Positions 1 through 57,230 of a stretch of DNA of 57,230 nt are shown piece by piece; the first letter of the stretch is position 1, and the number at the start of each line of letters is the position of its first letter. Location: NCBI GenBank assembly GCA_030634545.1, contig DAOWAN010000002.1, positions 1 to 57,230 on the forward strand. Reading direction: 5' to 3'. This stretch comes from Candidatus Nanohalarchaeota archaeon. Lineage in GTDB: Archaea > EX4484-52 > B79-G9. The translations under genes were made by a program, and so were the position numbers. The notes under the pieces are model-generated. The model was not told where the DNA came from, ran no database searches, and saw nothing but the letters and a program-made list of their open reading frames with translations.

Positions 1-2
1 AG

Positions 3-194
3 TTTGAATTAATCCAATTAGATTCTGATGATTTAAGTTTTGATTTTGATATTGGAAGTAGTAAAGGATTCAAGATAAACAGGAAAGGGAAACAACCGCC
101 AGAAAAGATTAATAGAAATAAAATTAATCAAGCAAAGCAAAAACACAATCATCCTAATTACAAAGCAGGAAGCTTTGGACATAATAAATTTTAA
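3..194 (+). CDS. C-terminal end of an ORF that starts upstream of the window (partial)
   Basis: Frame 3 is open from the window edge for 63 codons (...KGFKINRKGKQPPEKINRNK...GHNKF). It stops at TAA 192-194, 3 nt before the next ATG. Third positions are A/T-rich. Confidence 0.4.
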   Translation, partial: FELIQLDSDDLSFDFDIGSSKGFKINRKGKQPPEKINRNKINQAKQKHNHPNYKAGSFGHNKF

Positions 195-197
195 AGA

Positions 198-263
198 ATG
201 GTTAAAAGATTTTATTTCCAGATTAAAAGAAACGTGCCAATGAGCAAAGCTGGTATGAAGTTA
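198..263 (+). repeat. direct repeat copy 1 (partner at 57165-57230)
   Basis: 65/66 identity beginning exactly at the ATG. The upstream sequences are unrelated. Confidence 0.9.
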
Positions 264-620
264 TGGAAACAGGACAAGCGTGTTTTCAAGACAGTTTTCA
301 AGCCTGAACCTATTGAAGAGATTTCTAAGAAACTTGGTGGCAAAGGTGTTGATGTCAGGAGAATCAATTCTAAGGAAAAGTTGATGCAGTACGTCTGGGA
401 TAAATGCAGTGAGGGTACTTATGACCTTTGTATTTATCTGCCTTCTAAAAGCAGTCAGGGACGTTCTCCGATGACATTTGTAAGAGTCACTTTAAAAGGT
501 ACAGATAAACATGGTTCAGAGTTCTTGGTCACGCAGTTTGACACCAAAGGAAAAAAGAACAAGTTCGGAATGCGTTTTGGCGTATTCAAAAGGATGGTAT
601 TCTGGGAAGATGATTTCTAA
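198..620 (+). CDS. hypothetical protein (140 aa); its first 66 nt are repeated at 57165-57230
   Basis: ATG-initiated ORF from the track. No motif recognised. A second copy of the 5' end lies at the window end and differs by one synonymous change. Confidence 0.7.
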   Translation: MVKRFYFQIKRNVPMSKAGMKLWKQDKRVFKTVFKPEPIEEISKKLGGKGVDVRRINSKEKLMQYVWDKCSEGTYDLCIYLPSKSSQGRSPMTFVRVTLKGTDKHGSEFLVTQFDTKGKKNKFGMRFGVFKRMVFWEDDF

Positions 621-673
621 ATCAATAGTATTTTATGTGCCTGAAAAAGGAAAAAAGAAAAGGGTAACTTTTC

Positions 674-1468
674 ATGGAAGAAGATAAAAGAATTATAACT
701 GGCTCTATCAGAGTCAGTTCTGATGAACAGAAAAAAAGAGGTCAGATGGTTGAGTATTATAAAGAAGACCTTATTAAAGCTGGTGTGCCTGAAAAAAATA
801 TCTTTGTTGAACTGGCACGTTCTGGAAGCATGAATGAAGATAAAGATATTGATTATAAATTGGAAGATGGTATTTTTTGGGTTGGTTTTAAGATAAGGAA
901 GAACAGACCTAAATTATGGGACTGGTTACAAAAAGTATCGGAAAACAAAATATCTTTGCATAAAACAACTAAATGGGACAGGTTGATAAGAGACATCCCT
1001 TTAGGCATCAGTTTGATTAGATTCTGTAAACAAAAGGGTACTGAAGTGACATCAACACAAGACACCAACGATGAACGAGTTATCCCTTATTTAATTGTCT
1101 TGGCTGAAGATGAAGCAAAAGCAACTAAAAAAAGGATTTGGAAAAGCAAAGAGTTTAAATTTGAAAAAGGTCTTTATATAGGAACTGAGAGAAAGCTTGG
1201 CTATAAAAAAACTAAAATAGAAATTGGTGATAGAAAATATCTTCACTTAGTTCCAAATAAAGAAGAAAATCTGATGATGAAAGATATTTTCTTTAATAAT
1301 AATTATAAAGAAGTATGCTCTAAACATAACATCACACCAAACACTTATTACAAAATCAGGAAAGACCGTTTCTATTGCGGATATATCAAGTACAAAGGTG
1401 TTGAGAAGAAAGGAATCCATGAACCACTTATTTCTGAAGAAGAATGGGATAAAATTCAACTAAGATAA
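674..1468 (+). CDS. serine recombinase (resolvase/invertase-type catalytic domain plus a recombinase-domain remnant), 264 aa
   Basis: N-terminal GSIRVSSDEQ matches the catalytic-serine motif YxRVSxxxQ. WDRLIRD matches the (L)DRLxR motif. C-terminal HEPLISEEEWDKIQ resembles the HEPIIxxxxFxxVQ motif of large serine recombinases. Confidence 0.8.
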   Translation: MEEDKRIITGSIRVSSDEQKKRGQMVEYYKEDLIKAGVPEKNIFVELARSGSMNEDKDIDYKLEDGIFWVGFKIRKNRPKLWDWLQKVSENKISLHKTTKWDRLIRDIPLGISLIRFCKQKGTEVTSTQDTNDERVIPYLIVLAEDEAKATKKRIWKSKEFKFEKGLYIGTERKLGYKKTKIEIGDRKYLHLVPNKEENLMMKDIFFNNNYKEVCSKHNITPNTYYKIRKDRFYCGYIKYKGVEKKGIHEPLISEEEWDKIQLR

Positions 1469-2751
1469 TCTTTATCTTTCTTAATAATTTGTTTATATTT
1501 CAGTTTGCCTTTGCCTTTGATGATGTGGTTCGGCGAATCTTCTTTCTTTCCGAAAAACAATACCTGCTGAAGCCCAGCGTATCCGCTTTTAGTGGTCTTC
1601 TTAGTTATCAGGTCTGCTTTTTCCAACTCATTAACTTTGATTAGGAATGTCTTGTATTTTATCTCTTTCCCAAGATTTCCACAATACTTCTTATAGATAG
1701 TATTCATCGGCTTGCCTGAGTATGTAGCAATCACCCCTAATAAGAAATTGTGCTTTTTCTTCAGCTTCTTTATGTCATGCTCAGTGTCATAGACCTTGTC
1801 AAAGTCAGTCCCTTTTTTTTCAGGTTCTTCATCATCCATGAAGATTGGCTTTATCTCTGGCTCTGGCTCTTTTCTTTTCTTTTTCAGCTTGTCGAGAAAG
1901 AATTCCTGCTCTTTTTCAGATTTTCTTTTTTCCTTTTCAGTTTTTTCTTCAACAATCTTCTCTTTAATTTCTTGAGCAATGAATGGTAATAGAGGTTTCC
2001 TGCTCTGTTCCTTGTACTTGTCCCAGACAGCTTTGTTGCCGACCATGTCTTTAGAATATTCTCCTATATCAAAATCTCTTCCGCTTTGCCAGAACAGAAC
2101 TGTGTAATTGTTGTCAATTTTATCCATGACCATCTTCCAAGCCTTCCTTAATTTGATGCCTTTGACAGTGACATAATAAAGGATTGCTTCAAACTTGTCA
2201 GCAGGAATGTATTCTTTTTTTCTCTCTTTCTTAACTTCTTTCTTTTTTTTATTTATATCATAATGTGTTGCAAGCTCTTTTTTTGTCATTTCATACGATT
2301 TCTTGATTGGTAATTTTACTTCGGGCTTTTCCTTATTTTCCTCAATTTTCTTGATAATTTTATAGAATATAGGGTTGATGTTATTCTCTTTACACCATGC
2401 TTTCCAGAGCCTTGAATTAGAACCGCCCCAGACCTTGCCCGTAATTTCAGTATATGCTTCTCCAGGAGTGCTTTTCGGGTTCTTCAGAAGATAATCATAG
2501 ACTTTCTTGAACCTTGAGTTCCACAATACTTTTGAAGCTGTCTGCTTTAGAATTTCTTTTTGTTCAGGTTTTTTGACAGTTTGTTCAACTTTAACAGGCT
2601 TTTGTTCAGGTTTTGCTGGTTCTTGTTCAAAAAAGCTCTCAGCAAACTTTGTCAGCTTTTTGAGAACCTTGAGATTTTTCCTTTCCTTCAGCTTAATCTT
2701 TATATGGATGTCTTCACCGTCTCTGTATTCTAAATCTAATTGCTTTGTCAT
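1456..2751 (-). CDS. hypothetical Lys/Glu-rich protein (431 aa), possibly DNA-binding
   Basis: Long ATG ORF that converges on the recombinase gene and overlaps it by 13 nt. Charged low-complexity linkers separate helical, HTH-like segments. No catalytic motif seen. Confidence 0.7.
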   Translation of the reverse strand: MTKQLDLEYRDGEDIHIKIKLKERKNLKVLKKLTKFAESFFEQEPAKPEQKPVKVEQTVKKPEQKEILKQTASKVLWNSRFKKVYDYLLKNPKSTPGEAYTEITGKVWGGSNSRLWKAWCKENNINPIFYKIIKKIEENKEKPEVKLPIKKSYEMTKKELATHYDINKKKKEVKKERKKEYIPADKFEAILYYVTVKGIKLRKAWKMVMDKIDNNYTVLFWQSGRDFDIGEYSKDMVGNKAVWDKYKEQSRKPLLPFIAQEIKEKIVEEKTEKEKRKSEKEQEFFLDKLKKKRKEPEPEIKPIFMDDEEPEKKGTDFDKVYDTEHDIKKLKKKHNFLLGVIATYSGKPMNTIYKKYCGNLGKEIKYKTFLIKVNELEKADLITKKTTKSGYAGLQQVLFFGKKEDSPNHIIKGKGKLKYKQIIKKDKDYLS

Positions 2752-3311
2752 TTCGGCTGATGTTCAATCTCTTTTTTTGTTGCAAAATCTTTTAAGTCTT
2801 CAATCATGTGTTTTGTCATTTCCAGCATAGTTGCCCCTGCCAGACTTATTGTTTCCTTTATCTTTATTGCCATATCTCTGTCTCCCCCACGCATTATATC
2901 AATTATATCTTCTTCTGCTTTACGCTTGACAACTATATATCCATAACCTTTTTTCTTTAAGCAGTCTGGCAACAAATTTATATCATTAGGGTAAATGAAA
3001 TGAAATGTCCTATAAAGTGAGAATTCTCCTTTACCAAAAGTGTCTAGAAACCCTTCAGATGCAAATAATTCATTATTCCTTGTCTTTGTGTTAAGCTCTT
3101 GAATCTGCACTTCTGCTGGCTTTGTCTGGTCATTATCTCTTGGGTACGCAGAGAATATCGTCCTCTTGTATTTAAGCTCATCCTTTATATCATCTGCATT
3201 GCAGACAAACAACTTATTTTTCAGTGTGTTCTTAAAATAAATAATAATGTCTGGGTTCACGCCCAAATCATTCTCTACTTTTTGTGCTGGTTTGAACATA
3301 TTAAATTCCAT
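2748..3311 (-). CDS. hypothetical protein (187 aa)
   Basis: ATG ORF with a 4-nt overlap onto the downstream gene, which suggests translational coupling. Confidence 0.7.
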   Translation of the reverse strand: MEFNMFKPAQKVENDLGVNPDIIIYFKNTLKNKLFVCNADDIKDELKYKRTIFSAYPRDNDQTKPAEVQIQELNTKTRNNELFASEGFLDTFGKGEFSLYRTFHFIYPNDINLLPDCLKKKGYGYIVVKRKAEEDIIDIMRGGDRDMAIKIKETISLAGATMLEMTKHMIEDLKDFATKKEIEHQPK

Positions 3312-3313
3312 TG

Positions 3314-3520
3314 TTAGTTCACCTTTAATTCTTCTTTGATTTTCTTTTTCTTGCCGACTTTATGTCTTCCAAGATATTCATATCTCCTGATTTTCGGCTC
3401 TCCTTTATCATGACCTTCTTTCTTGTCGAGCCATCTCAAGACATGCCTTTTCTTTACTAAATCCATAGCTTCCTGTGGAGTCAGCTTGTAAATCTCACCT
3501 TGCTTGAATTCTTTAGCCAT
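3314..3520 (-). CDS. hypothetical basic protein (68 aa)
   Basis: ATG ORF (MAKEFKQGEIYK...), tightly packed between its neighbours. Confidence 0.6.
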   Translation of the reverse strand: MAKEFKQGEIYKLTPQEAMDLVKKRHVLRWLDKKEGHDKGEPKIRRYEYLGRHKVGKKKKIKEELKVN

Positions 3521-3674
3521 TTTTTAATTCATTAAATTTTTTCAATAAAATCTCAAGTTTTGCCAATTCTCTATGACTTAAATATACACTTGCTTTGTTC
3601 TCTTTGAAAAATATCTCACAATCTCCATTTTCATGCAAGTATATGTAACTTCCCTGTTCAATTATTTGAGTCAT
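3513..3674 (-). CDS. hypothetical mini-protein (53 aa; not in the ORF track)
   Basis: Hand-translated as MTQIIEQGSYIYLHENGDCEIFFKENKASVYLSHRELAKLEILLKKFNELKNG. Its ATG overlaps the upstream stop (ATGA) and its stop overlaps the next start. Confidence 0.45.
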   Translation of the reverse strand: MTQIIEQGSYIYLHENGDCEIFFKENKASVYLSHRELAKLEILLKKFNELKNG

Positions 3675-4021
3675 TTTCTTATATATTTGATTTTTTTATT
3701 TGGAACATTGTAAATGCCTTGTCTTCCTATCACATTGAACTTCTTGATTCTTCTGGGGTTCTTTAACACCCATGAATACCTGTTTGGAAAATAACTGCAT
3801 AACGCCCCAGCCATATCTTCAGGCTTCATTTTTCTTATATGAACCAAGTCAACAACGCACAATGCCAATCCTGAATTGTCTGTCTTTGGATGTTTTGAAG
3901 CAACTATCAATAATTTGCCCCTGTACTTAGTCTTCCATGTCCTTGTCTCTATGTCCTTCAAACCCTGCATTATCCATGTTGCATACGGCTCTTTGATTGA
4001 TATACTTTTAATTTTTAACAC
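3671..4021 (-). CDS. ASCH (PUA-like) domain protein
   Basis: ISIKEPYATWIMQGLKDIETRTWKTKYRGKLLIVASKH matches the ASCH N-terminal pattern (sI.qPwa..I..G.K.iE.R.w...yrG.llIha). The only start ahead of the domain is GTG at 4021. Confidence 0.7.
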   Translation of the reverse strand: MLKIKSISIKEPYATWIMQGLKDIETRTWKTKYRGKLLIVASKHPKTDNSGLALCVVDLVHIRKMKPEDMAGALCSYFPNRYSWVLKNPRRIKKFNVIGRQGIYNVPNKKIKYIRK

Positions 4022-4191
4022 CTGTCATAAGCTTTTCTATTAGATTTTGCTTTCCGCATACTCATTGTTGTCGGTTTTCCTTTGTTGATATTATGTTTTT
4101 TTTCAGTTGTTTTTTTTTCAATGTAATAAGGTACTTTTAATGACCCATCTTCATTAAATTCTATGTTGTGATTTACTTTTTCTTTAGTCAT
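4015..4191 (-). CDS. hypothetical mini-protein (58 aa; not in the ORF track)
   Basis: Hand-translated as MTKEKVNHNIEFNEDGSLKVPYYIEKKTTEKKHNINKGKPTTMSMRKAKSNRKAYDRC. It fills an otherwise empty gap. Confidence 0.4.
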   Translation of the reverse strand: MTKEKVNHNIEFNEDGSLKVPYYIEKKTTEKKHNINKGKPTTMSMRKAKSNRKAYDRC

Positions 4192-4243
4192 TTTGCACAG
4201 TCAAAGCAGATGCCGACACCTTCTATCTGGGGTCTGATGTCAT

Positions 4244-4477
4244 TTACTTGTCTCTTACATTTGGCACACTTGAATTTTTTTCCTTTTTTTGCCATTTTTC
4301 TTTTAAAACCTTGTTTATTATCGGTGCAATCTTTTTCATAGATTTCCTGCTTATCTCTTTCTGCACCTTGCAGTTTTTGTTATGCTTCCTGAAATTCTCC
4401 CTCTTCTGCTGTCTTCTTGAAAACTCTGAGCCTTGTCCAGCCTTGACAAATTCACCGCAGTACTTACATCTAGGCAT
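4244..4477 (-). CDS. basic Zn-ribbon-like protein (77 aa)
   Basis: MPRCKYCGEF... is preceded by GGAGATAAG-ATG. The track ORF extends to a TTG at 4561, which I consider less likely. Confidence 0.55.
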   Translation of the reverse strand: MPRCKYCGEFVKAGQGSEFSRRQQKRENFRKHNKNCKVQKEISRKSMKKIAPIINKVLKEKWQKKEKNSSVPNVRDK

Positions 4478-4596
4478 CTTATCTCCATGATTTTCTGTGT
4501 GTGCAGTGCGGACAACTACCGCCTTGACCATAGATGCAGTTATGCTTCTCACAATATTCAAGATTGTCTCTTGCTTTTGGCTCTAATAATCCCATT

Positions 4597-5214
4597 TTAT
4601 TCTCTAATCCTTTCTTCGTCAGGCTTCACAACAGGTTTTGGTATTCTTGGCAGTTTGTACGATGTCTCAGTCCTGCCGTCTGGGTGCTGTGTGATTATAG
4701 GGAACATCTCCCTTGTTGATTCTGATGCGTTCTTCAGGTTCTCAACAACAGTCTTGCCTGTCGGCTTTGCCATGAACTTCTTCAAATTGATGATGCCTGT
4801 CTTCCTGTTCACAAAATGCAGAAACCAGTACGGCAGTTCAGTCTCCCTGAACATCCTTATGAAAAAATATGTCGGTGACTTGTCAGGGTCTTCTGGCTGG
4901 ATGTTATGCTCTAACAGACCTTCATGCTCTTCCATACGCAGACCTTCATCCTCTAAATGCAGATTTAATATGTTTTTGGCTTGCTTGTCGTCCAATAACA
5001 TTATCTTTTCTGGCTTCTCAATAATCTCCTTGTATTCCTTGACTTCCTGTCTTTTTGACATCAAAGACCATAGCAATACAACAATGACCCACAGACTGAC
5101 AAATATCCCGATAGTTATGTAAGAAGCATCGAATGTCCATAATATAAAAATCAATGCTATCAATGATAAAGCTAGTATTAAGTTTACAATCCTGTTGTCT
5201 TTCTTCTCTGGCAT
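4597..5214 (-). CDS. membrane protein (205 aa, two N-terminal TM helices)
   Basis: The N-terminus IVNLILALSLIALIFILWTF...ITIGIFVSLWVIVVLLWSLM is followed by a soluble domain. Confidence 0.7.
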   Translation of the reverse strand: MPEKKDNRIVNLILALSLIALIFILWTFDASYITIGIFVSLWVIVVLLWSLMSKRQEVKEYKEIIEKPEKIMLLDDKQAKNILNLHLEDEGLRMEEHEGLLEHNIQPEDPDKSPTYFFIRMFRETELPYWFLHFVNRKTGIINLKKFMAKPTGKTVVENLKNASESTREMFPIITQHPDGRTETSYKLPRIPKPVVKPDEERIRE

Positions 5215-5222
5215 TCTTTTAA

Positions 5223-5477
5223 TTATACTGGACTTCTACTCACACAAAAATCTTGACCATCTAATTTATATCTTATTTCTTCACCTTGTTTTTTGTGAAT
5301 TAATTCAACTAATACCCATGCAGGTATTTCAACTTCAACTGGTGTTTCTTTTACAAGTTCTTCTACGTTTATGCCAAATTCAGTAACATCAAAATCATCT
5401 GACACTGTTGAATGTTGTGTGCTTTGTAATTTTCCATCCACATTTATATCAATTTTTAGTTCCTTCAATTTTATCAC
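5223..5477 (-). CDS. hypothetical acidic protein (about 81-84 aa; start uncertain)
   Basis: The track start is a GTG lying inside an AAGGTGA SD motif. A TTG 5 nt after that SD (5468) is the more likely start. Confidence 0.55.
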   Translation of the reverse strand: MIKLKELKIDINVDGKLQSTQHSTVSDDFDVTEFGINVEELVKETPVEVEIPAWVLVELIHKKQGEEIRYKLDGQDFCVSRSPV

Positions 5478-5483
5478 CTTTCT

Positions 5484-6977
5484 TCAAATCCTAGAAGATT
5501 CTTCGAGTGCAGATTCCTGCTCTGCCGTGTTCCTCTTATTCTTCACAAAAAATGCAACTAAAATTATTACCAACAGACCTAAACCAATACCGCCCAGATT
5601 CCAGTCTCTTCTAACAGATGTGACAAACCAATGCGTCTCATCTTGCTTATCTAAGTTCTGGTTGACCTTGTCAGTCAGGTTGCCTAGTTGACCGCCGAAC
5701 AGACCTAACGTATCTTTTATTAATTTTTCCATGTTCTCAACCTTTGTCTTTAAAGTTGCGATTGCATCCTGTTCATCTTCATCTGCATCTGTCAGGTCAT
5801 CAAGCTCTGCTTCTGTATAGTTCTTTGTATAGATTTTGTCCCTGTACTGGATTACAGTCTGGTTCTTCTCCTCAACATGGCAGAAAGGGTCATCCCAATC
5901 CCTGTCTTCACAGTATTCAGCCTGCTCTTCAGGTGTCATCAGTCTGACAAAAATCTGTGGCTTGTCATCATCTGGCTGTGAAAAGTTACGGGAGTTGATA
6001 TGTATCGTGAAAGTCTTTTCCATGTCATCAAGATTGTCTGCTGTGAACTTGATAACTTTTTCATAATCCATGCCCGTCTGGTTAGTTCTTGTGATGTCTT
6101 GCGGATTTACAGTGAACACGACTATCTTTTCAGAAACCAAATCAAAGTTGTTCTCAGAAAAAGTTGTCCATGAATCTGATTCCATCTTCAGATTATAAAT
6201 AGTCTCATTCGGTCTTAGTATCAGCACGCCAGAACTCTTGTCATTGTAATTGATAGGGGAGAACGGCGGTGTCAACACTATCTCTAAATTTGTGGGGAGA
6301 TGCCTTGACTCAACAGAGAAAGTGTATGGGATATAATAGCTCGGGTTGACAGTCGGCTGTAAATACTTATTGTCCTTGACCTCAACCTCAAATCCTATCA
6401 GCGTCTCTTCATCAACAAAAGAATAGTTCTTCAGTTCATCTATCAAAAAAGTGTGGGTCATGTTGACATCCACATCAAACTCTTCTAAATTATCAATGTC
6501 TGTTATGGTGTGGTTTATTGTATCATTATTATAGAATAAAAGCGTGTCATTCAGGAAAGCATCCAATTCAATAGGAAGGAATCCTGTGCCTGTTATTGTT
6601 ATTGTTCGGTTGGCTGGAATCTTAGTCTCATTTGTCAGGTAAAAGAATTTGAGCCTTGTGAGATAGTCCTGTTCAAGAGTCTCATTGGTCTTGACGGAGA
6701 AATCAAGTGTCTTGGTCTCATTCAGAGAAAGATTATTGATAACACCAAACTTAAAATGCTCAACTGGTTCAAACGTGACATTATATATTGTGAAATTGTG
6801 CGGAGTTACATTCTGCTGGTAATAGACTGTCAATGAGTAGTTCTGCCTTATGTCTTCAATGACATCTATGTTGAATGTGTCTGGGTTGAGTTCCAGCCCG
6901 AATACCCCTGTGGCACTTAACGTAAATATTACAATTAAAATCATGATGAACTTGTGAAATTTGTCCCAGAATGCCAT
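5484..6977 (-). CDS. type-I-like membrane glycoprotein candidate (497 aa)
   Basis: N-terminal hydrophobic signal (FIMILIVIFTLSATGVFG). C-terminal TM (GGIGLGLLVIILVAFFV) followed by KNKR. I count about 20 N-x-S/T sequons. A TATA box lies 27 nt upstream. Confidence 0.8.
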   Translation of the reverse strand: MAFWDKFHKFIMILIVIFTLSATGVFGLELNPDTFNIDVIEDIRQNYSLTVYYQQNVTPHNFTIYNVTFEPVEHFKFGVINNLSLNETKTLDFSVKTNETLEQDYLTRLKFFYLTNETKIPANRTITITGTGFLPIELDAFLNDTLLFYNNDTINHTITDIDNLEEFDVDVNMTHTFLIDELKNYSFVDEETLIGFEVEVKDNKYLQPTVNPSYYIPYTFSVESRHLPTNLEIVLTPPFSPINYNDKSSGVLILRPNETIYNLKMESDSWTTFSENNFDLVSEKIVVFTVNPQDITRTNQTGMDYEKVIKFTADNLDDMEKTFTIHINSRNFSQPDDDKPQIFVRLMTPEEQAEYCEDRDWDDPFCHVEEKNQTVIQYRDKIYTKNYTEAELDDLTDADEDEQDAIATLKTKVENMEKLIKDTLGLFGGQLGNLTDKVNQNLDKQDETHWFVTSVRRDWNLGGIGLGLLVIILVAFFVKNKRNTAEQESALEESSRI

Positions 6978-7004
6978 TTCTAATTAAAATTAATTGCAGA
7001 AGTA

Positions 7005-7020
7005 GTTTATATATTTTCTT
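7005..7020 (-). promoter_or_regulatory. archaeal TATA-box/BRE-like promoter for the 5484-6977 gene run
   Basis: The coding strand reads AAGAAAATATATAAAC. Its 3' end is 27 nt from the ATG at 6977, with no SD in between (leaderless-type). Confidence 0.6.
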
Positions 7021-7453
7021 TATTTAAAGGGGCAGTTGGTCAGGTGTAATGAATGCAGATTGCCTTCATTAGAATTCTTGTGTTTTTACTTCTACTGTAA
7101 TGGAGTGATTAACATGGAAAAGAAAAACAAAGAGTCAAACTTACTCGAAGGCAACGAACATCAACTAAAGTTGCCAGTAGCCGTTACCTGACCTATGCCT
7201 AACCGTGAAGAAAACTCAGGGTTTCTCCATGATAGTAAGTTTCACAGGCAGAAAATATGGAAGCTATACATCAACACGATTTACCGTTATAATATATTTC
7301 TTTTTTTCCTGCCTACTCTTCTTTTAATCAACAGATTATTTTTTCTGCTCTGATGACAATGATTTATTTCTCATATTCTTGAAATAGTGATGATAAGCGT
7401 ATATGACAAAGATAATCAAAAGCATATAAATAATTTTCGATACTTTAATAAAG

Positions 7454-7660
7454 CTATCCCATGCCCTGCTTAGGTTCATTCTCAATCTTTTCTCCCTTGC
7501 ATAAAATCTTGTCAATCCTGCCGTAAAAACCTTTCTTTCCGAAAAAGTTCGGACAGCCTTTGCATTCCTCTGCTTTTATCTTCTTCATAGGACATTTGTT
7601 TCTTGGATTCAAATTTCCTTTCTCAGATACTCTGAAGATTATTGACTTTACTTCTGTCAT
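7454..7660 (-). CDS. Cys-rich small protein (68 aa)
   Basis: ATG ORF with CPMKKIKAEECKGCP...ILC, overlapping the upstream gene by 4 nt. Confidence 0.55.
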   Translation of the reverse strand: MTEVKSIIFRVSEKGNLNPRNKCPMKKIKAEECKGCPNFFGKKGFYGRIDKILCKGEKIENEPKQGMG

Positions 7661-8016
7661 GCCACTACTTCGTGATTGTAGCCCCAGTACTTGTTCTTCC
7701 AGTGGCAGTTATCTTTTATTGTGGCTGTTGACAATACAATCTTTTTCTCTTTCCTCAGCTTGTTCAGAGCATACCTGACAACCTGTTTCGGCAAGTTCAA
7801 GTTATTCTCTATCAAAGAGTCTTTGCTGAAGACGTTCTTCTCCCTCAGATAATCTAATATTATCACCTGCGGTCTGTACTTTCCCTGCCAGAACATCATC
7901 TCGTCTTTTTTCAATGACTCGTTATGATGCTTCTTCTTGTAGCTTGTCCTGTGATGCTGTGACAAGTTATGTTCTGTCTTCAGTCCTCTATGCTTGTGCT
8001 TTTCCAATTTATTCAC
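7657..8016 (-). CDS. winged-helix DNA-binding protein candidate (about 116-119 aa)
   Basis: VIILDYLREKNVFSKDSLIENNLNLPKQVVRYALNKLRKEKKIV has a wHTH-like pattern. The track start (GTG) lies inside an AGGTGA SD, so a TTG 5 nt downstream is likelier. Confidence 0.6.
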   Translation of the reverse strand: MNKLEKHKHRGLKTEHNLSQHHRTSYKKKHHNESLKKDEMMFWQGKYRPQVIILDYLREKNVFSKDSLIENNLNLPKQVVRYALNKLRKEKKIVLSTATIKDNCHWKNKYWGYNHEVVA

Positions 8017-8180
8017 CTTTTATATTCTTATTACTTTTATTTTTCCTTTTTTCACACCCTTACCTTGTTCATAATTACAGCCAAAACATTTATGTTTTCC
8101 TCTTTCTTTTCCTTTTTGAATCAAGACCAATTCATGACCGCAATCTTCTTCTGGACAGTTCATTTTCTCTAAACACGGGC

Positions 8181-8480
8181 TTATTTATGCTCTTTTGTTT
8201 TCAAACATTTTTCACATTTGAATATATGGTCGAAAAACTTTCTTAATTGTTTACTTGTTTTTTCTGGACAAGTTAATATATAATATCCTTTTGTAGGACT
8301 AAATGTACTTAAAAAATAGTTTGGTATAACTAAATCAAATACATCATTAAATATACTATTTTGGCTTATTCCCCAATAAAACTTCTTTGATTTTTTACAC
8401 ATCTTTTTTACAACATGAAGATGACTTTCAATTCTTCTTTTAAAATCATCAACATTCATAACTGGCATTTCATATTTCAT
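8181..8480 (-). CDS. hypothetical protein (99 aa)
   Basis: ATG ORF. No motif recognised apart from a C-terminal CxxC (CEKC). Confidence 0.55.
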   Translation of the reverse strand: MKYEMPVMNVDDFKRRIESHLHVVKKMCKKSKKFYWGISQNSIFNDVFDLVIPNYFLSTFSPTKGYYILTCPEKTSKQLRKFFDHIFKCEKCLKTKEHK

Positions 8481-8762
8481 TTGTTCTCAACTCCTTATTA
8501 ACGAGCTTATTTATGCTCATTATTTTATAATCCAAATTGTTTTAACTTTGTAAGTAATTCTTTACAAAATTTACAATGACCTACTCCACGTTCTTCCATA
8601 ATCTGAATTATATGCCATCTTTCTGTTTTATTTAGTTTCATCTAAATCAGCTCCTTTGTCTTCACCAAAAATTTATTTCTTTTAAAATAATATAAATAAT
8701 CATTATCCACATAATTGAAGCTAAAATAAACCCCTGTGTAAAATCTATCCAATCTCGTTCCA

Positions 8763-9005
8763 TTAAATCAGCTCATTTCTTAATGATTTTAATTTCTGTT
8801 TATTTGTTATCATATCTATATTAACAAAATGTTTTGATATTATTTTATTATTCCAAAGTTTTCTTGGTGGATATACTTCCAATAATTCTATATGTTTATT
8901 TCCTGTTACTCCATTAAACGATGTTCTCCAATAATATCCAATAACATTTTCTTTTGTTCCGTCATTAAATGTTATCTCAAATTCCCAAAGTTCTCCTTTC
9001 TTCAT
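8763..9005 (-). CDS. hypothetical protein (80 aa)
   Basis: ATG ORF preceded by AGGTGATATGA-ATG (strong SD). Confidence 0.6.
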   Translation of the reverse strand: MKKGELWEFEITFNDGTKENVIGYYWRTSFNGVTGNKHIELLEVYPPRKLWNNKIISKHFVNIDMITNKQKLKSLRNELI

Positions 9006-9017
9006 TCATATCACCTT

Positions 9018-9119
9018 TCAATATTCTATTTGTGGACTTGGACAATGACACTCTAAACATCTACAACAATACTTGCAAACTTCACAATCTTTTCCACAAC
9101 CTTCACAATGTCCTTTCAT
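9018..9119 (-). CDS. Cys-rich mini-protein (33 aa, 10 Cys; not in the ORF track)
   Basis: Hand-translated as MKGHCEGCGKDCEVCKYCCRCLECHCPSPQIEY. It starts 2 nt after the upstream stop. Confidence 0.4.
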   Translation of the reverse strand: MKGHCEGCGKDCEVCKYCCRCLECHCPSPQIEY

Positions 9120-9121
9120 TT

Positions 9122-10318
9122 TCAATAAGCGTCTTCAAAGCTCTTTAGCCACCAGTCTGTCAGCAGATACTTGTCTTCTGTTGTCAAAGCATTGACCATG
9201 TCTGGATATTTTAACAGGTCTTTCCCTGTCTTGACCAGAGATTTTATCTTGGACAGCAGTTCCCTGCTCTTCTTCAGACGATTCTCTGGCATAGCACCAG
9301 ATATGTCCTTCATTATCTCTGTCAGTTCTGCGTTAATCTTGGTGTTCTCTGCAATGTTTTTCGCAATACTTTTCATTGTTTTCTTGTTCTCGACCAAAAC
9401 TGGGATGTGTACGTTCAAATCCCTTGCTAGTGTTCCTGAGTATTGAGTTAGTTGTGTCATGTTTATCGTTTGCATTTGTAATAGTTGAAACATATCTTTT
9501 ATTGTTAGTGGTTGCCTTAAAAAAGCGTCCCACCATTCAGGGTCATCTGTGCCGAGACTAGGCTCTGGTGACGTATCTGCCCATGCGTGGGCTTCCTTGT
9601 CAGGGTCTTTTGGCGTTATCTTTTCCCTTAATTTATTTAATTTTACAGTAATCTGGTCTCCTTTTTGTAATTTCTTTTCTACGACTTCGTCGGTAACTTC
9701 AATGTGGATGTCTTCACAATATGCGTTTTCCCTGTCAACAGTCAAGCCGTGCCTTTTGAAAAAAGCATAAGTGTATTGGATGACCAAATCTGCAATCTCT
9801 TTAATCTTTTTTGCATCTGTTATCTTTCGGCTCTTCACAAAAGCTGTTATGCTCTTATTGTTATTGTTCCTGAATTTTATCCTGAATGGTTTGTCTTTGT
9901 CAAGATACTGGGGCTTCCATCCCTTCAATCCTTTTTTTGGTTCGTAACCACCAAGTTCTGTAAAATCTATAAATCCATCAATGATTGGGAAGTAAAAATT
10001 ATACTTGTGCAAATCTGCTTGTTTTCTCTTTAATTTGAAAATCCTCTCGTCTTGGTCAACGTTATCAACATCTCTATCGTCAATTTTTTTACTTCTTAAC
10101 TTTATCAAGCCTTTTTCTGTAATCTGCCATGTTCCGTATCCAAGCTTTTTGATTAAACTTTCTTCTTTAAGCTGTCGTGCATAATAATTGAGTTTCTGTT
10201 TGCTGATATTGTGTTTTTTAGCTATATTATTTAATGTTTGTTTGTAGTTAAGTTTTAACTCTAATAATATAGTAAAGTAAAAATTATTTTTATTGTATTT
10301 TATCGTCAATAACCCCAC
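9122..10318 (-). CDS. wHTH-domain protein (398 aa); candidate regulator or replication initiator
   Basis: N-terminal LNNIAKKHNISKQKLNYYARQLKEESLIKKLGYGTWQITEKG is MarR/ArsR-like wHTH. The C-terminal two-thirds is unassigned. The start may be the TTG after the AGGTGG SD. Confidence 0.7.
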   Translation of the reverse strand: MGLLTIKYNKNNFYFTILLELKLNYKQTLNNIAKKHNISKQKLNYYARQLKEESLIKKLGYGTWQITEKGLIKLRSKKIDDRDVDNVDQDERIFKLKRKQADLHKYNFYFPIIDGFIDFTELGGYEPKKGLKGWKPQYLDKDKPFRIKFRNNNNKSITAFVKSRKITDAKKIKEIADLVIQYTYAFFKRHGLTVDRENAYCEDIHIEVTDEVVEKKLQKGDQITVKLNKLREKITPKDPDKEAHAWADTSPEPSLGTDDPEWWDAFLRQPLTIKDMFQLLQMQTINMTQLTQYSGTLARDLNVHIPVLVENKKTMKSIAKNIAENTKINAELTEIMKDISGAMPENRLKKSRELLSKIKSLVKTGKDLLKYPDMVNALTTEDKYLLTDWWLKSFEDAY

Positions 10319-10326
10319 CTAATTTT

Positions 10327-10710
10327 TTACTTCTTAACGTTGTTTGTTAACTTTTTACTTCTTTTTAACTTTTTCAACATTGGTTCTATTATTTCAACAT
10401 GAAGTTTTTTATGACATAAATAACATAAACTTATTATGTTGTTTTTAACTTTTCCACCTGATGATTTTGGCAATATATGGTGTTTTTCTATATGTTCATA
10501 ACTACTACAAAAAAGATATGTGTCAAGTTTGTAAATTTTATTATATTTCTTTAAAACTTTTTTTTGCCCAAGCTTTCTTAAAACACGGTATATATAAGAT
10601 TTGGAACAATTTTTTATTTGACTTATTTTTTTTACTTCTTTTATTACTTTATATAAATCTAAAATTTCTTTTTCTCCTTTTGTTAAATCATATTCTGTAT
10701 ATTCTATCAT
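10327..10710 (-). CDS. HNH endonuclease with N-terminal HTH
   Basis: EKHHILPKSSGGKVKNNIISLCYLCHKKLH matches the HNH motif (HH..P...GG...N...LC..CH..H). N-terminal SKSYIYRVLRKL looks like an HTH. Confidence 0.8.
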   Translation of the reverse strand: MIEYTEYDLTKGEKEILDLYKVIKEVKKISQIKNCSKSYIYRVLRKLGQKKVLKKYNKIYKLDTYLFCSSYEHIEKHHILPKSSGGKVKNNIISLCYLCHKKLHVEIIEPMLKKLKRSKKLTNNVKK

Positions 10711-10904
10711 TTTGAACCTTCTCTCAATACCTGCAACAGCTTCAGATTATACGCTTTTGTGTAATATTCTTTTAATTTCTTGTCTTCAAATATGAACTGC
10801 AAGTTGCTAAACGAGTCTATCAAGACCTCTATCTTAAAATACATGCTTTCTATTAACAACAGTTGTATCTCGATATACGGTGTCATTCTTTGCGGTTCAA
10901 ACAT
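10707..10904 (-). CDS. hypothetical protein (65 aa)
   Basis: ATG ORF with a 4-nt overlap onto the HNH gene. Confidence 0.5.
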   Translation of the reverse strand: MFEPQRMTPYIEIQLLLIESMYFKIEVLIDSFSNLQFIFEDKKLKEYYTKAYNLKLLQVLREGSK

Positions 10905-11254
10905 GGCTCACATTTCCCACATGGAAATATGTCATCTTCTACGCATTCTTGTTTTCCCATTTTTTCATCCATCCTTTGAATTTGTTATAAACGTTTTCTA
11001 AAAAATCAATCCACTTGCCTGTCCAACACATTGAAAAATCAATAATCTTTTCCTCTATCTTCATTTTCTAATACTTTTTTTCTTCTTGTTCTTGCAATCT
11101 GGACAATATAATGTCCGTGAGTATTTTGCCGTGAATCTTTTCTTGCACAGCACACATACAGGTCTTACTTTGTATAATTTTGCCATTATTGTTATTTTCT
11201 CACTCTTAATAAATGAAGTATCAATTCTTCTGCTTTCTTTAGTATTTTCATCAT

Positions 11255-12142
11255 TTACTCTGTTTTTTCAAAAAAACATATCACAGTTTTGTTATCATAA
11301 TAAATATCCTTCATCAAACTTTGCCTATCATCATAGACAGCAATAACTCGTTCATTGATGAAAAAACCTGATGTCCTCTGGTATATCGCCTTCTTCATTA
11401 TGTATCCATAACTTGATAAATAATTTAAGAAACCATCCATAGTGATGCCAAACTTTTTCAATGCTTTCGGATGTATTTCAATAAACAATTTTCTTGGTGC
11501 ATATCTGCCTTTCAATAGTTTCTTCGCACCCTGCAATATATGATATTCATATCCTTCCGTGTCCATACGCAGATAGTCAACCTTCTCTTTTATTACATCA
11601 TCCAACTTAATAGTATCAACCTCTATCTCCTCAACATAATTTTCTTGTCTAACAAAACTTCCTGCATTACAATGTTCAGTTATGTAGAATGTTGATTTTC
11701 CTTTACTATCTGAGATTGCCTTGTTGTATAGTTTAACTCTATGTTGGACTTTATTCACCACTAAATTCTTTTCCAGAACCTCGAAATTGTCTGGATTAGG
11801 TTCAAATGCTATTACTTTACTATTTTTGCAGTTGATTAGTTCCATGATTGCGTAATAACCAAGATTAGCACCAACCTCCAAAAAAGTCATGCCGTCTTCC
11901 ATATCACTTAAAAAATATTCTGTTGCTAAAGTTTCCCTTTTGCCACGCAATAATAACTGTCTTGACAACCCTAAATCCTTTTTCATCACATACATCTTGT
12001 AGTTGTTTACAGGAATTAATAATGAATCTCCGTTAAACTTATCCATCATTGTCTTGTATCTTCTTTTTGCTTTGATTAAATCAAAAGGATTGTATAAATA
12101 ACCATACCTAATATTTCTGGAAATCAGCTTGACTTTTTTCAT
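11255..12142 (-). CDS. FkbM-family SAM-dependent methyltransferase
   Basis: FLEVGANLGYYAI (SAM motif I), AFEPNPDNFEVLEKNL and VDYLRMDTEGYEYHILQGAKKLL match the FkbM-family signature (DvGAN.G / EP.p..f..L / lKiDvEG.E..vL.G). Confidence 0.8.
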   Translation of the reverse strand: MKKVKLISRNIRYGYLYNPFDLIKAKRRYKTMMDKFNGDSLLIPVNNYKMYVMKKDLGLSRQLLLRGKRETLATEYFLSDMEDGMTFLEVGANLGYYAIMELINCKNSKVIAFEPNPDNFEVLEKNLVVNKVQHRVKLYNKAISDSKGKSTFYITEHCNAGSFVRQENYVEEIEVDTIKLDDVIKEKVDYLRMDTEGYEYHILQGAKKLLKGRYAPRKLFIEIHPKALKKFGITMDGFLNYLSSYGYIMKKAIYQRTSGFFINERVIAVYDDRQSLMKDIYYDNKTVICFFEKTE

Positions 12143-12585
12143 TTTCTCTAAAACTACTCCTTTATCTACATAAACAATAACCTATTGCTACTGCAATTAA
12201 TACATATAATATCATCAATAAAACTGATTTTAATTCATCGTTCATTATTATGCTCGTTTTTCTTTATTGTCATTTGTTTGGAGTTATTGACACTTTGTTT
12301 TCAATCAGTATAAATTCTTCTCATATAATCACAATCAAGACAAACTTTATACATCATTCCTTTAACCTCTTTTCCATAATTATCCTTATGTTTACAAATA
12401 TTCATCTAATGCTCATTATTTACCAAAATCTTTAACACCTTTCTTTATCCAACTTCTTGATTATTTCCTGTTGATTACTTATTATTGTAATTATACCTAT
12501 TGGAAATACTATACCACAAAAAACTGTATAAAAAATCTCTAACAATTCTCCTTTTTTAAATCCTTTCAACTTCATCACCTTTTAA

Positions 12586-12822
12586 TTAAGACCCTTTGTT
12601 TTCACATTGACAATAATCATTTATTTTAAGTTTTTTGGCATAAACCTTAATTGATTTTTTACATCTACTACATCTTTGTACCATTATTGACCCTTTGTTT
12701 TCACATTGACAATAATAATTTATTTTAAGTTTTTTGGCATAAACCTTAATTGATTTTTTACATCTACTACATCTTTGTACCATTATTGACCTTTTTTTAA
12801 GTAAACACATAATCAGATACAT
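12586..12822 (-). CDS. tandemly duplicated Zn-ribbon mini-domain protein
   Basis: Two in-frame 33-aa units (I)MVQRCSRCKKSIKVYAKKLKIN(Y/D)YCQCENKGS. The likely start is the first MVQR at 12783. Confidence 0.5.
   Translation of the reverse strand: MYLIMCLLKKRSIMVQRCSRCKKSIKVYAKKLKINYYCQCENKGSIMVQRCSRCKKSIKVYAKKLKINDYCQCENKGS
12590..12787. repeat. 2 x 99-bp perfect-phase tandem duplication (one mismatch)
   Basis: Unit 12590-12688 is repeated at 12689-12787 and differs at one base (aataatc vs aataata). The next 4 nt (gacc) start a third unit and then diverge. Confidence 0.9.
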
Positions 12823-13159
12823 CTCTGATTTGTTTAATTGTCATTGTAATTAACTTTCTTGAGATTTCCTCAATTAATTCGCATTTCTCTTGTGGCTTTG
12901 AACCGTTCTTATGATACTTTCCACAAGTTCCACACATATATCTTGACTTGTATGCTATTGACATTTTATTTACAATCCAAATTCTTTCTTGAAACCTTTT
13001 AATTCAGCAAGTCTGTCATTTCTTCTAAGTTTTTCATAACTACCGCCCTTTTTATTTTTAAGCACGCTTCAGATAAGGTGATTCTTTTTGACCTAAGCCA
13101 GCAAGCTTATCTTCGGCGTGTCTCTTAAATTCTCATCAAGTCCCACAGACTTGTTTCTT

Positions 13160-13381
13160 TCAATACGGATTCCCAGTAGCCCATGAGTCGCACCTGCATA
13201 CATATTCATAATGAAAATCATCATCAACAAAACGGTACAGATGCCTTTCTCTTTCTATCTCAACATTAACATCCATGTTCAATAGATAAACATATCTTAC
13301 CTTGTTATCATCTTCCATCAAACATATATCATCTATTGAAAGTTCTCTCGGGATTCCGCTTTGCTGATTATTTTCTGTCAT
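13160..13381 (-). CDS. hypothetical acidic protein (73 aa)
   Basis: ATG ORF from the track. Confidence 0.55.
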   Translation of the reverse strand: MTENNQQSGIPRELSIDDICLMEDDNKVRYVYLLNMDVNVEIERERHLYRFVDDDFHYEYVCRCDSWATGNPY

Positions 13382-13386
13382 TATTC

Positions 13387-13593
13387 TTATAGTTTTTTCT
13401 GGGTGTTCTTTACTTCAACACTTACACCTTTTGCACCCTGTTTTAAGTCAAATTCAGTCTCTTCCCTAGTCAAAGTTACCTTTAAGTCGTCTTTAACCAG
13501 TTGTACTGTGTGTGTTGTTGTCTCGCCTTTATCTGTCTCTGTTATTTTTTCCTCTACCTTATTTACAGTTAGGTCATCTAATTTCATGTTCAT
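13387..13593 (-). CDS. hypothetical protein (66-68 aa)
   Basis: ORF preceded by AGGTGAT. The second ATG (13587) has the better SD spacing. Confidence 0.55.
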   Translation of the reverse strand: MNMKLDDLTVNKVEEKITETDKGETTTHTVQLVKDDLKVTLTREETEFDLKQGAKGVSVEVKNTQKKL

Positions 13594-13601
13594 ATCACCT
13601 T

Positions 13602-14018
13602 TTATTTTATTTCACAAACTTCTTTTTTTGTTTTGACAATACATGTTTTTCCTACTTCATTACTATACCCATAAATTACTTTTTTTCCTAGTGCATCATA
13701 TTCAACTACTCTAACTCCATCTTCACAAAGAATCTCTGTATTAAAAGGAAAAGTTCTTATTGGGTCAAAAACACTTTTTATTGTAAACGCCTCTGTTTTT
13801 GTTTCTGTATGGCAGACCCTTTTCGGCATGCCTGCTAATTGTTCTTTTAGTTCAGCTATGTCACTGCTAAGTACCTGTGTAAAAGCAACTGTTACTACAA
13901 CCAAAACAACAGCTACTAATAGAACAGTCAGATGACTCGTTTTAGTTTCTTCTAAGTTTTTAATCCTGTCCCTCAAATAATCAATTCTTTTATCCTGTTC
14001 GTTTCTTTTTTTTACCAT
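13602..14018 (-). CDS. single-pass membrane protein with Cys-containing ectodomain (138 aa)
   Basis: MVKKRNEQDKRIDYLRDRIKNLEE, then a TM (LTVLLVAVVLVVVTVAF), then a 4-Cys domain. SD GGTGATTTAATC-ATG. The track start at 14036 overlaps the upstream gene. Confidence 0.65.
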   Translation of the reverse strand: MVKKRNEQDKRIDYLRDRIKNLEETKTSHLTVLLVAVVLVVVTVAFTQVLSSDIAELKEQLAGMPKRVCHTETKTEAFTIKSVFDPIRTFPFNTEILCEDGVRVVEYDALGKKVIYGYSNEVGKTCIVKTKKEVCEIK

Positions 14019-14020
14019 GA

Positions 14021-14467
14021 TTAAATCACCTTCCACATATTATTTTCATTAAATAATTCTTTTACCAATATTTTTTTAATGCAAGTAGTCTCATTGTAAA
14101 ATTCAAGAACTGGTTGTGCTGTCTCGTCTTCATAACATATAGTTTCATTATAAGCACACCCACCTGTTATATAATAATACCAACATTCCTCTTTACAAAC
14201 TATTGGCTGTACTATATTGTACTTTTCAACAGTTTCGTATTCATAGCATTCTTCTTCCCATAATTCCATTTGTTTTTGCCAATCAAATACTTCACCTAAC
14301 TTTCCTTTTATGAACTCTGCTGTGTCTTCAACATCTTCTATCATACCATGTTGTGCAACAATACCAGAAATATTTATTATAATGAGAAGTATTGTAAAGA
14401 CAACCAATAGACCAATAGATGCTTTTTCTCTTTCTAATTTATCTACTCTTTTCATAATTTTTTTCAT
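14021..14467 (-). CDS. single-pass membrane protein with Cys-rich ectodomain (148 aa)
   Basis: MKKIMKRVDKLEREK, then a TM (IGLLVVFTILLIIINISGIV), then a Cys/Tyr/Glu-rich domain. Same architecture as the downstream gene. Confidence 0.65.
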   Translation of the reverse strand: MKKIMKRVDKLEREKASIGLLVVFTILLIIINISGIVAQHGMIEDVEDTAEFIKGKLGEVFDWQKQMELWEEECYEYETVEKYNIVQPIVCKEECWYYYITGGCAYNETICYEDETAQPVLEFYNETTCIKKILVKELFNENNMWKVI

Positions 14468-15072
14468 GCTACCACCTTTGTTAATTTAGTCTGAACATCA
14501 TCATATCTCATGAGTAATTTATCAGGGAAGCTGTACGTCTCTTCATTGACCAAGATTGTTGCGTCTGTGTAATCATTTGTCTTGTACTCATTAGTCTTAT
14601 CCTGAACCCTGATTAAACCATTGTCTTCGCAAAAATCTTTCAATATATTTACAGTGAGGACACCAGTATAGATGGCTTTAGGATGCCTTATGTTCTGCAA
14701 CGTCTTCAGCATGTTCCTGTCTGGCGTGTAGATTGCTCTCGGCTCATCCCTCTTGCAGAACAACAGCTTACATTTTTTCTTCATGGCAAACGCCAGATAC
14801 TCTTTATTGATAGATTCACCAGTGCCTAGTATTGCGTTCTTCTGCTTGGAATAGTGCTTAAAAACGTTGTTGAATGCCCTGAATTCGTACTTCTTGAACA
14901 AGTAATAGAAGTTCTGCTCTTTGTTGACATCTGGAATCATAGTCCGTATCAAAGTGTGACCAAAGCGGTTGGTGTGTGCGTTCCTTACCTCTTTGTAGCC
15001 ACGTTCCCGTAATAAATTCATTACAAAAGCTCTTGCAGAGTCCTTGTTCCAGTACGTCTGTTTAATTTTCAT
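14464..15072 (-). CDS. hypothetical protein (202 aa)
   Basis: ATG ORF coupled to both neighbours by 4-nt overlaps. No reliable motif. Confidence 0.7.
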   Translation of the reverse strand: MKIKQTYWNKDSARAFVMNLLRERGYKEVRNAHTNRFGHTLIRTMIPDVNKEQNFYYLFKKYEFRAFNNVFKHYSKQKNAILGTGESINKEYLAFAMKKKCKLLFCKRDEPRAIYTPDRNMLKTLQNIRHPKAIYTGVLTVNILKDFCEDNGLIRVQDKTNEYKTNDYTDATILVNEETYSFPDKLLMRYDDVQTKLTKVVA

Positions 15073-15263
15073 TCTATTGGCACATATTTATGAATAAGAT
15101 AGGTCACGATGACCCCTAATATCATTGACACAGGTATCAAGCCTAGCATGTAAAGACTGTAATAGTAAATGTTTATCTTGATAATCTCTAATAATATGAA
15201 AAATATACTTATTGACAGTATAATCCAGACACCCAGATATGATATTTTTTCTTTAATTTTCAT
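15069..15263 (-). CDS. small membrane protein (64 aa, 2 TM)
   Basis: YLGVWIILSISIFFILLEII and LYMLGLIPVSMILGVIVTYLI are hydrophobic helices. Confidence 0.6.
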   Translation of the reverse strand: MKIKEKISYLGVWIILSISIFFILLEIIKINIYYYSLYMLGLIPVSMILGVIVTYLIHKYVPIE

Positions 15264-15538
15264 TTCAGCCCCAGCTTTTTGTATATATTAGGGTGATGTT
15301 CTTTCATATTGTAAGCATCAAGAATGTCTTTCACTTCTTTCTTTGACAGATATTCTTTTTTCCTTCCAATGAACATCCCTTTAGTTGATATTGAATTCAA
15401 TCTAACAAAGTGCTTGTCGAGAACTTCTTTAATTTGTGTTTTACAAATAGTGCTTTTATCACAGTCAGCACATTTATCTTGAGGGATAATCCTCTTAAAC
15501 TCAGGATATTCTTCATCTAATGTTTTTTCTTTGCTCAT
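15260..15538 (-). CDS. hypothetical protein with CxxC...C motif (92 aa)
   Basis: ATG ORF with KCADCDKSTIC. Confidence 0.6.
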   Translation of the reverse strand: MSKEKTLDEEYPEFKRIIPQDKCADCDKSTICKTQIKEVLDKHFVRLNSISTKGMFIGRKKEYLSKKEVKDILDAYNMKEHHPNIYKKLGLK

Positions 15539-15548
15539 TTTTCTTCAA

Positions 15549-15716
15549 TTAAATTTTTTTAGATAATCTTGTTGTATTGTCAGTGTCAAATCCTTCAAAT
15601 TCTTTTAATAACTGATTAATCTCTTGATGTGGAATATTATACCTTTTCTTGAGTTCAAAGATTACTTTCTTTAAAACATCTCTTTGTGCGTATCTTATCC
15701 CTCTAATTCGTCCCAT
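15549..15716 (-). CDS. hypothetical small protein (55 aa)
   Basis: First ATG (MGRIRGIRYAQ...). The track ORF starts at a TTG (15758) that overlaps the upstream gene by 26 nt. Confidence 0.45.
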   Translation of the reverse strand: MGRIRGIRYAQRDVLKKVIFELKKRYNIPHQEINQLLKEFEGFDTDNTTRLSKKI

Positions 15717-15732
15717 TTTTTCTTTCTCTTTT

Positions 15733-16287
15733 TCAACAATCAAACAGATTTTGGTCAACTACACAATATATAATGTCATTCCTGCTATAATCATAGATTA
15801 TGTTGAACACATGGTCATTTGTGAATGCGTAATTTGTATCATAGCCCAGATTCGTGAATATGCTGTCATACATCACTGCGTAATCCCTGCATATCCCACC
15901 GCTTTCCTTAATCATCTCAGCAGATTTGACAACATATCCACCACGTTCATCTTTGCTGTAATTAAAGAAACTGTTGACCTGCGAAACAACGCACTCAACC
16001 TGTTCTTTGCTAGTCATGTTAAAATTGCAGAAATTGGTTATGTCAACAACAACAGAATCGTTCCTGCCGTACATCGCATATAAATCGAAGATTGGTGTGC
16101 CGAGCATATTATTCATTGTTATCGGGTAAAATTTGCTGACAATCACAATAAAAGATGTCATTGTAAGTGCAACAAAAATGAAAATTATTGCAAAAACCTG
16201 AAAAATCGTGTTTTTCCTTCTCTTTTTTTCCTCAGTCAGTCTTTCTTTAAGATAATTTTTGGCTTGTTGTTTGTTCATTTTTACCAT
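15733..16287 (-). CDS. membrane-anchored transglutaminase-like cysteine peptidase candidate
   Basis: Basic N-terminus, then a TM (IFQVFAIIFIFVALTMTSFIVIV). GGICRDYAVMYDSIFTNLGYDTNYAF.NDHVFNII fits the transglutaminase-core pattern G.C.dfA..f..l.r.lG...r.v....HaW. Confidence 0.6.
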   Translation of the reverse strand: MVKMNKQQAKNYLKERLTEEKKRRKNTIFQVFAIIFIFVALTMTSFIVIVSKFYPITMNNMLGTPIFDLYAMYGRNDSVVVDITNFCNFNMTSKEQVECVVSQVNSFFNYSKDERGGYVVKSAEMIKESGGICRDYAVMYDSIFTNLGYDTNYAFTNDHVFNIIYDYSRNDIIYCVVDQNLFDC

Positions 16288-16910
16288 TTATATTTTGTGT
16301 CTTTTTTCAATTTCTTTAGTTCAGGGATGCCTGCAATCTTTTCAAGTTCTTCAACTCTTTCATCAACAGCTTCCTGCCATTTTTTGTCTGCTTCTTTTCT
16401 GCCTTGATTAAAAGCACTTTTTTGAAGTTCTATGCTTCTTTTTTTCTCAACTTCTTTTCCTTTCTCAAAAGCTTTTTTGCAATGCCTGTGTAACTTTTTT
16501 CTATATGAAACCATACCAACACCACAATGTTCGCATTTTTTATTTCCCATTATATCTGACCTCTTGAATAAATATAAGTCACGATGTTCTTCTCTGGTGC
16601 TACATGATAGAAGGGTGTCAGTGACCGCCTGTTCTTCAGCTTCTTCTTCGTCATCATGACCCTGTTCCCTTTCCTGGTCGGCTTCTTGAGTTGCTTCAGT
16701 GAACGTTGCACGCTTATCAAGTTCAATTTTGTTATGTGTGCCAGCATCTTTGAAGTGTATGCCTTTGTCTTCTTCTTTTTCAATAAGTTGTAAATCTTGT
16801 TCTCGTTCATAATAACTGGTTGTGTTCTGAACAGCTTTGAGATATGCCCCATAGTGAGCCGTTGTACTGTTGTGACAGCACTTCTTTGAGCCATCTATCG
16901 AACTGGTCAA
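16281..16910 (-). CDS. hypothetical protein with acidic central region and C-terminal Zn-ribbon/coiled coil (209 aa; 5' end problematic)
   Basis: This frame has A/T-rich third positions, unlike the competing 16550-16894 frame. It contains CEHCG...HRHC. There is no ATG before codon 121, the track start is a TTG without an SD, and a well-placed SD+ATG at 16926 is in another frame. Confidence 0.55.
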   Translation of the reverse strand: MTSSIDGSKKCCHNSTTAHYGAYLKAVQNTTSYYEREQDLQLIEKEEDKGIHFKDAGTHNKIELDKRATFTEATQEADQEREQGHDDEEEAEEQAVTDTLLSCSTREEHRDLYLFKRSDIMGNKKCEHCGVGMVSYRKKLHRHCKKAFEKGKEVEKKRSIELQKSAFNQGRKEADKKWQEAVDERVEELEKIAGIPELKKLKKDTKYKW

Positions 16911-17090
16911 AAGTTAATTGTATCATTTTTTCATCACCTTTTTTTAAGTTAAATCTGGAATATCATCAAACTTTATATCAAATAAATTACATTCATTAGG
17001 ACACTTTATAATAAATTCTTCCTGTGTTGTGTCAAGTTCAAAATCTTCTATATTAAATTCCTCTCCACACAATTCACATGTTTTTTTCAT

Positions 17091-17327
17091 TCACTCACCA
17101 ATCCATTCATAAACTGTTCTTTTGTTAAGTTTATACTCTTTCAGATAACCTTTTTCAAGCATATATTCAATTACTTGAGTTATGACTTGATAATTGAGTG
17201 TTTTGTCAGCTTCCTGTTCAATAGTCCTTTTGTCAACAATCTTTTTCTCTTTACAGATGTTCTTGATTGTCTCAAAAGTGTCCATTGTAAACTTGTACTT
17301 CTTTTCGTTTGTTTTTTTTTCTGTCAT
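17091..17327 (-). CDS. winged-helix DNA-binding protein candidate (78 aa)
   Basis: KRTIEQEADKTLNYQVITQVIEYMLEKGYLKEYKLNKRTVYEW has a wHTH pattern. Confidence 0.6.
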   Translation of the reverse strand: MTEKKTNEKKYKFTMDTFETIKNICKEKKIVDKRTIEQEADKTLNYQVITQVIEYMLEKGYLKEYKLNKRTVYEWIGE

Positions 17328-17357
17328 TTTTAATCTTATGAATTTATCAGATATTTA

Positions 17358-17372
17358 TTATTTATATATATT
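17358..17372 (-). promoter_or_regulatory. possible TATA-box promoter for 17091-17327
   Basis: The coding strand reads AATATATATAAATAA about 30-35 nt upstream of the ATG at 17327, inside a 56-bp gap. Confidence 0.35.
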
Positions 17373-17383
17373 GTTATTCTTGA

Positions 17384-17566
17384 TTATATATTTTGTTTCA
17401 TAATGGTTGTCTGACCGTTTTCAATGAAGACTGCTTTGTTGATTTGTTGCTGAACATAACTTTCATTTACCATTATCTTCACTTCAACAGCTTCTAATTG
17501 TAACGGGGCAATGACAATACTAAACATTAATAGTATCATCAGCGTGTACGTGATTAGCTTTTTCAT
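17384..17566 (-). CDS. small secreted or membrane protein (60 aa)
   Basis: N-terminal signal-like MKKLITYTLMILLMFSIVIAPLQLEA. Confidence 0.5.
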   Translation of the reverse strand: MKKLITYTLMILLMFSIVIAPLQLEAVEVKIMVNESYVQQQINKAVFIENGQTTIMKQNI

Positions 17567-18381
17567 TTCTTTTCCTCTGGTGCAGGCAGGAAGAATCCTT
17601 TCCTGTACGTCTGCATAATCTCCTTTACTTTTTTTTCAGTGATATTTCCTAAAAATTCTTCTAACTGTCTGTTCAGCTTGATGAACTGTTTCTCTATGTA
17701 TATGAAAAAAGCTTCCCTCTCTTCAGTCCATTTGATGACACTGAAATCCTTCTCGACAACACCACCCCATATCTGTTTGAAGCCGTAGCCTTTACGCTGT
17801 CCTTGAAGACCGTGTGTGTCCTGCTCTAAGCCTTCATAGATTATTTTTTTACCCCAATATTCTATCTCTCTTTTGTATGCTACAAACCACTGGAATGAGA
17901 AATCAATCTTCAGACCCATCTTCGCATGATGCCAGCTATCCCTCTGCTTTGATTCTGATTTAGTGAATTTTACGCAGATGACTTTTATTTTCTCTGAATC
18001 TTGGACTAGCTGGACTTGTATTGCATCTTTTGTAATCTTGTTCAGTTCCCTCACTATATCAAGAAATTGGGATGATTTCACTATGTTCTTGAACCTGACA
18101 AACTTCGGCTTGTTGAAGCTGTCTTTTTCTCTGGCAAAGGAATCTTCTGACCTCGTTACAAGATACTGCTCTTCGGTGTCAACAACCTTCTCATATAAAT
18201 ATTTAGGGATTGTCACCCAGAAGTTTATGTGTTCAAAACCGTACTCATCTCTTTCTTGTAAATCCTGATGTACTGTAAGCTCGACATCTTCCACATCAGA
18301 GAAATCTCTCTTCGGCAGTCGAAATACGTGCTTGAACTCGTGCATCTTTCTTGTCTTTTTCATTTTCTTTGCCTTATACAT
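17563..18381 (-). CDS. hypothetical protein (272 aa)
   Basis: Long ATG ORF with A/T-rich third positions. No motif recognised. Confidence 0.7.
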   Translation of the reverse strand: MYKAKKMKKTRKMHEFKHVFRLPKRDFSDVEDVELTVHQDLQERDEYGFEHINFWVTIPKYLYEKVVDTEEQYLVTRSEDSFAREKDSFNKPKFVRFKNIVKSSQFLDIVRELNKITKDAIQVQLVQDSEKIKVICVKFTKSESKQRDSWHHAKMGLKIDFSFQWFVAYKREIEYWGKKIIYEGLEQDTHGLQGQRKGYGFKQIWGGVVEKDFSVIKWTEEREAFFIYIEKQFIKLNRQLEEFLGNITEKKVKEIMQTYRKGFFLPAPEEKK

Positions 18382-18463
18382 TCATCTAATAAAATACTGA
18401 ATTTACTGCTACTAAATTTGCTTGGACTTTTTCCAGCTTCCCTTAACATTTTTTGAACTATTT

Positions 18464-18955
18464 TCATTTTTTCTCCTTCCAATCTTCTATGTCTTCCCAA
18501 TCAATTTCCCATTCATCATTAAATAATAGTTTAGCAACTTTCTTGGCTTCAATAATAACTTCATCTACTGTGTCAAAACATTCTGTTGGAAATCCTTTTC
18601 TTACTCTTGGTCTGGCATCTTCATCATAAAGATTCCTAATTGTTTTTTCAGATATTTTCTCAACACTTATCCTTTCTGATTTTGCTTCTTCTGGATAATT
18701 TCTACACGAAAGTCCTGTTATTTTTCCTGTTTTCAGGTTTTTAACATTTAAATCCCAATATCGAAAATATCCGTAATAATGGATTGCACCGATGCTTATT
18801 CCTCTCCAACTAGATATTGTGAAGATGACTCTTCTTTTTCCTTTTAATATTGTGATATAATCTTCATCATGAGATGAAAATTTTATGCCAACACCTTTCT
18901 TTGCATCTCTTGGCTTAAATTCTAATGATGGCTGTGGATTCAGTGGGCGTTTCAT
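18464..18955 (-). CDS. hypothetical protein (163 aa)
   Basis: ATG ORF coupled (ATGA) to the upstream mini-ORF. Confidence 0.7.
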   Translation of the reverse strand: MKRPLNPQPSLEFKPRDAKKGVGIKFSSHDEDYITILKGKRRVIFTISSWRGISIGAIHYYGYFRYWDLNVKNLKTGKITGLSCRNYPEEAKSERISVEKISEKTIRNLYDEDARPRVRKGFPTECFDTVDEVIIEAKKVAKLLFNDEWEIDWEDIEDWKEKK

Positions 18956-19119
18956 TTGTTTACCTCTTCATATTCCTCAGACCAAAGTTTTACTTTTTCT
19001 CCTGTGTCTCCTTTTACCCAAAGACCTGTTTTGTCATCTACTGCAACATCCAAAACTTTTCCTTCAGTTAGACCATGCTCTTTAGCAACAGGGATGTTTC
19101 TTAACAGTTTTACTTTCAT
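18952..19119 (-). CDS. hypothetical mini-protein (55 aa; not in the ORF track)
   Basis: Hand-translated as MKVKLLRNIPVAKEHGLTEGKVLDVAVDDKTGLWVKGDTGEKVKLWSEEYEEVNK. ATGA overlaps at both ends. Confidence 0.45.
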   Translation of the reverse strand: MKVKLLRNIPVAKEHGLTEGKVLDVAVDDKTGLWVKGDTGEKVKLWSEEYEEVNK

Positions 19120-19391
19120 TTTTTCTTTATTCTTTTAATACTATATTTCTTTTCAAATAGATTTAAAATATCATCAATCAAGTCTTCAAGCACATTTGGA
19201 TTTTCTTGCCAAATATGTTCTCCTTGACCGCATTGTTCTTTTACACCACACGTGTTGCATTTCCACTGTTGTTTGTTATCTTTCACACATAACTCAAAAT
19301 TTGGATTCTCAACAAAATCTTGTCTGTGTGCATCATAATATGCTCTTGCATATTTCTTGATTTTATCCCTTCGTGTTTTTGAAAACTTCAT
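19116..19391 (-). CDS. hypothetical Cys-containing protein (91 aa)
   Basis: ATG ORF with CVKDNKQQWKCNTCGVKEQC. Confidence 0.6.
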   Translation of the reverse strand: MKFSKTRRDKIKKYARAYYDAHRQDFVENPNFELCVKDNKQQWKCNTCGVKEQCGQGEHIWQENPNVLEDLIDDILNLFEKKYSIKRIKKK

Positions 19392-19469
19392 TGTAATTCC
19401 CCCATGTGAAATTCACATCCGTAAGGATAATCTTGGTGGCATGCTATACAATCATTTATGTCTCTCATA

Positions 19470-19718
19470 TCATCCACCACCTAACCCTTTAATTAATTTT
19501 TTATCATATTCCTCAATCTTCTTGAGAATGTTGTTGACTACACCTTCTTCAGTAAAAGAATTGTCTATTGCAATGAATTCTTTATATAATTCCTGAACAT
19601 TTTCAAAGGATTTGTCTATAATGGTTTTTGCTCTATTTTCCCACATTTCTTTCCTGTGTTTTTTAACAGCTTCTTCAATAGTCCTGATTTCAACATGTGT
19701 TAGTTCTAATTGCATCAT
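19470..19718 (-). CDS. hypothetical helical protein (82 aa)
   Basis: ATG ORF with a 4-nt overlap onto the upstream gene. Confidence 0.6.
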   Translation of the reverse strand: MMQLELTHVEIRTIEEAVKKHRKEMWENRAKTIIDKSFENVQELYKEFIAIDNSFTEEGVVNNILKKIEEYDKKLIKGLGGG

Positions 19719-20218
19719 TTATCGCCTTTTTCTTCCTTTTCATACATTTCTTTTATCAAATGTCTTTTTTTAGCATCAAAATTCAACCCTGATTGAGATA
19801 GAGAATAATTAAATCCATCACTCCAAGAATTGTATGTTACTCTTAATTTCCCTTGTGCAAGATTATAGATTCTACTTGAAATATTTTTTAAGATTTCTCT
19901 CATTTGAGTAAGTTCAACCTTCTCATTATAATATTTTAAAGTGTACTTATATCCAATTTTTTTGTCAAGAACATCATGAGAATAACTCTTTAAATTCTCA
20001 ACTCTTAACAATAATTCTTTATAGTCTTTTTCTAAGTCTTTTGTAATATCTAGTTTCTTATCACAGTGTGGACAATGTTTGTATTCGCTTCTTTTTCTTT
20101 GTTCTTTTTCTTTTAGTCCTTTGACTTCTTCTTCAGCACCTTCTTTTGAACTAAAAGAAGGATAACCATCTCCAACACCGTATAATGTATGTTTTTTTAT
20201 TTCATATTTTTCTTCCAT
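19715..20218 (-). CDS. hypothetical protein with CPHC motif (167 aa)
   Basis: ATG ORF with HCPHCDKKL. Confidence 0.65.
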   Translation of the reverse strand: MEEKYEIKKHTLYGVGDGYPSFSSKEGAEEEVKGLKEKEQRKRSEYKHCPHCDKKLDITKDLEKDYKELLLRVENLKSYSHDVLDKKIGYKYTLKYYNEKVELTQMREILKNISSRIYNLAQGKLRVTYNSWSDGFNYSLSQSGLNFDAKKRHLIKEMYEKEEKGDK

Positions 20219-20220
20219 GT

Positions 20221-20562
20221 TTATTCACCTTTTTCAATTTCCAGAAAATTATTTAATTCAGTCACTTGACCAATATCATATTCTGGAAGATTTGGAGTTT
20301 CATAATGTTCTTCTATCCTGATGACAAAACTGCCTTCTATGAATTCAACAACACCTTTAAACCACTTTCCTTTCATGTATGTTGCGATTATTTTGTCTCC
20401 TTCATAGATTTCTTCGCCATTTTTGTATTTTAGACCTGCGTACTGTGTTATTTTTGCTTCATGTTGACAATCAATTAATCTTAGAATATTTCTTCTATTT
20501 TTAAAATCTAAACGTACTATTTCTCCATCGTCAAACAAAGCTTTATATTTGATTTCTCTCAT
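20221..20562 (-). CDS. YopX-like phage protein
   Basis: MREIKYKA...QYAGLKYKNGEEIYEGDKI matches the YopX pattern MreIKFRaW...qfTGLkDknGkeIYEGDiv. Confidence 0.75.
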   Translation of the reverse strand: MREIKYKALFDDGEIVRLDFKNRRNILRLIDCQHEAKITQYAGLKYKNGEEIYEGDKIIATYMKGKWFKGVVEFIEGSFVIRIEEHYETPNLPEYDIGQVTELNNFLEIEKGE

Positions 20563-21644
20563 TATTCTTCACCCTCTTCTTGTTCTTTATTTATCATGTC
20601 AAGTGCTTTCTGCAAAGCTTCATTCAGTCCTGTCTTTTCCCTGAACTCATCCAGAATGTCACGTATCTCCTGCCTTTTCTCTTCAAACCTGTCTTCTGCT
20701 TCTTCACCAACATAATTGACAATGGCTTGCCTGACAAATTCTCTTGACTTTTTTGGAATGACTATCAATGCGTTTGCTTCACATTTCCTCACACCATATT
20801 TGCTGAGATATTCTTGTGCATAGGGAAGATTGAAATTTGGATGCAGTTTGCCTGATTTGGTTCTTCCTTGCACTATCTTTCCATTTTGCAATTCTGCAAT
20901 AGCCCCTTTGCTTCCTGTAATCAGATTGTCAATCCATGTTAATTTATTTTCTTCAATGAAATCATAGTCAAGACCGAACCTTTTGATTATCAAGTCTTCT
21001 GGATTGTAGCCTGTCTCACCATCTGCCCATTCAATGAACATCAAATCTCTTATGTTTTTCCTTAAAAAATCTGAAATCCTTAACCCATCTGGGTCATGGT
21101 CTCCGCAGTATAATAATACGCATTTAAGACCTTTTTGTTCAGCTTCCTTGAACCTTCTTGAATAGATTGCTCTCTGGTGCATCGAAGACCAGCCCTTTGA
21201 TGTTGCGATTGGTATATGGAATTTCTGGCATACTGGTCTGAACAATGTCTTCAGGTCAACTTTCTCGACAATCATCTGGATATAATACTCTTCACCATCC
21301 CACCAGTCAGGCGTGTACCATTCTTCACAATCCAGAGAAGCTTGAACATACTCTTTCATGTACTGCACTGGTGTTTGTTCAGTTGGCACTTCAACACCTT
21401 CAAATGCCCTGCCGACATCTTCTTCTGTGAAATCTATTGGCAGGATGCCTTTCTTCCTGCATTTGTTCATTAGATTTTCGACCTTATCAAAATCTGCCTT
21501 TGTGATAAGATTTGCCGTTTCTAATTGATATGCCCAGCCCCTCGCTGATACTTTAAAGCCGATTTGTCTTGATATTTTCTTTATCTCTACTGCGAATTTC
21601 CGAAGGTTCTCTTCAGTTGCTTTTTTCGTTAAGTCATATTCCAT
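20562..21644 (-). CDS. Topo VIA/Spo11-like protein (putative 5Y-CAP plus Toprim), 360 aa
   Basis: MIVEKVDLKTLF (Toprim Glu), SKGWSS and YCGDHDPDGLRI (DxDxxG) match the Topo VI-A pattern vEK...kG.p...D.DP.G..I. Glu-to-DxD spacing is 55 aa. SARGWAYQL lies 88 aa upstream of the Glu as a candidate catalytic-Tyr segment. Start taken at the ATG after GAGGTAAAA. Confidence 0.6.
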   Translation of the reverse strand: MEYDLTKKATEENLRKFAVEIKKISRQIGFKVSARGWAYQLETANLITKADFDKVENLMNKCRKKGILPIDFTEEDVGRAFEGVEVPTEQTPVQYMKEYVQASLDCEEWYTPDWWDGEEYYIQMIVEKVDLKTLFRPVCQKFHIPIATSKGWSSMHQRAIYSRRFKEAEQKGLKCVLLYCGDHDPDGLRISDFLRKNIRDLMFIEWADGETGYNPEDLIIKRFGLDYDFIEENKLTWIDNLITGSKGAIAELQNGKIVQGRTKSGKLHPNFNLPYAQEYLSKYGVRKCEANALIVIPKKSREFVRQAIVNYVGEEAEDRFEEKRQEIRDILDEFREKTGLNEALQKALDMINKEQEEGEE

Positions 21645-21646
21645 TT

Positions 21647-21892
21647 TTACCTCAGTTTTTTTATGTCTTTTAGACCCATTGCACTTGCAACTCTCCAAAC
21701 AGTGTAATTTCTATGTGTTCTTTTGTCTGCTATTTTTATGATTACTTTATTAAAATCTCTATATTCTTTATTAACAGATTTTTCATAATTTTCTTCTGCT
21801 TTTTTAATTCTGGCATTAAAGAATTTAACAACGATTTCTAAGTCTTTCTCCAATATCTTTCTTTTCTTAGCACTGATATTTGCTTTTAACAT
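21647..21892 (-). CDS. hypothetical basic protein (81 aa)
   Basis: ATG ORF. Possible C-terminal HTH (YTVWRVASAMGLKDIKKL). Confidence 0.55.
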   Translation of the reverse strand: MLKANISAKKRKILEKDLEIVVKFFNARIKKAEENYEKSVNKEYRDFNKVIIKIADKRTHRNYTVWRVASAMGLKDIKKLR

Positions 21893-21895
21893 TTT

Positions 21896-22135
21896 CTAGT
21901 TCACCTTTTCCAGTTCTGCTATCTTAACATCTCTTTTATTGAGGGCATCAACTATCTTGTAAATCTCATGTAATTTAGTTCCTTTATGTAATGACATGCC
22001 TTCTCCTCTTCCATTTGTCAAATAACCTATATTAGCGTCATAATACCATTGCTGACCTATTGGTTTTTTTCTGTATCTCCAACCTGTTTCTTGGACTATT
22101 TCTTTAAACGGTTTAAATTCAATAGATTTTGTCAT
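21896..22135 (-). CDS. hypothetical protein (79 aa)
   Basis: ATG ORF with a 4-nt overlap onto the upstream gene. Confidence 0.55.
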   Translation of the reverse strand: MTKSIEFKPFKEIVQETGWRYRKKPIGQQWYYDANIGYLTNGRGEGMSLHKGTKLHEIYKIVDALNKRDVKIAELEKVN

Positions 22136-22344
22136 TTTATCTCCGTGTCTCTTACCACAGTTTCAGGCATTAAGTCCATGTGACCTGTTCCGTTGTCAAC
22201 TCGGCATTTCATTAATCTATGTCCATCACCAAACGGTGCTTTGTCTCCAATCCAAACTATATATAATTTAGTTCCTTTTGGAATGCCGACCCCTTTAATA
22301 TCTTTACAATCTTCAGTTAATTCAATAGTTTTTAGTATTTTCAT
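22132..22344 (-). CDS. hypothetical protein (70 aa)
   Basis: ATG ORF preceded by AGGTGATATGA-ATG. Confidence 0.55.
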   Translation of the reverse strand: MKILKTIELTEDCKDIKGVGIPKGTKLYIVWIGDKAPFGDGHRLMKCRVDNGTGHMDLMPETVVRDTEIK

Positions 22345-22363
22345 TCATATCACCTTTTGTTCT

Positions 22364-22561
22364 TCATAATTTTGTTTCTTCAAATTTCCTATTTTCTTTT
22401 TTTACCCTATCATGAGTGTATTTGACACAGTACCGCACCATGTCCGTGTCAGTGTTAATCCCTGTGATATTTTTTAACTCTTCCAGCCTATTGAGAAGCT
22501 TTTCATCCCTTCTTCTCGCATTCTTGACTGAAAGTGCAATCTTTTTAGTTGGCGTTAACAT
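22364..22561 (-). CDS. possible ribbon-helix-helix protein (65 aa)
   Basis: KIALSV (beta strand), then LLNRLEELK and DMVRYCVKY (helices), which resembles the CopG/RHH layout. Weak call. Confidence 0.4.
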   Translation of the reverse strand: MLTPTKKIALSVKNARRRDEKLLNRLEELKNITGINTDTDMVRYCVKYTHDRVKKENRKFEETKL

Positions 22562-22832
22562 TTTCTAGTTCACCTTTTTCAAGTTTTTTTAGACAGTTTT
22601 TGCAGTCAACTATTTTCTTGACTTCTTCCAGTGTAAAATCTTTTTTTCTGACTTCTGTTTTATTAAGCCTGTTGATTATGTAACCGCAGACAGTCATCTT
22701 TCCTTTTGCTAAGTCACCACCACATAAAGTATATTTATTAAACTTAGTCTCGCTGATAGCGTGTGTCTTCACGATGCCTGCACCGTAAAACACGTCCTCT
22801 AATTTATCGACTACTTTCATTTTTTTAACCAT
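22545..22832 (-). CDS. hypothetical Cys-containing protein (95 aa)
   Basis: ATG ORF (MVKKMKVVDK...) with 4 Cys, including CKNC. Confidence 0.55.
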   Translation of the reverse strand: MVKKMKVVDKLEDVFYGAGIVKTHAISETKFNKYTLCGGDLAKGKMTVCGYIINRLNKTEVRKKDFTLEEVKKIVDCKNCLKKLEKGELENVNAN

Positions 22833-23094
22833 TCCTTATTCAACATAGATGCTATCCAGTTTAGGAAATTTTCACATGATTTTTCCTTGCCAAAAATTTC
22901 TCTATACTCTTCTGTCAATTTTTGAAATCTAATTATATTATCTCTTGCTGTTGTCATTCATATCACCTGTTTGATTAATATTATTATGATAACTAAACAC
23001 TCGCAGAAAATATCTGTCTTATTCCATTGATTCAATGACAGTCTCAACGAGTGCCTAAAATCACTTAAAAACTGTTGCGGATTGTGAAATTTAA

Positions 23095-23316
23095 TCATTT
23101 CCATTCTATTACTTCACCATTAACTGTCATTCCTTCTATTGTTTCATTTAATTCATCAATAGCATTTGCAATACCATCTACTTGACTCTCTAAATCATTG
23201 TCATTCTCATAGCTTTTTGTGTTTACCCATCTGTTCCATTCTTCATCCTTCAAGTCAGCTAACCAAGTTAATATTACTTTAAGTTGTACTCGTGTTGTTT
23301 TCAATAGTTTTACCAT
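23095..23316 (-). CDS. hypothetical acidic protein (73 aa)
   Basis: Start taken at MVKLLKT after GGTGGATTAAG, 1 nt past the upstream stop. The track start at 23355 overlaps the GHKL gene. Confidence 0.5.
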   Translation of the reverse strand: MVKLLKTTRVQLKVILTWLADLKDEEWNRWVNTKSYENDNDLESQVDGIANAIDELNETIEGMTVNGEVIEWK

Positions 23317-23317
23317 C

Positions 23318-24724
23318 TTAATCCACCCCGAAGAACTCTGGCTCTTCCAGTGCAATCATGACTAATTTGCCAGCCATCTTTGTGATGCACTCATGATATG
23401 AATGCTCTGTGTGATGCCCTTTCTCATGACCTAATTCATGTAATATCAGTGATGTTGTCATTGGACAGACTGTGATGTCAAAGAAGCCCTTTAATCTGCT
23501 TACGTTGAATGTCATGACTCTGTGACCATACTGTGCCACAACCATGTTAAAACCGCCTTTAACGAACTCTACACCGATGTCTATACCCAGCAATCTCTTA
23601 GCTATCTTCTGTGCATATTTGCCGACCCTGTCCATACTCACAGTCGGTCTGACGCTTTGTGCATTTGTGAAATTAGTCCCGAACCTGTCGCTTGTGCTTT
23701 CTATCGCACCGAACCTCTTGATGTTTTCCCATTCAGCAGAACCCATCTCTGAGCCATGAACAACATTGTAGCCGTGACTGATTGCTTCATCTATTGAGTT
23801 TGGGTCAAAATTGTTTGCCACTGCGACCTTATCTCCGAATCTTTTCTTTACGATACTTTCAACAGCTTCCTTCTCAATCCTGTCATCACTCATCGCTGAC
23901 CTAACCCATAAGTCAGAACTGTTCTCTTTCTCAATATCTTCATAAGTGTTGTTCAGAACCTCTGCATATAAATCCTGTAAGAAGCTAGGCAGTACAGTTT
24001 CCCTATCTAAGCTCAAAGGTATCTTCTGCTGTACGTCAATGTCATATCCACATTCGATGTCTGTTATCGGGATGCCCATCTCAAAGATATACTTAGTGTC
24101 TCTCCGTGTCTTGTGAAGATGAACTTTTGTCATCCTTTTTGTCCTTGACATCGTGCCTTCTTTCTCTATCTCAGTCTGTAAGGTTGTCTTGAATATTTTG
24201 TCAGGCTCTACATAATCAACTTTGACACCGTTCACATAATAATTGATGCCTTTTGGGACTAGGTACATCATAGCATCTTCCAGCATCTCACCAGCATCCT
24301 GTTTGTTGGCTCTTAATTTTATTGTTATCATTGAGCCAGAATCCCTTTTAAAGCGTCTGTTGTGCCTTCCTTTGCTGTCAAATACAATAGTGCCTGTGGT
24401 TGTCTCAACCTTTGCTTCGGTGCAGACAGCGAACACCAGCTTCTCTCCTATGTTGAACCGTCCACGCTTCTCTGAATCTCTTCGTTTATATGTGTCTGCA
24501 AACAGTGTGTAAGCATGTGTCAAATTCCTGAAACCTATCGGGCTGTCATCTTCGATGCTCAAAGTCATCATGCCTTTTGACTGCACCATGTTGACTCTGC
24601 ATTGTGTGATAGGCTCATCCAAAGCGTTCTGTACCAGTTCTCTTAATATGAACTTTTTACCTTTCTTGCCTATCAGATTCTTCAGACCTTCTCGGTCAAC
24701 TGCAAACCAGTTTTTGTCTTTCAT
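23318..24724 (-). CDS. GHKL-superfamily ATPase with C-terminal HExxH (zincin-like) motif, 468 aa
   Basis: ELVQNALDE (N-box, aa 29-37), IEDDSPIG (G1-like) and RGRFNIGEK (G2 box) follow the Bergerat-fold order seen in Hsp90, MutL, Topo VIB and MORC. HELGH is at aa 429-433 (nt 23426-23440), followed by GHH..H..HE. Confidence 0.75.
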   Translation of the reverse strand: MKDKNWFAVDREGLKNLIGKKGKKFILRELVQNALDEPITQCRVNMVQSKGMMTLSIEDDSPIGFRNLTHAYTLFADTYKRRDSEKRGRFNIGEKLVFAVCTEAKVETTTGTIVFDSKGRHNRRFKRDSGSMITIKLRANKQDAGEMLEDAMMYLVPKGINYYVNGVKVDYVEPDKIFKTTLQTEIEKEGTMSRTKRMTKVHLHKTRRDTKYIFEMGIPITDIECGYDIDVQQKIPLSLDRETVLPSFLQDLYAEVLNNTYEDIEKENSSDLWVRSAMSDDRIEKEAVESIVKKRFGDKVAVANNFDPNSIDEAISHGYNVVHGSEMGSAEWENIKRFGAIESTSDRFGTNFTNAQSVRPTVSMDRVGKYAQKIAKRLLGIDIGVEFVKGGFNMVVAQYGHRVMTFNVSRLKGFFDITVCPMTTSLILHELGHEKGHHTEHSYHECITKMAGKLVMIALEEPEFFGVD

Positions 24725-24787
24725 TTTTTCACCTTTACTTCACTTTTCTTGTCTTTAAGACATTTCATATTTATTAGTATGACATAT

Positions 24788-24807
24788 CATATATATAAAC
24801 CTTTCGT
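24788..24807 (-). promoter_or_regulatory. BRE/TATA promoter for the GHKL-led gene run
   Basis: The coding strand reads CGAAAGGTTTATATATATG (a BRE-like CGAAA next to TTTATATA), about 65 nt upstream of the ATG at 24724. That ATG has its own GGTGA SD. Confidence 0.5.
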
Positions 24808-24920
24808 TTTTTAACCTATTTAAGAGTAAATCAACTAAGAATTAGCTACTTTTAGTTACATTTTCATATAATGAATATCTTATATAGAAATAAGAAAAAG
24901 AAATAAATTATATGTGCCTG

Positions 24921-26912
24921 TTATTTTTTCTTTTTCTTGAAATTCTTCTTGTATTTTACCAATATCAACAGTAAGAAAAATATGATTGCAACTGCACCCA
25001 CAATTATCATCGTGTTCTTGTTTCTTTCCTTGCTGATTATATCTTCCAATTCCTTTATGAGTCTCTGTTGCTCTTCATTGTTCAGTCTCAGCTTCTCTAC
25101 CAGTTCCGCCTGCTCTTCAGAATTAAGCTCAAGCTCAGATATTATTATTACCTGTTCATCAAGATTAAGTTGCATGTTGATTATAATCTCTGCCTGCTCT
25201 TCTGTTGTCAGTTCCAGATTAGATATAATCTCTGCCTGCTCTCCAGTGCTTAGCTGAAGCTCTGTTATCAGCCTTGCCTGTTCTTCTATGTTCAACTGAA
25301 GCTCTGTTATCAGCCTTGCCTGTTCTTCTGTTGACAGTTCCATCGCCAATATGATTAATGCCTGCTCTTCAACCTTCCCAGTTATCTCCTGTATGAATAT
25401 GACATCTTCTGCAATGGTGTTCTGCAATGCAGATATGATTTCACCCTGTTCTGCAAAGCTCAGTTCCATCTCTGCAATCAATCTTGCCTGCTCTTCTGTC
25501 TGAATCTCTAACAGACCTATAAGTATAGCCTTTTCCAGAAGATTTATGTTCAGGTTATCTATTATTATTGCCTGTTCCTGCACATTCAGGCTCAACTGCT
25601 GTATCATGATTGCCTGTTCCTGTACTGAAAGCTCTAATTGGGCAATGATGATAGCTTTTTCATCCACTGTCAACTGAAGCTGGTCAATTATATCCGTCTG
25701 TTCCAATATTGTCCTGTCAAGCTCTGCTATCAAAAGACCTTTCTCTTCAATAGTCATCTCAAATTGTGAAATAAGCTCTGTCATCTGGTTGACTGTAATT
25801 TCAAGCTGGTTAATCAATAAGGCTTTTTCCTCTATTGTCAATTTCAGCCTGTCTATAATCTCTGCCTGTTCCTGTATCGTCAAATCAAGATGTGATATTA
25901 ACCTTGCCTGCTCATCAAGAGTAAGCTGTAATTCTTCAAGCAACCTTATCTTGTCTTCCCTTAAATCTATCAGATTATCAATCAATATCAGAATCTCGTC
26001 AATCTCTAAATTAGCAGAATTTATGATGTCAATTAGATTAGACCTGCACTCGGAAAAAGTTGAATATCCATAAGCAAGACATATATCAGGAACTTGTTTT
26101 TGAACACATACACATTGGTCTTGGTCAACAACATAATCACCAGAGCATGTCAAAGGACAGATTTTAGTTATGCTCTCCACACAATGCGGTTGGGCTGGGT
26201 CATTCCAATCAGTGCCTTTGCAGAAATTCTGTTGCCAGATGCCGTCATAGACCTGACCACGAACCCAGAGACAGTCGCTTCCATCATAATATTTGTTATT
26301 ACTGCCGTAAGGTATATCTAAAAATAAATTATCATATTGTATGTTCAATATCTTTGTTGTGAACGGTCTGTCTCCACTCCAGCCTTCAATCTCTTCAATC
26401 TTACTCCATCTTTGCATAATATTATTGTTTTGGTCAAGCAGTTCAACATACCAAGAGCATCCATTTTCAGAATCATAATCAATGCCACCATAATCTCCAA
26501 GATAATATCTATCATACCAAGTACAATGGCTGTTGCAATAAAGAGTTTTATCACATACATCACCATACGCACAACTACTTCTATCACAATCCCTGTAACC
26601 AGCAACATAAACATCGTAAATAGGGCAGACACCTGAAATTCCAATATCTTCAATATACACACTGCATGCACCAAAATTATCAGAACTAAATTCTTTGCAT
26701 CCTTGGAAACTGTAATAATTTTCACCTGTATGAACCCTGAATTTCCATGTCTCACCTGATTGATGCGTCACAAGAATATCAAGCGGTATTCCAATCCCGA
26801 TTAAAGCTGTCTGCCTGCTTGGACTTATGAATACAGTAATTGCCAAAAGAAATAAAATAACCACTACTATTATCGTACCCCGTACTTTACTCTTTGTTTT
26901 CTTCTTTACCAT
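24921..26912 (-). CDS. membrane-anchored spike or tether candidate: Cys-rich head, about 320-aa 14-residue-repeat coiled coil, C-terminal TM (663 aa)
   Basis: MVKKKTKSKVRG plus a TM. A Cys-rich domain at aa 35-290 is paralogous to 30417-31478. About 23 repeats of LxLT.EEQA.II.. span aa 300-622. TM (MIIVGAVAIIFFLLLILV) and a KKNFKKKKK tail. Confidence 0.85.
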   Translation of the reverse strand: MVKKKTKSKVRGTIIVVVILFLLAITVFISPSRQTALIGIGIPLDILVTHQSGETWKFRVHTGENYYSFQGCKEFSSDNFGACSVYIEDIGISGVCPIYDVYVAGYRDCDRSSCAYGDVCDKTLYCNSHCTWYDRYYLGDYGGIDYDSENGCSWYVELLDQNNNIMQRWSKIEEIEGWSGDRPFTTKILNIQYDNLFLDIPYGSNNKYYDGSDCLWVRGQVYDGIWQQNFCKGTDWNDPAQPHCVESITKICPLTCSGDYVVDQDQCVCVQKQVPDICLAYGYSTFSECRSNLIDIINSANLEIDEILILIDNLIDLREDKIRLLEELQLTLDEQARLISHLDLTIQEQAEIIDRLKLTIEEKALLINQLEITVNQMTELISQFEMTIEEKGLLIAELDRTILEQTDIIDQLQLTVDEKAIIIAQLELSVQEQAIMIQQLSLNVQEQAIIIDNLNINLLEKAILIGLLEIQTEEQARLIAEMELSFAEQGEIISALQNTIAEDVIFIQEITGKVEEQALIILAMELSTEEQARLITELQLNIEEQARLITELQLSTGEQAEIISNLELTTEEQAEIIINMQLNLDEQVIIISELELNSEEQAELVEKLRLNNEEQQRLIKELEDIISKERNKNTMIIVGAVAIIFFLLLILVKYKKNFKKKKK
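25047..26015. repeat. about 23 tandem 42-bp (14-codon) coding repeats
   Basis: In-frame periodicity of 42 bp. Adjacent units can be near-identical: gctctgttatcagccttgcctgttcttct occurs at 25259 and again at 25301. Confidence 0.85.
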
Positions 26913-26924
26913 CTATTTTAAGAT

Positions 26925-27182
26925 TTATTCCCATTCAAACCATTTGTTTGCTAAGAATCCCCAGAACCATAGATTAAAGATTCCGTAACATAATATCAAA
27001 AAGCCTGCCAGCATCATCAGGTTTGTCCTGGTCGGGTCAATAAGACCTCTCAGATAAACCATCAATACCAAAGGCAGTCCTGATACTAAGCCTGCAACAT
27101 AGCTTTTCAGTGTTGTCAAAACATTCTTAATGTCCCAAAATTTTCTTGCTTTAACTCTTGCTTTTCTTCTTTTTTTTGCCAT
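26925..27182 (-). CDS. small membrane protein (85 aa, 2-3 TM) with polybasic N-terminus
   Basis: MAKKRRKARVKARKFW..., then hydrophobic helices (GLVSGLPLVLMVYL, LMMLAGFLILCYGIFNLWFWGFL). Confidence 0.7.
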   Translation of the reverse strand: MAKKRRKARVKARKFWDIKNVLTTLKSYVAGLVSGLPLVLMVYLRGLIDPTRTNLMMLAGFLILCYGIFNLWFWGFLANKWFEWE

Positions 27183-27188
27183 GATTTA

Positions 27189-27455
27189 TCACCTTTTCTT
27201 AACACCTTTTGGGTGTTTTTCCATCCAAGATTTAATAAATTTCAATGCTTTTGATTTTTTCTTAAATGTTTTTCTCTTAGTCCAACTCACTTTAGTTCTT
27301 GAATAAATATTAGATGTTACAACATCCCATCTTTCTTTTCCTTTTATTTCAGCCCAAAAGCCAAAAATTCTATATGTTGCATTTGGTTGTTTATTATGAA
27401 ACCTTATACCATATTTATTATTTTCAATCTGTTTCCAGTTCCCTATTTTTGCCAT
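27189..27455 (-). CDS. small highly basic Trp/Lys-rich protein (88 aa)
   Basis: ATG ORF preceded by AGGTGATATGTT-ATG. K/R-rich C-terminus (KRKTFKKKSKALKFIKSWMEKHPKGVKKR). No TM. Confidence 0.65.
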   Translation of the reverse strand: MAKIGNWKQIENNKYGIRFHNKQPNATYRIFGFWAEIKGKERWDVVTSNIYSRTKVSWTKRKTFKKKSKALKFIKSWMEKHPKGVKKR

Positions 27456-27472
27456 AACATATCACCTTTTTC

Positions 27473-27667
27473 TTATTCTTCATAAAGAGATAATGTTTCT
27501 ACTGAATTTTTAAGATTTGATTTATCCAATTCTGCTAACACTCTCACTTTAATATTTTTTCTTTTGAATCTTTTTTTATAAAAGATTGTTAAATGTAATG
27601 TTTTTGGAAGATATACTGCTTTTCTAACTCCTTTAATTTTTTCAAATCTTTTTACAAATTTTACCAT
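27473..27667 (-). CDS. small basic protein (64 aa)
   Basis: ATG ORF (MVKFVKRFEKIKGVRK...). Confidence 0.55.
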   Translation of the reverse strand: MVKFVKRFEKIKGVRKAVYLPKTLHLTIFYKKRFKRKNIKVRVLAELDKSNLKNSVETLSLYEE

Positions 27668-27676
27668 CTTTTTCTT

Positions 27677-28276
27677 TTAAGTCGGATTAGGGAAGCACCA
27701 CATGTAATGTATCTCTTCATCAGCAAGCCATACAAACCTTGTTGCTGAACCGTCTGGACATCTGCAACAGAAGTCTATATAGTTCGGATGATTTGACATG
27801 CACTGTTCCATCTCGTAAGCATAATCTATATCTTCTTCATTACCTGCATTAAGGTAATCATAGAAGTCGATTGACCTTTCAGCCATACTCAATATATTCT
27901 TATAATTTTCATAAGTGAACTCATCTCCAAGTTCCCAGTTATGTTCTAGGACGTTCTCACAGACAGGATATAAATATTTGCATTCCCATTTAATGAGTGT
28001 CCTTGCACATGCAGTGCCTTCTTCACAGCAACCAGGGTCTTCATTGCAATACTGACCTAATGAGAATATCTTTTCACATTCTGGGTCTGGCTCTGCATCA
28101 TCATCATCTTCACCTTCATCAACAGAATTGAAGTCCTGCCACCAAGCCCTTACCTTACCATATACTTCAAATTTGACAGACACAAAACCTAGAATCAGTA
28201 TCAAAATCAGTGCTAAAATTACCCATTTCAGCTTTTTGTTTTTATTTTTCTTAGTATATTTTCTCTTCTTTACCAT
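27677..28276 (-). CDS. single-pass membrane protein with Cys-rich acidic ectodomain (199 aa)
   Basis: MVKKRKYTKKNKNKKLKW plus a TM (VILALILILILGFVSV), then about 14 Cys. Confidence 0.75.
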   Translation of the reverse strand: MVKKRKYTKKNKNKKLKWVILALILILILGFVSVKFEVYGKVRAWWQDFNSVDEGEDDDDAEPDPECEKIFSLGQYCNEDPGCCEEGTACARTLIKWECKYLYPVCENVLEHNWELGDEFTYENYKNILSMAERSIDFYDYLNAGNEEDIDYAYEMEQCMSNHPNYIDFCCRCPDGSATRFVWLADEEIHYMWCFPNPT

Positions 28277-28292
28277 CTTAAATCACTTTAAT

Positions 28293-28646
28293 TTAAGTAT
28301 AGATGCCGATACACTTGCATTCGTAAAGACCTTGTGTAGTGTAGATGCCTTCACATCTCTTGCCGTCTTCATAACAGTACTTGTCCAGACAATCTGTCGG
28401 ATTGCTTACAATACCACTGCAAACCCTTATCTCAGTACAGCATTCATCCTCAATCTCATCAGTGCATATACCATCCCATGCTGGGGCTTCACAAGAATGC
28501 TTGTTATAAGTACAGCTAACGAAGTCATAGACTGGCTCTCCATTGAAGTTGTTCACTACAAACAGGAAAACAATTCCAAGTATGAAGAACACTAATGCAG
28601 TCAATAATATCGGTGTAATGTTTCTTTTCTTTTTTTTGTTTGCCAT
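28293..28646 (-). CDS. single-pass membrane protein with Cys-rich ectodomain (117 aa)
   Basis: MANKKKKRNITP plus a TM (ILLTALVFFILGIVFLFVV), then about 12 Cys. Confidence 0.7.
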   Translation of the reverse strand: MANKKKKRNITPILLTALVFFILGIVFLFVVNNFNGEPVYDFVSCTYNKHSCEAPAWDGICTDEIEDECCTEIRVCSGIVSNPTDCLDKYCYEDGKRCEGIYTTQGLYECKCIGIYT

Positions 28647-28649
28647 CTT

Positions 28650-28889
28650 TTATCTTTTTAATATAGTTTTTGCATTGAAGATATTTGTAACAATGAAATA
28701 TACTAATGGAATAAATAAGAATGAGATTGCAGTCTGAATCATGTCAGCTACCCATAATAAATTTTGTGACAGATAATTAGGCAAGACAGTCCTCAAAACG
28801 CCTAAAACAAACATCACAAAAACAGTTATCATAAGCCCTTTCCATTCTCTCTTGGACATCTTCTTCTTTTGCTTCTTTTTCTTTACCAT
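28650..28889 (-). CDS. small membrane protein (79 aa, 2 TM) with polybasic N-terminus
   Basis: MVKKKKQKKKMSKREWKG, then LMITVFVMFVLGVL and AISFLFIPLVYFIVTNI. Confidence 0.7.
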   Translation of the reverse strand: MVKKKKQKKKMSKREWKGLMITVFVMFVLGVLRTVLPNYLSQNLLWVADMIQTAISFLFIPLVYFIVTNIFNAKTILKR

Positions 28890-28891
28890 AT

Positions 28892-29425
28892 TTATTCCTC
28901 AAGCTCATTAATGGCATCATTGATTTTTCTTATACGTTCAGTCGCTTTTTCCCTTGCCTGCTCTGATTTCTGGATTGCGTTCTGGATGCCGTTTCTTGCC
29001 TGCACTGGCACTTTTTCCAAGACATCTTCCAAAACATCTAGATGGTGCTGTGTCGCAAGTTCCAGCTTCTCCTGAAACATCTTTCTTCTTGCCAAATCTG
29101 AAACTAAATAGCCAAGATTCTCTGCTTCAGTCAATTCTTCTTCATACTCTTCCATAAGCTCTTCTGCGTAATCTTCTTTTAAATCATCTGGCATGTCCCT
29201 TAACTCAGCTAAACGCCGTTCTGCCTTGATAAGATGATGCTCTGCCTGTCTGTTCCTTATCCTGTAAACAAGCCCTTCTGCGAACTCGTAGCCTGTCTTC
29301 AAAGCATATCTGAACTTCATGTCAGGTGTTATACCCTGTCTAGGCACTTCTTCAGTTGACTGTGCTGTAACCAAACTAGATAACATCAATGTTATCAAAA
29401 GTATTGAAAATAGTTTTTGTTTCAT
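28892..29425 (-). CDS. secreted helical protein (177 aa)
   Basis: Signal peptide MKQKLFSILLITLMLSSLVTAQS. GITPDMKFRYALKTGYE resembles the GxTPDSxxYxLK start of a family of secreted helical proteins (I recall it as DUF5667-like; unverified). Confidence 0.7.
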   Translation of the reverse strand: MKQKLFSILLITLMLSSLVTAQSTEEVPRQGITPDMKFRYALKTGYEFAEGLVYRIRNRQAEHHLIKAERRLAELRDMPDDLKEDYAEELMEEYEEELTEAENLGYLVSDLARRKMFQEKLELATQHHLDVLEDVLEKVPVQARNGIQNAIQKSEQAREKATERIRKINDAINELEE

Positions 29426-29426
29426 T

Positions 29427-29804
29427 TTAGATACTCCTCTCGTAGATTATTACGACCAGTGCTATGATATAGACAGTCCCCATGATGCCCTTCAACTGCT
29501 CTGGGATTGAGCCTGTGGATAATCCTATACTGGCTGATATGATTACAATAATACCTATTATTATCGTGAAAATGTGTGCCAATTCCTTTGATGTCAGACC
29601 ATCTTTCCACATCTTCAATGCTGTCCTGATACCGCCTTCTGCTGTCAGACCAATACCTAACACCATTGTCTGAACCATCAATATCTGGAAGTTCGTAAAA
29701 GTCCAAAGCTCAAAGAACTGACCTATCAGTGTCACAAATCCGATGAAACCTATCAAGAATATTGCGTTCTTGAATCCTTTTGTTATCTTTATTTTCTTTG
29801 CCAT
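29427..29804 (-). CDS. polytopic small membrane protein (125 aa, 3-4 TM)
   Basis: MAKKIKITKGFK, then several hydrophobic helices. The competing 29422-29706 frame is His/Arg-rich and unlikely. Confidence 0.7.
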   Translation of the reverse strand: MAKKIKITKGFKNAIFLIGFIGFVTLIGQFFELWTFTNFQILMVQTMVLGIGLTAEGGIRTALKMWKDGLTSKELAHIFTIIIGIIVIISASIGLSTGSIPEQLKGIMGTVYIIALVVIIYERSI

Positions 29805-29805
29805 T

Positions 29806-30081
29806 TTATTTTAAACATACACAACTCAAACGCATTGTGTCTCTATCAATTATAATTATTTCTTTTGCATAACAGTTGTTATTTTCTGGATTATTAGGAT
29901 TTAAACAATTTGGCTTGACATCAATCTCATTACCAGTCCAGAAATTAAAACTATCACTATCATGTGGTGCTGTAATTTTTGGTTTAGTAACTATATAAAA
30001 CATTATTATAGTAAACAAGACTAGTAGAATAAAGAATGAAATCTTCCACATATTGCGTTTTTTCTTTCTTTTCTTTGCCAT
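29806..30081 (-). CDS. single-pass membrane protein with small Cys ectodomain (91 aa)
   Basis: Start taken at the ATG giving MAKKRKKKRNMWK plus a TM (ISFFILLVLFTIIMFYIV). The track start at 30090 is a TTG. Confidence 0.65.
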   Translation of the reverse strand: MAKKRKKKRNMWKISFFILLVLFTIIMFYIVTKPKITAPHDSDSFNFWTGNEIDVKPNCLNPNNPENNNCYAKEIIIIDRDTMRLSCVCLK

Positions 30082-30165
30082 CTTCTTCAAATTAAAATAA
30101 TAGAAGCGTCATCATCCCCTCACGTTAGACTCTGCTTCCAATGAACTTTTGTGGATTATAAAAAA

Positions 30166-30408
30166 TTAATCAAAAAACTGGTTCTTGACTGCCCAGCCGA
30201 TTTTCCACAGACCTGATGCTGTTATCAGACCAATAGTCACAGTGCCGACTGTCGGGTGTATCTTGCCTAATATGTCCGAGACCATATTGAAGTCTAGGAA
30301 CTCAAGAATACCTATGTTCAGACCGCCGAATACCAACAGACCGTCAGCTACTTTGTCAACAAACTCAACTACTTTATTTTTCTTCTTATATTTTTTCTTT
30401 TTTGCCAT
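30166..30408 (-). CDS. small membrane protein (80 aa, 2 TM)
   Basis: AGGTGA, an 8-nt spacer, then ATG giving MAKKKKYKKKNK... The track start is a GTG inside the SD. Confidence 0.65.
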   Translation of the reverse strand: MAKKKKYKKKNKVVEFVDKVADGLLVFGGLNIGILEFLDFNMVSDILGKIHPTVGTVTIGLITASGLWKIGWAVKNQFFD

Positions 30409-30416
30409 AGCATTAC

Positions 30417-31478
30417 TCACCTTTTCTTCTTTGTTTTCCTGTTCCTGTTGAACAAGATGCTGAATGTGATAAGCATTAATATAAATAATATTATTATGAT
30501 GATGGTGTTCGTCAGTTTAAATTCAAAAGGCTCTTCTGGTTCTTGTTCTGGTGGCTCTTCCTCTGGTGGCTCTTCCTCAAGTGTGCATTCGTCATTCACA
30601 CAGAAAAAGCCTTCTGAACAGTCTGAATCTGAAATACATTCTGGCTGTGGTTCAACACAAGTGCATGAGTCATAATCAAGCTCTTTGTCTTCTGGACATC
30701 CTAATTTACATAATAAAGTCACTGGCTCTATACAGTCTGGCTCATCAAGACCGTCATTACCAAGACAGACATTATATCTGTATCTGTCATCTTCAACCTG
30801 AAATTTCACACTTATACATGATTTTATACTAGAGCCGTCTGCACGTCTCTGGACAATTCCGTAATGGTCAGATATAGTTTTTATAGAAGTCCCTTCATAC
30901 TTGAAATCAATGGCTTCCCTGTAATATTTGTCTTTTTCCCAGTCTTCACCATATTTATCCTGTGCAGATAATTCCTTTATCAGGTTGCCTTCCTTGTCTT
31001 TAACTAAAATATACCATGCACAATTATCATAACTGTCATAGATTGCACCGCCGTATGTACCTAAATCATAGCCGTCAATCCAACTGCAATGACTTTCACA
31101 ATAATCTCCTCTGCTTGTTGAAGTTCTTTCATCACAATTCTCACCGTACATGCAGTTGCTTCTGCTTGCGATACTGTCACAGTCACGCCAGCCTTCACCA
31201 TAGCATTGTTCAATAGTGCAGTCAAATTCATAGTCAATCACTTCACCCCAGACACGGCACGCACTTTTTCCAGAACATCCAGTCGGCTTGCAACCAGTCT
31301 TCTTCCAATACTTGTCAAAAGCATTGAATGTTATCTTCAAATCTTCTGTCTCAAGAACGAAGTCAGTTCCCATGCCGATTAGTGCAGTCTGACGTACAAA
31401 AAATATTGCCATAAGAAAAATTATCAGAATGGTTGAAACTATCAAAATCTTTGTCTTTCTCTTAATTTTATCTGCCAT
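30417..31478 (-). CDS. membrane-anchored Cys-rich ectodomain protein, paralog of the head of 24921-26912 (353 aa)
   Basis: MADKIKRKTK plus a TM, then VRQTALIGMG. Shared blocks with 24921-26912: GWRDCD/GYRDCD, CMYGENCDE/CAYGDVCDK, SHCSWIDGYDLGTYGGAIYDSYDNCAWYILV/SHCTWYDRYYLGDYGGIDYDSENGCSWYVEL. Acidic EEPPEEEPPEQEPEEP linker, then a C-terminal TM and NRNRKTKKKR. Confidence 0.85.
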   Translation of the reverse strand: MADKIKRKTKILIVSTILIIFLMAIFFVRQTALIGMGTDFVLETEDLKITFNAFDKYWKKTGCKPTGCSGKSACRVWGEVIDYEFDCTIEQCYGEGWRDCDSIASRSNCMYGENCDERTSTSRGDYCESHCSWIDGYDLGTYGGAIYDSYDNCAWYILVKDKEGNLIKELSAQDKYGEDWEKDKYYREAIDFKYEGTSIKTISDHYGIVQRRADGSSIKSCISVKFQVEDDRYRYNVCLGNDGLDEPDCIEPVTLLCKLGCPEDKELDYDSCTCVEPQPECISDSDCSEGFFCVNDECTLEEEPPEEEPPEQEPEEPFEFKLTNTIIIIILFILMLITFSILFNRNRKTKKKR

Positions 31479-31502
31479 CTTCAAAAAAAAGATTCTCTGC
31501 CT

Positions 31503-31898
31503 TTACATGTATCTCTTGACAATGATTTCTGAAAGCCAGACAATCGATAATACAGTGAAAAAACCAAACACATTAGTAGATACAACATATCCTATATATG
31601 GTATTGTGAATGCTTTGTCCAATGCAGTTATCAAAATTGTCATTGAAATGACTTTCACACCTGACTCTGCACTGATAATCTCTTTCCCTTTCCTGACCCT
31701 TATCACATACACCATGAAGCATACTATCAAGATACCTTCTACAAACCAAATCAAGTCTGCTATATAGTTTCTTAGTGTAGTGAAAAGAAGCCCAAAAAGA
31801 AATAAGATGACCAATGACAACACTGCGGTTGCAGTCAGTTTCATCAACATCTTAGGCATATCTTCTTTTTTCTTTGCTTTTTTTCTCTTTTTAGCCAT
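31503..31898 (-). CDS. polytopic membrane protein (131 aa, 3-4 TM) with polybasic N-terminus
   Basis: MAKKRKKAKKKEDMPK..., then hydrophobic helices. Alternative starts at 31904 (ATG) and 31907 (TTG). Confidence 0.7.
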   Translation of the reverse strand: MAKKRKKAKKKEDMPKMLMKLTATAVLSLVILFLFGLLFTTLRNYIADLIWFVEGILIVCFMVYVIRVRKGKEIISAESGVKVISMTILITALDKAFTIPYIGYVVSTNVFGFFTVLSIVWLSEIIVKRYM

Positions 31899-31922
31899 GA
31901 GCATCAACTTTGTTAATTAATC

Positions 31923-32102
31923 CTAATCCATATATTTAGGAATGAATTTTAGATATTTTTTTAGTTCTTTAACTGCTTTTTCAGTATATAAAGAACCACC
32001 ACCATATCTTTTTTTCTTGGGTAATTGTTCAACATTTTTAATTAATTTTTTAATTCTTGATATGTGTCTTGTTTTGGAATCATATTTTTTTATCTTTACC
32101 AT
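31923..32102 (-). CDS. small highly basic protein (59 aa; not in the ORF track)
   Basis: AAGGTGAATTAATC-ATG, then MVKIKKYDSKTRHISRIKKLIKNVEQLPKKKRYGGGSLYTEKAVKELKKYLKFIPKYMD. Confidence 0.5.
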   Translation of the reverse strand: MVKIKKYDSKTRHISRIKKLIKNVEQLPKKKRYGGGSLYTEKAVKELKKYLKFIPKYMD

Positions 32103-32109
32103 GATTAAT

Positions 32110-32442
32110 TCACCTTTTTACAATCTTATAGATTTGAAAATCATAACCCCAGAAGAAGGTTTTTTTATCTTTTTTATTATGACCATATCCTGCAAATCCG
32201 CCACCCCTATTTTTAACATTTTTATGCTTTTCTGTGACTTTAACAGTTCTCGGTTTTCCTTCTTTATGAGTTTTGTAACGAATTACACTTCCGATTTTGT
32301 AATTTTTGATTTTTTTCTTTTTTAGTAGTTTTCTTTCAACAGCTTTTTTTCTTTTTCCTTTTAAAACTTTTTTACCAAAACACACTCTACAAATTGAATA
32401 TTCAGGCATTGATTCTCTTTTACGACATTTTTTACATAACAT
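32110..32442 (-). CDS. highly basic protein with N-terminal Zn-ribbon (110 aa)
   Basis: AGGTGAAAAATC-ATG. CKKC...CRVC, then a Lys-rich region (KGKRKKAVERKLLKKKKIKNYK). Confidence 0.7.
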   Translation of the reverse strand: MLCKKCRKRESMPEYSICRVCFGKKVLKGKRKKAVERKLLKKKKIKNYKIGSVIRYKTHKEGKPRTVKVTEKHKNVKNRGGGFAGYGHNKKDKKTFFWGYDFQIYKIVKR

Positions 32443-32448
32443 GATTTT

Positions 32449-32802
32449 TCACCTTTTTCTTGATATTGGAATTTTAAATGGTTTCATATATTTTTTTAAA
32501 TAATTATAAAAAGTATCAGTCATTGTAAATGGTTTGAAATATCCTTTTTCTTTTGTTTCATAATAAGTTCGTCCTTTACCTAATCCCCAGCCTTTCCATT
32601 TATAGACTTTTTTACCGCCATAATACAAAAATCTTCTTTTTACTTCGTATGGTTTTCCACCTGAAGCAGAGTTCCAATATATGATATTTTTCTTATTTTC
32701 TTCTTGTTTTTGTTTTAAAGCATTCCATTCTTTACCTTGATATTTTCCTTTGACCTTTGAAAAATCAATTCTGACTCCTTTTTTTCTCTTCTTTCTTGGC
32801 AT
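32449..32802 (-). CDS. highly basic, Tyr/Trp/Gly-rich protein (117 aa); candidate nucleic-acid-binding protein
   Basis: MPRKKRKKG... About one third of residues are K/R, with many Y/W/G. No TM. Confidence 0.7.
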   Translation of the reverse strand: MPRKKRKKGVRIDFSKVKGKYQGKEWNALKQKQEENKKNIIYWNSASGGKPYEVKRRFLYYGGKKVYKWKGWGLGKGRTYYETKEKGYFKPFTMTDTFYNYLKKYMKPFKIPISRKR

Positions 32803-32803
32803 T

Positions 32804-33103
32804 TTACTTTAAACTATTTATTATATCTTTAATGAACTGGAAGTCTGCTGATAGTATGATTAAGTATGATAACAGTGAGAATATCTGCGTCAACAAGAAC
32901 ATCAGGAACAGTTCTGCCTTGACTTCTTTGACTGTCAGTTTTGAGTTAATCCTTCTCCTGAAAAAGAACAATACTATCAATGGAAAAACTATGAAGACAA
33001 TCGGCAGTAATATATATTGTGTCTTCAGCAAGACCATTATATTGTCTAGCAAAGGCTTTGGCTCTGTCACCAGTTTACATGTAGCTAATAGTGTTGAGTT
33101 CAT
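32804..33103 (-). CDS. membrane protein (99 aa, 2-3 TM)
   Basis: Hydrophobic helices ILLPIVFIVFPLIVLFFF and LFLMFLLTQIFSLLSYLIIL. Confidence 0.6.
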   Translation of the reverse strand: MNSTLLATCKLVTEPKPLLDNIMVLLKTQYILLPIVFIVFPLIVLFFFRRRINSKLTVKEVKAELFLMFLLTQIFSLLSYLIILSADFQFIKDIINSLK

Positions 33104-33111
33104 TTATTTTT

Positions 33112-33363
33112 TTATTTAACAGTTCTTCTTAATCCTTTATCATACTTCATCGTTCTTAAAACATTAGTTAAAGCATATAGAACTTCATACAGTTCAGGTT
33201 TGCTCAATCTTCTGCTTAAGTCTGCTTGTGTATATCTTTTCTTATTTTCTAAAACTAATCTAACACCACCATAAGCCCAGTCTAAACTTAGTTCGTGAGT
33301 TCTTGTGGCAATTTGTTTGTTAAGAAATTTTATTTGATTTTCTAATGTTGATTTTGTTGTCAT
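33112..33363 (-). CDS. hypothetical protein (83 aa)
   Basis: AGGTGATTGTC-ATG gives MTTKSTLENQ... The track start is a GTG within the SD. Confidence 0.6.
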   Translation of the reverse strand: MTTKSTLENQIKFLNKQIATRTHELSLDWAYGGVRLVLENKKRYTQADLSRRLSKPELYEVLYALTNVLRTMKYDKGLRRTVK

Positions 33364-33368
33364 GACAA

Positions 33369-33830
33369 TCACCTGAATAGTTTTTTAATATCTGATTTAA
33401 CTTTGCTTGGCAATGGTCTTACTAACCATGCACTGCCGTACTTGTAACCTTTATCATTGTAAAGTCTTTTTTTCTTTAAGAATTGAACGTCTTCATCATA
33501 AGACCAGCCTTTAGGTCTTCCACGCCATTTGTTTAAAGCATCTTCCTGTCTTTTTGAGCCTGCTGTCAAATCATTCAGATGCCATTTTTTCCAAATCGTG
33601 ATAATTTTCTTCAAATTAGGTGTTGGCATTTCAATAGAATCATAAATCTGTCCAGCAGAATCCCATCTTGGTCTTCCTTTAGTTCTTTGTGCTGAATCTC
33701 CACTTATAGATAAAACATCAAAAGTGCCTGTTTTCATTGTCTTGTAATCTTTGCCCGACTTTTTCTTGATTGTTAATTCAAGCTTGACTATTTGTGTTGG
33801 TAATTTGAATGTTTTTACAAATTTTTCCAT
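33369..33830 (-). CDS. hypothetical basic protein (153 aa)
   Basis: Start taken at MEKFVKTFKL, 2 nt after the upstream stop. The track start at 33926 overlaps the upstream gene by 94 nt. Contains WKKWHLNDLTAGSKRQ; family not recognised. Confidence 0.65.
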   Translation of the reverse strand: MEKFVKTFKLPTQIVKLELTIKKKSGKDYKTMKTGTFDVLSISGDSAQRTKGRPRWDSAGQIYDSIEMPTPNLKKIITIWKKWHLNDLTAGSKRQEDALNKWRGRPKGWSYDEDVQFLKKKRLYNDKGYKYGSAWLVRPLPSKVKSDIKKLFR

Positions 33831-33832
33831 CT

Positions 33833-35347
33833 TTACTTCAACCCCAGAAAGTTTAGTTTGCTCATTAAATTCTTTATTGCGAACAGGACAACACCTACTG
33901 CGATGATTATTAAGATGCCCTGCCATGTGAATATGAAGTCTATGAAAGTCTTGAATAAGAAGTAAACAAGACCGCCTGCTGACAATGAGCCGATTACGAA
34001 CATGACTATATTGACATTATCCTTCTTTTTCTTCTTTGCTTCATACGTGTTGTAAAGGTAGCCGAAAACTCCTAATGATGTCAATACGCTTAGAATTATC
34101 GATACAATCAATATGTTCTCTTTAAGCATTTCCAAAAAGCCTTTTTTTGTCTGGCAGTCTGGGTCTTCCATATCTATCTTCCCGTCAGCATCATTGTCAA
34201 CACCGTCATCACATATCTCATCTGTGCTTTCATAACATCTTGTGTTCCTTGCATCGCAACCATACTGGCATTCCTTAATCAGATAAATTCCATTTACACA
34301 ATCCCATAAGTCTGAACCTACACATACATTTTTTGTGCAGTCTTCAGTGACCTCTTCTGCCTTGAACGAATAAGAACAAGTATCTTTTTCATCAGAGATT
34401 ATGTCTCTTGCTGTGATTGTGCATGAGAATGATTTTGTACCGCTTGTTGAAATTGCACTCACTGTTGCCTTGACTGTCCTGCTCTCTCCACCCAATAAGT
34501 CAACACCGTAAGTGCTTAATTGTGATGATGCACCTGTACCGCAGTCAACACCTAGATTGAAGCTTGCCCTTTCAGTCTGGCTCGTCCCAATGTTCGTTAT
34601 AACAAAAGATTGCGTCTCTGTATCGCCTGATTCAACCGTGAATCCGCCAAGATTACTGCAATCCAAGTCTGGCTCTCCTGTGACCTGCCTTATGCCGACC
34701 CAGTCAGCGTCAATCTCAATCGTGAACAATCCTGTTGTCATCGGTGTCTCCAATTCAACTTCCAACAGATTACCTGTATCAACATTTATCCTTCTTATAA
34801 TTGGGTTTTGTGAAAGGAATTCTGCTTTCTTGTTCTGGATGATATTGCTTGTTTCTGAATTATATCTCTGGACTTTGGCAAGAGCCTTGTCATAATCCCA
34901 AATCGCAAAATAACACCAGTCATCATTCGGGTCTGAACATTCATCACCGATAAAATTCTCCCTTACAGGTTTATAATCACCGTATGCACCATCATCAACA
35001 AATTGCCAGTTCTGTGTGTTTACAAAAAACATTGCGTCATAATTTGGTGTTGACAGCCATTGGTTTCTCAGCAAATCTCCTTCCCATCTTACAAAGACTT
35101 TGTCATTTCTTCCAGTTGTGGTATCTTGCGTCAATGTTATTGGGTCTAGTCCGTCAACAGAGAATTCTATCTCGAAATCCCTGTCTCTTGTCTCGCCGAA
35201 TCTTGCATCCTGACCTATTGAATATGTTTGGATACAATAGCATTCCGCACCGAAAAGACCGCCTTTCCTGAAAGCATGACCGCCTATCGTACCGCTTGGA
35301 CATACACCGATGCAAGTTCCTAATGCAGTGTTAGTTGTCTTGACCAT
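33833..35347 (-). CDS. Cys-rich ectodomain protein with three C-terminal TM helices (504 aa as called). It lacks its own signal peptide and is probably the distal part of a longer product (see 35462-35464).
   Basis: CDDGVDNDADGKIDMEDPDC matches the widespread CxDGxDNDxDGxxD Cys-rich repeat. The 38 codons upstream are open and coding-like, in frame with 35462-35740 across a single TAA. Confidence 0.8.
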   Translation of the reverse strand: MVKTTNTALGTCIGVCPSGTIGGHAFRKGGLFGAECYCIQTYSIGQDARFGETRDRDFEIEFSVDGLDPITLTQDTTTGRNDKVFVRWEGDLLRNQWLSTPNYDAMFFVNTQNWQFVDDGAYGDYKPVRENFIGDECSDPNDDWCYFAIWDYDKALAKVQRYNSETSNIIQNKKAEFLSQNPIIRRINVDTGNLLEVELETPMTTGLFTIEIDADWVGIRQVTGEPDLDCSNLGGFTVESGDTETQSFVITNIGTSQTERASFNLGVDCGTGASSQLSTYGVDLLGGESRTVKATVSAISTSGTKSFSCTITARDIISDEKDTCSYSFKAEEVTEDCTKNVCVGSDLWDCVNGIYLIKECQYGCDARNTRCYESTDEICDDGVDNDADGKIDMEDPDCQTKKGFLEMLKENILIVSIILSVLTSLGVFGYLYNTYEAKKKKKDNVNIVMFVIGSLSAGGLVYFLFKTFIDFIFTWQGILIIIAVGVVLFAIKNLMSKLNFLGLK

Positions 35348-35461
35348 CTGTGCTATTGAATAAATCTTAGAAGTGTCTTTGAAAACAGGAAATTGCTCGC
35401 TTTGTGATATTTTTGTAAAAGAACCAGAAACAGAATTTGTAACTTCCCAATCACCGCCCTC

Positions 35462-35464
35462 TTA
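35462..35464 (-). other. single in-frame TAA separating a leader-bearing ORF (35465-35740) from its apparent continuation (33833-35461)
   Basis: 35740, 35464 and 35347 are all in the same reading frame. The 114 nt at 35348-35461 have no stop, no ATG/GTG/TTG and no SD, and 29 of 38 third positions are A/T. Confidence 0.8.
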
Positions 35465-35740
35465 TTGTTCAAGTTTTTTTTCGATGTCATCTTTATTCCA
35501 ACTTATTGCGAGACATTCACCGCTTCCTGTACCTGCTCTTGCAAGAACTCTTATCTTGCTTCCGCCATCAATCAAAGATACTGTATCAATAGATAGAACT
35601 GAAGTCGAGCCACAAGCTATTGTAGTCTCCCTGACAAAGAAAATGCCACTAACAATCAGTATGAAAAGAATTATAATAACAGGCACAATCACCTTTTTTT
35701 TAGCAGGTTTTTTAGACCTTCTTTTTGGTTTTTTTGCCAT
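35462..35740 (-). CDS. polybasic-leader/TM protein (92 aa as called)
   Basis: MAKKPKRRSKKPAKKK plus a TM (VIVPVIIILFILIVSGIFF), then VRETTIACG, the same layout as the N-termini of 24921-26912 and 30417-31478. It has its own TATA promoter. Confidence 0.75.
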   Translation of the reverse strand: MAKKPKRRSKKPAKKKVIVPVIIILFILIVSGIFFVRETTIACGSTSVLSIDTVSLIDGGSKIRVLARAGTGSGECLAISWNKDDIEKKLEQ

Positions 35741-35748
35741 TGATAGTG

Positions 35749-35782
35749 TTTTAAATTTGTTTTTGAGTATTTATATTTTTCT
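35749..35782 (-). promoter_or_regulatory. TATA promoter plus 5' region, identical 34-mer to 48627-48660
   Basis: ttttaaatttgtttttgagtatttatatttttct begins 8 nt from the ATG in both places. The coding strand reads AGAAAAATATAAATACTCAAAAACAAATTTAAAA. Confidence 0.65.
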
Positions 35783-35790
35783 ATTAAAAA

Positions 35791-35898
35791 TTAGTAATTA
35801 GAATTAAGCTTGTTTTTACAATCTTCACATGTGTCAGAGCCAACTTCAATCTCTTTCAGCTTTCCGCACTTTGAACATTTTTCAACTTCGACATCCAT
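35791..35898 (-). CDS. Zn-ribbon mini-protein (35 aa; not in the ORF track)
   Basis: Hand-translated as MDVEVEKCSKCGKLKEIEVGSDTCEDCKNKLNSNY. It has its own TATA box 22 nt upstream. Confidence 0.45.
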   Translation of the reverse strand: MDVEVEKCSKCGKLKEIEVGSDTCEDCKNKLNSNY

Positions 35899-35920
35899 TA
35901 AACAATATTATTATATATGT

Positions 35921-35937
35921 GATTTATATATTTTTCT
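35921..35937 (-). promoter_or_regulatory. TATA-box promoter
   Basis: The coding strand reads AGAAAAATATATAAATC, ending 22 nt from the ATG at 35898. Confidence 0.5.
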
Positions 35938-36323
35938 CAGAATAATGGGTTATAGCCGAAGAATGCCTGTATCATGTACCATATCTTTTTCAAGAAAGAA
36001 ATTTCTTTGATTGTGACAGGATGTATCTTTTTAATATCGTTGACCGTTACATTGATGAAATACATATTCTCTTTCTCATTTGTCGGGACTATCACTTCGT
36101 ATGAATAGATGTTTTCCTTTATCTTTCTCGGAATCTTCCTTGATAAGATTGTCTGGTTGTTCATATCTATTATTTCAAAAGAAACATTGTTAGAAGGTTC
36201 TGACAACACTATCTCAAAACTGTATATCTTTCCTGCCAGCCATGTCTTTTCAGCCACTATATCAAAGTCTAGTGCATTAACTGTTGAAATTAATAATAAG
36301 AACAAAACTATCTTTTTAATCAT
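35937..36323 (-). CDS. secreted or membrane protein (128 aa)
   Basis: Signal peptide MIKKIVLFLLLISTVNA. N-x-S/T sites. Hydrophobic C-terminus. Confidence 0.7.
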   Translation of the reverse strand: MIKKIVLFLLLISTVNALDFDIVAEKTWLAGKIYSFEIVLSEPSNNVSFEIIDMNNQTILSRKIPRKIKENIYSYEVIVPTNEKENMYFINVTVNDIKKIHPVTIKEISFLKKIWYMIQAFFGYNPLF

Positions 36324-37290
36324 CTGATTTCTTTTTAAAGAATCTCTTTCTTATATATGTTCTTTTTTTGATTATGATTACCAATATAAGTAAAATTAAG
36401 ATTATCAGGAACACCAGAACATAATAGATGACTGGCTTTAATCTGCCATCTTCATCCCTTAAACTATCAAAGAAATCTTTAAAAAATGCAACAATGAATA
36501 AGTCTCCTGAAGGCGTTATCAATATGTTATAAAAATCTGTGCTGTCTGTTATCTTCACAGGCTTTGTCTGGTTTATCAAGATACTGCCTTTCCTTGCTGA
36601 AAACATGAAATCATAATTGCCTTTTTCCAGATTGTTGACATAATCCAACGGATAGATGCCTGTTGAACTTTCTTCTAATGTTAAAAAATCAACTGAAGTG
36701 TCCTTTCTCATTACCTCAAGAAAGACCAAATCCATATTTACCAAAGTATTATAGTAGTATGTCTTTACAGTCATTTCAATCGGCTCAGATAAATTATAAG
36801 CGTACCTCGTGGTCTCAATTATGAAATAATATCCCAGAATTTCCTCGCTGACTATCTCATCTGGCTCTTCAACATCTTCTGGCGGTTCATCATAATAAGT
36901 CTCGTTGATACACCAGCCAGAATTGTATTCCTCACCACCACATTCACATAACCTGACTATCTGACCTTCATCACAATCTGTTATTGTGTATGGACTACTC
37001 CCACCGCCACCAGTCGGGGGTGTGCATGCCTGACCTGTCGCTGGCATACTATCAGTTGTGCCACAGACATTAACATCAGTGCAAGTCCTGTTCTGGATAT
37101 TGCCAACACAAGTTGTCCATGAACTGCATGACCAAGATTCCGTACAGCTTGCTTCAAATATAATCATTGGCAGATATGTATCTCCGCCACCGACTATCGC
37201 TTGAAAACCCTGTACGGAACTAATCAATAATATAGAATAAAGTATTGAAAAGACAATTACAAATCCAATAAAAATTCTTTTCTTCATCAT
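36316..37290 (-). CDS. membrane-anchored protein with TSP1-like Cys/Trp motif (324 aa)
   Basis: Start MMKKRIFIGFVIVFSILYSILLISS (TGATG overlap with the upstream stop). CTESWSCSSWTTCVGNIQNRTCTDVNVCGT motif. C-terminal TM and a KKRTYIRKRFFKKK tail. Confidence 0.8.
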   Translation of the reverse strand: MMKKRIFIGFVIVFSILYSILLISSVQGFQAIVGGGDTYLPMIIFEASCTESWSCSSWTTCVGNIQNRTCTDVNVCGTTDSMPATGQACTPPTGGGGSSPYTITDCDEGQIVRLCECGGEEYNSGWCINETYYDEPPEDVEEPDEIVSEEILGYYFIIETTRYAYNLSEPIEMTVKTYYYNTLVNMDLVFLEVMRKDTSVDFLTLEESSTGIYPLDYVNNLEKGNYDFMFSARKGSILINQTKPVKITDSTDFYNILITPSGDLFIVAFFKDFFDSLRDEDGRLKPVIYYVLVFLIILILLILVIIIKKRTYIRKRFFKKKSDD

Positions 37291-39668
37291 CAACAAATGT
37301 ATAATGTTGCAGTTGCACCCGTTCCTATTAAACAACCAGATGAATTTGAACTCCACCCTACTGATGTATTCTGCTCAAATTTCACGTTTTCAACAGTTAT
37401 GTTCTTGCTGAATACAACATTTTCGTCAAATGTCTCAACACTTCCTGTTAATGCGTAAGTATCATCATCTGTTAAAATACTACAAGTCAATGTGTCTGAA
37501 ACTTCATTATCTGCCCACGGATTAGCAGTATTAACTAAGTTTTCATTAATAGTTCCGTCTGCAATGTCTGTTAATGTTGATTCTAATGGTTGAAAACTAT
37601 CATCAAGACTACAAGTATTTCCATCACAAGTAAAGTCACCAAAATCAGATGAAGCCAAATCATCAGGTTCAATCTCACCCATTGTTATTTGTTGTGTTGA
37701 TAATGTTAAATAATCTTGACCTGTCAAAGTCACTAATGCTTGGTGAGAATCATCATCTCCTGCATGTGTTGAAATAGCAGAATCAATTTCAGTTGTTGCA
37801 TCAGTGCAACTTTCAACTGCACCACTTGTATCAACACCAAGAGGATATTCCCCTGCACCACAATTTCCACCATTTGCAACTAATGATGTTGCTGTTGCTG
37901 AATTGTTTGCATTCAGATTTAAATAGCTATAAGTTTTATTTAATGAAAACACATCAGAGCTTTCTGAAATAAAAGTATTATCAGAATCATAAGTTGTGTC
38001 AGTATCTTCTAATATGGTGTCATTAACTTTTATTTGAGTGACATTAATATCTCTCATATTTAAATCCCCTATGAAATCTCTAGTTCCATATATATCCATA
38101 GCCCACGGATGGTTTGTTTGATTGTTTCTTCCTGTTGTCGCATCATGTTCTCCACCAAAATTAACCCCCACAGATTGCAATATCGCAGTATAATCTAGAT
38201 AATAATTATGTGAAGTAATTCCGCTATCATCATGTATAATTCTCATCTGAACAGTCCCACTGTTAATTGTTGTATTTATAAAAAGTTCTGGATTAAATAC
38301 TGAAGCAGATGTTGTACCAAAATCCGTTTGGTCAGTAATAATACCAAAATCTATCCATGAATTAGTAGTTATTTGATATAATTCGATGTGAACTGTATGA
38401 CCAGCACCGCCGTCATATCTTCCTCGCAAGCCGAATGTATTGAATGTAGACACGCCAGTAAAATTTATTCTTATTTCAAAACCAGGCGTACCAGAAACTT
38501 CACTAATATTTAATGTATCACCATCATTAAAATCTAATATTGAAGTTAAGTTCCCAGAATCTAAAGTGCCAGTTAAAACTTGTACTGAAGTTGCATTAAT
38601 AGTTGTTTGAACACCGCCTGATATTGCAAGAATAGTATCATTTAATTCAGTTTCATCAACACTGAAATCTTCTGCTACTAATGTTAGATATTTACTGCTT
38701 TCTGTATAAATTGTATCTGTCAAAGTGCAGAGATTACTACTTGAACCATTAAGCCTGGCACAACTCACATTTCCAGGTATTAAGTATGTGTTAAAGCTTG
38801 AATTAGTGTATGTTGTATCTGTAACTGTCTCTGTTCCAGTAACAATGCTTGTTAAATGACCAAAACCATCTAATAAGATGTCTTGGATATATGTTCTTCC
38901 AGAATTATCAGAACTTGCCTGAGCCGATGTGTCAGAATGGTTTACCTGTGTTCCAACCAAGCTTATTCCTGACCCATTAGTAGTTACTGTATCACTATCA
39001 ACAACCTCTGAATTGATTGTTACGTTGTTTCCTGAGATTGATGTGTTGATGTCATTACCGCCTATAACTCTAAAAATCTCATTGTCTAAAATATCACCAG
39101 AACCACTATCAGAACTAATATTCAAACCAAAACTGCTTGTCAAATCTGTGTAAGTACAGTTTAATGTGCTTGCTGTATTGTCCCAAGTGCATATCTTTGC
39201 GTCTGTCTTTGCACCTGTAAAATCATTAATTGTATCAAACCAGTACTCGTTCAGGACACCGCTTGCATTCATATAATTTGATTTGTTTACGTTAAGGTCA
39301 GCTTCTACCTTGCCACCTAATGTAAGAGAATCATTTGAACCAAAACTTTGTGCCACATACAATAATTTTTTCCTATCAAGTGTTGTTCCATTGATGATTA
39401 TGTGCATCCATAATGGAACGCTGAAATCAACACCAGTCAGGTTTTCCACAACTATCGGTGCGATGTTATTCGTGACATTCACACCAGTTATCAAGTCATG
39501 GTTGAATACAAATGTACCACCGCTTTCAGCAGTCACTAGACTGAAATTAACAACATAGATGCCGTCTGCTTTCGGCACTTGTGTCAACAAGATACCAACA
39601 TCATCATCTAGTGCTAAAACTAAACTTATTGTAATCAAAAACATAGTCACATAGATTATTTTTTTCAT
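37290..39668 (-). CDS. large secreted fibre or adhesin-like protein (792 aa), N-x-S/T-rich
   Basis: Signal peptide MKKIIYVTMFLITISLVLA. Thr/Ser/Asn-rich and beta-rich sequence. ANGGNCGAGEYPLGVDTSGAVESC motif. Dozens of sequons. Confidence 0.85.
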   Translation of the reverse strand: MKKIIYVTMFLITISLVLALDDDVGILLTQVPKADGIYVVNFSLVTAESGGTFVFNHDLITGVNVTNNIAPIVVENLTGVDFSVPLWMHIIINGTTLDRKKLLYVAQSFGSNDSLTLGGKVEADLNVNKSNYMNASGVLNEYWFDTINDFTGAKTDAKICTWDNTASTLNCTYTDLTSSFGLNISSDSGSGDILDNEIFRVIGGNDINTSISGNNVTINSEVVDSDTVTTNGSGISLVGTQVNHSDTSAQASSDNSGRTYIQDILLDGFGHLTSIVTGTETVTDTTYTNSSFNTYLIPGNVSCARLNGSSSNLCTLTDTIYTESSKYLTLVAEDFSVDETELNDTILAISGGVQTTINATSVQVLTGTLDSGNLTSILDFNDGDTLNISEVSGTPGFEIRINFTGVSTFNTFGLRGRYDGGAGHTVHIELYQITTNSWIDFGIITDQTDFGTTSASVFNPELFINTTINSGTVQMRIIHDDSGITSHNYYLDYTAILQSVGVNFGGEHDATTGRNNQTNHPWAMDIYGTRDFIGDLNMRDINVTQIKVNDTILEDTDTTYDSDNTFISESSDVFSLNKTYSYLNLNANNSATATSLVANGGNCGAGEYPLGVDTSGAVESCTDATTEIDSAISTHAGDDDSHQALVTLTGQDYLTLSTQQITMGEIEPDDLASSDFGDFTCDGNTCSLDDSFQPLESTLTDIADGTINENLVNTANPWADNEVSDTLTCSILTDDDTYALTGSVETFDENVVFSKNITVENVKFEQNTSVGWSSNSSGCLIGTGATATLYIC

Positions 39669-39669
39669 C

Positions 39670-42600
39670 TTATACACCACCACAAAATTGAGCATTAACT
39701 ATTACATTGCAACGGTTTGTTGCATCATTACCCGTTATTGTGACATCACCGCAATTAGTTACGGCACTTGATATAATAATAGTATGAGGATTTGAGTCTG
39801 TATGTGAAATTATTACATCGTTACCACCAACATCTGTTGCTGAATCAACAGTGCAATCTTCACTGCAATCTATAACAAAATTGCCACTTGAATAATCACA
39901 TGAATCACCTACACCATAATCAATTACTGTTGCTGTGCTTATAGTATAATAATCTGAACATGTATTACTACCATCTATATCTATTGCACAACATCTCATA
40001 GATTCATAAGTTTCATCTGGCTCTGATGTGATGTTCCAAGTATATGTGTTTCCTTCAGTATGATTGCCAACATCTGTATATATTGTGTTGTACGAAATCT
40101 CTAAACTAGAATAATCATAAACTCCAATAACATCAAAATCTCCGCCCTGTGTATCACCAGTTACATTATATCTTATTTTTATCAGTTTAGATTCATCAAC
40201 ATAATCTGGTGGTGAACCCAATAATTTGTAAAATGAATACTTTTGATAATCTGCACCTGCACCTGCACCTGAAAAACCACCAGGCGTTATATTATATCCA
40301 TCCCCTATACAGCCATGAGTTCCGCCATCACAAGCCAACACTTCCCATCCATCTGTATCCCAATTATAAACATAAGCATAGAACTGCGGTGAAGTGCCTG
40401 GATTAAATTCAGCATCATCACTACCATCACAATCAAGTCCTGTCACTCCACCAGCCCAACAACCACCACCTGATAAATTTAAACTTAATATACTAGATAA
40501 ATCAAGTGTACTAACATTAAAAACCCACTCTATTTTTGTCTTTGCAACAGCACTATCATTAAATCCAGCTTGCCAACTATTTGTATTTGTGCATGTACCT
40601 TGACCACAATCTTCAGTGTTGGTTTTTGAAACTGCATATCCCCCATCTGTTTTGTCACCAGTTGTAACAAAAGATGCGGTATAAGAGACATAATTTCCTA
40701 AAACTTGGTCACTTTCATTGCCTTTCTGGAGTACATAAGTGATAGTATTACTCTCTACATCAGTACTTCCAGTACAATTTAAACATATAGGAGACTCTGT
40801 AAAAGTATCATTTAAATCTCCCTCTGTGCCATTACATAATTGCAAACTTGTCGGTGTTGTTGGCACTGCATTAGTAATGCTAAAATTATAAATCCCTGAT
40901 GTTGTTATATTTTTAGTATCAGTCACATTGACATACCAATTATGGTCAACACTATCCATCAGACCAGCCCAATTACATCTGACTGTTGTTCCTGGTGAGA
41001 TACTTGCATTAGTACAGATAACAACATCATTGCTTGAATTTACAAAAGAGACTTCCACTGTGTCTCCCCCGTCATCATCATTAGCAGTTACATTTAAGTC
41101 AACCAAAGTTATACCTGCTGTTAATAAAGTATTGTTGGCTGGCACTAAATTAGCAAGTGTTGGTAGATTGTTCGGCAGTGGTGTATTCTGTAAAGTATAA
41201 GTGCATATAGTATTAGAGAAATTAGACTCAGAGATGTCATAAGTATCATTGTAAGCTGTAATATTGTAACAGTGTTCTGTGTTGTTGATTAAATTAGTAT
41301 TATTATAATAATTATTAGTTGTATTTACGAAATTAATTGAGAAATTATGCAGTAAGAATTTTTCTGCTGTATCCTGTGCATCCCATGTTAAATAAATACT
41401 CTCATTGTTCTGGCTGTCATTCAATAAAGTAGTTGGAGTTGGTGTCTGTGTTATGATAAAAGGATATTGCCACCCATCACCATCATTATACAAGTCAGAA
41501 ATTTCAGTCCTGTTCAATTCTCGTGTAAAATAATTAAATTCATCTATCTCTCCTGTAAACCACCATTGAGCATCATTAGGTTTACCGATGTTAAGAGTGT
41601 TCATATTATCTATATCTAGATTTTCTCCACTTTCAGCGTTTAAAACTGTGGTCTGTAAAACATTATCAATATACAAAATCAAATCAGTACATAAAGTTCC
41701 ATTCCTAATCATAGTAAACATGTGCCAATCACCATCATCAGTTGTAGATTCAACCTTTCTTTGACAATATCCTACATCTCCTGTTGTTGTTCTTGTGAAT
41801 ATAAGGATACGGTCTGTTCCCGACTGGTCTGCCCATCTTGATTTAATATGGTCATTTGGCACAGCAGAATTCCATATCTGGAAGAATTGTTCATCACTTG
41901 ACACCTCTTGTGTATTATACCAAAGATTAACAGTGAAGTCACCTTGATTTACATCATACTCTGTTCCGACAGCAGTTCTGCTAAGATGGTCATTACCATC
42001 ATAAGAATAACTTTCGTCAATAATACCACCAACACCTGTTGTCGCCCCTGTAATAGTCATGTTATAACTATTATGTAAGTCTTCACTATTAGCACCAACT
42101 GTTTCTGTATCGTCAAAAGTTAAATATTTAACCAAGCCAGTAGTCATACCTGTGCTTGTCGGGTCGTAATCTTCTTCTGGAAAAGTAATCATATAAAAAT
42201 AATCATTAATCTTTGTGATGTTACGCACATTGACCAGTGTAGTATTATGCTCTATTCCATCTACATCTATGAACAATTCTTCTAATGACACATTAATATA
42301 TTGTGGTGGATATTCAACACAATTATGATAAATAGTTGTTTGTGCTATTCCAATACCAAATATAGATTTATCTTCTTCAATACATAAATAATTACCATCC
42401 TGTATGATTTTTTTATCTGATGTAAGATATTCATATCCAGAGTCCCTATGACCCCATTCTTTGGTCTGAGTTATATCACCGACTTCATATATCGGGACAG
42501 AACTTGTTATTGTGAAGAAACTTGACCCGTCTGGTGTTTCTAATTCAAATTCACTGTCAGATTTGATTTTTAGCTTGAAACCATCATCAGTTTCCAGTTC

Positions 42601-42714
42601 ATATTCTTCATCATCAAACTTGACCCATTCATCAGGCGGTATTTCCTGAGAATAGCTTAAAGTAAGTAAAAGAAGTAATGTAATCATCAATAATAATGAT
42701 GTTTTTTTCCCCAT
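39670..42714 (-). CDS. giant secreted protein with LamG (concanavalin-A-like lectin) domain (1014 aa)
   Basis: Signal peptide MGKKTSLLLMITLLLLLTLSYS. Aa 194-415 match the Laminin_G_3 pattern (LTFDD...DLHNSYNMTITGA...DESYSYDGNDHL...DFTVNLW...GDWHMFTMIRNGT...LYIDN...LNIGK...FTGEIDEFNYFTRELNRTEISDLY). Confidence 0.85.
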   Translation of the reverse strand: MGKKTSLLLMITLLLLLTLSYSQEIPPDEWVKFDDEEYELETDDGFKLKIKSDSEFELETPDGSSFFTITSSVPIYEVGDITQTKEWGHRDSGYEYLTSDKKIIQDGNYLCIEEDKSIFGIGIAQTTIYHNCVEYPPQYINVSLEELFIDVDGIEHNTTLVNVRNITKINDYFYMITFPEEDYDPTSTGMTTGLVKYLTFDDTETVGANSEDLHNSYNMTITGATTGVGGIIDESYSYDGNDHLSRTAVGTEYDVNQGDFTVNLWYNTQEVSSDEQFFQIWNSAVPNDHIKSRWADQSGTDRILIFTRTTTGDVGYCQRKVESTTDDGDWHMFTMIRNGTLCTDLILYIDNVLQTTVLNAESGENLDIDNMNTLNIGKPNDAQWWFTGEIDEFNYFTRELNRTEISDLYNDGDGWQYPFIITQTPTPTTLLNDSQNNESIYLTWDAQDTAEKFLLHNFSINFVNTTNNYYNNTNLINNTEHCYNITAYNDTYDISESNFSNTICTYTLQNTPLPNNLPTLANLVPANNTLLTAGITLVDLNVTANDDDGGDTVEVSFVNSSNDVVICTNASISPGTTVRCNWAGLMDSVDHNWYVNVTDTKNITTSGIYNFSITNAVPTTPTSLQLCNGTEGDLNDTFTESPICLNCTGSTDVESNTITYVLQKGNESDQVLGNYVSYTASFVTTGDKTDGGYAVSKTNTEDCGQGTCTNTNSWQAGFNDSAVAKTKIEWVFNVSTLDLSSILSLNLSGGGCWAGGVTGLDCDGSDDAEFNPGTSPQFYAYVYNWDTDGWEVLACDGGTHGCIGDGYNITPGGFSGAGAGADYQKYSFYKLLGSPPDYVDESKLIKIRYNVTGDTQGGDFDVIGVYDYSSLEISYNTIYTDVGNHTEGNTYTWNITSEPDETYESMRCCAIDIDGSNTCSDYYTISTATVIDYGVGDSCDYSSGNFVIDCSEDCTVDSATDVGGNDVIISHTDSNPHTIIISSAVTNCGDVTITGNDATNRCNVIVNAQFCGGV

Positions 42715-42739
42715 CCTTAATCAGTTGAATTTGTTTTGT

Positions 42740-42756
42740 GACTTATATATTTTTCT
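42740..42756 (-). promoter_or_regulatory. internal TATA-box promoter overlapping the stop codon of 42743-46942
   Basis: The coding strand reads AGAAAAATATATAAGTC, ending 25 nt from the ATG at 42714. Confidence 0.5.
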
Positions 42757-45700
42757 TTCTCTTTCTTTTTGGTTTGACAACCTTAATTATTATCAAAGTC
42801 CAGCCTATCAAAAAGATTAAAACAATGTATGTCCAAAATAATAATATATTGTAAAATAAAGAGATTATCGTGAAGACGAACATTATAATTTGTGATATTA
42901 AGTGTGTTGAGAACTTTGCTTTCTTGAATAATAATATCACCCAGAATAACATCAGTGCGTGAGTAAGCCATAAAACAGGATTGAATGCGTTCACCAACTC
43001 TATCTCATTGATGTCTTCTTTAATATATTGTTTCATATAATCATAAATAAGAACACCTATTGAATTGTCTTTGAACTTATCTAATATTTCACCAAACAAT
43101 AAAGAAGGGTCTGTGACATACTTCGTGATTGGATGGGTGTCTTTTGCACCTTTTAATGATGCTGGGCTTGTTACCTCACCAATGATGTTGACAACATATC
43201 TCTCCCCGATGATTATGTCTATCGGTGTCTCGATGTCCATGCAGAACGTCTCCCTTGTCTCTGATGACGGCAGGACTGTCATATATAATAAATTGTCAGT
43301 TTTTTCACAGTTCACTTCATTCTGGCATTTGAAAGTGTACCATAAACAGGCATTTCTCAGTGTTGCTTCAGGGTCTTCACATGTTATCTTGATTACCTGC
43401 GTGACTGTTGCAGTATTGATTATGTCAAGACAGTATTCCCTTGTTGAAGATGGTCTTATCCCAAGTTGTGCTGTCTCTTCGCTGAATGCGTTTACCGTGA
43501 CGATGTTGAACTTGACTTGTGGTTGTTCATCTCCGCCACCCCCACCACCAGACGGCGGTGCTGGTGCTGAGATTATATTCATGTCAAAAGAAGATGAATT
43601 TGTGATTGAGTTTCCTGAAGTGTCTGCACAAATCCATTCTGTAAAAGTGTAGTTACCTGTCTTGGTCGGTGTGAATAAGATTATCTGTGTGTTTCCTGAG
43701 CTTGATGATGCTGTGTACGTTGTCTTTACTGTGTCTGGGTCTGTGACATTCACTTTTAGATAATTTATTGAGCTTCCTGCATCGTAGCAGTCTGCCGTGA
43801 CATTGACCTGTACTTGCACTGTGCCTGAACTTGATACTGAATAGTTCTGCATAATCGGTGCTGTCGAGTCTCCAATAGTCAGTTCGCTTGAATTGTACCA
43901 AGAAGACCATTCTTCACTATCATTTACCCTGATAGAACAGAGCCATTTTTCACTACCAGATGTGTTGCCTGAACCTAAAATTTGATTGGTCATCCCATAC
44001 AAGATAGAATCATTGTACCATCTGAATTCCTGGCTAGATTCTGTGTCCAAATCAATATCTGAAAAAATATAACTACAATTCAAGTCATCAGAATTATCTG
44101 CTGGGCTTGGAGAAATAACTATTGAAGATATTGTTGGTATTGAATTTAATATAGTTATGTTTGAGATTTCATTTATGCTGTTCCTATATGCGTCATAAAC
44201 AGTTATACTACAATTCACTTCATCTGTTTTGTTAGTTAAGTTTGTAAAATTTGGACTTTTAATATTAGTGTTATTTGTGATTGATGTCTCTGTCCCATTT
44301 AGAACCAAACTATTGTTTATATACCAGTCCACGTCAGCATACAAACCCAATAATATATTATCTGTGATGGTGTAATTACAATACATTGTCTGGTTTTTGT
44401 AAGAAGACAAAGGATAAATAATAGGGCTTGTCTTAAAGACAGGTGATGTTGTATCTGTTACATTACTTAAAGGCAAGTAATCAATATTATTAGATTGTAA
44501 TGTGTGATTAATATCACATATACCATCTGTGTTAGAATCTGTGCAATTTTCACTAAAACCTGCACCTGTATATGTCGCCCAGTAATTACCACCTATCAAT
44601 CCTTTTATTTTATTTAATATTCTAGTTCCTGCTTGCTTTGTTGTGTTCCAGTATCTAAAAAATCCTGAATTACAATCAAAAGAAACACCATTAGACGTTC
44701 CTGTATGGTTTATTATACTGTTATAAATTGTTGAGTAGCCATTACATGTATACAAAGCAACTGTTGAACTAGACTGGAATATTGAATTAAAAAGTGTTAT
44801 TGTTGAATAATCATTATAAAAAGCATTACTGGTAGAATTATACACAGATAAATTTTCAACAGTACTATCATCACAATCTAAACAAAATAAACCATAATAT
44901 GTCTGTATTAAATCTACATTTGTTATATTAATTTCACTGCCGATTACAAAGATGCCGTTGTTATCATATCCTGTCTGGTCAATAGTAACATTACTAATAT
45001 GTACTGTTCCGCCCTCACAAGTTATTATTTCACTGACATTATTGGTGTCAGAAATAGAAGAACCTGCACTTAACACTGATATTGGCTTATTTCCAGTTCC
45101 AATAATATTTGTTGAAGAAGAAAAAGCACCACAATGCACATCTGAAGATGTTGGTGTTATATACACATCTACTTTTCCACTATTCAATATAATCACGTCT
45201 GTTAATTTTCCAGAAGCATCATTAGACTGATAATATCCATAAGATGAACTGTTAGTTATATTAACATTTTCTACATGAACATTATGGTAGTCAATAGTCC
45301 CATAAACATGAATACCGTTACCTGATAAATCAATCGTAGAATTTTCTATATATACATCTAGTTCACCAGCAGATTGTCCAACAACATAAATACCGTCATC
45401 TGGTGATGAAGTGATATGAATATTATGTATTTTATGGTCAACATCTGGTATTTTAATTGCTGAAGTATCCCAGTCTGATAAATAACAATTTTTAATGTAA
45501 ATCCCATCCCAGCTAGTAGTAATGATTCCATAATCAGCAGTATCATCTCCATCAATAGTGTTGCCCTGACAATCAAGAGTTACATTATTTCCTGTTATAT
45601 ACATGCAGTTTGAAGTTGTAGAGTTAGCGATAGATTGATTTAAAAAATAATGACTATTATCTTCACTTAATTCTGTGCAATCAGAAATTGTGATATTATT

Positions 45701-46942
45701 CAAATCTATATAAGTTATGTTTAAAAAAGGTCTTGTAGATACACCTAGACATCCAGCAGGGTCTCCAGATGTAGATTCTTTTGAACAAGCATCAAACTTA
45801 TCGTTTTGTCCCTGTAATGTTGCATTCCAAAGAAAACTTACATTATCATAACTATCATCATATTGATTATCAACCCAAGAAGTAACATTAAAAAACAACC
45901 AAAAATCATCAGCATCATAAGGGATTGTCGTATTTTCATCTATCTGATTACCGTGTTCTGGAAAATGGTCATAAGTTATTCCACTACTAATAGTTCCGTT
46001 ACCTTCCCACCACGTCTGATTGCTTACTTCATAAACATAAGTTTCTATTGTATCACCGTTATCATAATCGTTTGATTTTATAAAAATACCTAACATAGCA
46101 TCATTTACAGATGAAAAGTCAGGTATACTTGATATATTGAATTTAATAAAACTAAAAATTGATAAAACACTAACATCAGTTCCAGCCGATAACCTAGTAG
46201 CATCACCATAATTTGTATCAGCAATTATATTATATTGCACATAAGCGTCTTCTAAATTCTCTGTGTCTGCATCCTGCAAAGTTATTGTGGTTGAATTACC
46301 ACCAAACTTGAATTGCCTGCCTAAAGGACTGCTTGTGTATTGGAACTTATAATCATTAGCAACTATAATCCCGTCTTTCATCTCCCATTTATAATCATAT
46401 TTAATCTCGTACTTTATGCCGTCAACTTCCCATTTGTCAGAAATCTTGAACTGGCACTTGGCTTCAATATCGCTTTTTACAGTGCATTCCTCTGGATAAT
46501 CACTTGGATTCCCTGTGAAGTTTGTATGTATCAAGATGCCAGAGTTGTTGAAGTCAATGACATCCATATCAAAATCTGGGTCTGTCTCAAGATATTTGAC
46601 TTTATAATAATCTTTCAGGCTTTTCACAGAATCTTCAATATTTTTCCAGACACCATCTTCATAAACATATCTTGTTCCAGAATAGAGTGTTTTAGTGCAT
46701 TCTTCTTCAAAAAAAATGCTATCTCTACAATAATTATCCCTTAAATCAAGACAATAAACAGTTCCATTTTCATAAGTGTCGTAATCAACACAATAATCTG
46801 CATAACAGATTTCTTTTATTTTTTCTATTGGCGTACAAACAGTTTTTGTTGTCGGCGTGTAAGTTGTATCCTGTGCAGTAACTATACTTAATAGTAATAT
46901 ACAGAAGAGTAAATATATTAACCTTTTTGATAGATTTCCCAT
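42743..46942 (-). CDS. giant surface protein with right-handed parallel beta-helix (PbH1/NosD-like) region and C-terminal multi-TM anchor (1399 aa)
   Basis: Signal peptide MGNLSKRLIYLLFCILLLSIVTAQ. EDAYV...NYGD...FIKFNISSIP...YEVSNQTWWEG is a DNRLRE-like pattern. NVTLDCQGNTIDG...YGI...IKNC...GIYV...GNGIHV repeats and GGNYW...CTDSNTDGICD are beta-helix signatures. GGGGGG linker. 3-4 TM helices and a KPKRKRKK tail. Confidence 0.85.
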   Translation of the reverse strand: MGNLSKRLIYLLFCILLLSIVTAQDTTYTPTTKTVCTPIEKIKEICYADYCVDYDTYENGTVYCLDLRDNYCRDSIFFEEECTKTLYSGTRYVYEDGVWKNIEDSVKSLKDYYKVKYLETDPDFDMDVIDFNNSGILIHTNFTGNPSDYPEECTVKSDIEAKCQFKISDKWEVDGIKYEIKYDYKWEMKDGIIVANDYKFQYTSSPLGRQFKFGGNSTTITLQDADTENLEDAYVQYNIIADTNYGDATRLSAGTDVSVLSIFSFIKFNISSIPDFSSVNDAMLGIFIKSNDYDNGDTIETYVYEVSNQTWWEGNGTISSGITYDHFPEHGNQIDENTTIPYDADDFWLFFNVTSWVDNQYDDSYDNVSFLWNATLQGQNDKFDACSKESTSGDPAGCLGVSTRPFLNITYIDLNNITISDCTELSEDNSHYFLNQSIANSTTSNCMYITGNNVTLDCQGNTIDGDDTADYGIITTSWDGIYIKNCYLSDWDTSAIKIPDVDHKIHNIHITSSPDDGIYVVGQSAGELDVYIENSTIDLSGNGIHVYGTIDYHNVHVENVNITNSSSYGYYQSNDASGKLTDVIILNSGKVDVYITPTSSDVHCGAFSSSTNIIGTGNKPISVLSAGSSISDTNNVSEIITCEGGTVHISNVTIDQTGYDNNGIFVIGSEINITNVDLIQTYYGLFCLDCDDSTVENLSVYNSTSNAFYNDYSTITLFNSIFQSSSTVALYTCNGYSTIYNSIINHTGTSNGVSFDCNSGFFRYWNTTKQAGTRILNKIKGLIGGNYWATYTGAGFSENCTDSNTDGICDINHTLQSNNIDYLPLSNVTDTTSPVFKTSPIIYPLSSYKNQTMYCNYTITDNILLGLYADVDWYINNSLVLNGTETSITNNTNIKSPNFTNLTNKTDEVNCSITVYDAYRNSINEISNITILNSIPTISSIVISPSPADNSDDLNCSYIFSDIDLDTESSQEFRWYNDSILYGMTNQILGSGNTSGSEKWLCSIRVNDSEEWSSWYNSSELTIGDSTAPIMQNYSVSSSGTVQVQVNVTADCYDAGSSINYLKVNVTDPDTVKTTYTASSSSGNTQIILFTPTKTGNYTFTEWICADTSGNSITNSSSFDMNIISAPAPPSGGGGGGDEQPQVKFNIVTVNAFSEETAQLGIRPSSTREYCLDIINTATVTQVIKITCEDPEATLRNACLWYTFKCQNEVNCEKTDNLLYMTVLPSSETRETFCMDIETPIDIIIGERYVVNIIGEVTSPASLKGAKDTHPITKYVTDPSLLFGEILDKFKDNSIGVLIYDYMKQYIKEDINEIELVNAFNPVLWLTHALMLFWVILLFKKAKFSTHLISQIIMFVFTIISLFYNILLFWTYIVLIFLIGWTLIIIKVVKPKRKRKKNI

Positions 46943-47451
46943 TTTAGTTTTGTGTCATACTGCTTGTACCTGAAGAATGCAAACTGGTTCTGACCGCATT
47001 GCACACCCATGATGATGTCCTTGTCATAATCTTTATTGTCAACCCATGATTCAAGTGCTTCTATATCCTGCTCTGATAAAACACATATACCGTCTTTGTG
47101 GTTGTGCATATCTATCAACACATTACCTTTGCATGCGTACCTTAATGCGTATGATTCATCCGCTTCAGTCACAAAAGCATCGTCAAGAGAATAGATATAT
47201 ATCTTTCCTTCACGTTCACCGCCGTAAAGACAGATTGCATATTCTGAGTCAAAAATATAATAGAGCCAGTTCAACTGGTCAACAACTTCAGGCTTGAAAT
47301 AAATCTCTGTATCACTTGTCTCTGCTTGGATTTCTTTTGGAACAAAACCAGAGATGATTGGGACTCTGTAATTATAAATGCTTACTGCTGTTATCAGACC
47401 CATTAAAAATGATATTATTATTAATAGAATTATCAGTAATGTGTTATTCAA
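46918..47451 (-). CDS. membrane-anchored JAMM/MPN+ (JAB) metalloprotease candidate (177 aa as called)
   Basis: EYAICLYGG plus HNHKDGICVLSEQD equals E...HxH-x7-S-xx-D, the JAMM motif (nt 47065-47106). N-terminal TM. The track start is a TTG with no SD, and the ORF is in frame with the upstream ORF across one TGA. Confidence 0.65.
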   Translation of the reverse strand: MNNTLLIILLIIISFLMGLITAVSIYNYRVPIISGFVPKEIQAETSDTEIYFKPEVVDQLNWLYYIFDSEYAICLYGGEREGKIYIYSLDDAFVTEADESYALRYACKGNVLIDMHNHKDGICVLSEQDIEALESWVDNKDYDKDIIMGVQCGQNQFAFFRYKQYDTKLKWEIYQKG

Positions 47452-47499
47452 TTTGTTGCTTATTATTGATTTCTTTTTTGGTCTTGGAACTATTTTTAA

Positions 47500-47502
47500 T
47501 CA
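47500..47502 (-). other. in-frame TGA between 47503-48618 and the JAMM ORF
   Basis: 48618 and 47451 are in the same frame. The 16 intervening codons (LKIVPRPKKKSIISNK) are open. Confidence 0.6.
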
Positions 47503-48618
47503 CCTTTTTTTAATTATCTTGTAGATTGCGTAAAGACCGAACAACAGCCCTGAAATAAAGATAATTATCCCAGTAGTTGCATTGCTCTGGTATATGAAGA
47601 AGCCCGTCCCCATCAGTACAGGCATCAATATCAAAGAATAATTTTTTATCTCGAACTTCATCGGCTTCAGCTTTTTTTCTGTTATTGACTTCTTTCTCCT
47701 CTTAGTCTTCTTGAGCCTGTTGTTGTATAACCATGTCCCAAGTATCAAGCCAGAAGAAACTATCAATAAAAGCCAAAACATTGCTTGCCTTAGAAATTCG
47801 TTGGCAGACAAATAATCTCTTAAATACCAGAAGAATAGATTGTTTAGATGAAGTGCGAGTGCAGGTGTCCACTGTCCTGTTATGATTGTGAATACACCTG
47901 ATTCAATGCCAAATAATGTATGACCTATGATGTCCCTTTCTCTGCCACCAGATACAATAGTGTGGATTATTCTCCAAATGAAGCCAGATGCACCTATACC
48001 CACCACTATAAGAGAGATTAATAATGCAACCATCATTGAACTGACGACTGCCATGACAATAAGTACAACAAGAGAACTCAATGCACTTATCACCACGACC
48101 AAAGAGCCTGTCTCTGATGGTGCTGGAAATAATGTAAAAAATAAGTCTGCACTGATTATATCAAATATTGCCTGCGGTCTGACAGGAAATATATAATTTG
48201 AAAAGAAATTTCCGACTGCTGACTGCGGTGCAAACATCGAGCCTATGAACATCGGTATTGAAAAAAGGCTTGTCCATGTCACAAAAGACAAAAGATAACT
48301 GTTATTGATGCGTTCAAGAAGATATGCAAAATCATCTTTTGGGTTTCTGATATACCATTGGTGGATAAGAGAAATCTTTGGCTTGAACAAAAATGATTTG
48401 AACCATCTGACACCTGTATTTATGTCTATCAATGTTACAACTGGCAGTGTAAATATCAAGAAAGAATATATAAAGAAGATTTTAGTGACTGAATCATTAG
48501 AACTCAGACCTTCTGTGAAAATTATGTAACCGCCCAGAATAACTATTAAAACAAGAATTATAGCAGTTGTGCCTGTGTTTCTCTTTTCTTCAGGCGTATT
48601 ATCAGTCCTTTCAACCAT
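47500..48618 (-). CDS. polytopic integral membrane protein (372 aa, about 8-9 TM)
   Basis: Multiple long hydrophobic segments. Preceded by the duplicated 34-nt promoter. Confidence 0.8.
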   Translation of the reverse strand: MVERTDNTPEEKRNTGTTAIILVLIVILGGYIIFTEGLSSNDSVTKIFFIYSFLIFTLPVVTLIDINTGVRWFKSFLFKPKISLIHQWYIRNPKDDFAYLLERINNSYLLSFVTWTSLFSIPMFIGSMFAPQSAVGNFFSNYIFPVRPQAIFDIISADLFFTLFPAPSETGSLVVVISALSSLVVLIVMAVVSSMMVALLISLIVVGIGASGFIWRIIHTIVSGGRERDIIGHTLFGIESGVFTIITGQWTPALALHLNNLFFWYLRDYLSANEFLRQAMFWLLLIVSSGLILGTWLYNNRLKKTKRRKKSITEKKLKPMKFEIKNYSLILMPVLMGTGFFIYQSNATTGIIIFISGLLFGLYAIYKIIKKR

Positions 48619-48626
48619 GATTATTA

Positions 48627-48660
48627 TTTTAAATTTGTTTTTGAGTATTTATATTTTTCT
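48627..48660 (-). promoter_or_regulatory. TATA promoter plus 5' region, identical 34-mer to 35749-35782
   Basis: Same 34 nt at the same 8-nt distance from the ATG at 48618. Confidence 0.65.
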
Positions 48661-48662
48661 TT

Positions 48663-49586
48663 CTAACCAGTGATGTTGATTCTCAGTTTTATTGCATCAT
48701 CAAATTCACGCCTGCCTGTGAACTCATCCATCAAAAGAAGATTTATCCTGTCACGTTCCCTATGTTCATAATCATAGTCAAAACCCATATAAATCTCGAA
48801 CTCTGTGAAGCCTTCCTCAAGTGTGTTCATCTTCAAGTTGATTAAATCTTCCTGCGTAACTGGAATATCATCCCAGACAATATATTCTGTATCGTGCTTC
48901 TCATTGTAATCAGCCAAGTCATCATAATCATCCATCAGCGTTTCCAGAAACAGTTTCTCAAGCTCTTCCTTTATGCCGAACTTGAAGCATGAGTCATATT
49001 TGTTCTTCAATCTTATCGGCAGTTCAACATAGAGAAAATATTCATCATCAAGTTTTGGGACAAGACCGACAACCTTATTAGAATTTTCCTGAATGCAGAA
49101 CGCTGGGTCTTTAAAGATGCCTTTCTTTATGTAAATGATTATCCTGTAAAATCTGCCATAGTCAATGTACGTCACTTCTGGCTGTGCCTTGTAATTGATA
49201 TACATCTTACAGTCCTTTTCTTCGATGTTGCAGACTGCTGGCTCAAAATAATATTCATCTGTCAGCAAAGTCAGAGTATAGTTTGTGTTGTTGAGGACAT
49301 CATCATATATCATCTTGTAATTTTTTTCAAGCAATCCAGACTGGACAACTTTATTGCCAAGCCGAAGCTCATAATCCAAACCATAGATGCGTTCAGTCCC
49401 TTCAAAGACTTTTATCTCGAAATGATGCTGTTGTTCTGGAAGCTCTGGCTCTGGCTCTTTTTCCCTTATCTTCTTAGTCACCGTGATTCCAATAATAATT
49501 ATAAAGATGATTCCGATAATCAACAGTCCGCCGATGATGAGATTAGAAAGGTCTCTCTCTTCCTTCACTTCTTCATACTCTTGCAT
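48663..49586 (-). CDS. single-pass membrane protein (307 aa)
   Basis: Acidic N-terminus, a TM (LIIGGLLIIGIIFIIIIGITV), then a soluble domain. TATA box 22 nt upstream. Confidence 0.8.
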   Translation of the reverse strand: MQEYEEVKEERDLSNLIIGGLLIIGIIFIIIIGITVTKKIREKEPEPELPEQQHHFEIKVFEGTERIYGLDYELRLGNKVVQSGLLEKNYKMIYDDVLNNTNYTLTLLTDEYYFEPAVCNIEEKDCKMYINYKAQPEVTYIDYGRFYRIIIYIKKGIFKDPAFCIQENSNKVVGLVPKLDDEYFLYVELPIRLKNKYDSCFKFGIKEELEKLFLETLMDDYDDLADYNEKHDTEYIVWDDIPVTQEDLINLKMNTLEEGFTEFEIYMGFDYDYEHRERDRINLLLMDEFTGRREFDDAIKLRINITG

Positions 49587-49608
49587 TAATGATTATTATT
49601 TCAGAACT

Positions 49609-49625
49609 GGTTTATATATTTTATT
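49609..49625 (-). promoter_or_regulatory. TATA-box promoter
   Basis: The coding strand reads AATAAAATATATAAACC, ending 22 nt from the ATG at 49586. Confidence 0.55.
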
Positions 49626-49660
49626 AAAATAAAAAAAAAGAAAAAATAATATTTTTTCAG

Positions 49661-51070
49661 CTAAGGACTTAATGTCTGTGCTATCCTATCTGTTGCACTT
49701 GCTAGACCGATTAAGTCAATGTCAGCCAAGTCTTCACCTGAACTTCCGCTAGCACCATTAACTTCTTCATCGTTTGCTGTTGCTGAGTCATCGTAATCGA
49801 CTAATATTTCGTCAAAAAAGATGTGCCATTCAACAACTGCATTTTTACCTTTAGCAACTTGTCCTTCAGTACACTCGTATAGTTTCTCATTACCGTCAAC
49901 AACTGAGTCTTCACCGCTTGAACTAACGATTGTATTGTCACACTCTTCCTGCATCTCTGCTTGGAATAATATCTGTTTGGTGTTCACATTAGCTGTGCTA
50001 AATGGAACATCTCCTGTTATTCCTGAAGTGCCGTATTCTAACCACACACCATCTGCTGTACCGTTTTCACCGTAAGGTGTCACAGTAAGATAAGCCCTTT
50101 CAGTATTACCTGAAGCAAGTGGGTTATCAAGAACAATGGCGTATCCATCTTCAGAGACTTTCAATTCTATTACTGCTGTCAAGTCTATGCTTGTTGATGT
50201 GGTCAAGTCTGAGTGCATCCAACCATTCAAAGAAGCATCTAAGTCTTTTTCATGGTCTTCATCATCCATTGCGACACCACCTAACTGATATTCACCAGAT
50301 TCAAGTGCGTCTGATAGATAATTGTATTCAAGCCTGACGTTGGTTGTTCCGATGTTGAAATCATCAAAAGCGGATTGACCTATCAAGTCTTTGTCTACTT
50401 TTTCTGCCAGTTGGACAACAAATGCAAATGGGATTACGTCTCCAACTTCAGTACCTATGACTGCTCTAACCATGACTAGGTATTTACCGCCTGCTTTTGA
50501 CATTGTTGCTTCTTCAGTTGCACCTGCATCTGAGTCAACATCTCCTAAGTCTTTAGCAATCAATTCAATACCGTCTCCTTCTAAGTCATCTTGCCAGTCT
50601 GCTGTTTGGTATCCTCTGTAAAGATTCACTCTACAAAATGGATTATCGCCTGTCGGCATACCTTCAATCCATTGCATACCTTCTTCCGCAACTGTTACTG
50701 TTGGCTTTGAAAAGTCAATAACCACTGGGTTAGCGAATGCGTTGTCACAATCAAGATGATTCTCATCCTTCAAAATATCCAAATCATCTGATGTTATCTC
50801 AAAAATGTGCCACTCTACGTCATCAGGGTCGTCTTGCTCTGCACTGTCACTTGAGTCAAATTCAAGCTCAATGTCTCCACGTGCTATCCTGTGGAAATCT
50901 GCACCAGAAGGGGCTACTGTTTCTTTAGTGAAAAAAAACACTAAACCAACAAGAGCAAGTAAGAAGCAACCGCCAATGATTAAGTTTCTTGTACTATGGT
51001 CGTCTTTTTTTTGTACTATTTTAATCACCGTTTTTGGTTTTTTAAGTCTCACTGCCATACAACGGCACAT
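49661..51070 (-). CDS. membrane-anchored acidic protein (465-469 aa)
   Basis: MAVRLKKPKTVIKIVQKK... plus a TM (LIIGGCFLLALVGLVFFF), then TKETVAPSG. Asp/Glu-rich and beta-rich ectodomain. The second ATG (51058) gives the family-typical MA start. Confidence 0.8.
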   Translation of the reverse strand: MCRCMAVRLKKPKTVIKIVQKKDDHSTRNLIIGGCFLLALVGLVFFFTKETVAPSGADFHRIARGDIELEFDSSDSAEQDDPDDVEWHIFEITSDDLDILKDENHLDCDNAFANPVVIDFSKPTVTVAEEGMQWIEGMPTGDNPFCRVNLYRGYQTADWQDDLEGDGIELIAKDLGDVDSDAGATEEATMSKAGGKYLVMVRAVIGTEVGDVIPFAFVVQLAEKVDKDLIGQSAFDDFNIGTTNVRLEYNYLSDALESGEYQLGGVAMDDEDHEKDLDASLNGWMHSDLTTSTSIDLTAVIELKVSEDGYAIVLDNPLASGNTERAYLTVTPYGENGTADGVWLEYGTSGITGDVPFSTANVNTKQILFQAEMQEECDNTIVSSSGEDSVVDGNEKLYECTEGQVAKGKNAVVEWHIFFDEILVDYDDSATANDEEVNGASGSSGEDLADIDLIGLASATDRIAQTLSP

Positions 51071-51106
51071 GAAACTGCGTTGTAATAGATTTACAATTTG
51101 CTTTCT

Positions 51107-51119
51107 AGTTTATATATGT
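51107..51119 (-). promoter_or_regulatory. TATA-box promoter
   Basis: The coding strand reads ACATATATAAACT, 37-49 nt upstream of the candidate ATGs. Confidence 0.45.
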
Positions 51120-51137
51120 TGGTTTTTAAGAAAAAAA

Positions 51138-51545
51138 TCAATATGTTATACTGTAACCACAAGTGTCTTCCAAGAATATGATGAACGGGTGCGGATGTAT
51201 TATATTTTCCCTTACTTTATCAGCCCAGTCTTTAGATAATTTGTATGTAGTGCAATCGATACCGCCTTTCATGACCCTGTTGTTCTCAACCAAGACTTTA
51301 ATCTCTATGAGCATGTCAATAAAGTTAGTTGGGAATGAAGATTTATAATCGTTGTAAAGATACAGCTTCCAGTCTTTTTTTGTACCCCATTTATGCTCTG
51401 CCTTGAACTTATAATGTTGTTTGTTTTGATTAAACTTGAACAGTTTGGCTAGGACAATGCACTCTGGGGGCATCTGGTTCAGGAAACTAATGCTTCTCTT
51501 TTGGTTGTTCATCTTCAAGCTCTTCTGGTGTCTTGTATTCAACAT
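51138..51545 (-). CDS. hypothetical protein (up to 135 aa; start uncertain)
   Basis: The ORF overlaps the upstream gene by 59 nt. Internal ATGs at 51512 or 51473 are possible starts. Confidence 0.55.
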   Translation of the reverse strand: MLNTRHQKSLKMNNQKRSISFLNQMPPECIVLAKLFKFNQNKQHYKFKAEHKWGTKKDWKLYLYNDYKSSFPTNFIDMLIEIKVLVENNRVMKGGIDCTTYKLSKDWADKVRENIIHPHPFIIFLEDTCGYSITY

Positions 51546-51747
51546 CTATTATATTTATCAACAACATCCTTTTCGGCATGTCTAGATAATACTTCATCTT
51601 CTTTTTGTTAGTGACCCAGAACTTCTGCGTACCTCTGGCAACCTTGATTCTCTTGATTTCTTTTCTTCTTTTATGAATATTTTTGAGCCTTTTGGCTTTC
51701 TCTTTCTGCACAGTTTTCATGTGCTTCTTCTGTTGCTCTGGTGTCAC
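51487..51747 (-). CDS. small highly basic protein (86 aa)
   Basis: MTPEQQKKHMKTVQKEKAKRLKNIHKRRKEIKRIKVARG... Confidence 0.6.
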   Translation of the reverse strand: MTPEQQKKHMKTVQKEKAKRLKNIHKRRKEIKRIKVARGTQKFWVTNKKKMKYYLDMPKRMLLINIIDVEYKTPEELEDEQPKEKH

Positions 51748-52031
51748 TTTTTCGGCACTAAGACTTCTAATGATTTTATGTCTATAAAAGACATTTTTTG
51801 TGTTTTAAAAACAGCTACCTTTACATCACTTGTATTGTTTTTATAATGACAAATTTCAAGTTTTCTTCTTTTATCTAACTGTGTTTTAGTAAAAAGCCAT
51901 GTCAACATTGGATAATGAAAACTCAAAAATCTTCCAATATATATTTCCTTATGTCTTGTTTCTATTTTTAATATGTCTCCTTCCTCAAAAGTTGTGTTGC
52001 CATATCTTCCCATCTGTATTAATTTTTCCAT
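51744..52031 (-). CDS. hypothetical protein (95 aa)
   Basis: AGGTGATTAAACA-ATG with a 4-nt overlap onto the downstream gene. Confidence 0.6.
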   Translation of the reverse strand: MEKLIQMGRYGNTTFEEGDILKIETRHKEIYIGRFLSFHYPMLTWLFTKTQLDKRRKLEICHYKNNTSDVKVAVFKTQKMSFIDIKSLEVLVPKK

Positions 52032-52133
52032 TGTTTAATCACCTAATTTTACATTTACAATCTTTTTCATTCCAACTTGTATGATTGCCCCAAGTTATTA
52101 ACCACCAAAATATTTCTGATAATTTCATTTATA

Positions 52134-52943
52134 TCACCCTGTTGTATTTGTTAGATTCTGTGTTATGTTCCACGCAAAATCAAAATTAATCTTTGTTCCT
52201 AAAAACAAGCCGATTGTCTTGAACAATGCACCAGTAAGAAGATAATGCCCGATGCCTTTGAACGCAATAATCCAGTGCCACCATTGGTTAATCAGCAACC
52301 TGTCTATAAAGTGGAAAAGGTTTGTTGCTATGGCTTTGACAAGTCCAAAACCTACCAGATTTGTTATAGGAACAAAGTTGAACGTGATGACCTTTGAAAT
52401 GAAAATCATGTTTCCGATATTTGAAAATATCAGGAATATGTATAGCATCAGGAAAGCGTACCAGCTTATCTCAGATTTTGGTGTGGACTCATTGATTGGT
52501 AATTTGTCAATGTCCCTGCCTAATTTTTTTACGATGAGATTCATTGGAAACGTCCATGAATACTGCCTTACTAGATAACAGAATGCCCTGTGCCACCAGA
52601 TGTAAAAGAAACTTTCCTTGATGACCAATGCTAGAGTTATTATTGCCTGCCATAATGTCGGGCTTGCTATCCTGCTGAAATCAACTGACATATCATAAAT
52701 CTTCTGGTCAACTGTGATGACTGTCTTGACCATCTGCATGACACCAGCCAATACACTGTGCTGTTGGATTCCGACAGAAATTGCTATGCCGATTGTTGTG
52801 ATGAAGGCAATCAGACCGTACCATCTCAACAGTTTAGCACCAATGGTGAGACCTGCACCGAGCAGAAAATCTTTTGAAAAGATGAAACTCAGTATCTTGA
52901 CAAATTTTCCACCTAGAGAAGCAATTATGTTTTTAATAGCCAT
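52134..52943 (-). CDS. polytopic integral membrane protein (269 aa, about 6-7 TM)
   Basis: Many hydrophobic helices. First gene of the minus-strand block, with a TATA box 22 nt upstream. Confidence 0.8.
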   Translation of the reverse strand: MAIKNIIASLGGKFVKILSFIFSKDFLLGAGLTIGAKLLRWYGLIAFITTIGIAISVGIQQHSVLAGVMQMVKTVITVDQKIYDMSVDFSRIASPTLWQAIITLALVIKESFFYIWWHRAFCYLVRQYSWTFPMNLIVKKLGRDIDKLPINESTPKSEISWYAFLMLYIFLIFSNIGNMIFISKVITFNFVPITNLVGFGLVKAIATNLFHFIDRLLINQWWHWIIAFKGIGHYLLTGALFKTIGLFLGTKINFDFAWNITQNLTNTTG

Positions 52944-52965
52944 TAAATAAAATAATTATTAAAGG

Positions 52966-52982
52966 GATTTATATATTTTCTT
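52966..52982 (-). promoter_or_regulatory. TATA-box promoter of the minus-strand block
   Basis: The coding strand reads AAGAAAATATATAAATC, ending 22 nt from the ATG at 52943. Confidence 0.6.
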
Positions 52983-52999
52983 TATTTTTGCCAGTGTGC

Positions 53000-53029
53000 G
53001 TCATATCATGTCATAACTGCGTCATAACT
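53000..53029. repeat. three phased GTCATA(ACT) direct repeats (period 10-11 bp)
   Basis: GTCATA at 53000, 53010 and 53021. The last two extend to GTCATAACT. Confidence 0.7.
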
Positions 53030-53066
53030 TTCAAGAATTGACAATATTTCCTACTTGTTATATATA

Positions 53067-53084
53067 TTTCCAAATTTTTGGAAA
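53067..53084. repeat. 18-bp perfect palindrome
   Basis: tttccaaa-tt-tttggaaa, with 8-bp arms. Confidence 0.85.
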
Positions 53085-53094
53085 CATTTCAAAT

Positions 53095-53124
53095 TAGCTT
53101 ACTTTTAGCTTATCTTTGGCTTAC
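53095..53124. repeat. three phased T(A/G)GCTTA(C/T) direct repeats (period 11-12 bp)
   Basis: tagcttac at 53095, tagcttat at 53106 and ggcttac at 53118. A related attagctacttttagttaca lies at 24841-24860. Confidence 0.65.
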
Positions 53125-53243
53125 AGAATTAGTGTTTTAAAAAGTGGCAATTATTAAATAACTACTTATATAAGTAAGAAAACGTTAATATAACTGTGAA
53201 GTTATTAATAATTATTAATGATTGTTAACCAGAACTAGATTAA

Positions 53244-53259
53244 AAGAAAATATATAAAC
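53244..53259 (+). promoter_or_regulatory. TATA-box promoter of the plus-strand block
   Basis: AAGAAAATATATAAAC, ending 22 nt from the ATG at 53282, with no SD. Confidence 0.6.
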
Positions 53260-53281
53260 AAGCTTTCTAATTAAAAAGTGT

Positions 53282-53635
53282 ATGGGTATTGAACAAACAA
53301 TAAATGACTTCTTTATGTGTGCTGATAAAGTAATCGAAAAACAGGATTCTGACCTGATAAATAGCCTGCTTGACATAGTCGGGTACATGGACAATTACAA
53401 TGATAATTTAAGGGTCTTATACCAGTTCTTCAAGAAAGACGGCTCTGTGAAGTACCCTGCACGATGCCAGTTGGAAGCGTTCATCGATGCTAGGATAATG
53501 GATGTCAATTCTTTTGTCAGCAAAGTCAAAGAAAAATATAAGCTTGGAATTGCGGTCAAGACTGAATCTGGTGAAAAAATAGATTTCTGGGTGAAGAGAG
53601 TCGAAAAGCGTGAAAAAGAGCTTAATCTGAAATAA
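53282..53635 (+). CDS. hypothetical protein (117 aa)
   Basis: ATG ORF, first gene after the divergent promoter. Confidence 0.7.
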   Translation: MGIEQTINDFFMCADKVIEKQDSDLINSLLDIVGYMDNYNDNLRVLYQFFKKDGSVKYPARCQLEAFIDARIMDVNSFVSKVKEKYKLGIAVKTESGEKIDFWVKRVEKREKELNLK

Positions 53636-53636
53636 A

Positions 53637-54071
53637 ATGCAACTTATCAAACAGATTGTCATGAAAGACTATCAGAAATATATAGAGAATAATCTCAACA
53701 ACAGGTTCTTCCCTTTTGAGATTGGACAGGCTATCAGCCTTGCTATGGTCGTGCTTGAAGAAGATAAAGGTGCTGAGTTCGATGATACTTTGATTAAAGA
53801 TGTAAATAAATTATATAAGCAGTACCACACACTGCCTTTTGAGAAGACACGGCACATAATGGATGAGGAACTGCGTGAGAAAGAATATCACAGGCTGAAG
53901 AGCAATATCGCATTCTCCTTGAAGGAAAAGATTGACCAGTTGATGAGAGTCATATATGAATTCTTTAAAAAATATAAAGAAGTTGAAGTTGTTGAAAAAG
54001 ATGAACGGAAATTTGAAGGGAAAGGCGTTGTAGCTGTGATATATCCGCATCATACTTATGAAGTACATTGA
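53637..54071 (+). CDS. hypothetical protein (144 aa)
   Basis: ATG ORF starting 1 nt after the upstream stop. Confidence 0.7.
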   Translation: MQLIKQIVMKDYQKYIENNLNNRFFPFEIGQAISLAMVVLEEDKGAEFDDTLIKDVNKLYKQYHTLPFEKTRHIMDEELREKEYHRLKSNIAFSLKEKIDQLMRVIYEFFKKYKEVEVVEKDERKFEGKGVVAVIYPHHTYEVH

Positions 54072-54167
54072 AAATGAATTTAATAAAGATTGTGGCTCAA
54101 CAAAGAATGGGAATGACAGTTCGAGCTAAATCAGTTTATTTTTATCACTTAAAAAATAATTATTAAA

Positions 54168-54464
54168 ATGTGTAACAAAAGAAATTCAACAGAGATTCCG
54201 TATGGAAATCAAGCTAATCAATTTGCCAAAGTTGATGACTGTGTTGCAAAAGAAACAATAAAACTTAATAAGAAAGGAATCCCCACGTTATCTTCTTGTT
54301 GTGGACATGGCATCTATAAAAAAACTATTGTTGTTCTGCATAAAGATAAAAAGACAAGAGTTGAATATTTCAGCAAAAAAGTTATCCCAAGAATAAGAAG
54401 ATTCTATAAAAAAGATGATGAGGGTTATTATTACATCCCAGAGGTTGAAGATGGTAAAAATTGA
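54168..54464 (+). CDS. hypothetical Cys-motif protein (98 aa)
   Basis: VDDCVAKETIKLNKKGIPTLSSCCGHG looks like a conserved metal- or active-site-type motif. I cannot place the family. Confidence 0.65.
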   Translation: MCNKRNSTEIPYGNQANQFAKVDDCVAKETIKLNKKGIPTLSSCCGHGIYKKTIVVLHKDKKTRVEYFSKKVIPRIRRFYKKDDEGYYYIPEVEDGKN

Positions 54465-54645
54465 AGTTGGATTGAACTTTACTGCTGATGAAAGAAGAGA
54501 AGTAGTTTTCAATAAAAAAGATTACCCGACCCTGTTTGATATTAACGAGAAGCAGAAATCATATAAAAAAGAGCAGAGAAAACTTGAAAAAGAAAGAGAG
54601 TTAAGAAAGCTTGAAAATGGTGAAAATGGTAAAGATTTACACTAA
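54451..54645 (+). CDS. hypothetical protein (64 aa)
   Basis: GAGGTTGAAG-ATG gives MVKIEVGLNF..., overlapping the upstream stop by 14 nt. The track start at 54415 is less likely. Confidence 0.5.
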   Translation: MVKIEVGLNFTADERREVVFNKKDYPTLFDINEKQKSYKKEQRKLEKERELRKLENGENGKDLH

Positions 54646-54716
54646 TTGGGATGGTGCAAAAGACGAGCACATTATAGATATGGAAAATTATTTATTTTAT
54701 TTAATCTCAAAAGAAA

Positions 54717-55247
54717 ATGGCAAAGAAAAAATTAATAAAAAAACAGGTAAAGAAACAAAAAGTGTATGAACCTCTGCCGATGACAACGCAGTTGGTCTTC
54801 AATGATTTGGCACTGTCACGTGTCGGTTACTATTGTGATAAGATTTATTACATGATTGAAGGCATGAATTTCCTGATGGCTGACCTGCCAGAGCTAGAGA
54901 AAGAACTGAAGAAGAAGTTCCCCAAACATTACCATTTATTGAAGATTAGCCAAATCATTGCAACTGAGATAAAAGTTTATTATGACGGTCTTGACGGGCA
55001 TCAGATAGCAAAAGATGACCTTACTTCTGAACGGTTCATTTCTTTTAAAAAAGCCTTACCAGATTTGCCATTCATCAACAAGCCTTTATACAAGATGTTC
55101 TATTTCCTTATCAAAAGAACCAAGCTGAAGAACTATTCAATACCTTCTATTTATTTCAGGATGGCGGAACGGAAGTATAAATCATTCGAGCCTAAAGATG
55201 AGCAGGCTCACCGTGACACGCATGATGAGGATGAGGATGAGGTTTGA
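54717..55247 (+). CDS. hypothetical protein (176 aa) with basic N-terminus and acidic C-terminus
   Basis: MAKKKLIKKQVKKQK...HDEDEDEV. Directly upstream of the ATPase gene and overlapping it. Confidence 0.7.
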   Translation: MAKKKLIKKQVKKQKVYEPLPMTTQLVFNDLALSRVGYYCDKIYYMIEGMNFLMADLPELEKELKKKFPKHYHLLKISQIIATEIKVYYDGLDGHQIAKDDLTSERFISFKKALPDLPFINKPLYKMFYFLIKRTKLKNYSIPSIYFRMAERKYKSFEPKDEQAHRDTHDEDEDEV

Positions 55248-56814
55248 AGAGAAAAAGCGTGTTGAATATCTGACTATCTTTGACCCGAATAAGAAATATA
55301 CTCAGGCAGTCAACAACGTGCAGGCATTGTTCTACGCACTTTCTGGTCAGGGTAAGACATTGGCTGTCGAGAAGTTTGTCGAGAAATTCAAGAAAGACGG
55401 CAGTTACATCCCGATAGTGATTACTGAAAAATTTATACACAGGCTTGAATTTGGTTTTGCTGGATTCAAGCCGAGACATAAGTATCACCTTGATTATCTG
55501 AAAGAGCAGGGCATAACGCCAGATAGGAAAGAGATTAAGATTCATGCACCATTCTCCTTCAATGACAATAGATACTGGCAGAAGAAGTTGTTCCCTGTCA
55601 ATCTTATAACGTTTCCTGTCAAAGAAATACCGCCTGAGATATGGGCAATCATCTTTGAAACATCAACAAAAGCACAATCCATTAATGCAGTTGTATCCGC
55701 ACAGAAAGATTTGCTTCCGCATGAAGGAGTTACTGATTTGATAAGGATTGCCAGCGAAAAGATTAGGAAGAATCAAGTCTCTGGCTCTGAAAAGACAATA
55801 AGTGACATCAAGACTTTCCTTGAACCGTTCCAGACAACTTATTTTTTAACTTCAGAGAATTGTGAATATAATTTCAATCCTGATGACATACTTTTGAACC
55901 CGATACCTTATCATATCTTTCATTACGGCTTCTTTCCAAGAGGTTATATCAAGCAGGAATACGTTGCGGTGAATCTTGTGCTTTATAATCTGATAAAAAG
56001 GTATGAAGAGCTTAGAAAAGACAGAAGGATGACGAGAAAACTGAATCCTTTGCTGTTGGTTATCCAAGAAGTGTTGGCATTCCTTCCGCAGAACTTTGAT
56101 GAGATATATATTGAGAAATCCGCACAGATATTTGAGAAGAATCTTCTTCAAATAAGGGGTTTGGGCATCTCAACTGTTGGGGACAGCCAAAAAGTGTTCC
56201 AGACAAATGAAAGGTACAGGGATTCAATGACAGTTGAGTATTATGGTAAGTTACCAACGCCAGATGTTGAAAGGCTTGGTAAAATACGAAGATATAATGT
56301 TGACCAGCGTACCAGGTTGGAAAGCATGCCGAAGAACCATTATTTTATGAAAGGAAGCTATAAAGAGTCTGTTTTTCTATTCCCTAGTCATGCACATTGC
56401 GAAGAAGGTGAAGATTTCTATGTCAGATATGCCGAAGAGTTCCCTGACAAGTTAAAAGATAATAAAACAGTGCATGATTACATGAAACAGCAGTTTAAGG
56501 ATGAACGTGACAGGCAGAAGGTGTTTTTAAAAGAAAAATTGAGGAAAAAGCGTGAAAAGAGGGTTGAGAAGGACTTGAAGAAGATTGAGAAGCTAGAAAA
56601 AAGTGAAGTTGAAAAAGAAAAAATGAGGTCTGAGATTAAAGTTAAGGATACAGAGCTTCAGAACCAGCTTTACATCAACATGTTCCGTGATTCTAAACTC
56701 AACGGGAAGAAGCTGTCATGGGTCAGGCTTGGCAAAAAGTATGATATGAATGATAAGACAGCCAAGAGCCATGCTGAAAAGGGCAAAGAACTCGTTAAGG
56801 AAGCCCCTGTATAA
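55198..56814 (+). CDS. P-loop NTPase, FtsK/HerA/VirB4-superfamily-like; candidate DNA translocation or packaging ATPase (538 aa)
   Basis: Walker A ALSGQGKT (aa 47-54, nt 55336-55359). Walker-B-like LLLVIQE (aa 285-291) is followed by IRGLGISTVGDSQ, resembling DEAH...gRk.Gi....tQ of HerA/VirB4-type ATPases. Lys/Glu coiled-coil tail. Start uncertain (ATGs at 55198-55237). Confidence 0.6.
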   Translation: MSRLTVTRMMRMRMRFEEKKRVEYLTIFDPNKKYTQAVNNVQALFYALSGQGKTLAVEKFVEKFKKDGSYIPIVITEKFIHRLEFGFAGFKPRHKYHLDYLKEQGITPDRKEIKIHAPFSFNDNRYWQKKLFPVNLITFPVKEIPPEIWAIIFETSTKAQSINAVVSAQKDLLPHEGVTDLIRIASEKIRKNQVSGSEKTISDIKTFLEPFQTTYFLTSENCEYNFNPDDILLNPIPYHIFHYGFFPRGYIKQEYVAVNLVLYNLIKRYEELRKDRRMTRKLNPLLLVIQEVLAFLPQNFDEIYIEKSAQIFEKNLLQIRGLGISTVGDSQKVFQTNERYRDSMTVEYYGKLPTPDVERLGKIRRYNVDQRTRLESMPKNHYFMKGSYKESVFLFPSHAHCEEGEDFYVRYAEEFPDKLKDNKTVHDYMKQQFKDERDRQKVFLKEKLRKKREKRVEKDLKKIEKLEKSEVEKEKMRSEIKVKDTELQNQLYINMFRDSKLNGKKLSWVRLGKKYDMNDKTAKSHAEKGKELVKEAPV

Positions 56815-57124
56815 GCATCACCTATGCGAAAAATCAGTTCGGATTCTATGAAAATTGATTTTTAAGAAAAAATTGGGATTGCTCTTATTAACACTGGTGA
56901 ATTCTTTTTTAGAATTTTTTGAAAGTTTTCCGAAACTCGTAATATAATTTTTGGGAAGCTGTGGGAGATTTTCCTTATATATTGTTTTAATAGAATACCC
57001 TCTATAAAACTTATTCATTTCCAAGCCCTCAGAGTGCCTTCGGAATTTACGAGCTAAGTACTTTAACACTTGCGAGAAAGGTTTTTGACTGATTGCCGTC
57101 ATTAACAATTTCACTTCTAAAATA

Positions 57125-57140
57125 AAAAAAATATATAAAC
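57125..57140 (+). promoter_or_regulatory. TATA-box promoter for the second copy of the 140-aa ORF
   Basis: AAAAAAATATATAAAC, ending 24 nt from the ATG at 57165. Confidence 0.55.
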
Positions 57141-57164
57141 TCGTAGTAACATTACATTTCTCGG

Positions 57165-57230
57165 ATGGTTAAAAGATTCTATTTCCAGATTAAAAGAAAC
57201 GTGCCAATGAGCAAAGCTGGTATGAAGTTA
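57165..57230 (+). CDS. 5' end (22 codons) of a second copy of the 198-620 ORF, truncated by the window edge
   Basis: 65 of 66 nt are identical to 198-263. The one difference (TTT at 210-212 vs TTC at 57177-57179) is synonymous (Phe5). Confidence 0.7.
   Translation, partial: MVKRFYFQIKRNVPMSKAGMKL

Follow-up and report, generated by a model that had tools for sequence, protein, structure and literature searches.

The window, the 57,230-nucleotide stretch of DNA that was analyzed, carries two open reading frames (ORFs) on its minus strand in a common frame (35462-35740 and 33833-35347). The first encodes 92 amino acids, beginning MAKKPKRRSKKPAKKK and continuing into a transmembrane (TM) segment at residues 17 to 35, and the second encodes 504 amino acids and has no hydrophobic N terminus. 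The sole stop between the two is a TAA at 35462-35464. The 114 nucleotides at 35348-35461 make up 38 codons, translated EGGDWEVTNSVSGSFTKISQSEQFPVFKDTSKIYSIAQ, in which there is no in-frame stop, ATG, GTG, or TTG, and the fraction of these codons with A or T at the third position (29 of 38, or 0.76) compares with 0.75 and 0.60 for the ORFs on either side. The shared frame, the single TAA, the linker free of starts and stops, its coding-like third positions, and the want of a signal sequence on the 504-residue product had all been pointed out in a sequence-only reading of the region, and all were reproduced. Moreover, of the 119 single-stop junctions in the window, this one came out on top in a codon-usage scan, with sequence before and after the stop that reads strongly as coding, and it was the sole one of its kind. 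Base composition alone makes only a modest case, as 38 codons would stay open by chance with a P of ~0.04, and it is homology that settles whether there is a single gene.

As had been proposed, both ORFs belong to a single membrane-protein gene of about 635 codons, which is interrupted by one TAA. An independent assembly of South China Sea cold-seep sediment in ENA (run SRR13892604, sample SAMN18200496, identified from PMC9357000) contains a sister contig (ERZ23498471 scaffold_1527) that is 99.98% identical to the window across ~24 kb, with 4 mismatches in 12,265 bp and 5 single-nucleotide polymorphisms (SNPs) in ~24.2 kb. There, the gene is an intact ORF of 635 amino acids (P0004) that equals the conceptual fusion of the window ORFs with Ser at codon 93, and both residues 1 to 92 and the linker are 100% identical. 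The codon is TCA in the sister and TAA in the window, a difference of one base at position 35463, where the coding strand of the window has A for C. A second homologue (P0002; 612 amino acids, 52% identical) likewise runs on without a stop, with ACA (Thr) in place of the TAA. Its identity to the window protein is 58% over the linker versus 48 to 50% in the two flanks, and codons 94 to 131 (35348-35461) are conserved ectodomain coding sequence and not a spacer.

The wider family tells the same story. All 42 aligned representatives are continuous, with T, S, or a gap in the column of codon 93. An exhaustive profile search returned 671 representatives, the top matches being nearly all single ORFs of ~584 to 668 amino acids; at an E value of ≤1e-10 there were 218 clusters at 50% identity, some of which matched the Cys motif only. 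A word-indexed search with a 46-sequence alignment found at least three proteins, a search of viral, metagenome, and genome contigs with a two-sequence alignment found no related loci, and 48 of the 49 loci from a locus search with a smaller alignment matched the motif C[ND]DG[VIL]DND alone. Comparison of the region with a phage collection by blastn gave no match. The sequence-only reading had suggested that homologous elements be compared for conservation of the stop and for division into two genes with a stop-containing spacer; the stop is missing from every relative, and none of the relatives is split.

The gene product is an Fsx1-like archaeal fusexin, a member of the HAP2-like class II fusogen family. 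When both ORFs were scanned directly against Pfam and PHROGs, nothing matched, and a single-sequence phmmer search of the PDB with the 635-residue protein did not reach Fsx1, as only the Cys motif matched, to teneurin. A profile of 46 sequences, by contrast, aligned with Fusexin1 (PDB 7P4L) at an E value of 5.2e-31, profile positions 60 to 504 against chain residues 17 to 490. Since phmmer misses Fsx1 and a profile is needed, the relationship is remote. When P0002, the 52%-identical homologue, was modeled with AF2 (pLDDT of 82.8) and the model compared with the PDB by Foldseek, Fsx1 (7P4L) came first (1e-20) and HAP2 next (5e-17), followed by alphavirus E1 and bunyavirus Gc. The Foldseek matches had a probability of 1.0 across 450 to 500 columns and TM-scores of just ~0.3, low values that we attribute to inter-domain conformation. 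Finally, one family member matches Pfam HAP2-GCS1 at 6e-9. Thus, the earlier guess of an "envelope protein" was a good one, as profile and structure both point to a homologue of class II fusogens.

The gene can be followed from a putative promoter to its terminator. An AT-rich region precedes the ATG (35741-35780) and includes a TATA-like box, ATATAAATA, ~25 to 35 nucleotides before the start, which may serve the whole gene. Codons 1 to 92 (35465-35740; 48% identity to P0002) encode a basic N terminus, a signal-anchor TM, and the first beta-strands and a helix of the ectodomain. The hydrophobic segment at residues 17 to 35, VIVPVIIILFILIVSGIFF (35636-35692), was found by hydropathy scan as a signal peptide or signal anchor, and its counterpart in the P0002 model is a helix at residues 5 to 21. 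The premature TAA and the linker follow, and codons 132 to 635 (33836-35347) encode the remaining class II ectodomain (domains I to IV), an acidic Cys motif, and three TM helices. Met132, the apparent start of the 504-residue ORF, is an internal residue. RKGGLFGAEC (residues 158 to 167; 35240-35269), whose GGLF is conserved in P0002, ends at the domain II residue Cys167 and is a candidate fusion loop by its position in the HMM alignment with 7P4L, where it falls on the cd (fusion) loop reported for Fsx1 (PMC9259645).

The cysteines and the membrane topology also follow Fsx1. Cys400 (34541-34543) and Cys440 (34421-34423), which delimit a span at 34421-34543, and Cys143 and Cys167 occupy nearly invariant columns that align with four Fsx1 cysteines and are predicted to form disulfides; Fsx1 has an invariant domain III disulfide, C389-C432, to which Cys400 and Cys440 correspond, and a conserved domain II disulfide, C125-C155 (PMC9259645). 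Helices at residues 245 to 257, 274 to 291, and 296 to 302 of the P0002 monomer model lie where Fsx1 has, in domain II, a helical hairpin that contributes to a six-helix bundle in the trimer, and may be its counterpart. The HMM alignment runs on through domain IV (Fsx1 417 to 490) with cysteines aligned, and the model has beta-strands there at 462 to 481. Between domain IV and TM1 lies an acidic double-disulfide motif, CDDGVDNDADGKIDMEDPDC (34154-34213), that matches NCBIfam NF033662 at an E value of 2.4e-8, below the curated cut-off, and also a teneurin Cys-rich motif; many proteins of bacteria and archaea have the motif by itself. The three C-terminal TM helices (33881-34114) were placed by hydropathy scan at residues 543 to 561, 578 to 596, and 602 to 620, and correspond to 526 to 551, 559 to 587, and 590 to 608 of the P0002 model; the natural TAA terminator of the gene is at 33833-33835. 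The signal segment and the three helices, seen both by hydropathy and in the model, are matched in Fsx1 by an N-terminal signal peptide and three C-terminal TMs (PMC9259645).

The best structural match, Fsx1 (7P4L; Moi et al. 2022, PMC9259645), for which a cell-cell fusion assay has been described, shares with the window protein profile homology across domains I to IV, the domain II and III disulfide cysteines, the presence of some helices in domain II, the N-terminal signal, the three C-terminal TMs, and carriage on a mobile element. The window protein is nonetheless very divergent (~15% identity in structural alignment), has the acidic motif before TM1 as an extra, and, in this copy, has a premature stop. 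HAP2/GCS1, alphavirus E1, and bunyavirus/hantavirus Gc have the same three-domain class II fold (Foldseek 5e-17 to 1e-8), but at 8 to 14% their sequence identity is not useful, and they have one TM instead of three and lack domain IV. The viral class II fusogens known are all from eukaryotic RNA viruses.

How a fusexin gene comes to be read as two ORFs could be explained in several ways. One is that the gene is functionally split, such that a 92-residue leader and an independently initiated 504-residue protein are both made, and indeed an ATG is present at 35347 and gene callers report the 504-residue ORF. Met132, however, is unconserved, as the column has Met in 0 of 42 relatives and L, S, T, I, or V instead. 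Moreover, the linker ahead of it offers no start, and no SD-like or promoter-like sequence precedes the ATG, in keeping with the earlier remark that the 114 nucleotides contain neither an SD nor a TATA box. The fold is extracytoplasmic and rich in disulfides, and the 504-residue product would be missing its signal peptide and its opening ectodomain strands; no relative is divided in this way. We find a functional split scarcely credible.

Alternatively, the stop might be subject to programmed readthrough or local recoding, such that a 92-residue stub and the full-length fusogen are made as two regulated isoforms. The sequence is in frame and clearly coding on both sides of the TAA, and a G follows the stop, as at 8 of the 44 TAA terminators in the window; another context is commoner there. 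An in-frame stop between coding segments is likewise found in phage Q-beta, where coat/A1 readthrough occurs at UGA, in retroviral gag-pol, where it occurs at UAG, and in phages that reassign TAG or TGA. Those systems, however, combine a conserved UGA or UAG stop with a leaky context, RNA structure, or a suppressor tRNA, and none of these is found here. TAA is the main terminator in the window, where it ends 44 of 84 genes, including the fusexin gene itself. No tRNA gene, and hence no suppressor, was found in the window, and the downstream RNA lacks stable structure, as shuffled sequences fold more stably than 35340-35470 itself (z = +1.38). To our knowledge, programmed readthrough and phage stop recoding use UGA or UAG and never UAA. 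In recoded genomes, moreover, the reassigned stop recurs in many genes, and the window holds no second junction of this kind; genome-wide reassignment of TAA was rejected on the basis of that single junction, the 44 genes that end in TAA, and the lack of a tRNA in the window. What ultimately defeats programmed readthrough is that no relative has the stop, neither the 99.98%-identical sister contig, nor the 52%-identical homologue, nor any of the 42 aligned proteins, and we consider such readthrough highly improbable. Among the origins offered by the sequence-only reading, readthrough therefore falls, while a nonsense mutation or sequencing error and a population polymorphism both fit.

The fusexin stop belongs with the nonsense-inactivated genes of prophages and integrated elements and with the nonsense variants of metagenomes. 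As in those cases, one base substitution puts a stop into a gene that is sound in all other respects, an intact and almost identical allele comes from the same environment, and the element bears an integrase; nothing essential differs. A coding-strand C-to-A change would turn codon 93 from TCA into TAA, and translation would halt after 92 residues to leave a short, membrane-anchored stub. The other 542 codons would be left without a conserved start, a signal peptide, or the first domain I strands, and for that reason the window copy is most likely a null allele that yields no functional fusogen.

We think that the TAA is probably a real, unprogrammed nonsense allele of an fsx1-like fusexin gene, carried in a microdiverse population of an integrative element of ~57 kb. 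The Logan and ENA assemblies were both made from SRR13892604, and they differ at site 26112, where Logan has the allele of the window. Because two assemblies of one run disagree, the sample contains at least two haplotypes. Such microdiversity makes it likeliest that the TAA is a genuine nonsense allele rather than a mistake in the consensus. The Logan contigs cover 36795-35753 and 35448-25300 of the window and leave a gap of 304 nucleotides that holds the stop site; as the assembly ends 15 nucleotides short of the stop, it has no vote on TAA versus TCA.

A consensus error is a possible source of the TAA. The codon might in truth be TCA everywhere and the A might have been introduced in the consensus or in reassembly of the bin, either by an oxidative miscall of the G-to-T type or by an assembler that took a minority-read path. 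A coding-strand C>A change is G>T on the plus strand, and G>T is a classic class of library damage. The TAA is present in one assembly only, and the independent assembly from a related sample has TCA. Moreover, the fusexin family is clearly under purifying selection, such that a nonsense change is unexpected in so strongly conserved a gene; a null allele is thereby disfavored a priori and the prior for a consensus error is raised. The metagenome-assembled genomes of the probable source study were also reassembled after binning (PMC9357000). The other four of the five SNPs between the window and the sister contig, however, resemble ordinary population SNPs, with two synonymous changes and one or two missense ones among them, and one of the four is demonstrably polymorphic inside a single run. 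The stop site is outside any homopolymer or repeat, and the 2e-4 differences per base observed far exceed the rate of substitution errors in a deep Illumina consensus. An artifact seems to us a real but lesser possibility, and we favor a nonsense allele.

In itself the stop is ordinary, either a nonsense point variant or, possibly, an error, and both ORFs should be annotated as one disrupted gene. The value lies in the gene, which encodes a divergent archaeal fusexin, and thus a prokaryotic protein related to HAP2, the gamete fusogen, and to the class II fusion proteins of viruses. By exhaustive profile search, its relatives now number in the hundreds, compared with the 96 metagenomic sequences reported in 2022 (PMC9259645). 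Moreover, intact and null alleles in near-identical genomes provide a natural contrast for population and expression studies.

The fusexin gene resides on a ~57-kb element that appears circular and in which over half of the larger genes encode membrane or surface proteins. The element is low in GC (35%) and comes from cold-seep sediment, and is not haloarchaeal as for Fsx1. Scans with Pfam, PHROGs, and NCBIfam, which took in nearly all of the larger ORFs (~370 amino acids and above), recognized a serine recombinase (674-1468) and a topoisomerase-like protein but no XerC/XerD, HerA, VirB4, or TraG/VirD4, in which the element differs from the Fsx1 IMEs of Moi et al. A Walker-A protein (55198-56814) had no match in Pfam, PHROGs, NCBIfam, or the PDB, and its AF2 model, made from three sequences only, had a pLDDT of 48. 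Moi et al. pointed out that a fusexin is known in no archaeal virus and that finding one would have implications for a "virus-first" scenario (PMC9259645); given that point and the absence of conjugation-type IME genes, elements like this one are worth examining. Perhaps, instead of a conjugative IME, the element is a virus-like agent, enveloped or carried in vesicles, that has a DPANN-type archaeon as its host and uses fusexin for cell entry, a proposal that we regard as rather improbable. If true, class II fusogens would be known for the first time from a virus-like genome in prokaryotes, and TAA/TCA would be a natural null/intact polymorphism of an entry protein segregating in one sediment population.

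Two other proteins of the window had been likened to the fusexin for their leaders. Homology of the fusexin to one of them, a protein of 663 residues (24921-26912), was tested by comparison and rejected. Its paralogue is, rather, the other protein, of 355 residues (30417-31484), and both do, as described, pair a C-terminal anchor with a basic, TM-bearing N terminus within a single ORF.

What interrupts the reading frame is a single in-frame TAA (35462-35464, minus strand). An ORF scan of the window placed a 92-aa leader ORF at 35462-35740 and a 504-aa ORF at 33833-35347, both on the minus strand and in the same frame, as the sequence-only reading had stated. Between them lies a 38-codon linker (35348-35461, minus strand), which translates as EGGDWEVTNSVSGSFTKISQSEQFPVFKDTSKIYSIAQ. 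The linker contains no stop, ATG, GTG, or TTG in any of its 38 codons, and the reported count of 29 A/T third positions out of 38 was reproduced. By hydropathy, the 92-aa product has a basic N terminus followed by a strong hydrophobic segment (aa 17-35), while the 504-aa product has three hydrophobic segments at its C terminus and, consistent with the claim that it lacks its own signal sequence, none at its N terminus. The two proteins said to carry everything in one ORF (24921-26912 and 30417-31484) indeed each join a basic N terminus and TM leader to a Cys-rich ectodomain with a C-terminal anchor. On base composition alone, 38 open codons would occur by chance with P ~0.04, and in a codon usage scan of the whole window the junction ranked first of 119 junctions with one stop and at least 35 open codons on either side. 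Every detail of the original observation was confirmed.

Relatives show that one gene is split by the TAA, as had been proposed. A search of 5.8 billion proteins returned one homologue of the conceptual fusion (the 92-aa ORF, codon 93, the linker, and the 504-aa ORF; 635 codons), namely, P0002, a 612-aa protein with 52% identity over 92% coverage that is encoded by a single ORF on a 15.7-kb Logan contig. In a global alignment, the window stop aligns with a Thr (codon ACA) of P0002 and Met132 aligns with a Leu. The linker is 58% identical to P0002, above both the leader ORF (48%) and the 504-aa ORF (50%), and thus is conserved coding sequence. Moreover, an intact 635-aa allele, P0004, shares a 90%-identity cluster with the window ORFs and is identical to the conceptual fusion, with Ser at codon 93. 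P0004 is encoded on a 24,302-bp ENA contig (ERZ23498471 scaffold_1527) that aligns at the DNA level to window 36097-11896; 4 mismatches fall within the initial 12,265 bp, and the whole match of about 24.2 kb holds 5 SNPs. The SNPs are TCA/TAA at 35463 (the stop), synonymous changes at 29661 and 26112, Ala/Thr at 26075, and Asp/Tyr at 12618. Finally, when 1.84 billion cluster representatives were searched exhaustively with HMMER, 671 proteins, mostly of 600-660 aa, scored E<=1e-3, and 62 reached E<=1e-30. The top matches are nearly all about 584-668 aa with one end-to-end profile match each, and some further matches are giant proteins in which a short Cys/Asp motif alone aligned. The region is uninterrupted in all 42 full-length representatives aligned, and none is a split pair with a stop-containing spacer. 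The stop column, occupied by T, S, or a gap, belongs to a short variable loop, and the Met132 column holds Met in 0 of the 42.

As to whether the TAA is an allele or an artefact, the ENA contig comes from sample SAMN18200496 (RS_8, Illumina run SRR13892604), South China Sea sediment taken at the Site-F cold seep (PMC9357000). The Logan assembly of SRR13892604 includes a 1,043-bp contig matching window 36795-35753 at 100% identity and a 10,149-bp contig matching 35448-25300 with 2 mismatches. The stop falls in the 304-nt gap between them (35449-35752), and therefore the Logan assembly gives no vote on it. The gap takes in the 5' region of the fusexin gene, including the leader ORF, and a locally branched assembly graph, from microdiversity or a related element, would explain the break. 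At 29661, 26112, and 26075, the window reads G, T, and G, Logan reads T, T, and A, and ENA reads T, C, and A. Because the Logan and ENA assemblies of one run differ at 26112, where the window shares the Logan allele, the sample holds at least two haplotypes and the assemblies are mosaics. A consensus or re-assembly error would be in keeping with a TAA present in just one assembly but seems rather unlikely, as the population is microdiverse, two of the SNPs are synonymous, and the site context is non-repetitive. For the same reasons, the likeliest reading is that the TAA is a genuine nonsense allele, and we consider this probable.

Programmed readthrough had also been offered as one of several options, and the evidence goes against it. 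The stop is not conserved: the 99.98%-identical sister contig, P0002, and each of the 42 aligned relatives lack it. Genes in the window end most often with TAA (44 of 84; TGA, 35; TAG, 5), and TAA is also the natural end of the fusexin gene; the window contains no tRNA genes; and the codon usage scan found no similar single-stop junction in any other window gene. Moreover, the predicted RNA fold of the 131 nt that include the stop and the sequence following it is less stable than the folds of shuffled versions (z=+1.38). On these grounds, we reject a programmed stop. A functional split into two genes is unlikely, given a linker without a start codon and an unconserved Met132. Nothing SD-like or promoter-like was found before Met132 in the window sequence, which agrees with the reported lack of an SD or TATA box between the ORFs, and the 504-aa product would have neither the signal segment nor the opening strands of a fold that is extracytoplasmic and rich in disulfides. 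We conclude that the original finding is real, that its main inference is correct, and that the stop itself is ordinary, being a nonsense variant of a single base that is not programmed, or possibly an error.

The noteworthy by-product is the identity of the gene, a divergent Fsx1-type fusexin in a large, unannotated family, on an unusual membrane-protein-rich integrative element. Single-sequence scans of Pfam and PHROGs gave no match to the gene product. A 46-sequence family profile, however, matched PDB 7P4L, "Fusexin1" (E=5.2e-31; profile 60-504, chain residues 17-490), with HAP2 (5OW3) next at E=0.02; one family member matches Pfam HAP2-GCS1 (6e-9) and another Hanta_Gc_C. An AF2 model of P0002 on the family alignment (mean pLDDT, 82.8) places one helix at the N terminus and three TM helices at the C terminus, and its ectodomain is beta-rich but includes three helices at 245-302. 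Foldseek against PDB ranked Fsx1 first (1e-20), followed by HAP2 of three species (5e-17 to 2e-12) and, after these, by alphavirus E1 and hantavirus/bunyavirus Gc, in alignments of 450-500 columns, and against BFVD it returned class II glycoproteins of eukaryotic RNA viruses and nothing else. Thus, the protein first read as an envelope protein is a class II fusogen homologue by profile, model, and Foldseek.

Fsx1 consists of a signal segment, domains I-IV, and three C-terminal TMs (PMC9259645), and the window protein has the same layout, with the extra domain IV of Fsx1 also covered by the profile alignment. The Fsx1 disulfides C125-C155 in domain II and C389-C432, invariant, in domain III (PMC9259645) correspond to C143/C167 and C400/C440, near-invariant Cys columns. 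The Fsx1 fusion loop aligns with RKGGLF (aa 158-163), a candidate fusion loop. The window protein is nonetheless far from Fsx1 in sequence, as single-sequence phmmer did not match 7P4L, and unlike Fsx1 it adds an acidic double-disulfide motif, CDDGVDNDADGKIDMEDPDC, ahead of TM1. This motif (34154-34213, minus strand; C[ND]DG[VIL]DNDxDGxxDxxDxDC) is single copy in the fusexin, is the NCBIfam "acidic double-disulfide repeat," and resembles the teneurin Cys-rich motif; giant proteins of Myxococcota, Rickettsiales MAGs, CPR bacteria, and DPANN archaea (L011-L058) carry 10-20 copies of it in tandem. The stop lies ~50 residues into the ectodomain, past the first two strands and one helix, and the truncated stub could not act as a fusogen.

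The window has a GC content of 35%, with nearly all genes on a single strand and recognisable homologues for few of them. Haloarchaeal IMEs that carry fsx1 have XerC/D tyrosine recombinases, whereas this element has a serine recombinase/integrase (674-1468, plus strand; Pfam Resolvase, 1.5e-7, and Recombinase; phrog_95 integrase, 2.5e-22). XerC/D, HerA, VirB4, and TraG, markers of those IMEs, were not recognised in Pfam, PHROGs, and NCBIfam scans of nearly all the larger ORFs (~370 aa and above). Other recognised genes encode a topoisomerase-like protein (20562-21698; phrog_6247, 7e-73), an FkbM methyltransferase, a GHKL-type ATPase-like protein, YopX and DUF5667 proteins, and giant surface proteins with CBM96 and LamG domains. 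Of the 34 larger genes, 19 have TM-like segments. Consecutive genes for membrane and surface proteins (36316-52943, minus strand) encode products of 1399 aa (CBM96, many N-x-S/T sequons), 1014 aa (LamG), 801, 469, and 346 aa, and multi-pass proteins of 372 and 269 aa. A 538-aa Walker A protein (55198-56814, plus strand; ALSGQGKT at residue 47, long C-terminal helix) has two homologues among 5.8 billion proteins, no family or PDB match, and an AF2 pLDDT of 48; it is the element's sole candidate NTPase for packaging or transfer. The window is probably a nearly complete circular element of ~57 kb, because a related Logan contig, L059, shows the same gene order where the window end would join the window start (ATPase, small gene, resolvase, leftward genes) and the last 66 nt of the window (57165-57230) match the beginning of ORF 198-620 at all but one position, the two copies having different upstream sequences. 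No capsid, portal, or terminase genes were recognised. Moi et al. (PMC9259645) state that nothing points to fusexins in viruses of archaea. We consider a virus-like element improbable.

The fusexin is the sole gene common to the window and the P0002 and P0006 contigs at E<=1e-5. Those two contigs are mutually syntenic, with a Zn-dependent phospholipase C two genes downstream. On the fusexin-carrying contigs L001 (7397-8488) and L004 (12447-13544), a ~650-aa protein and a Zn-dependent phospholipase C (57% identical between these contigs) both lie a few genes past the fusexin, a suggestive placement of a lipid-degrading enzyme next to a fusogen; the window has no detectable counterpart. A host of DPANN type is hinted at, since the only full-length relative among GTDB species representatives comes from a contig of a Candidatus Woesearchaeota MAG; Moi et al. 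(PMC9259645) warn against relying on such bin assignments for these elements.

Immediately upstream of the fusexin gene is a 35-aa, zinc-ribbon-like ORF with two CxxC pairs (35791-35898, minus strand); the sister contig has an identical copy, which is called as a gene. Over their Cys-rich N-terminal ~280 aa, the minus-strand proteins of 663 aa (24921-26912) and 355 aa (30417-31484) are paralogous (36% identity, E=3e-41), and the former adds, before its C-terminal anchor, a ~350-aa helical region of 14-residue (42-nt) repeats that holds 2 of the 5 SNPs. Finally, a 99-bp tandem duplication at 12590-12795 (2.1 copies, 98% identical) doubles the start of a small Cys-rich ORF and coincides with a 100-N gap in the ENA scaffold, which the SNP at 12618 adjoins.
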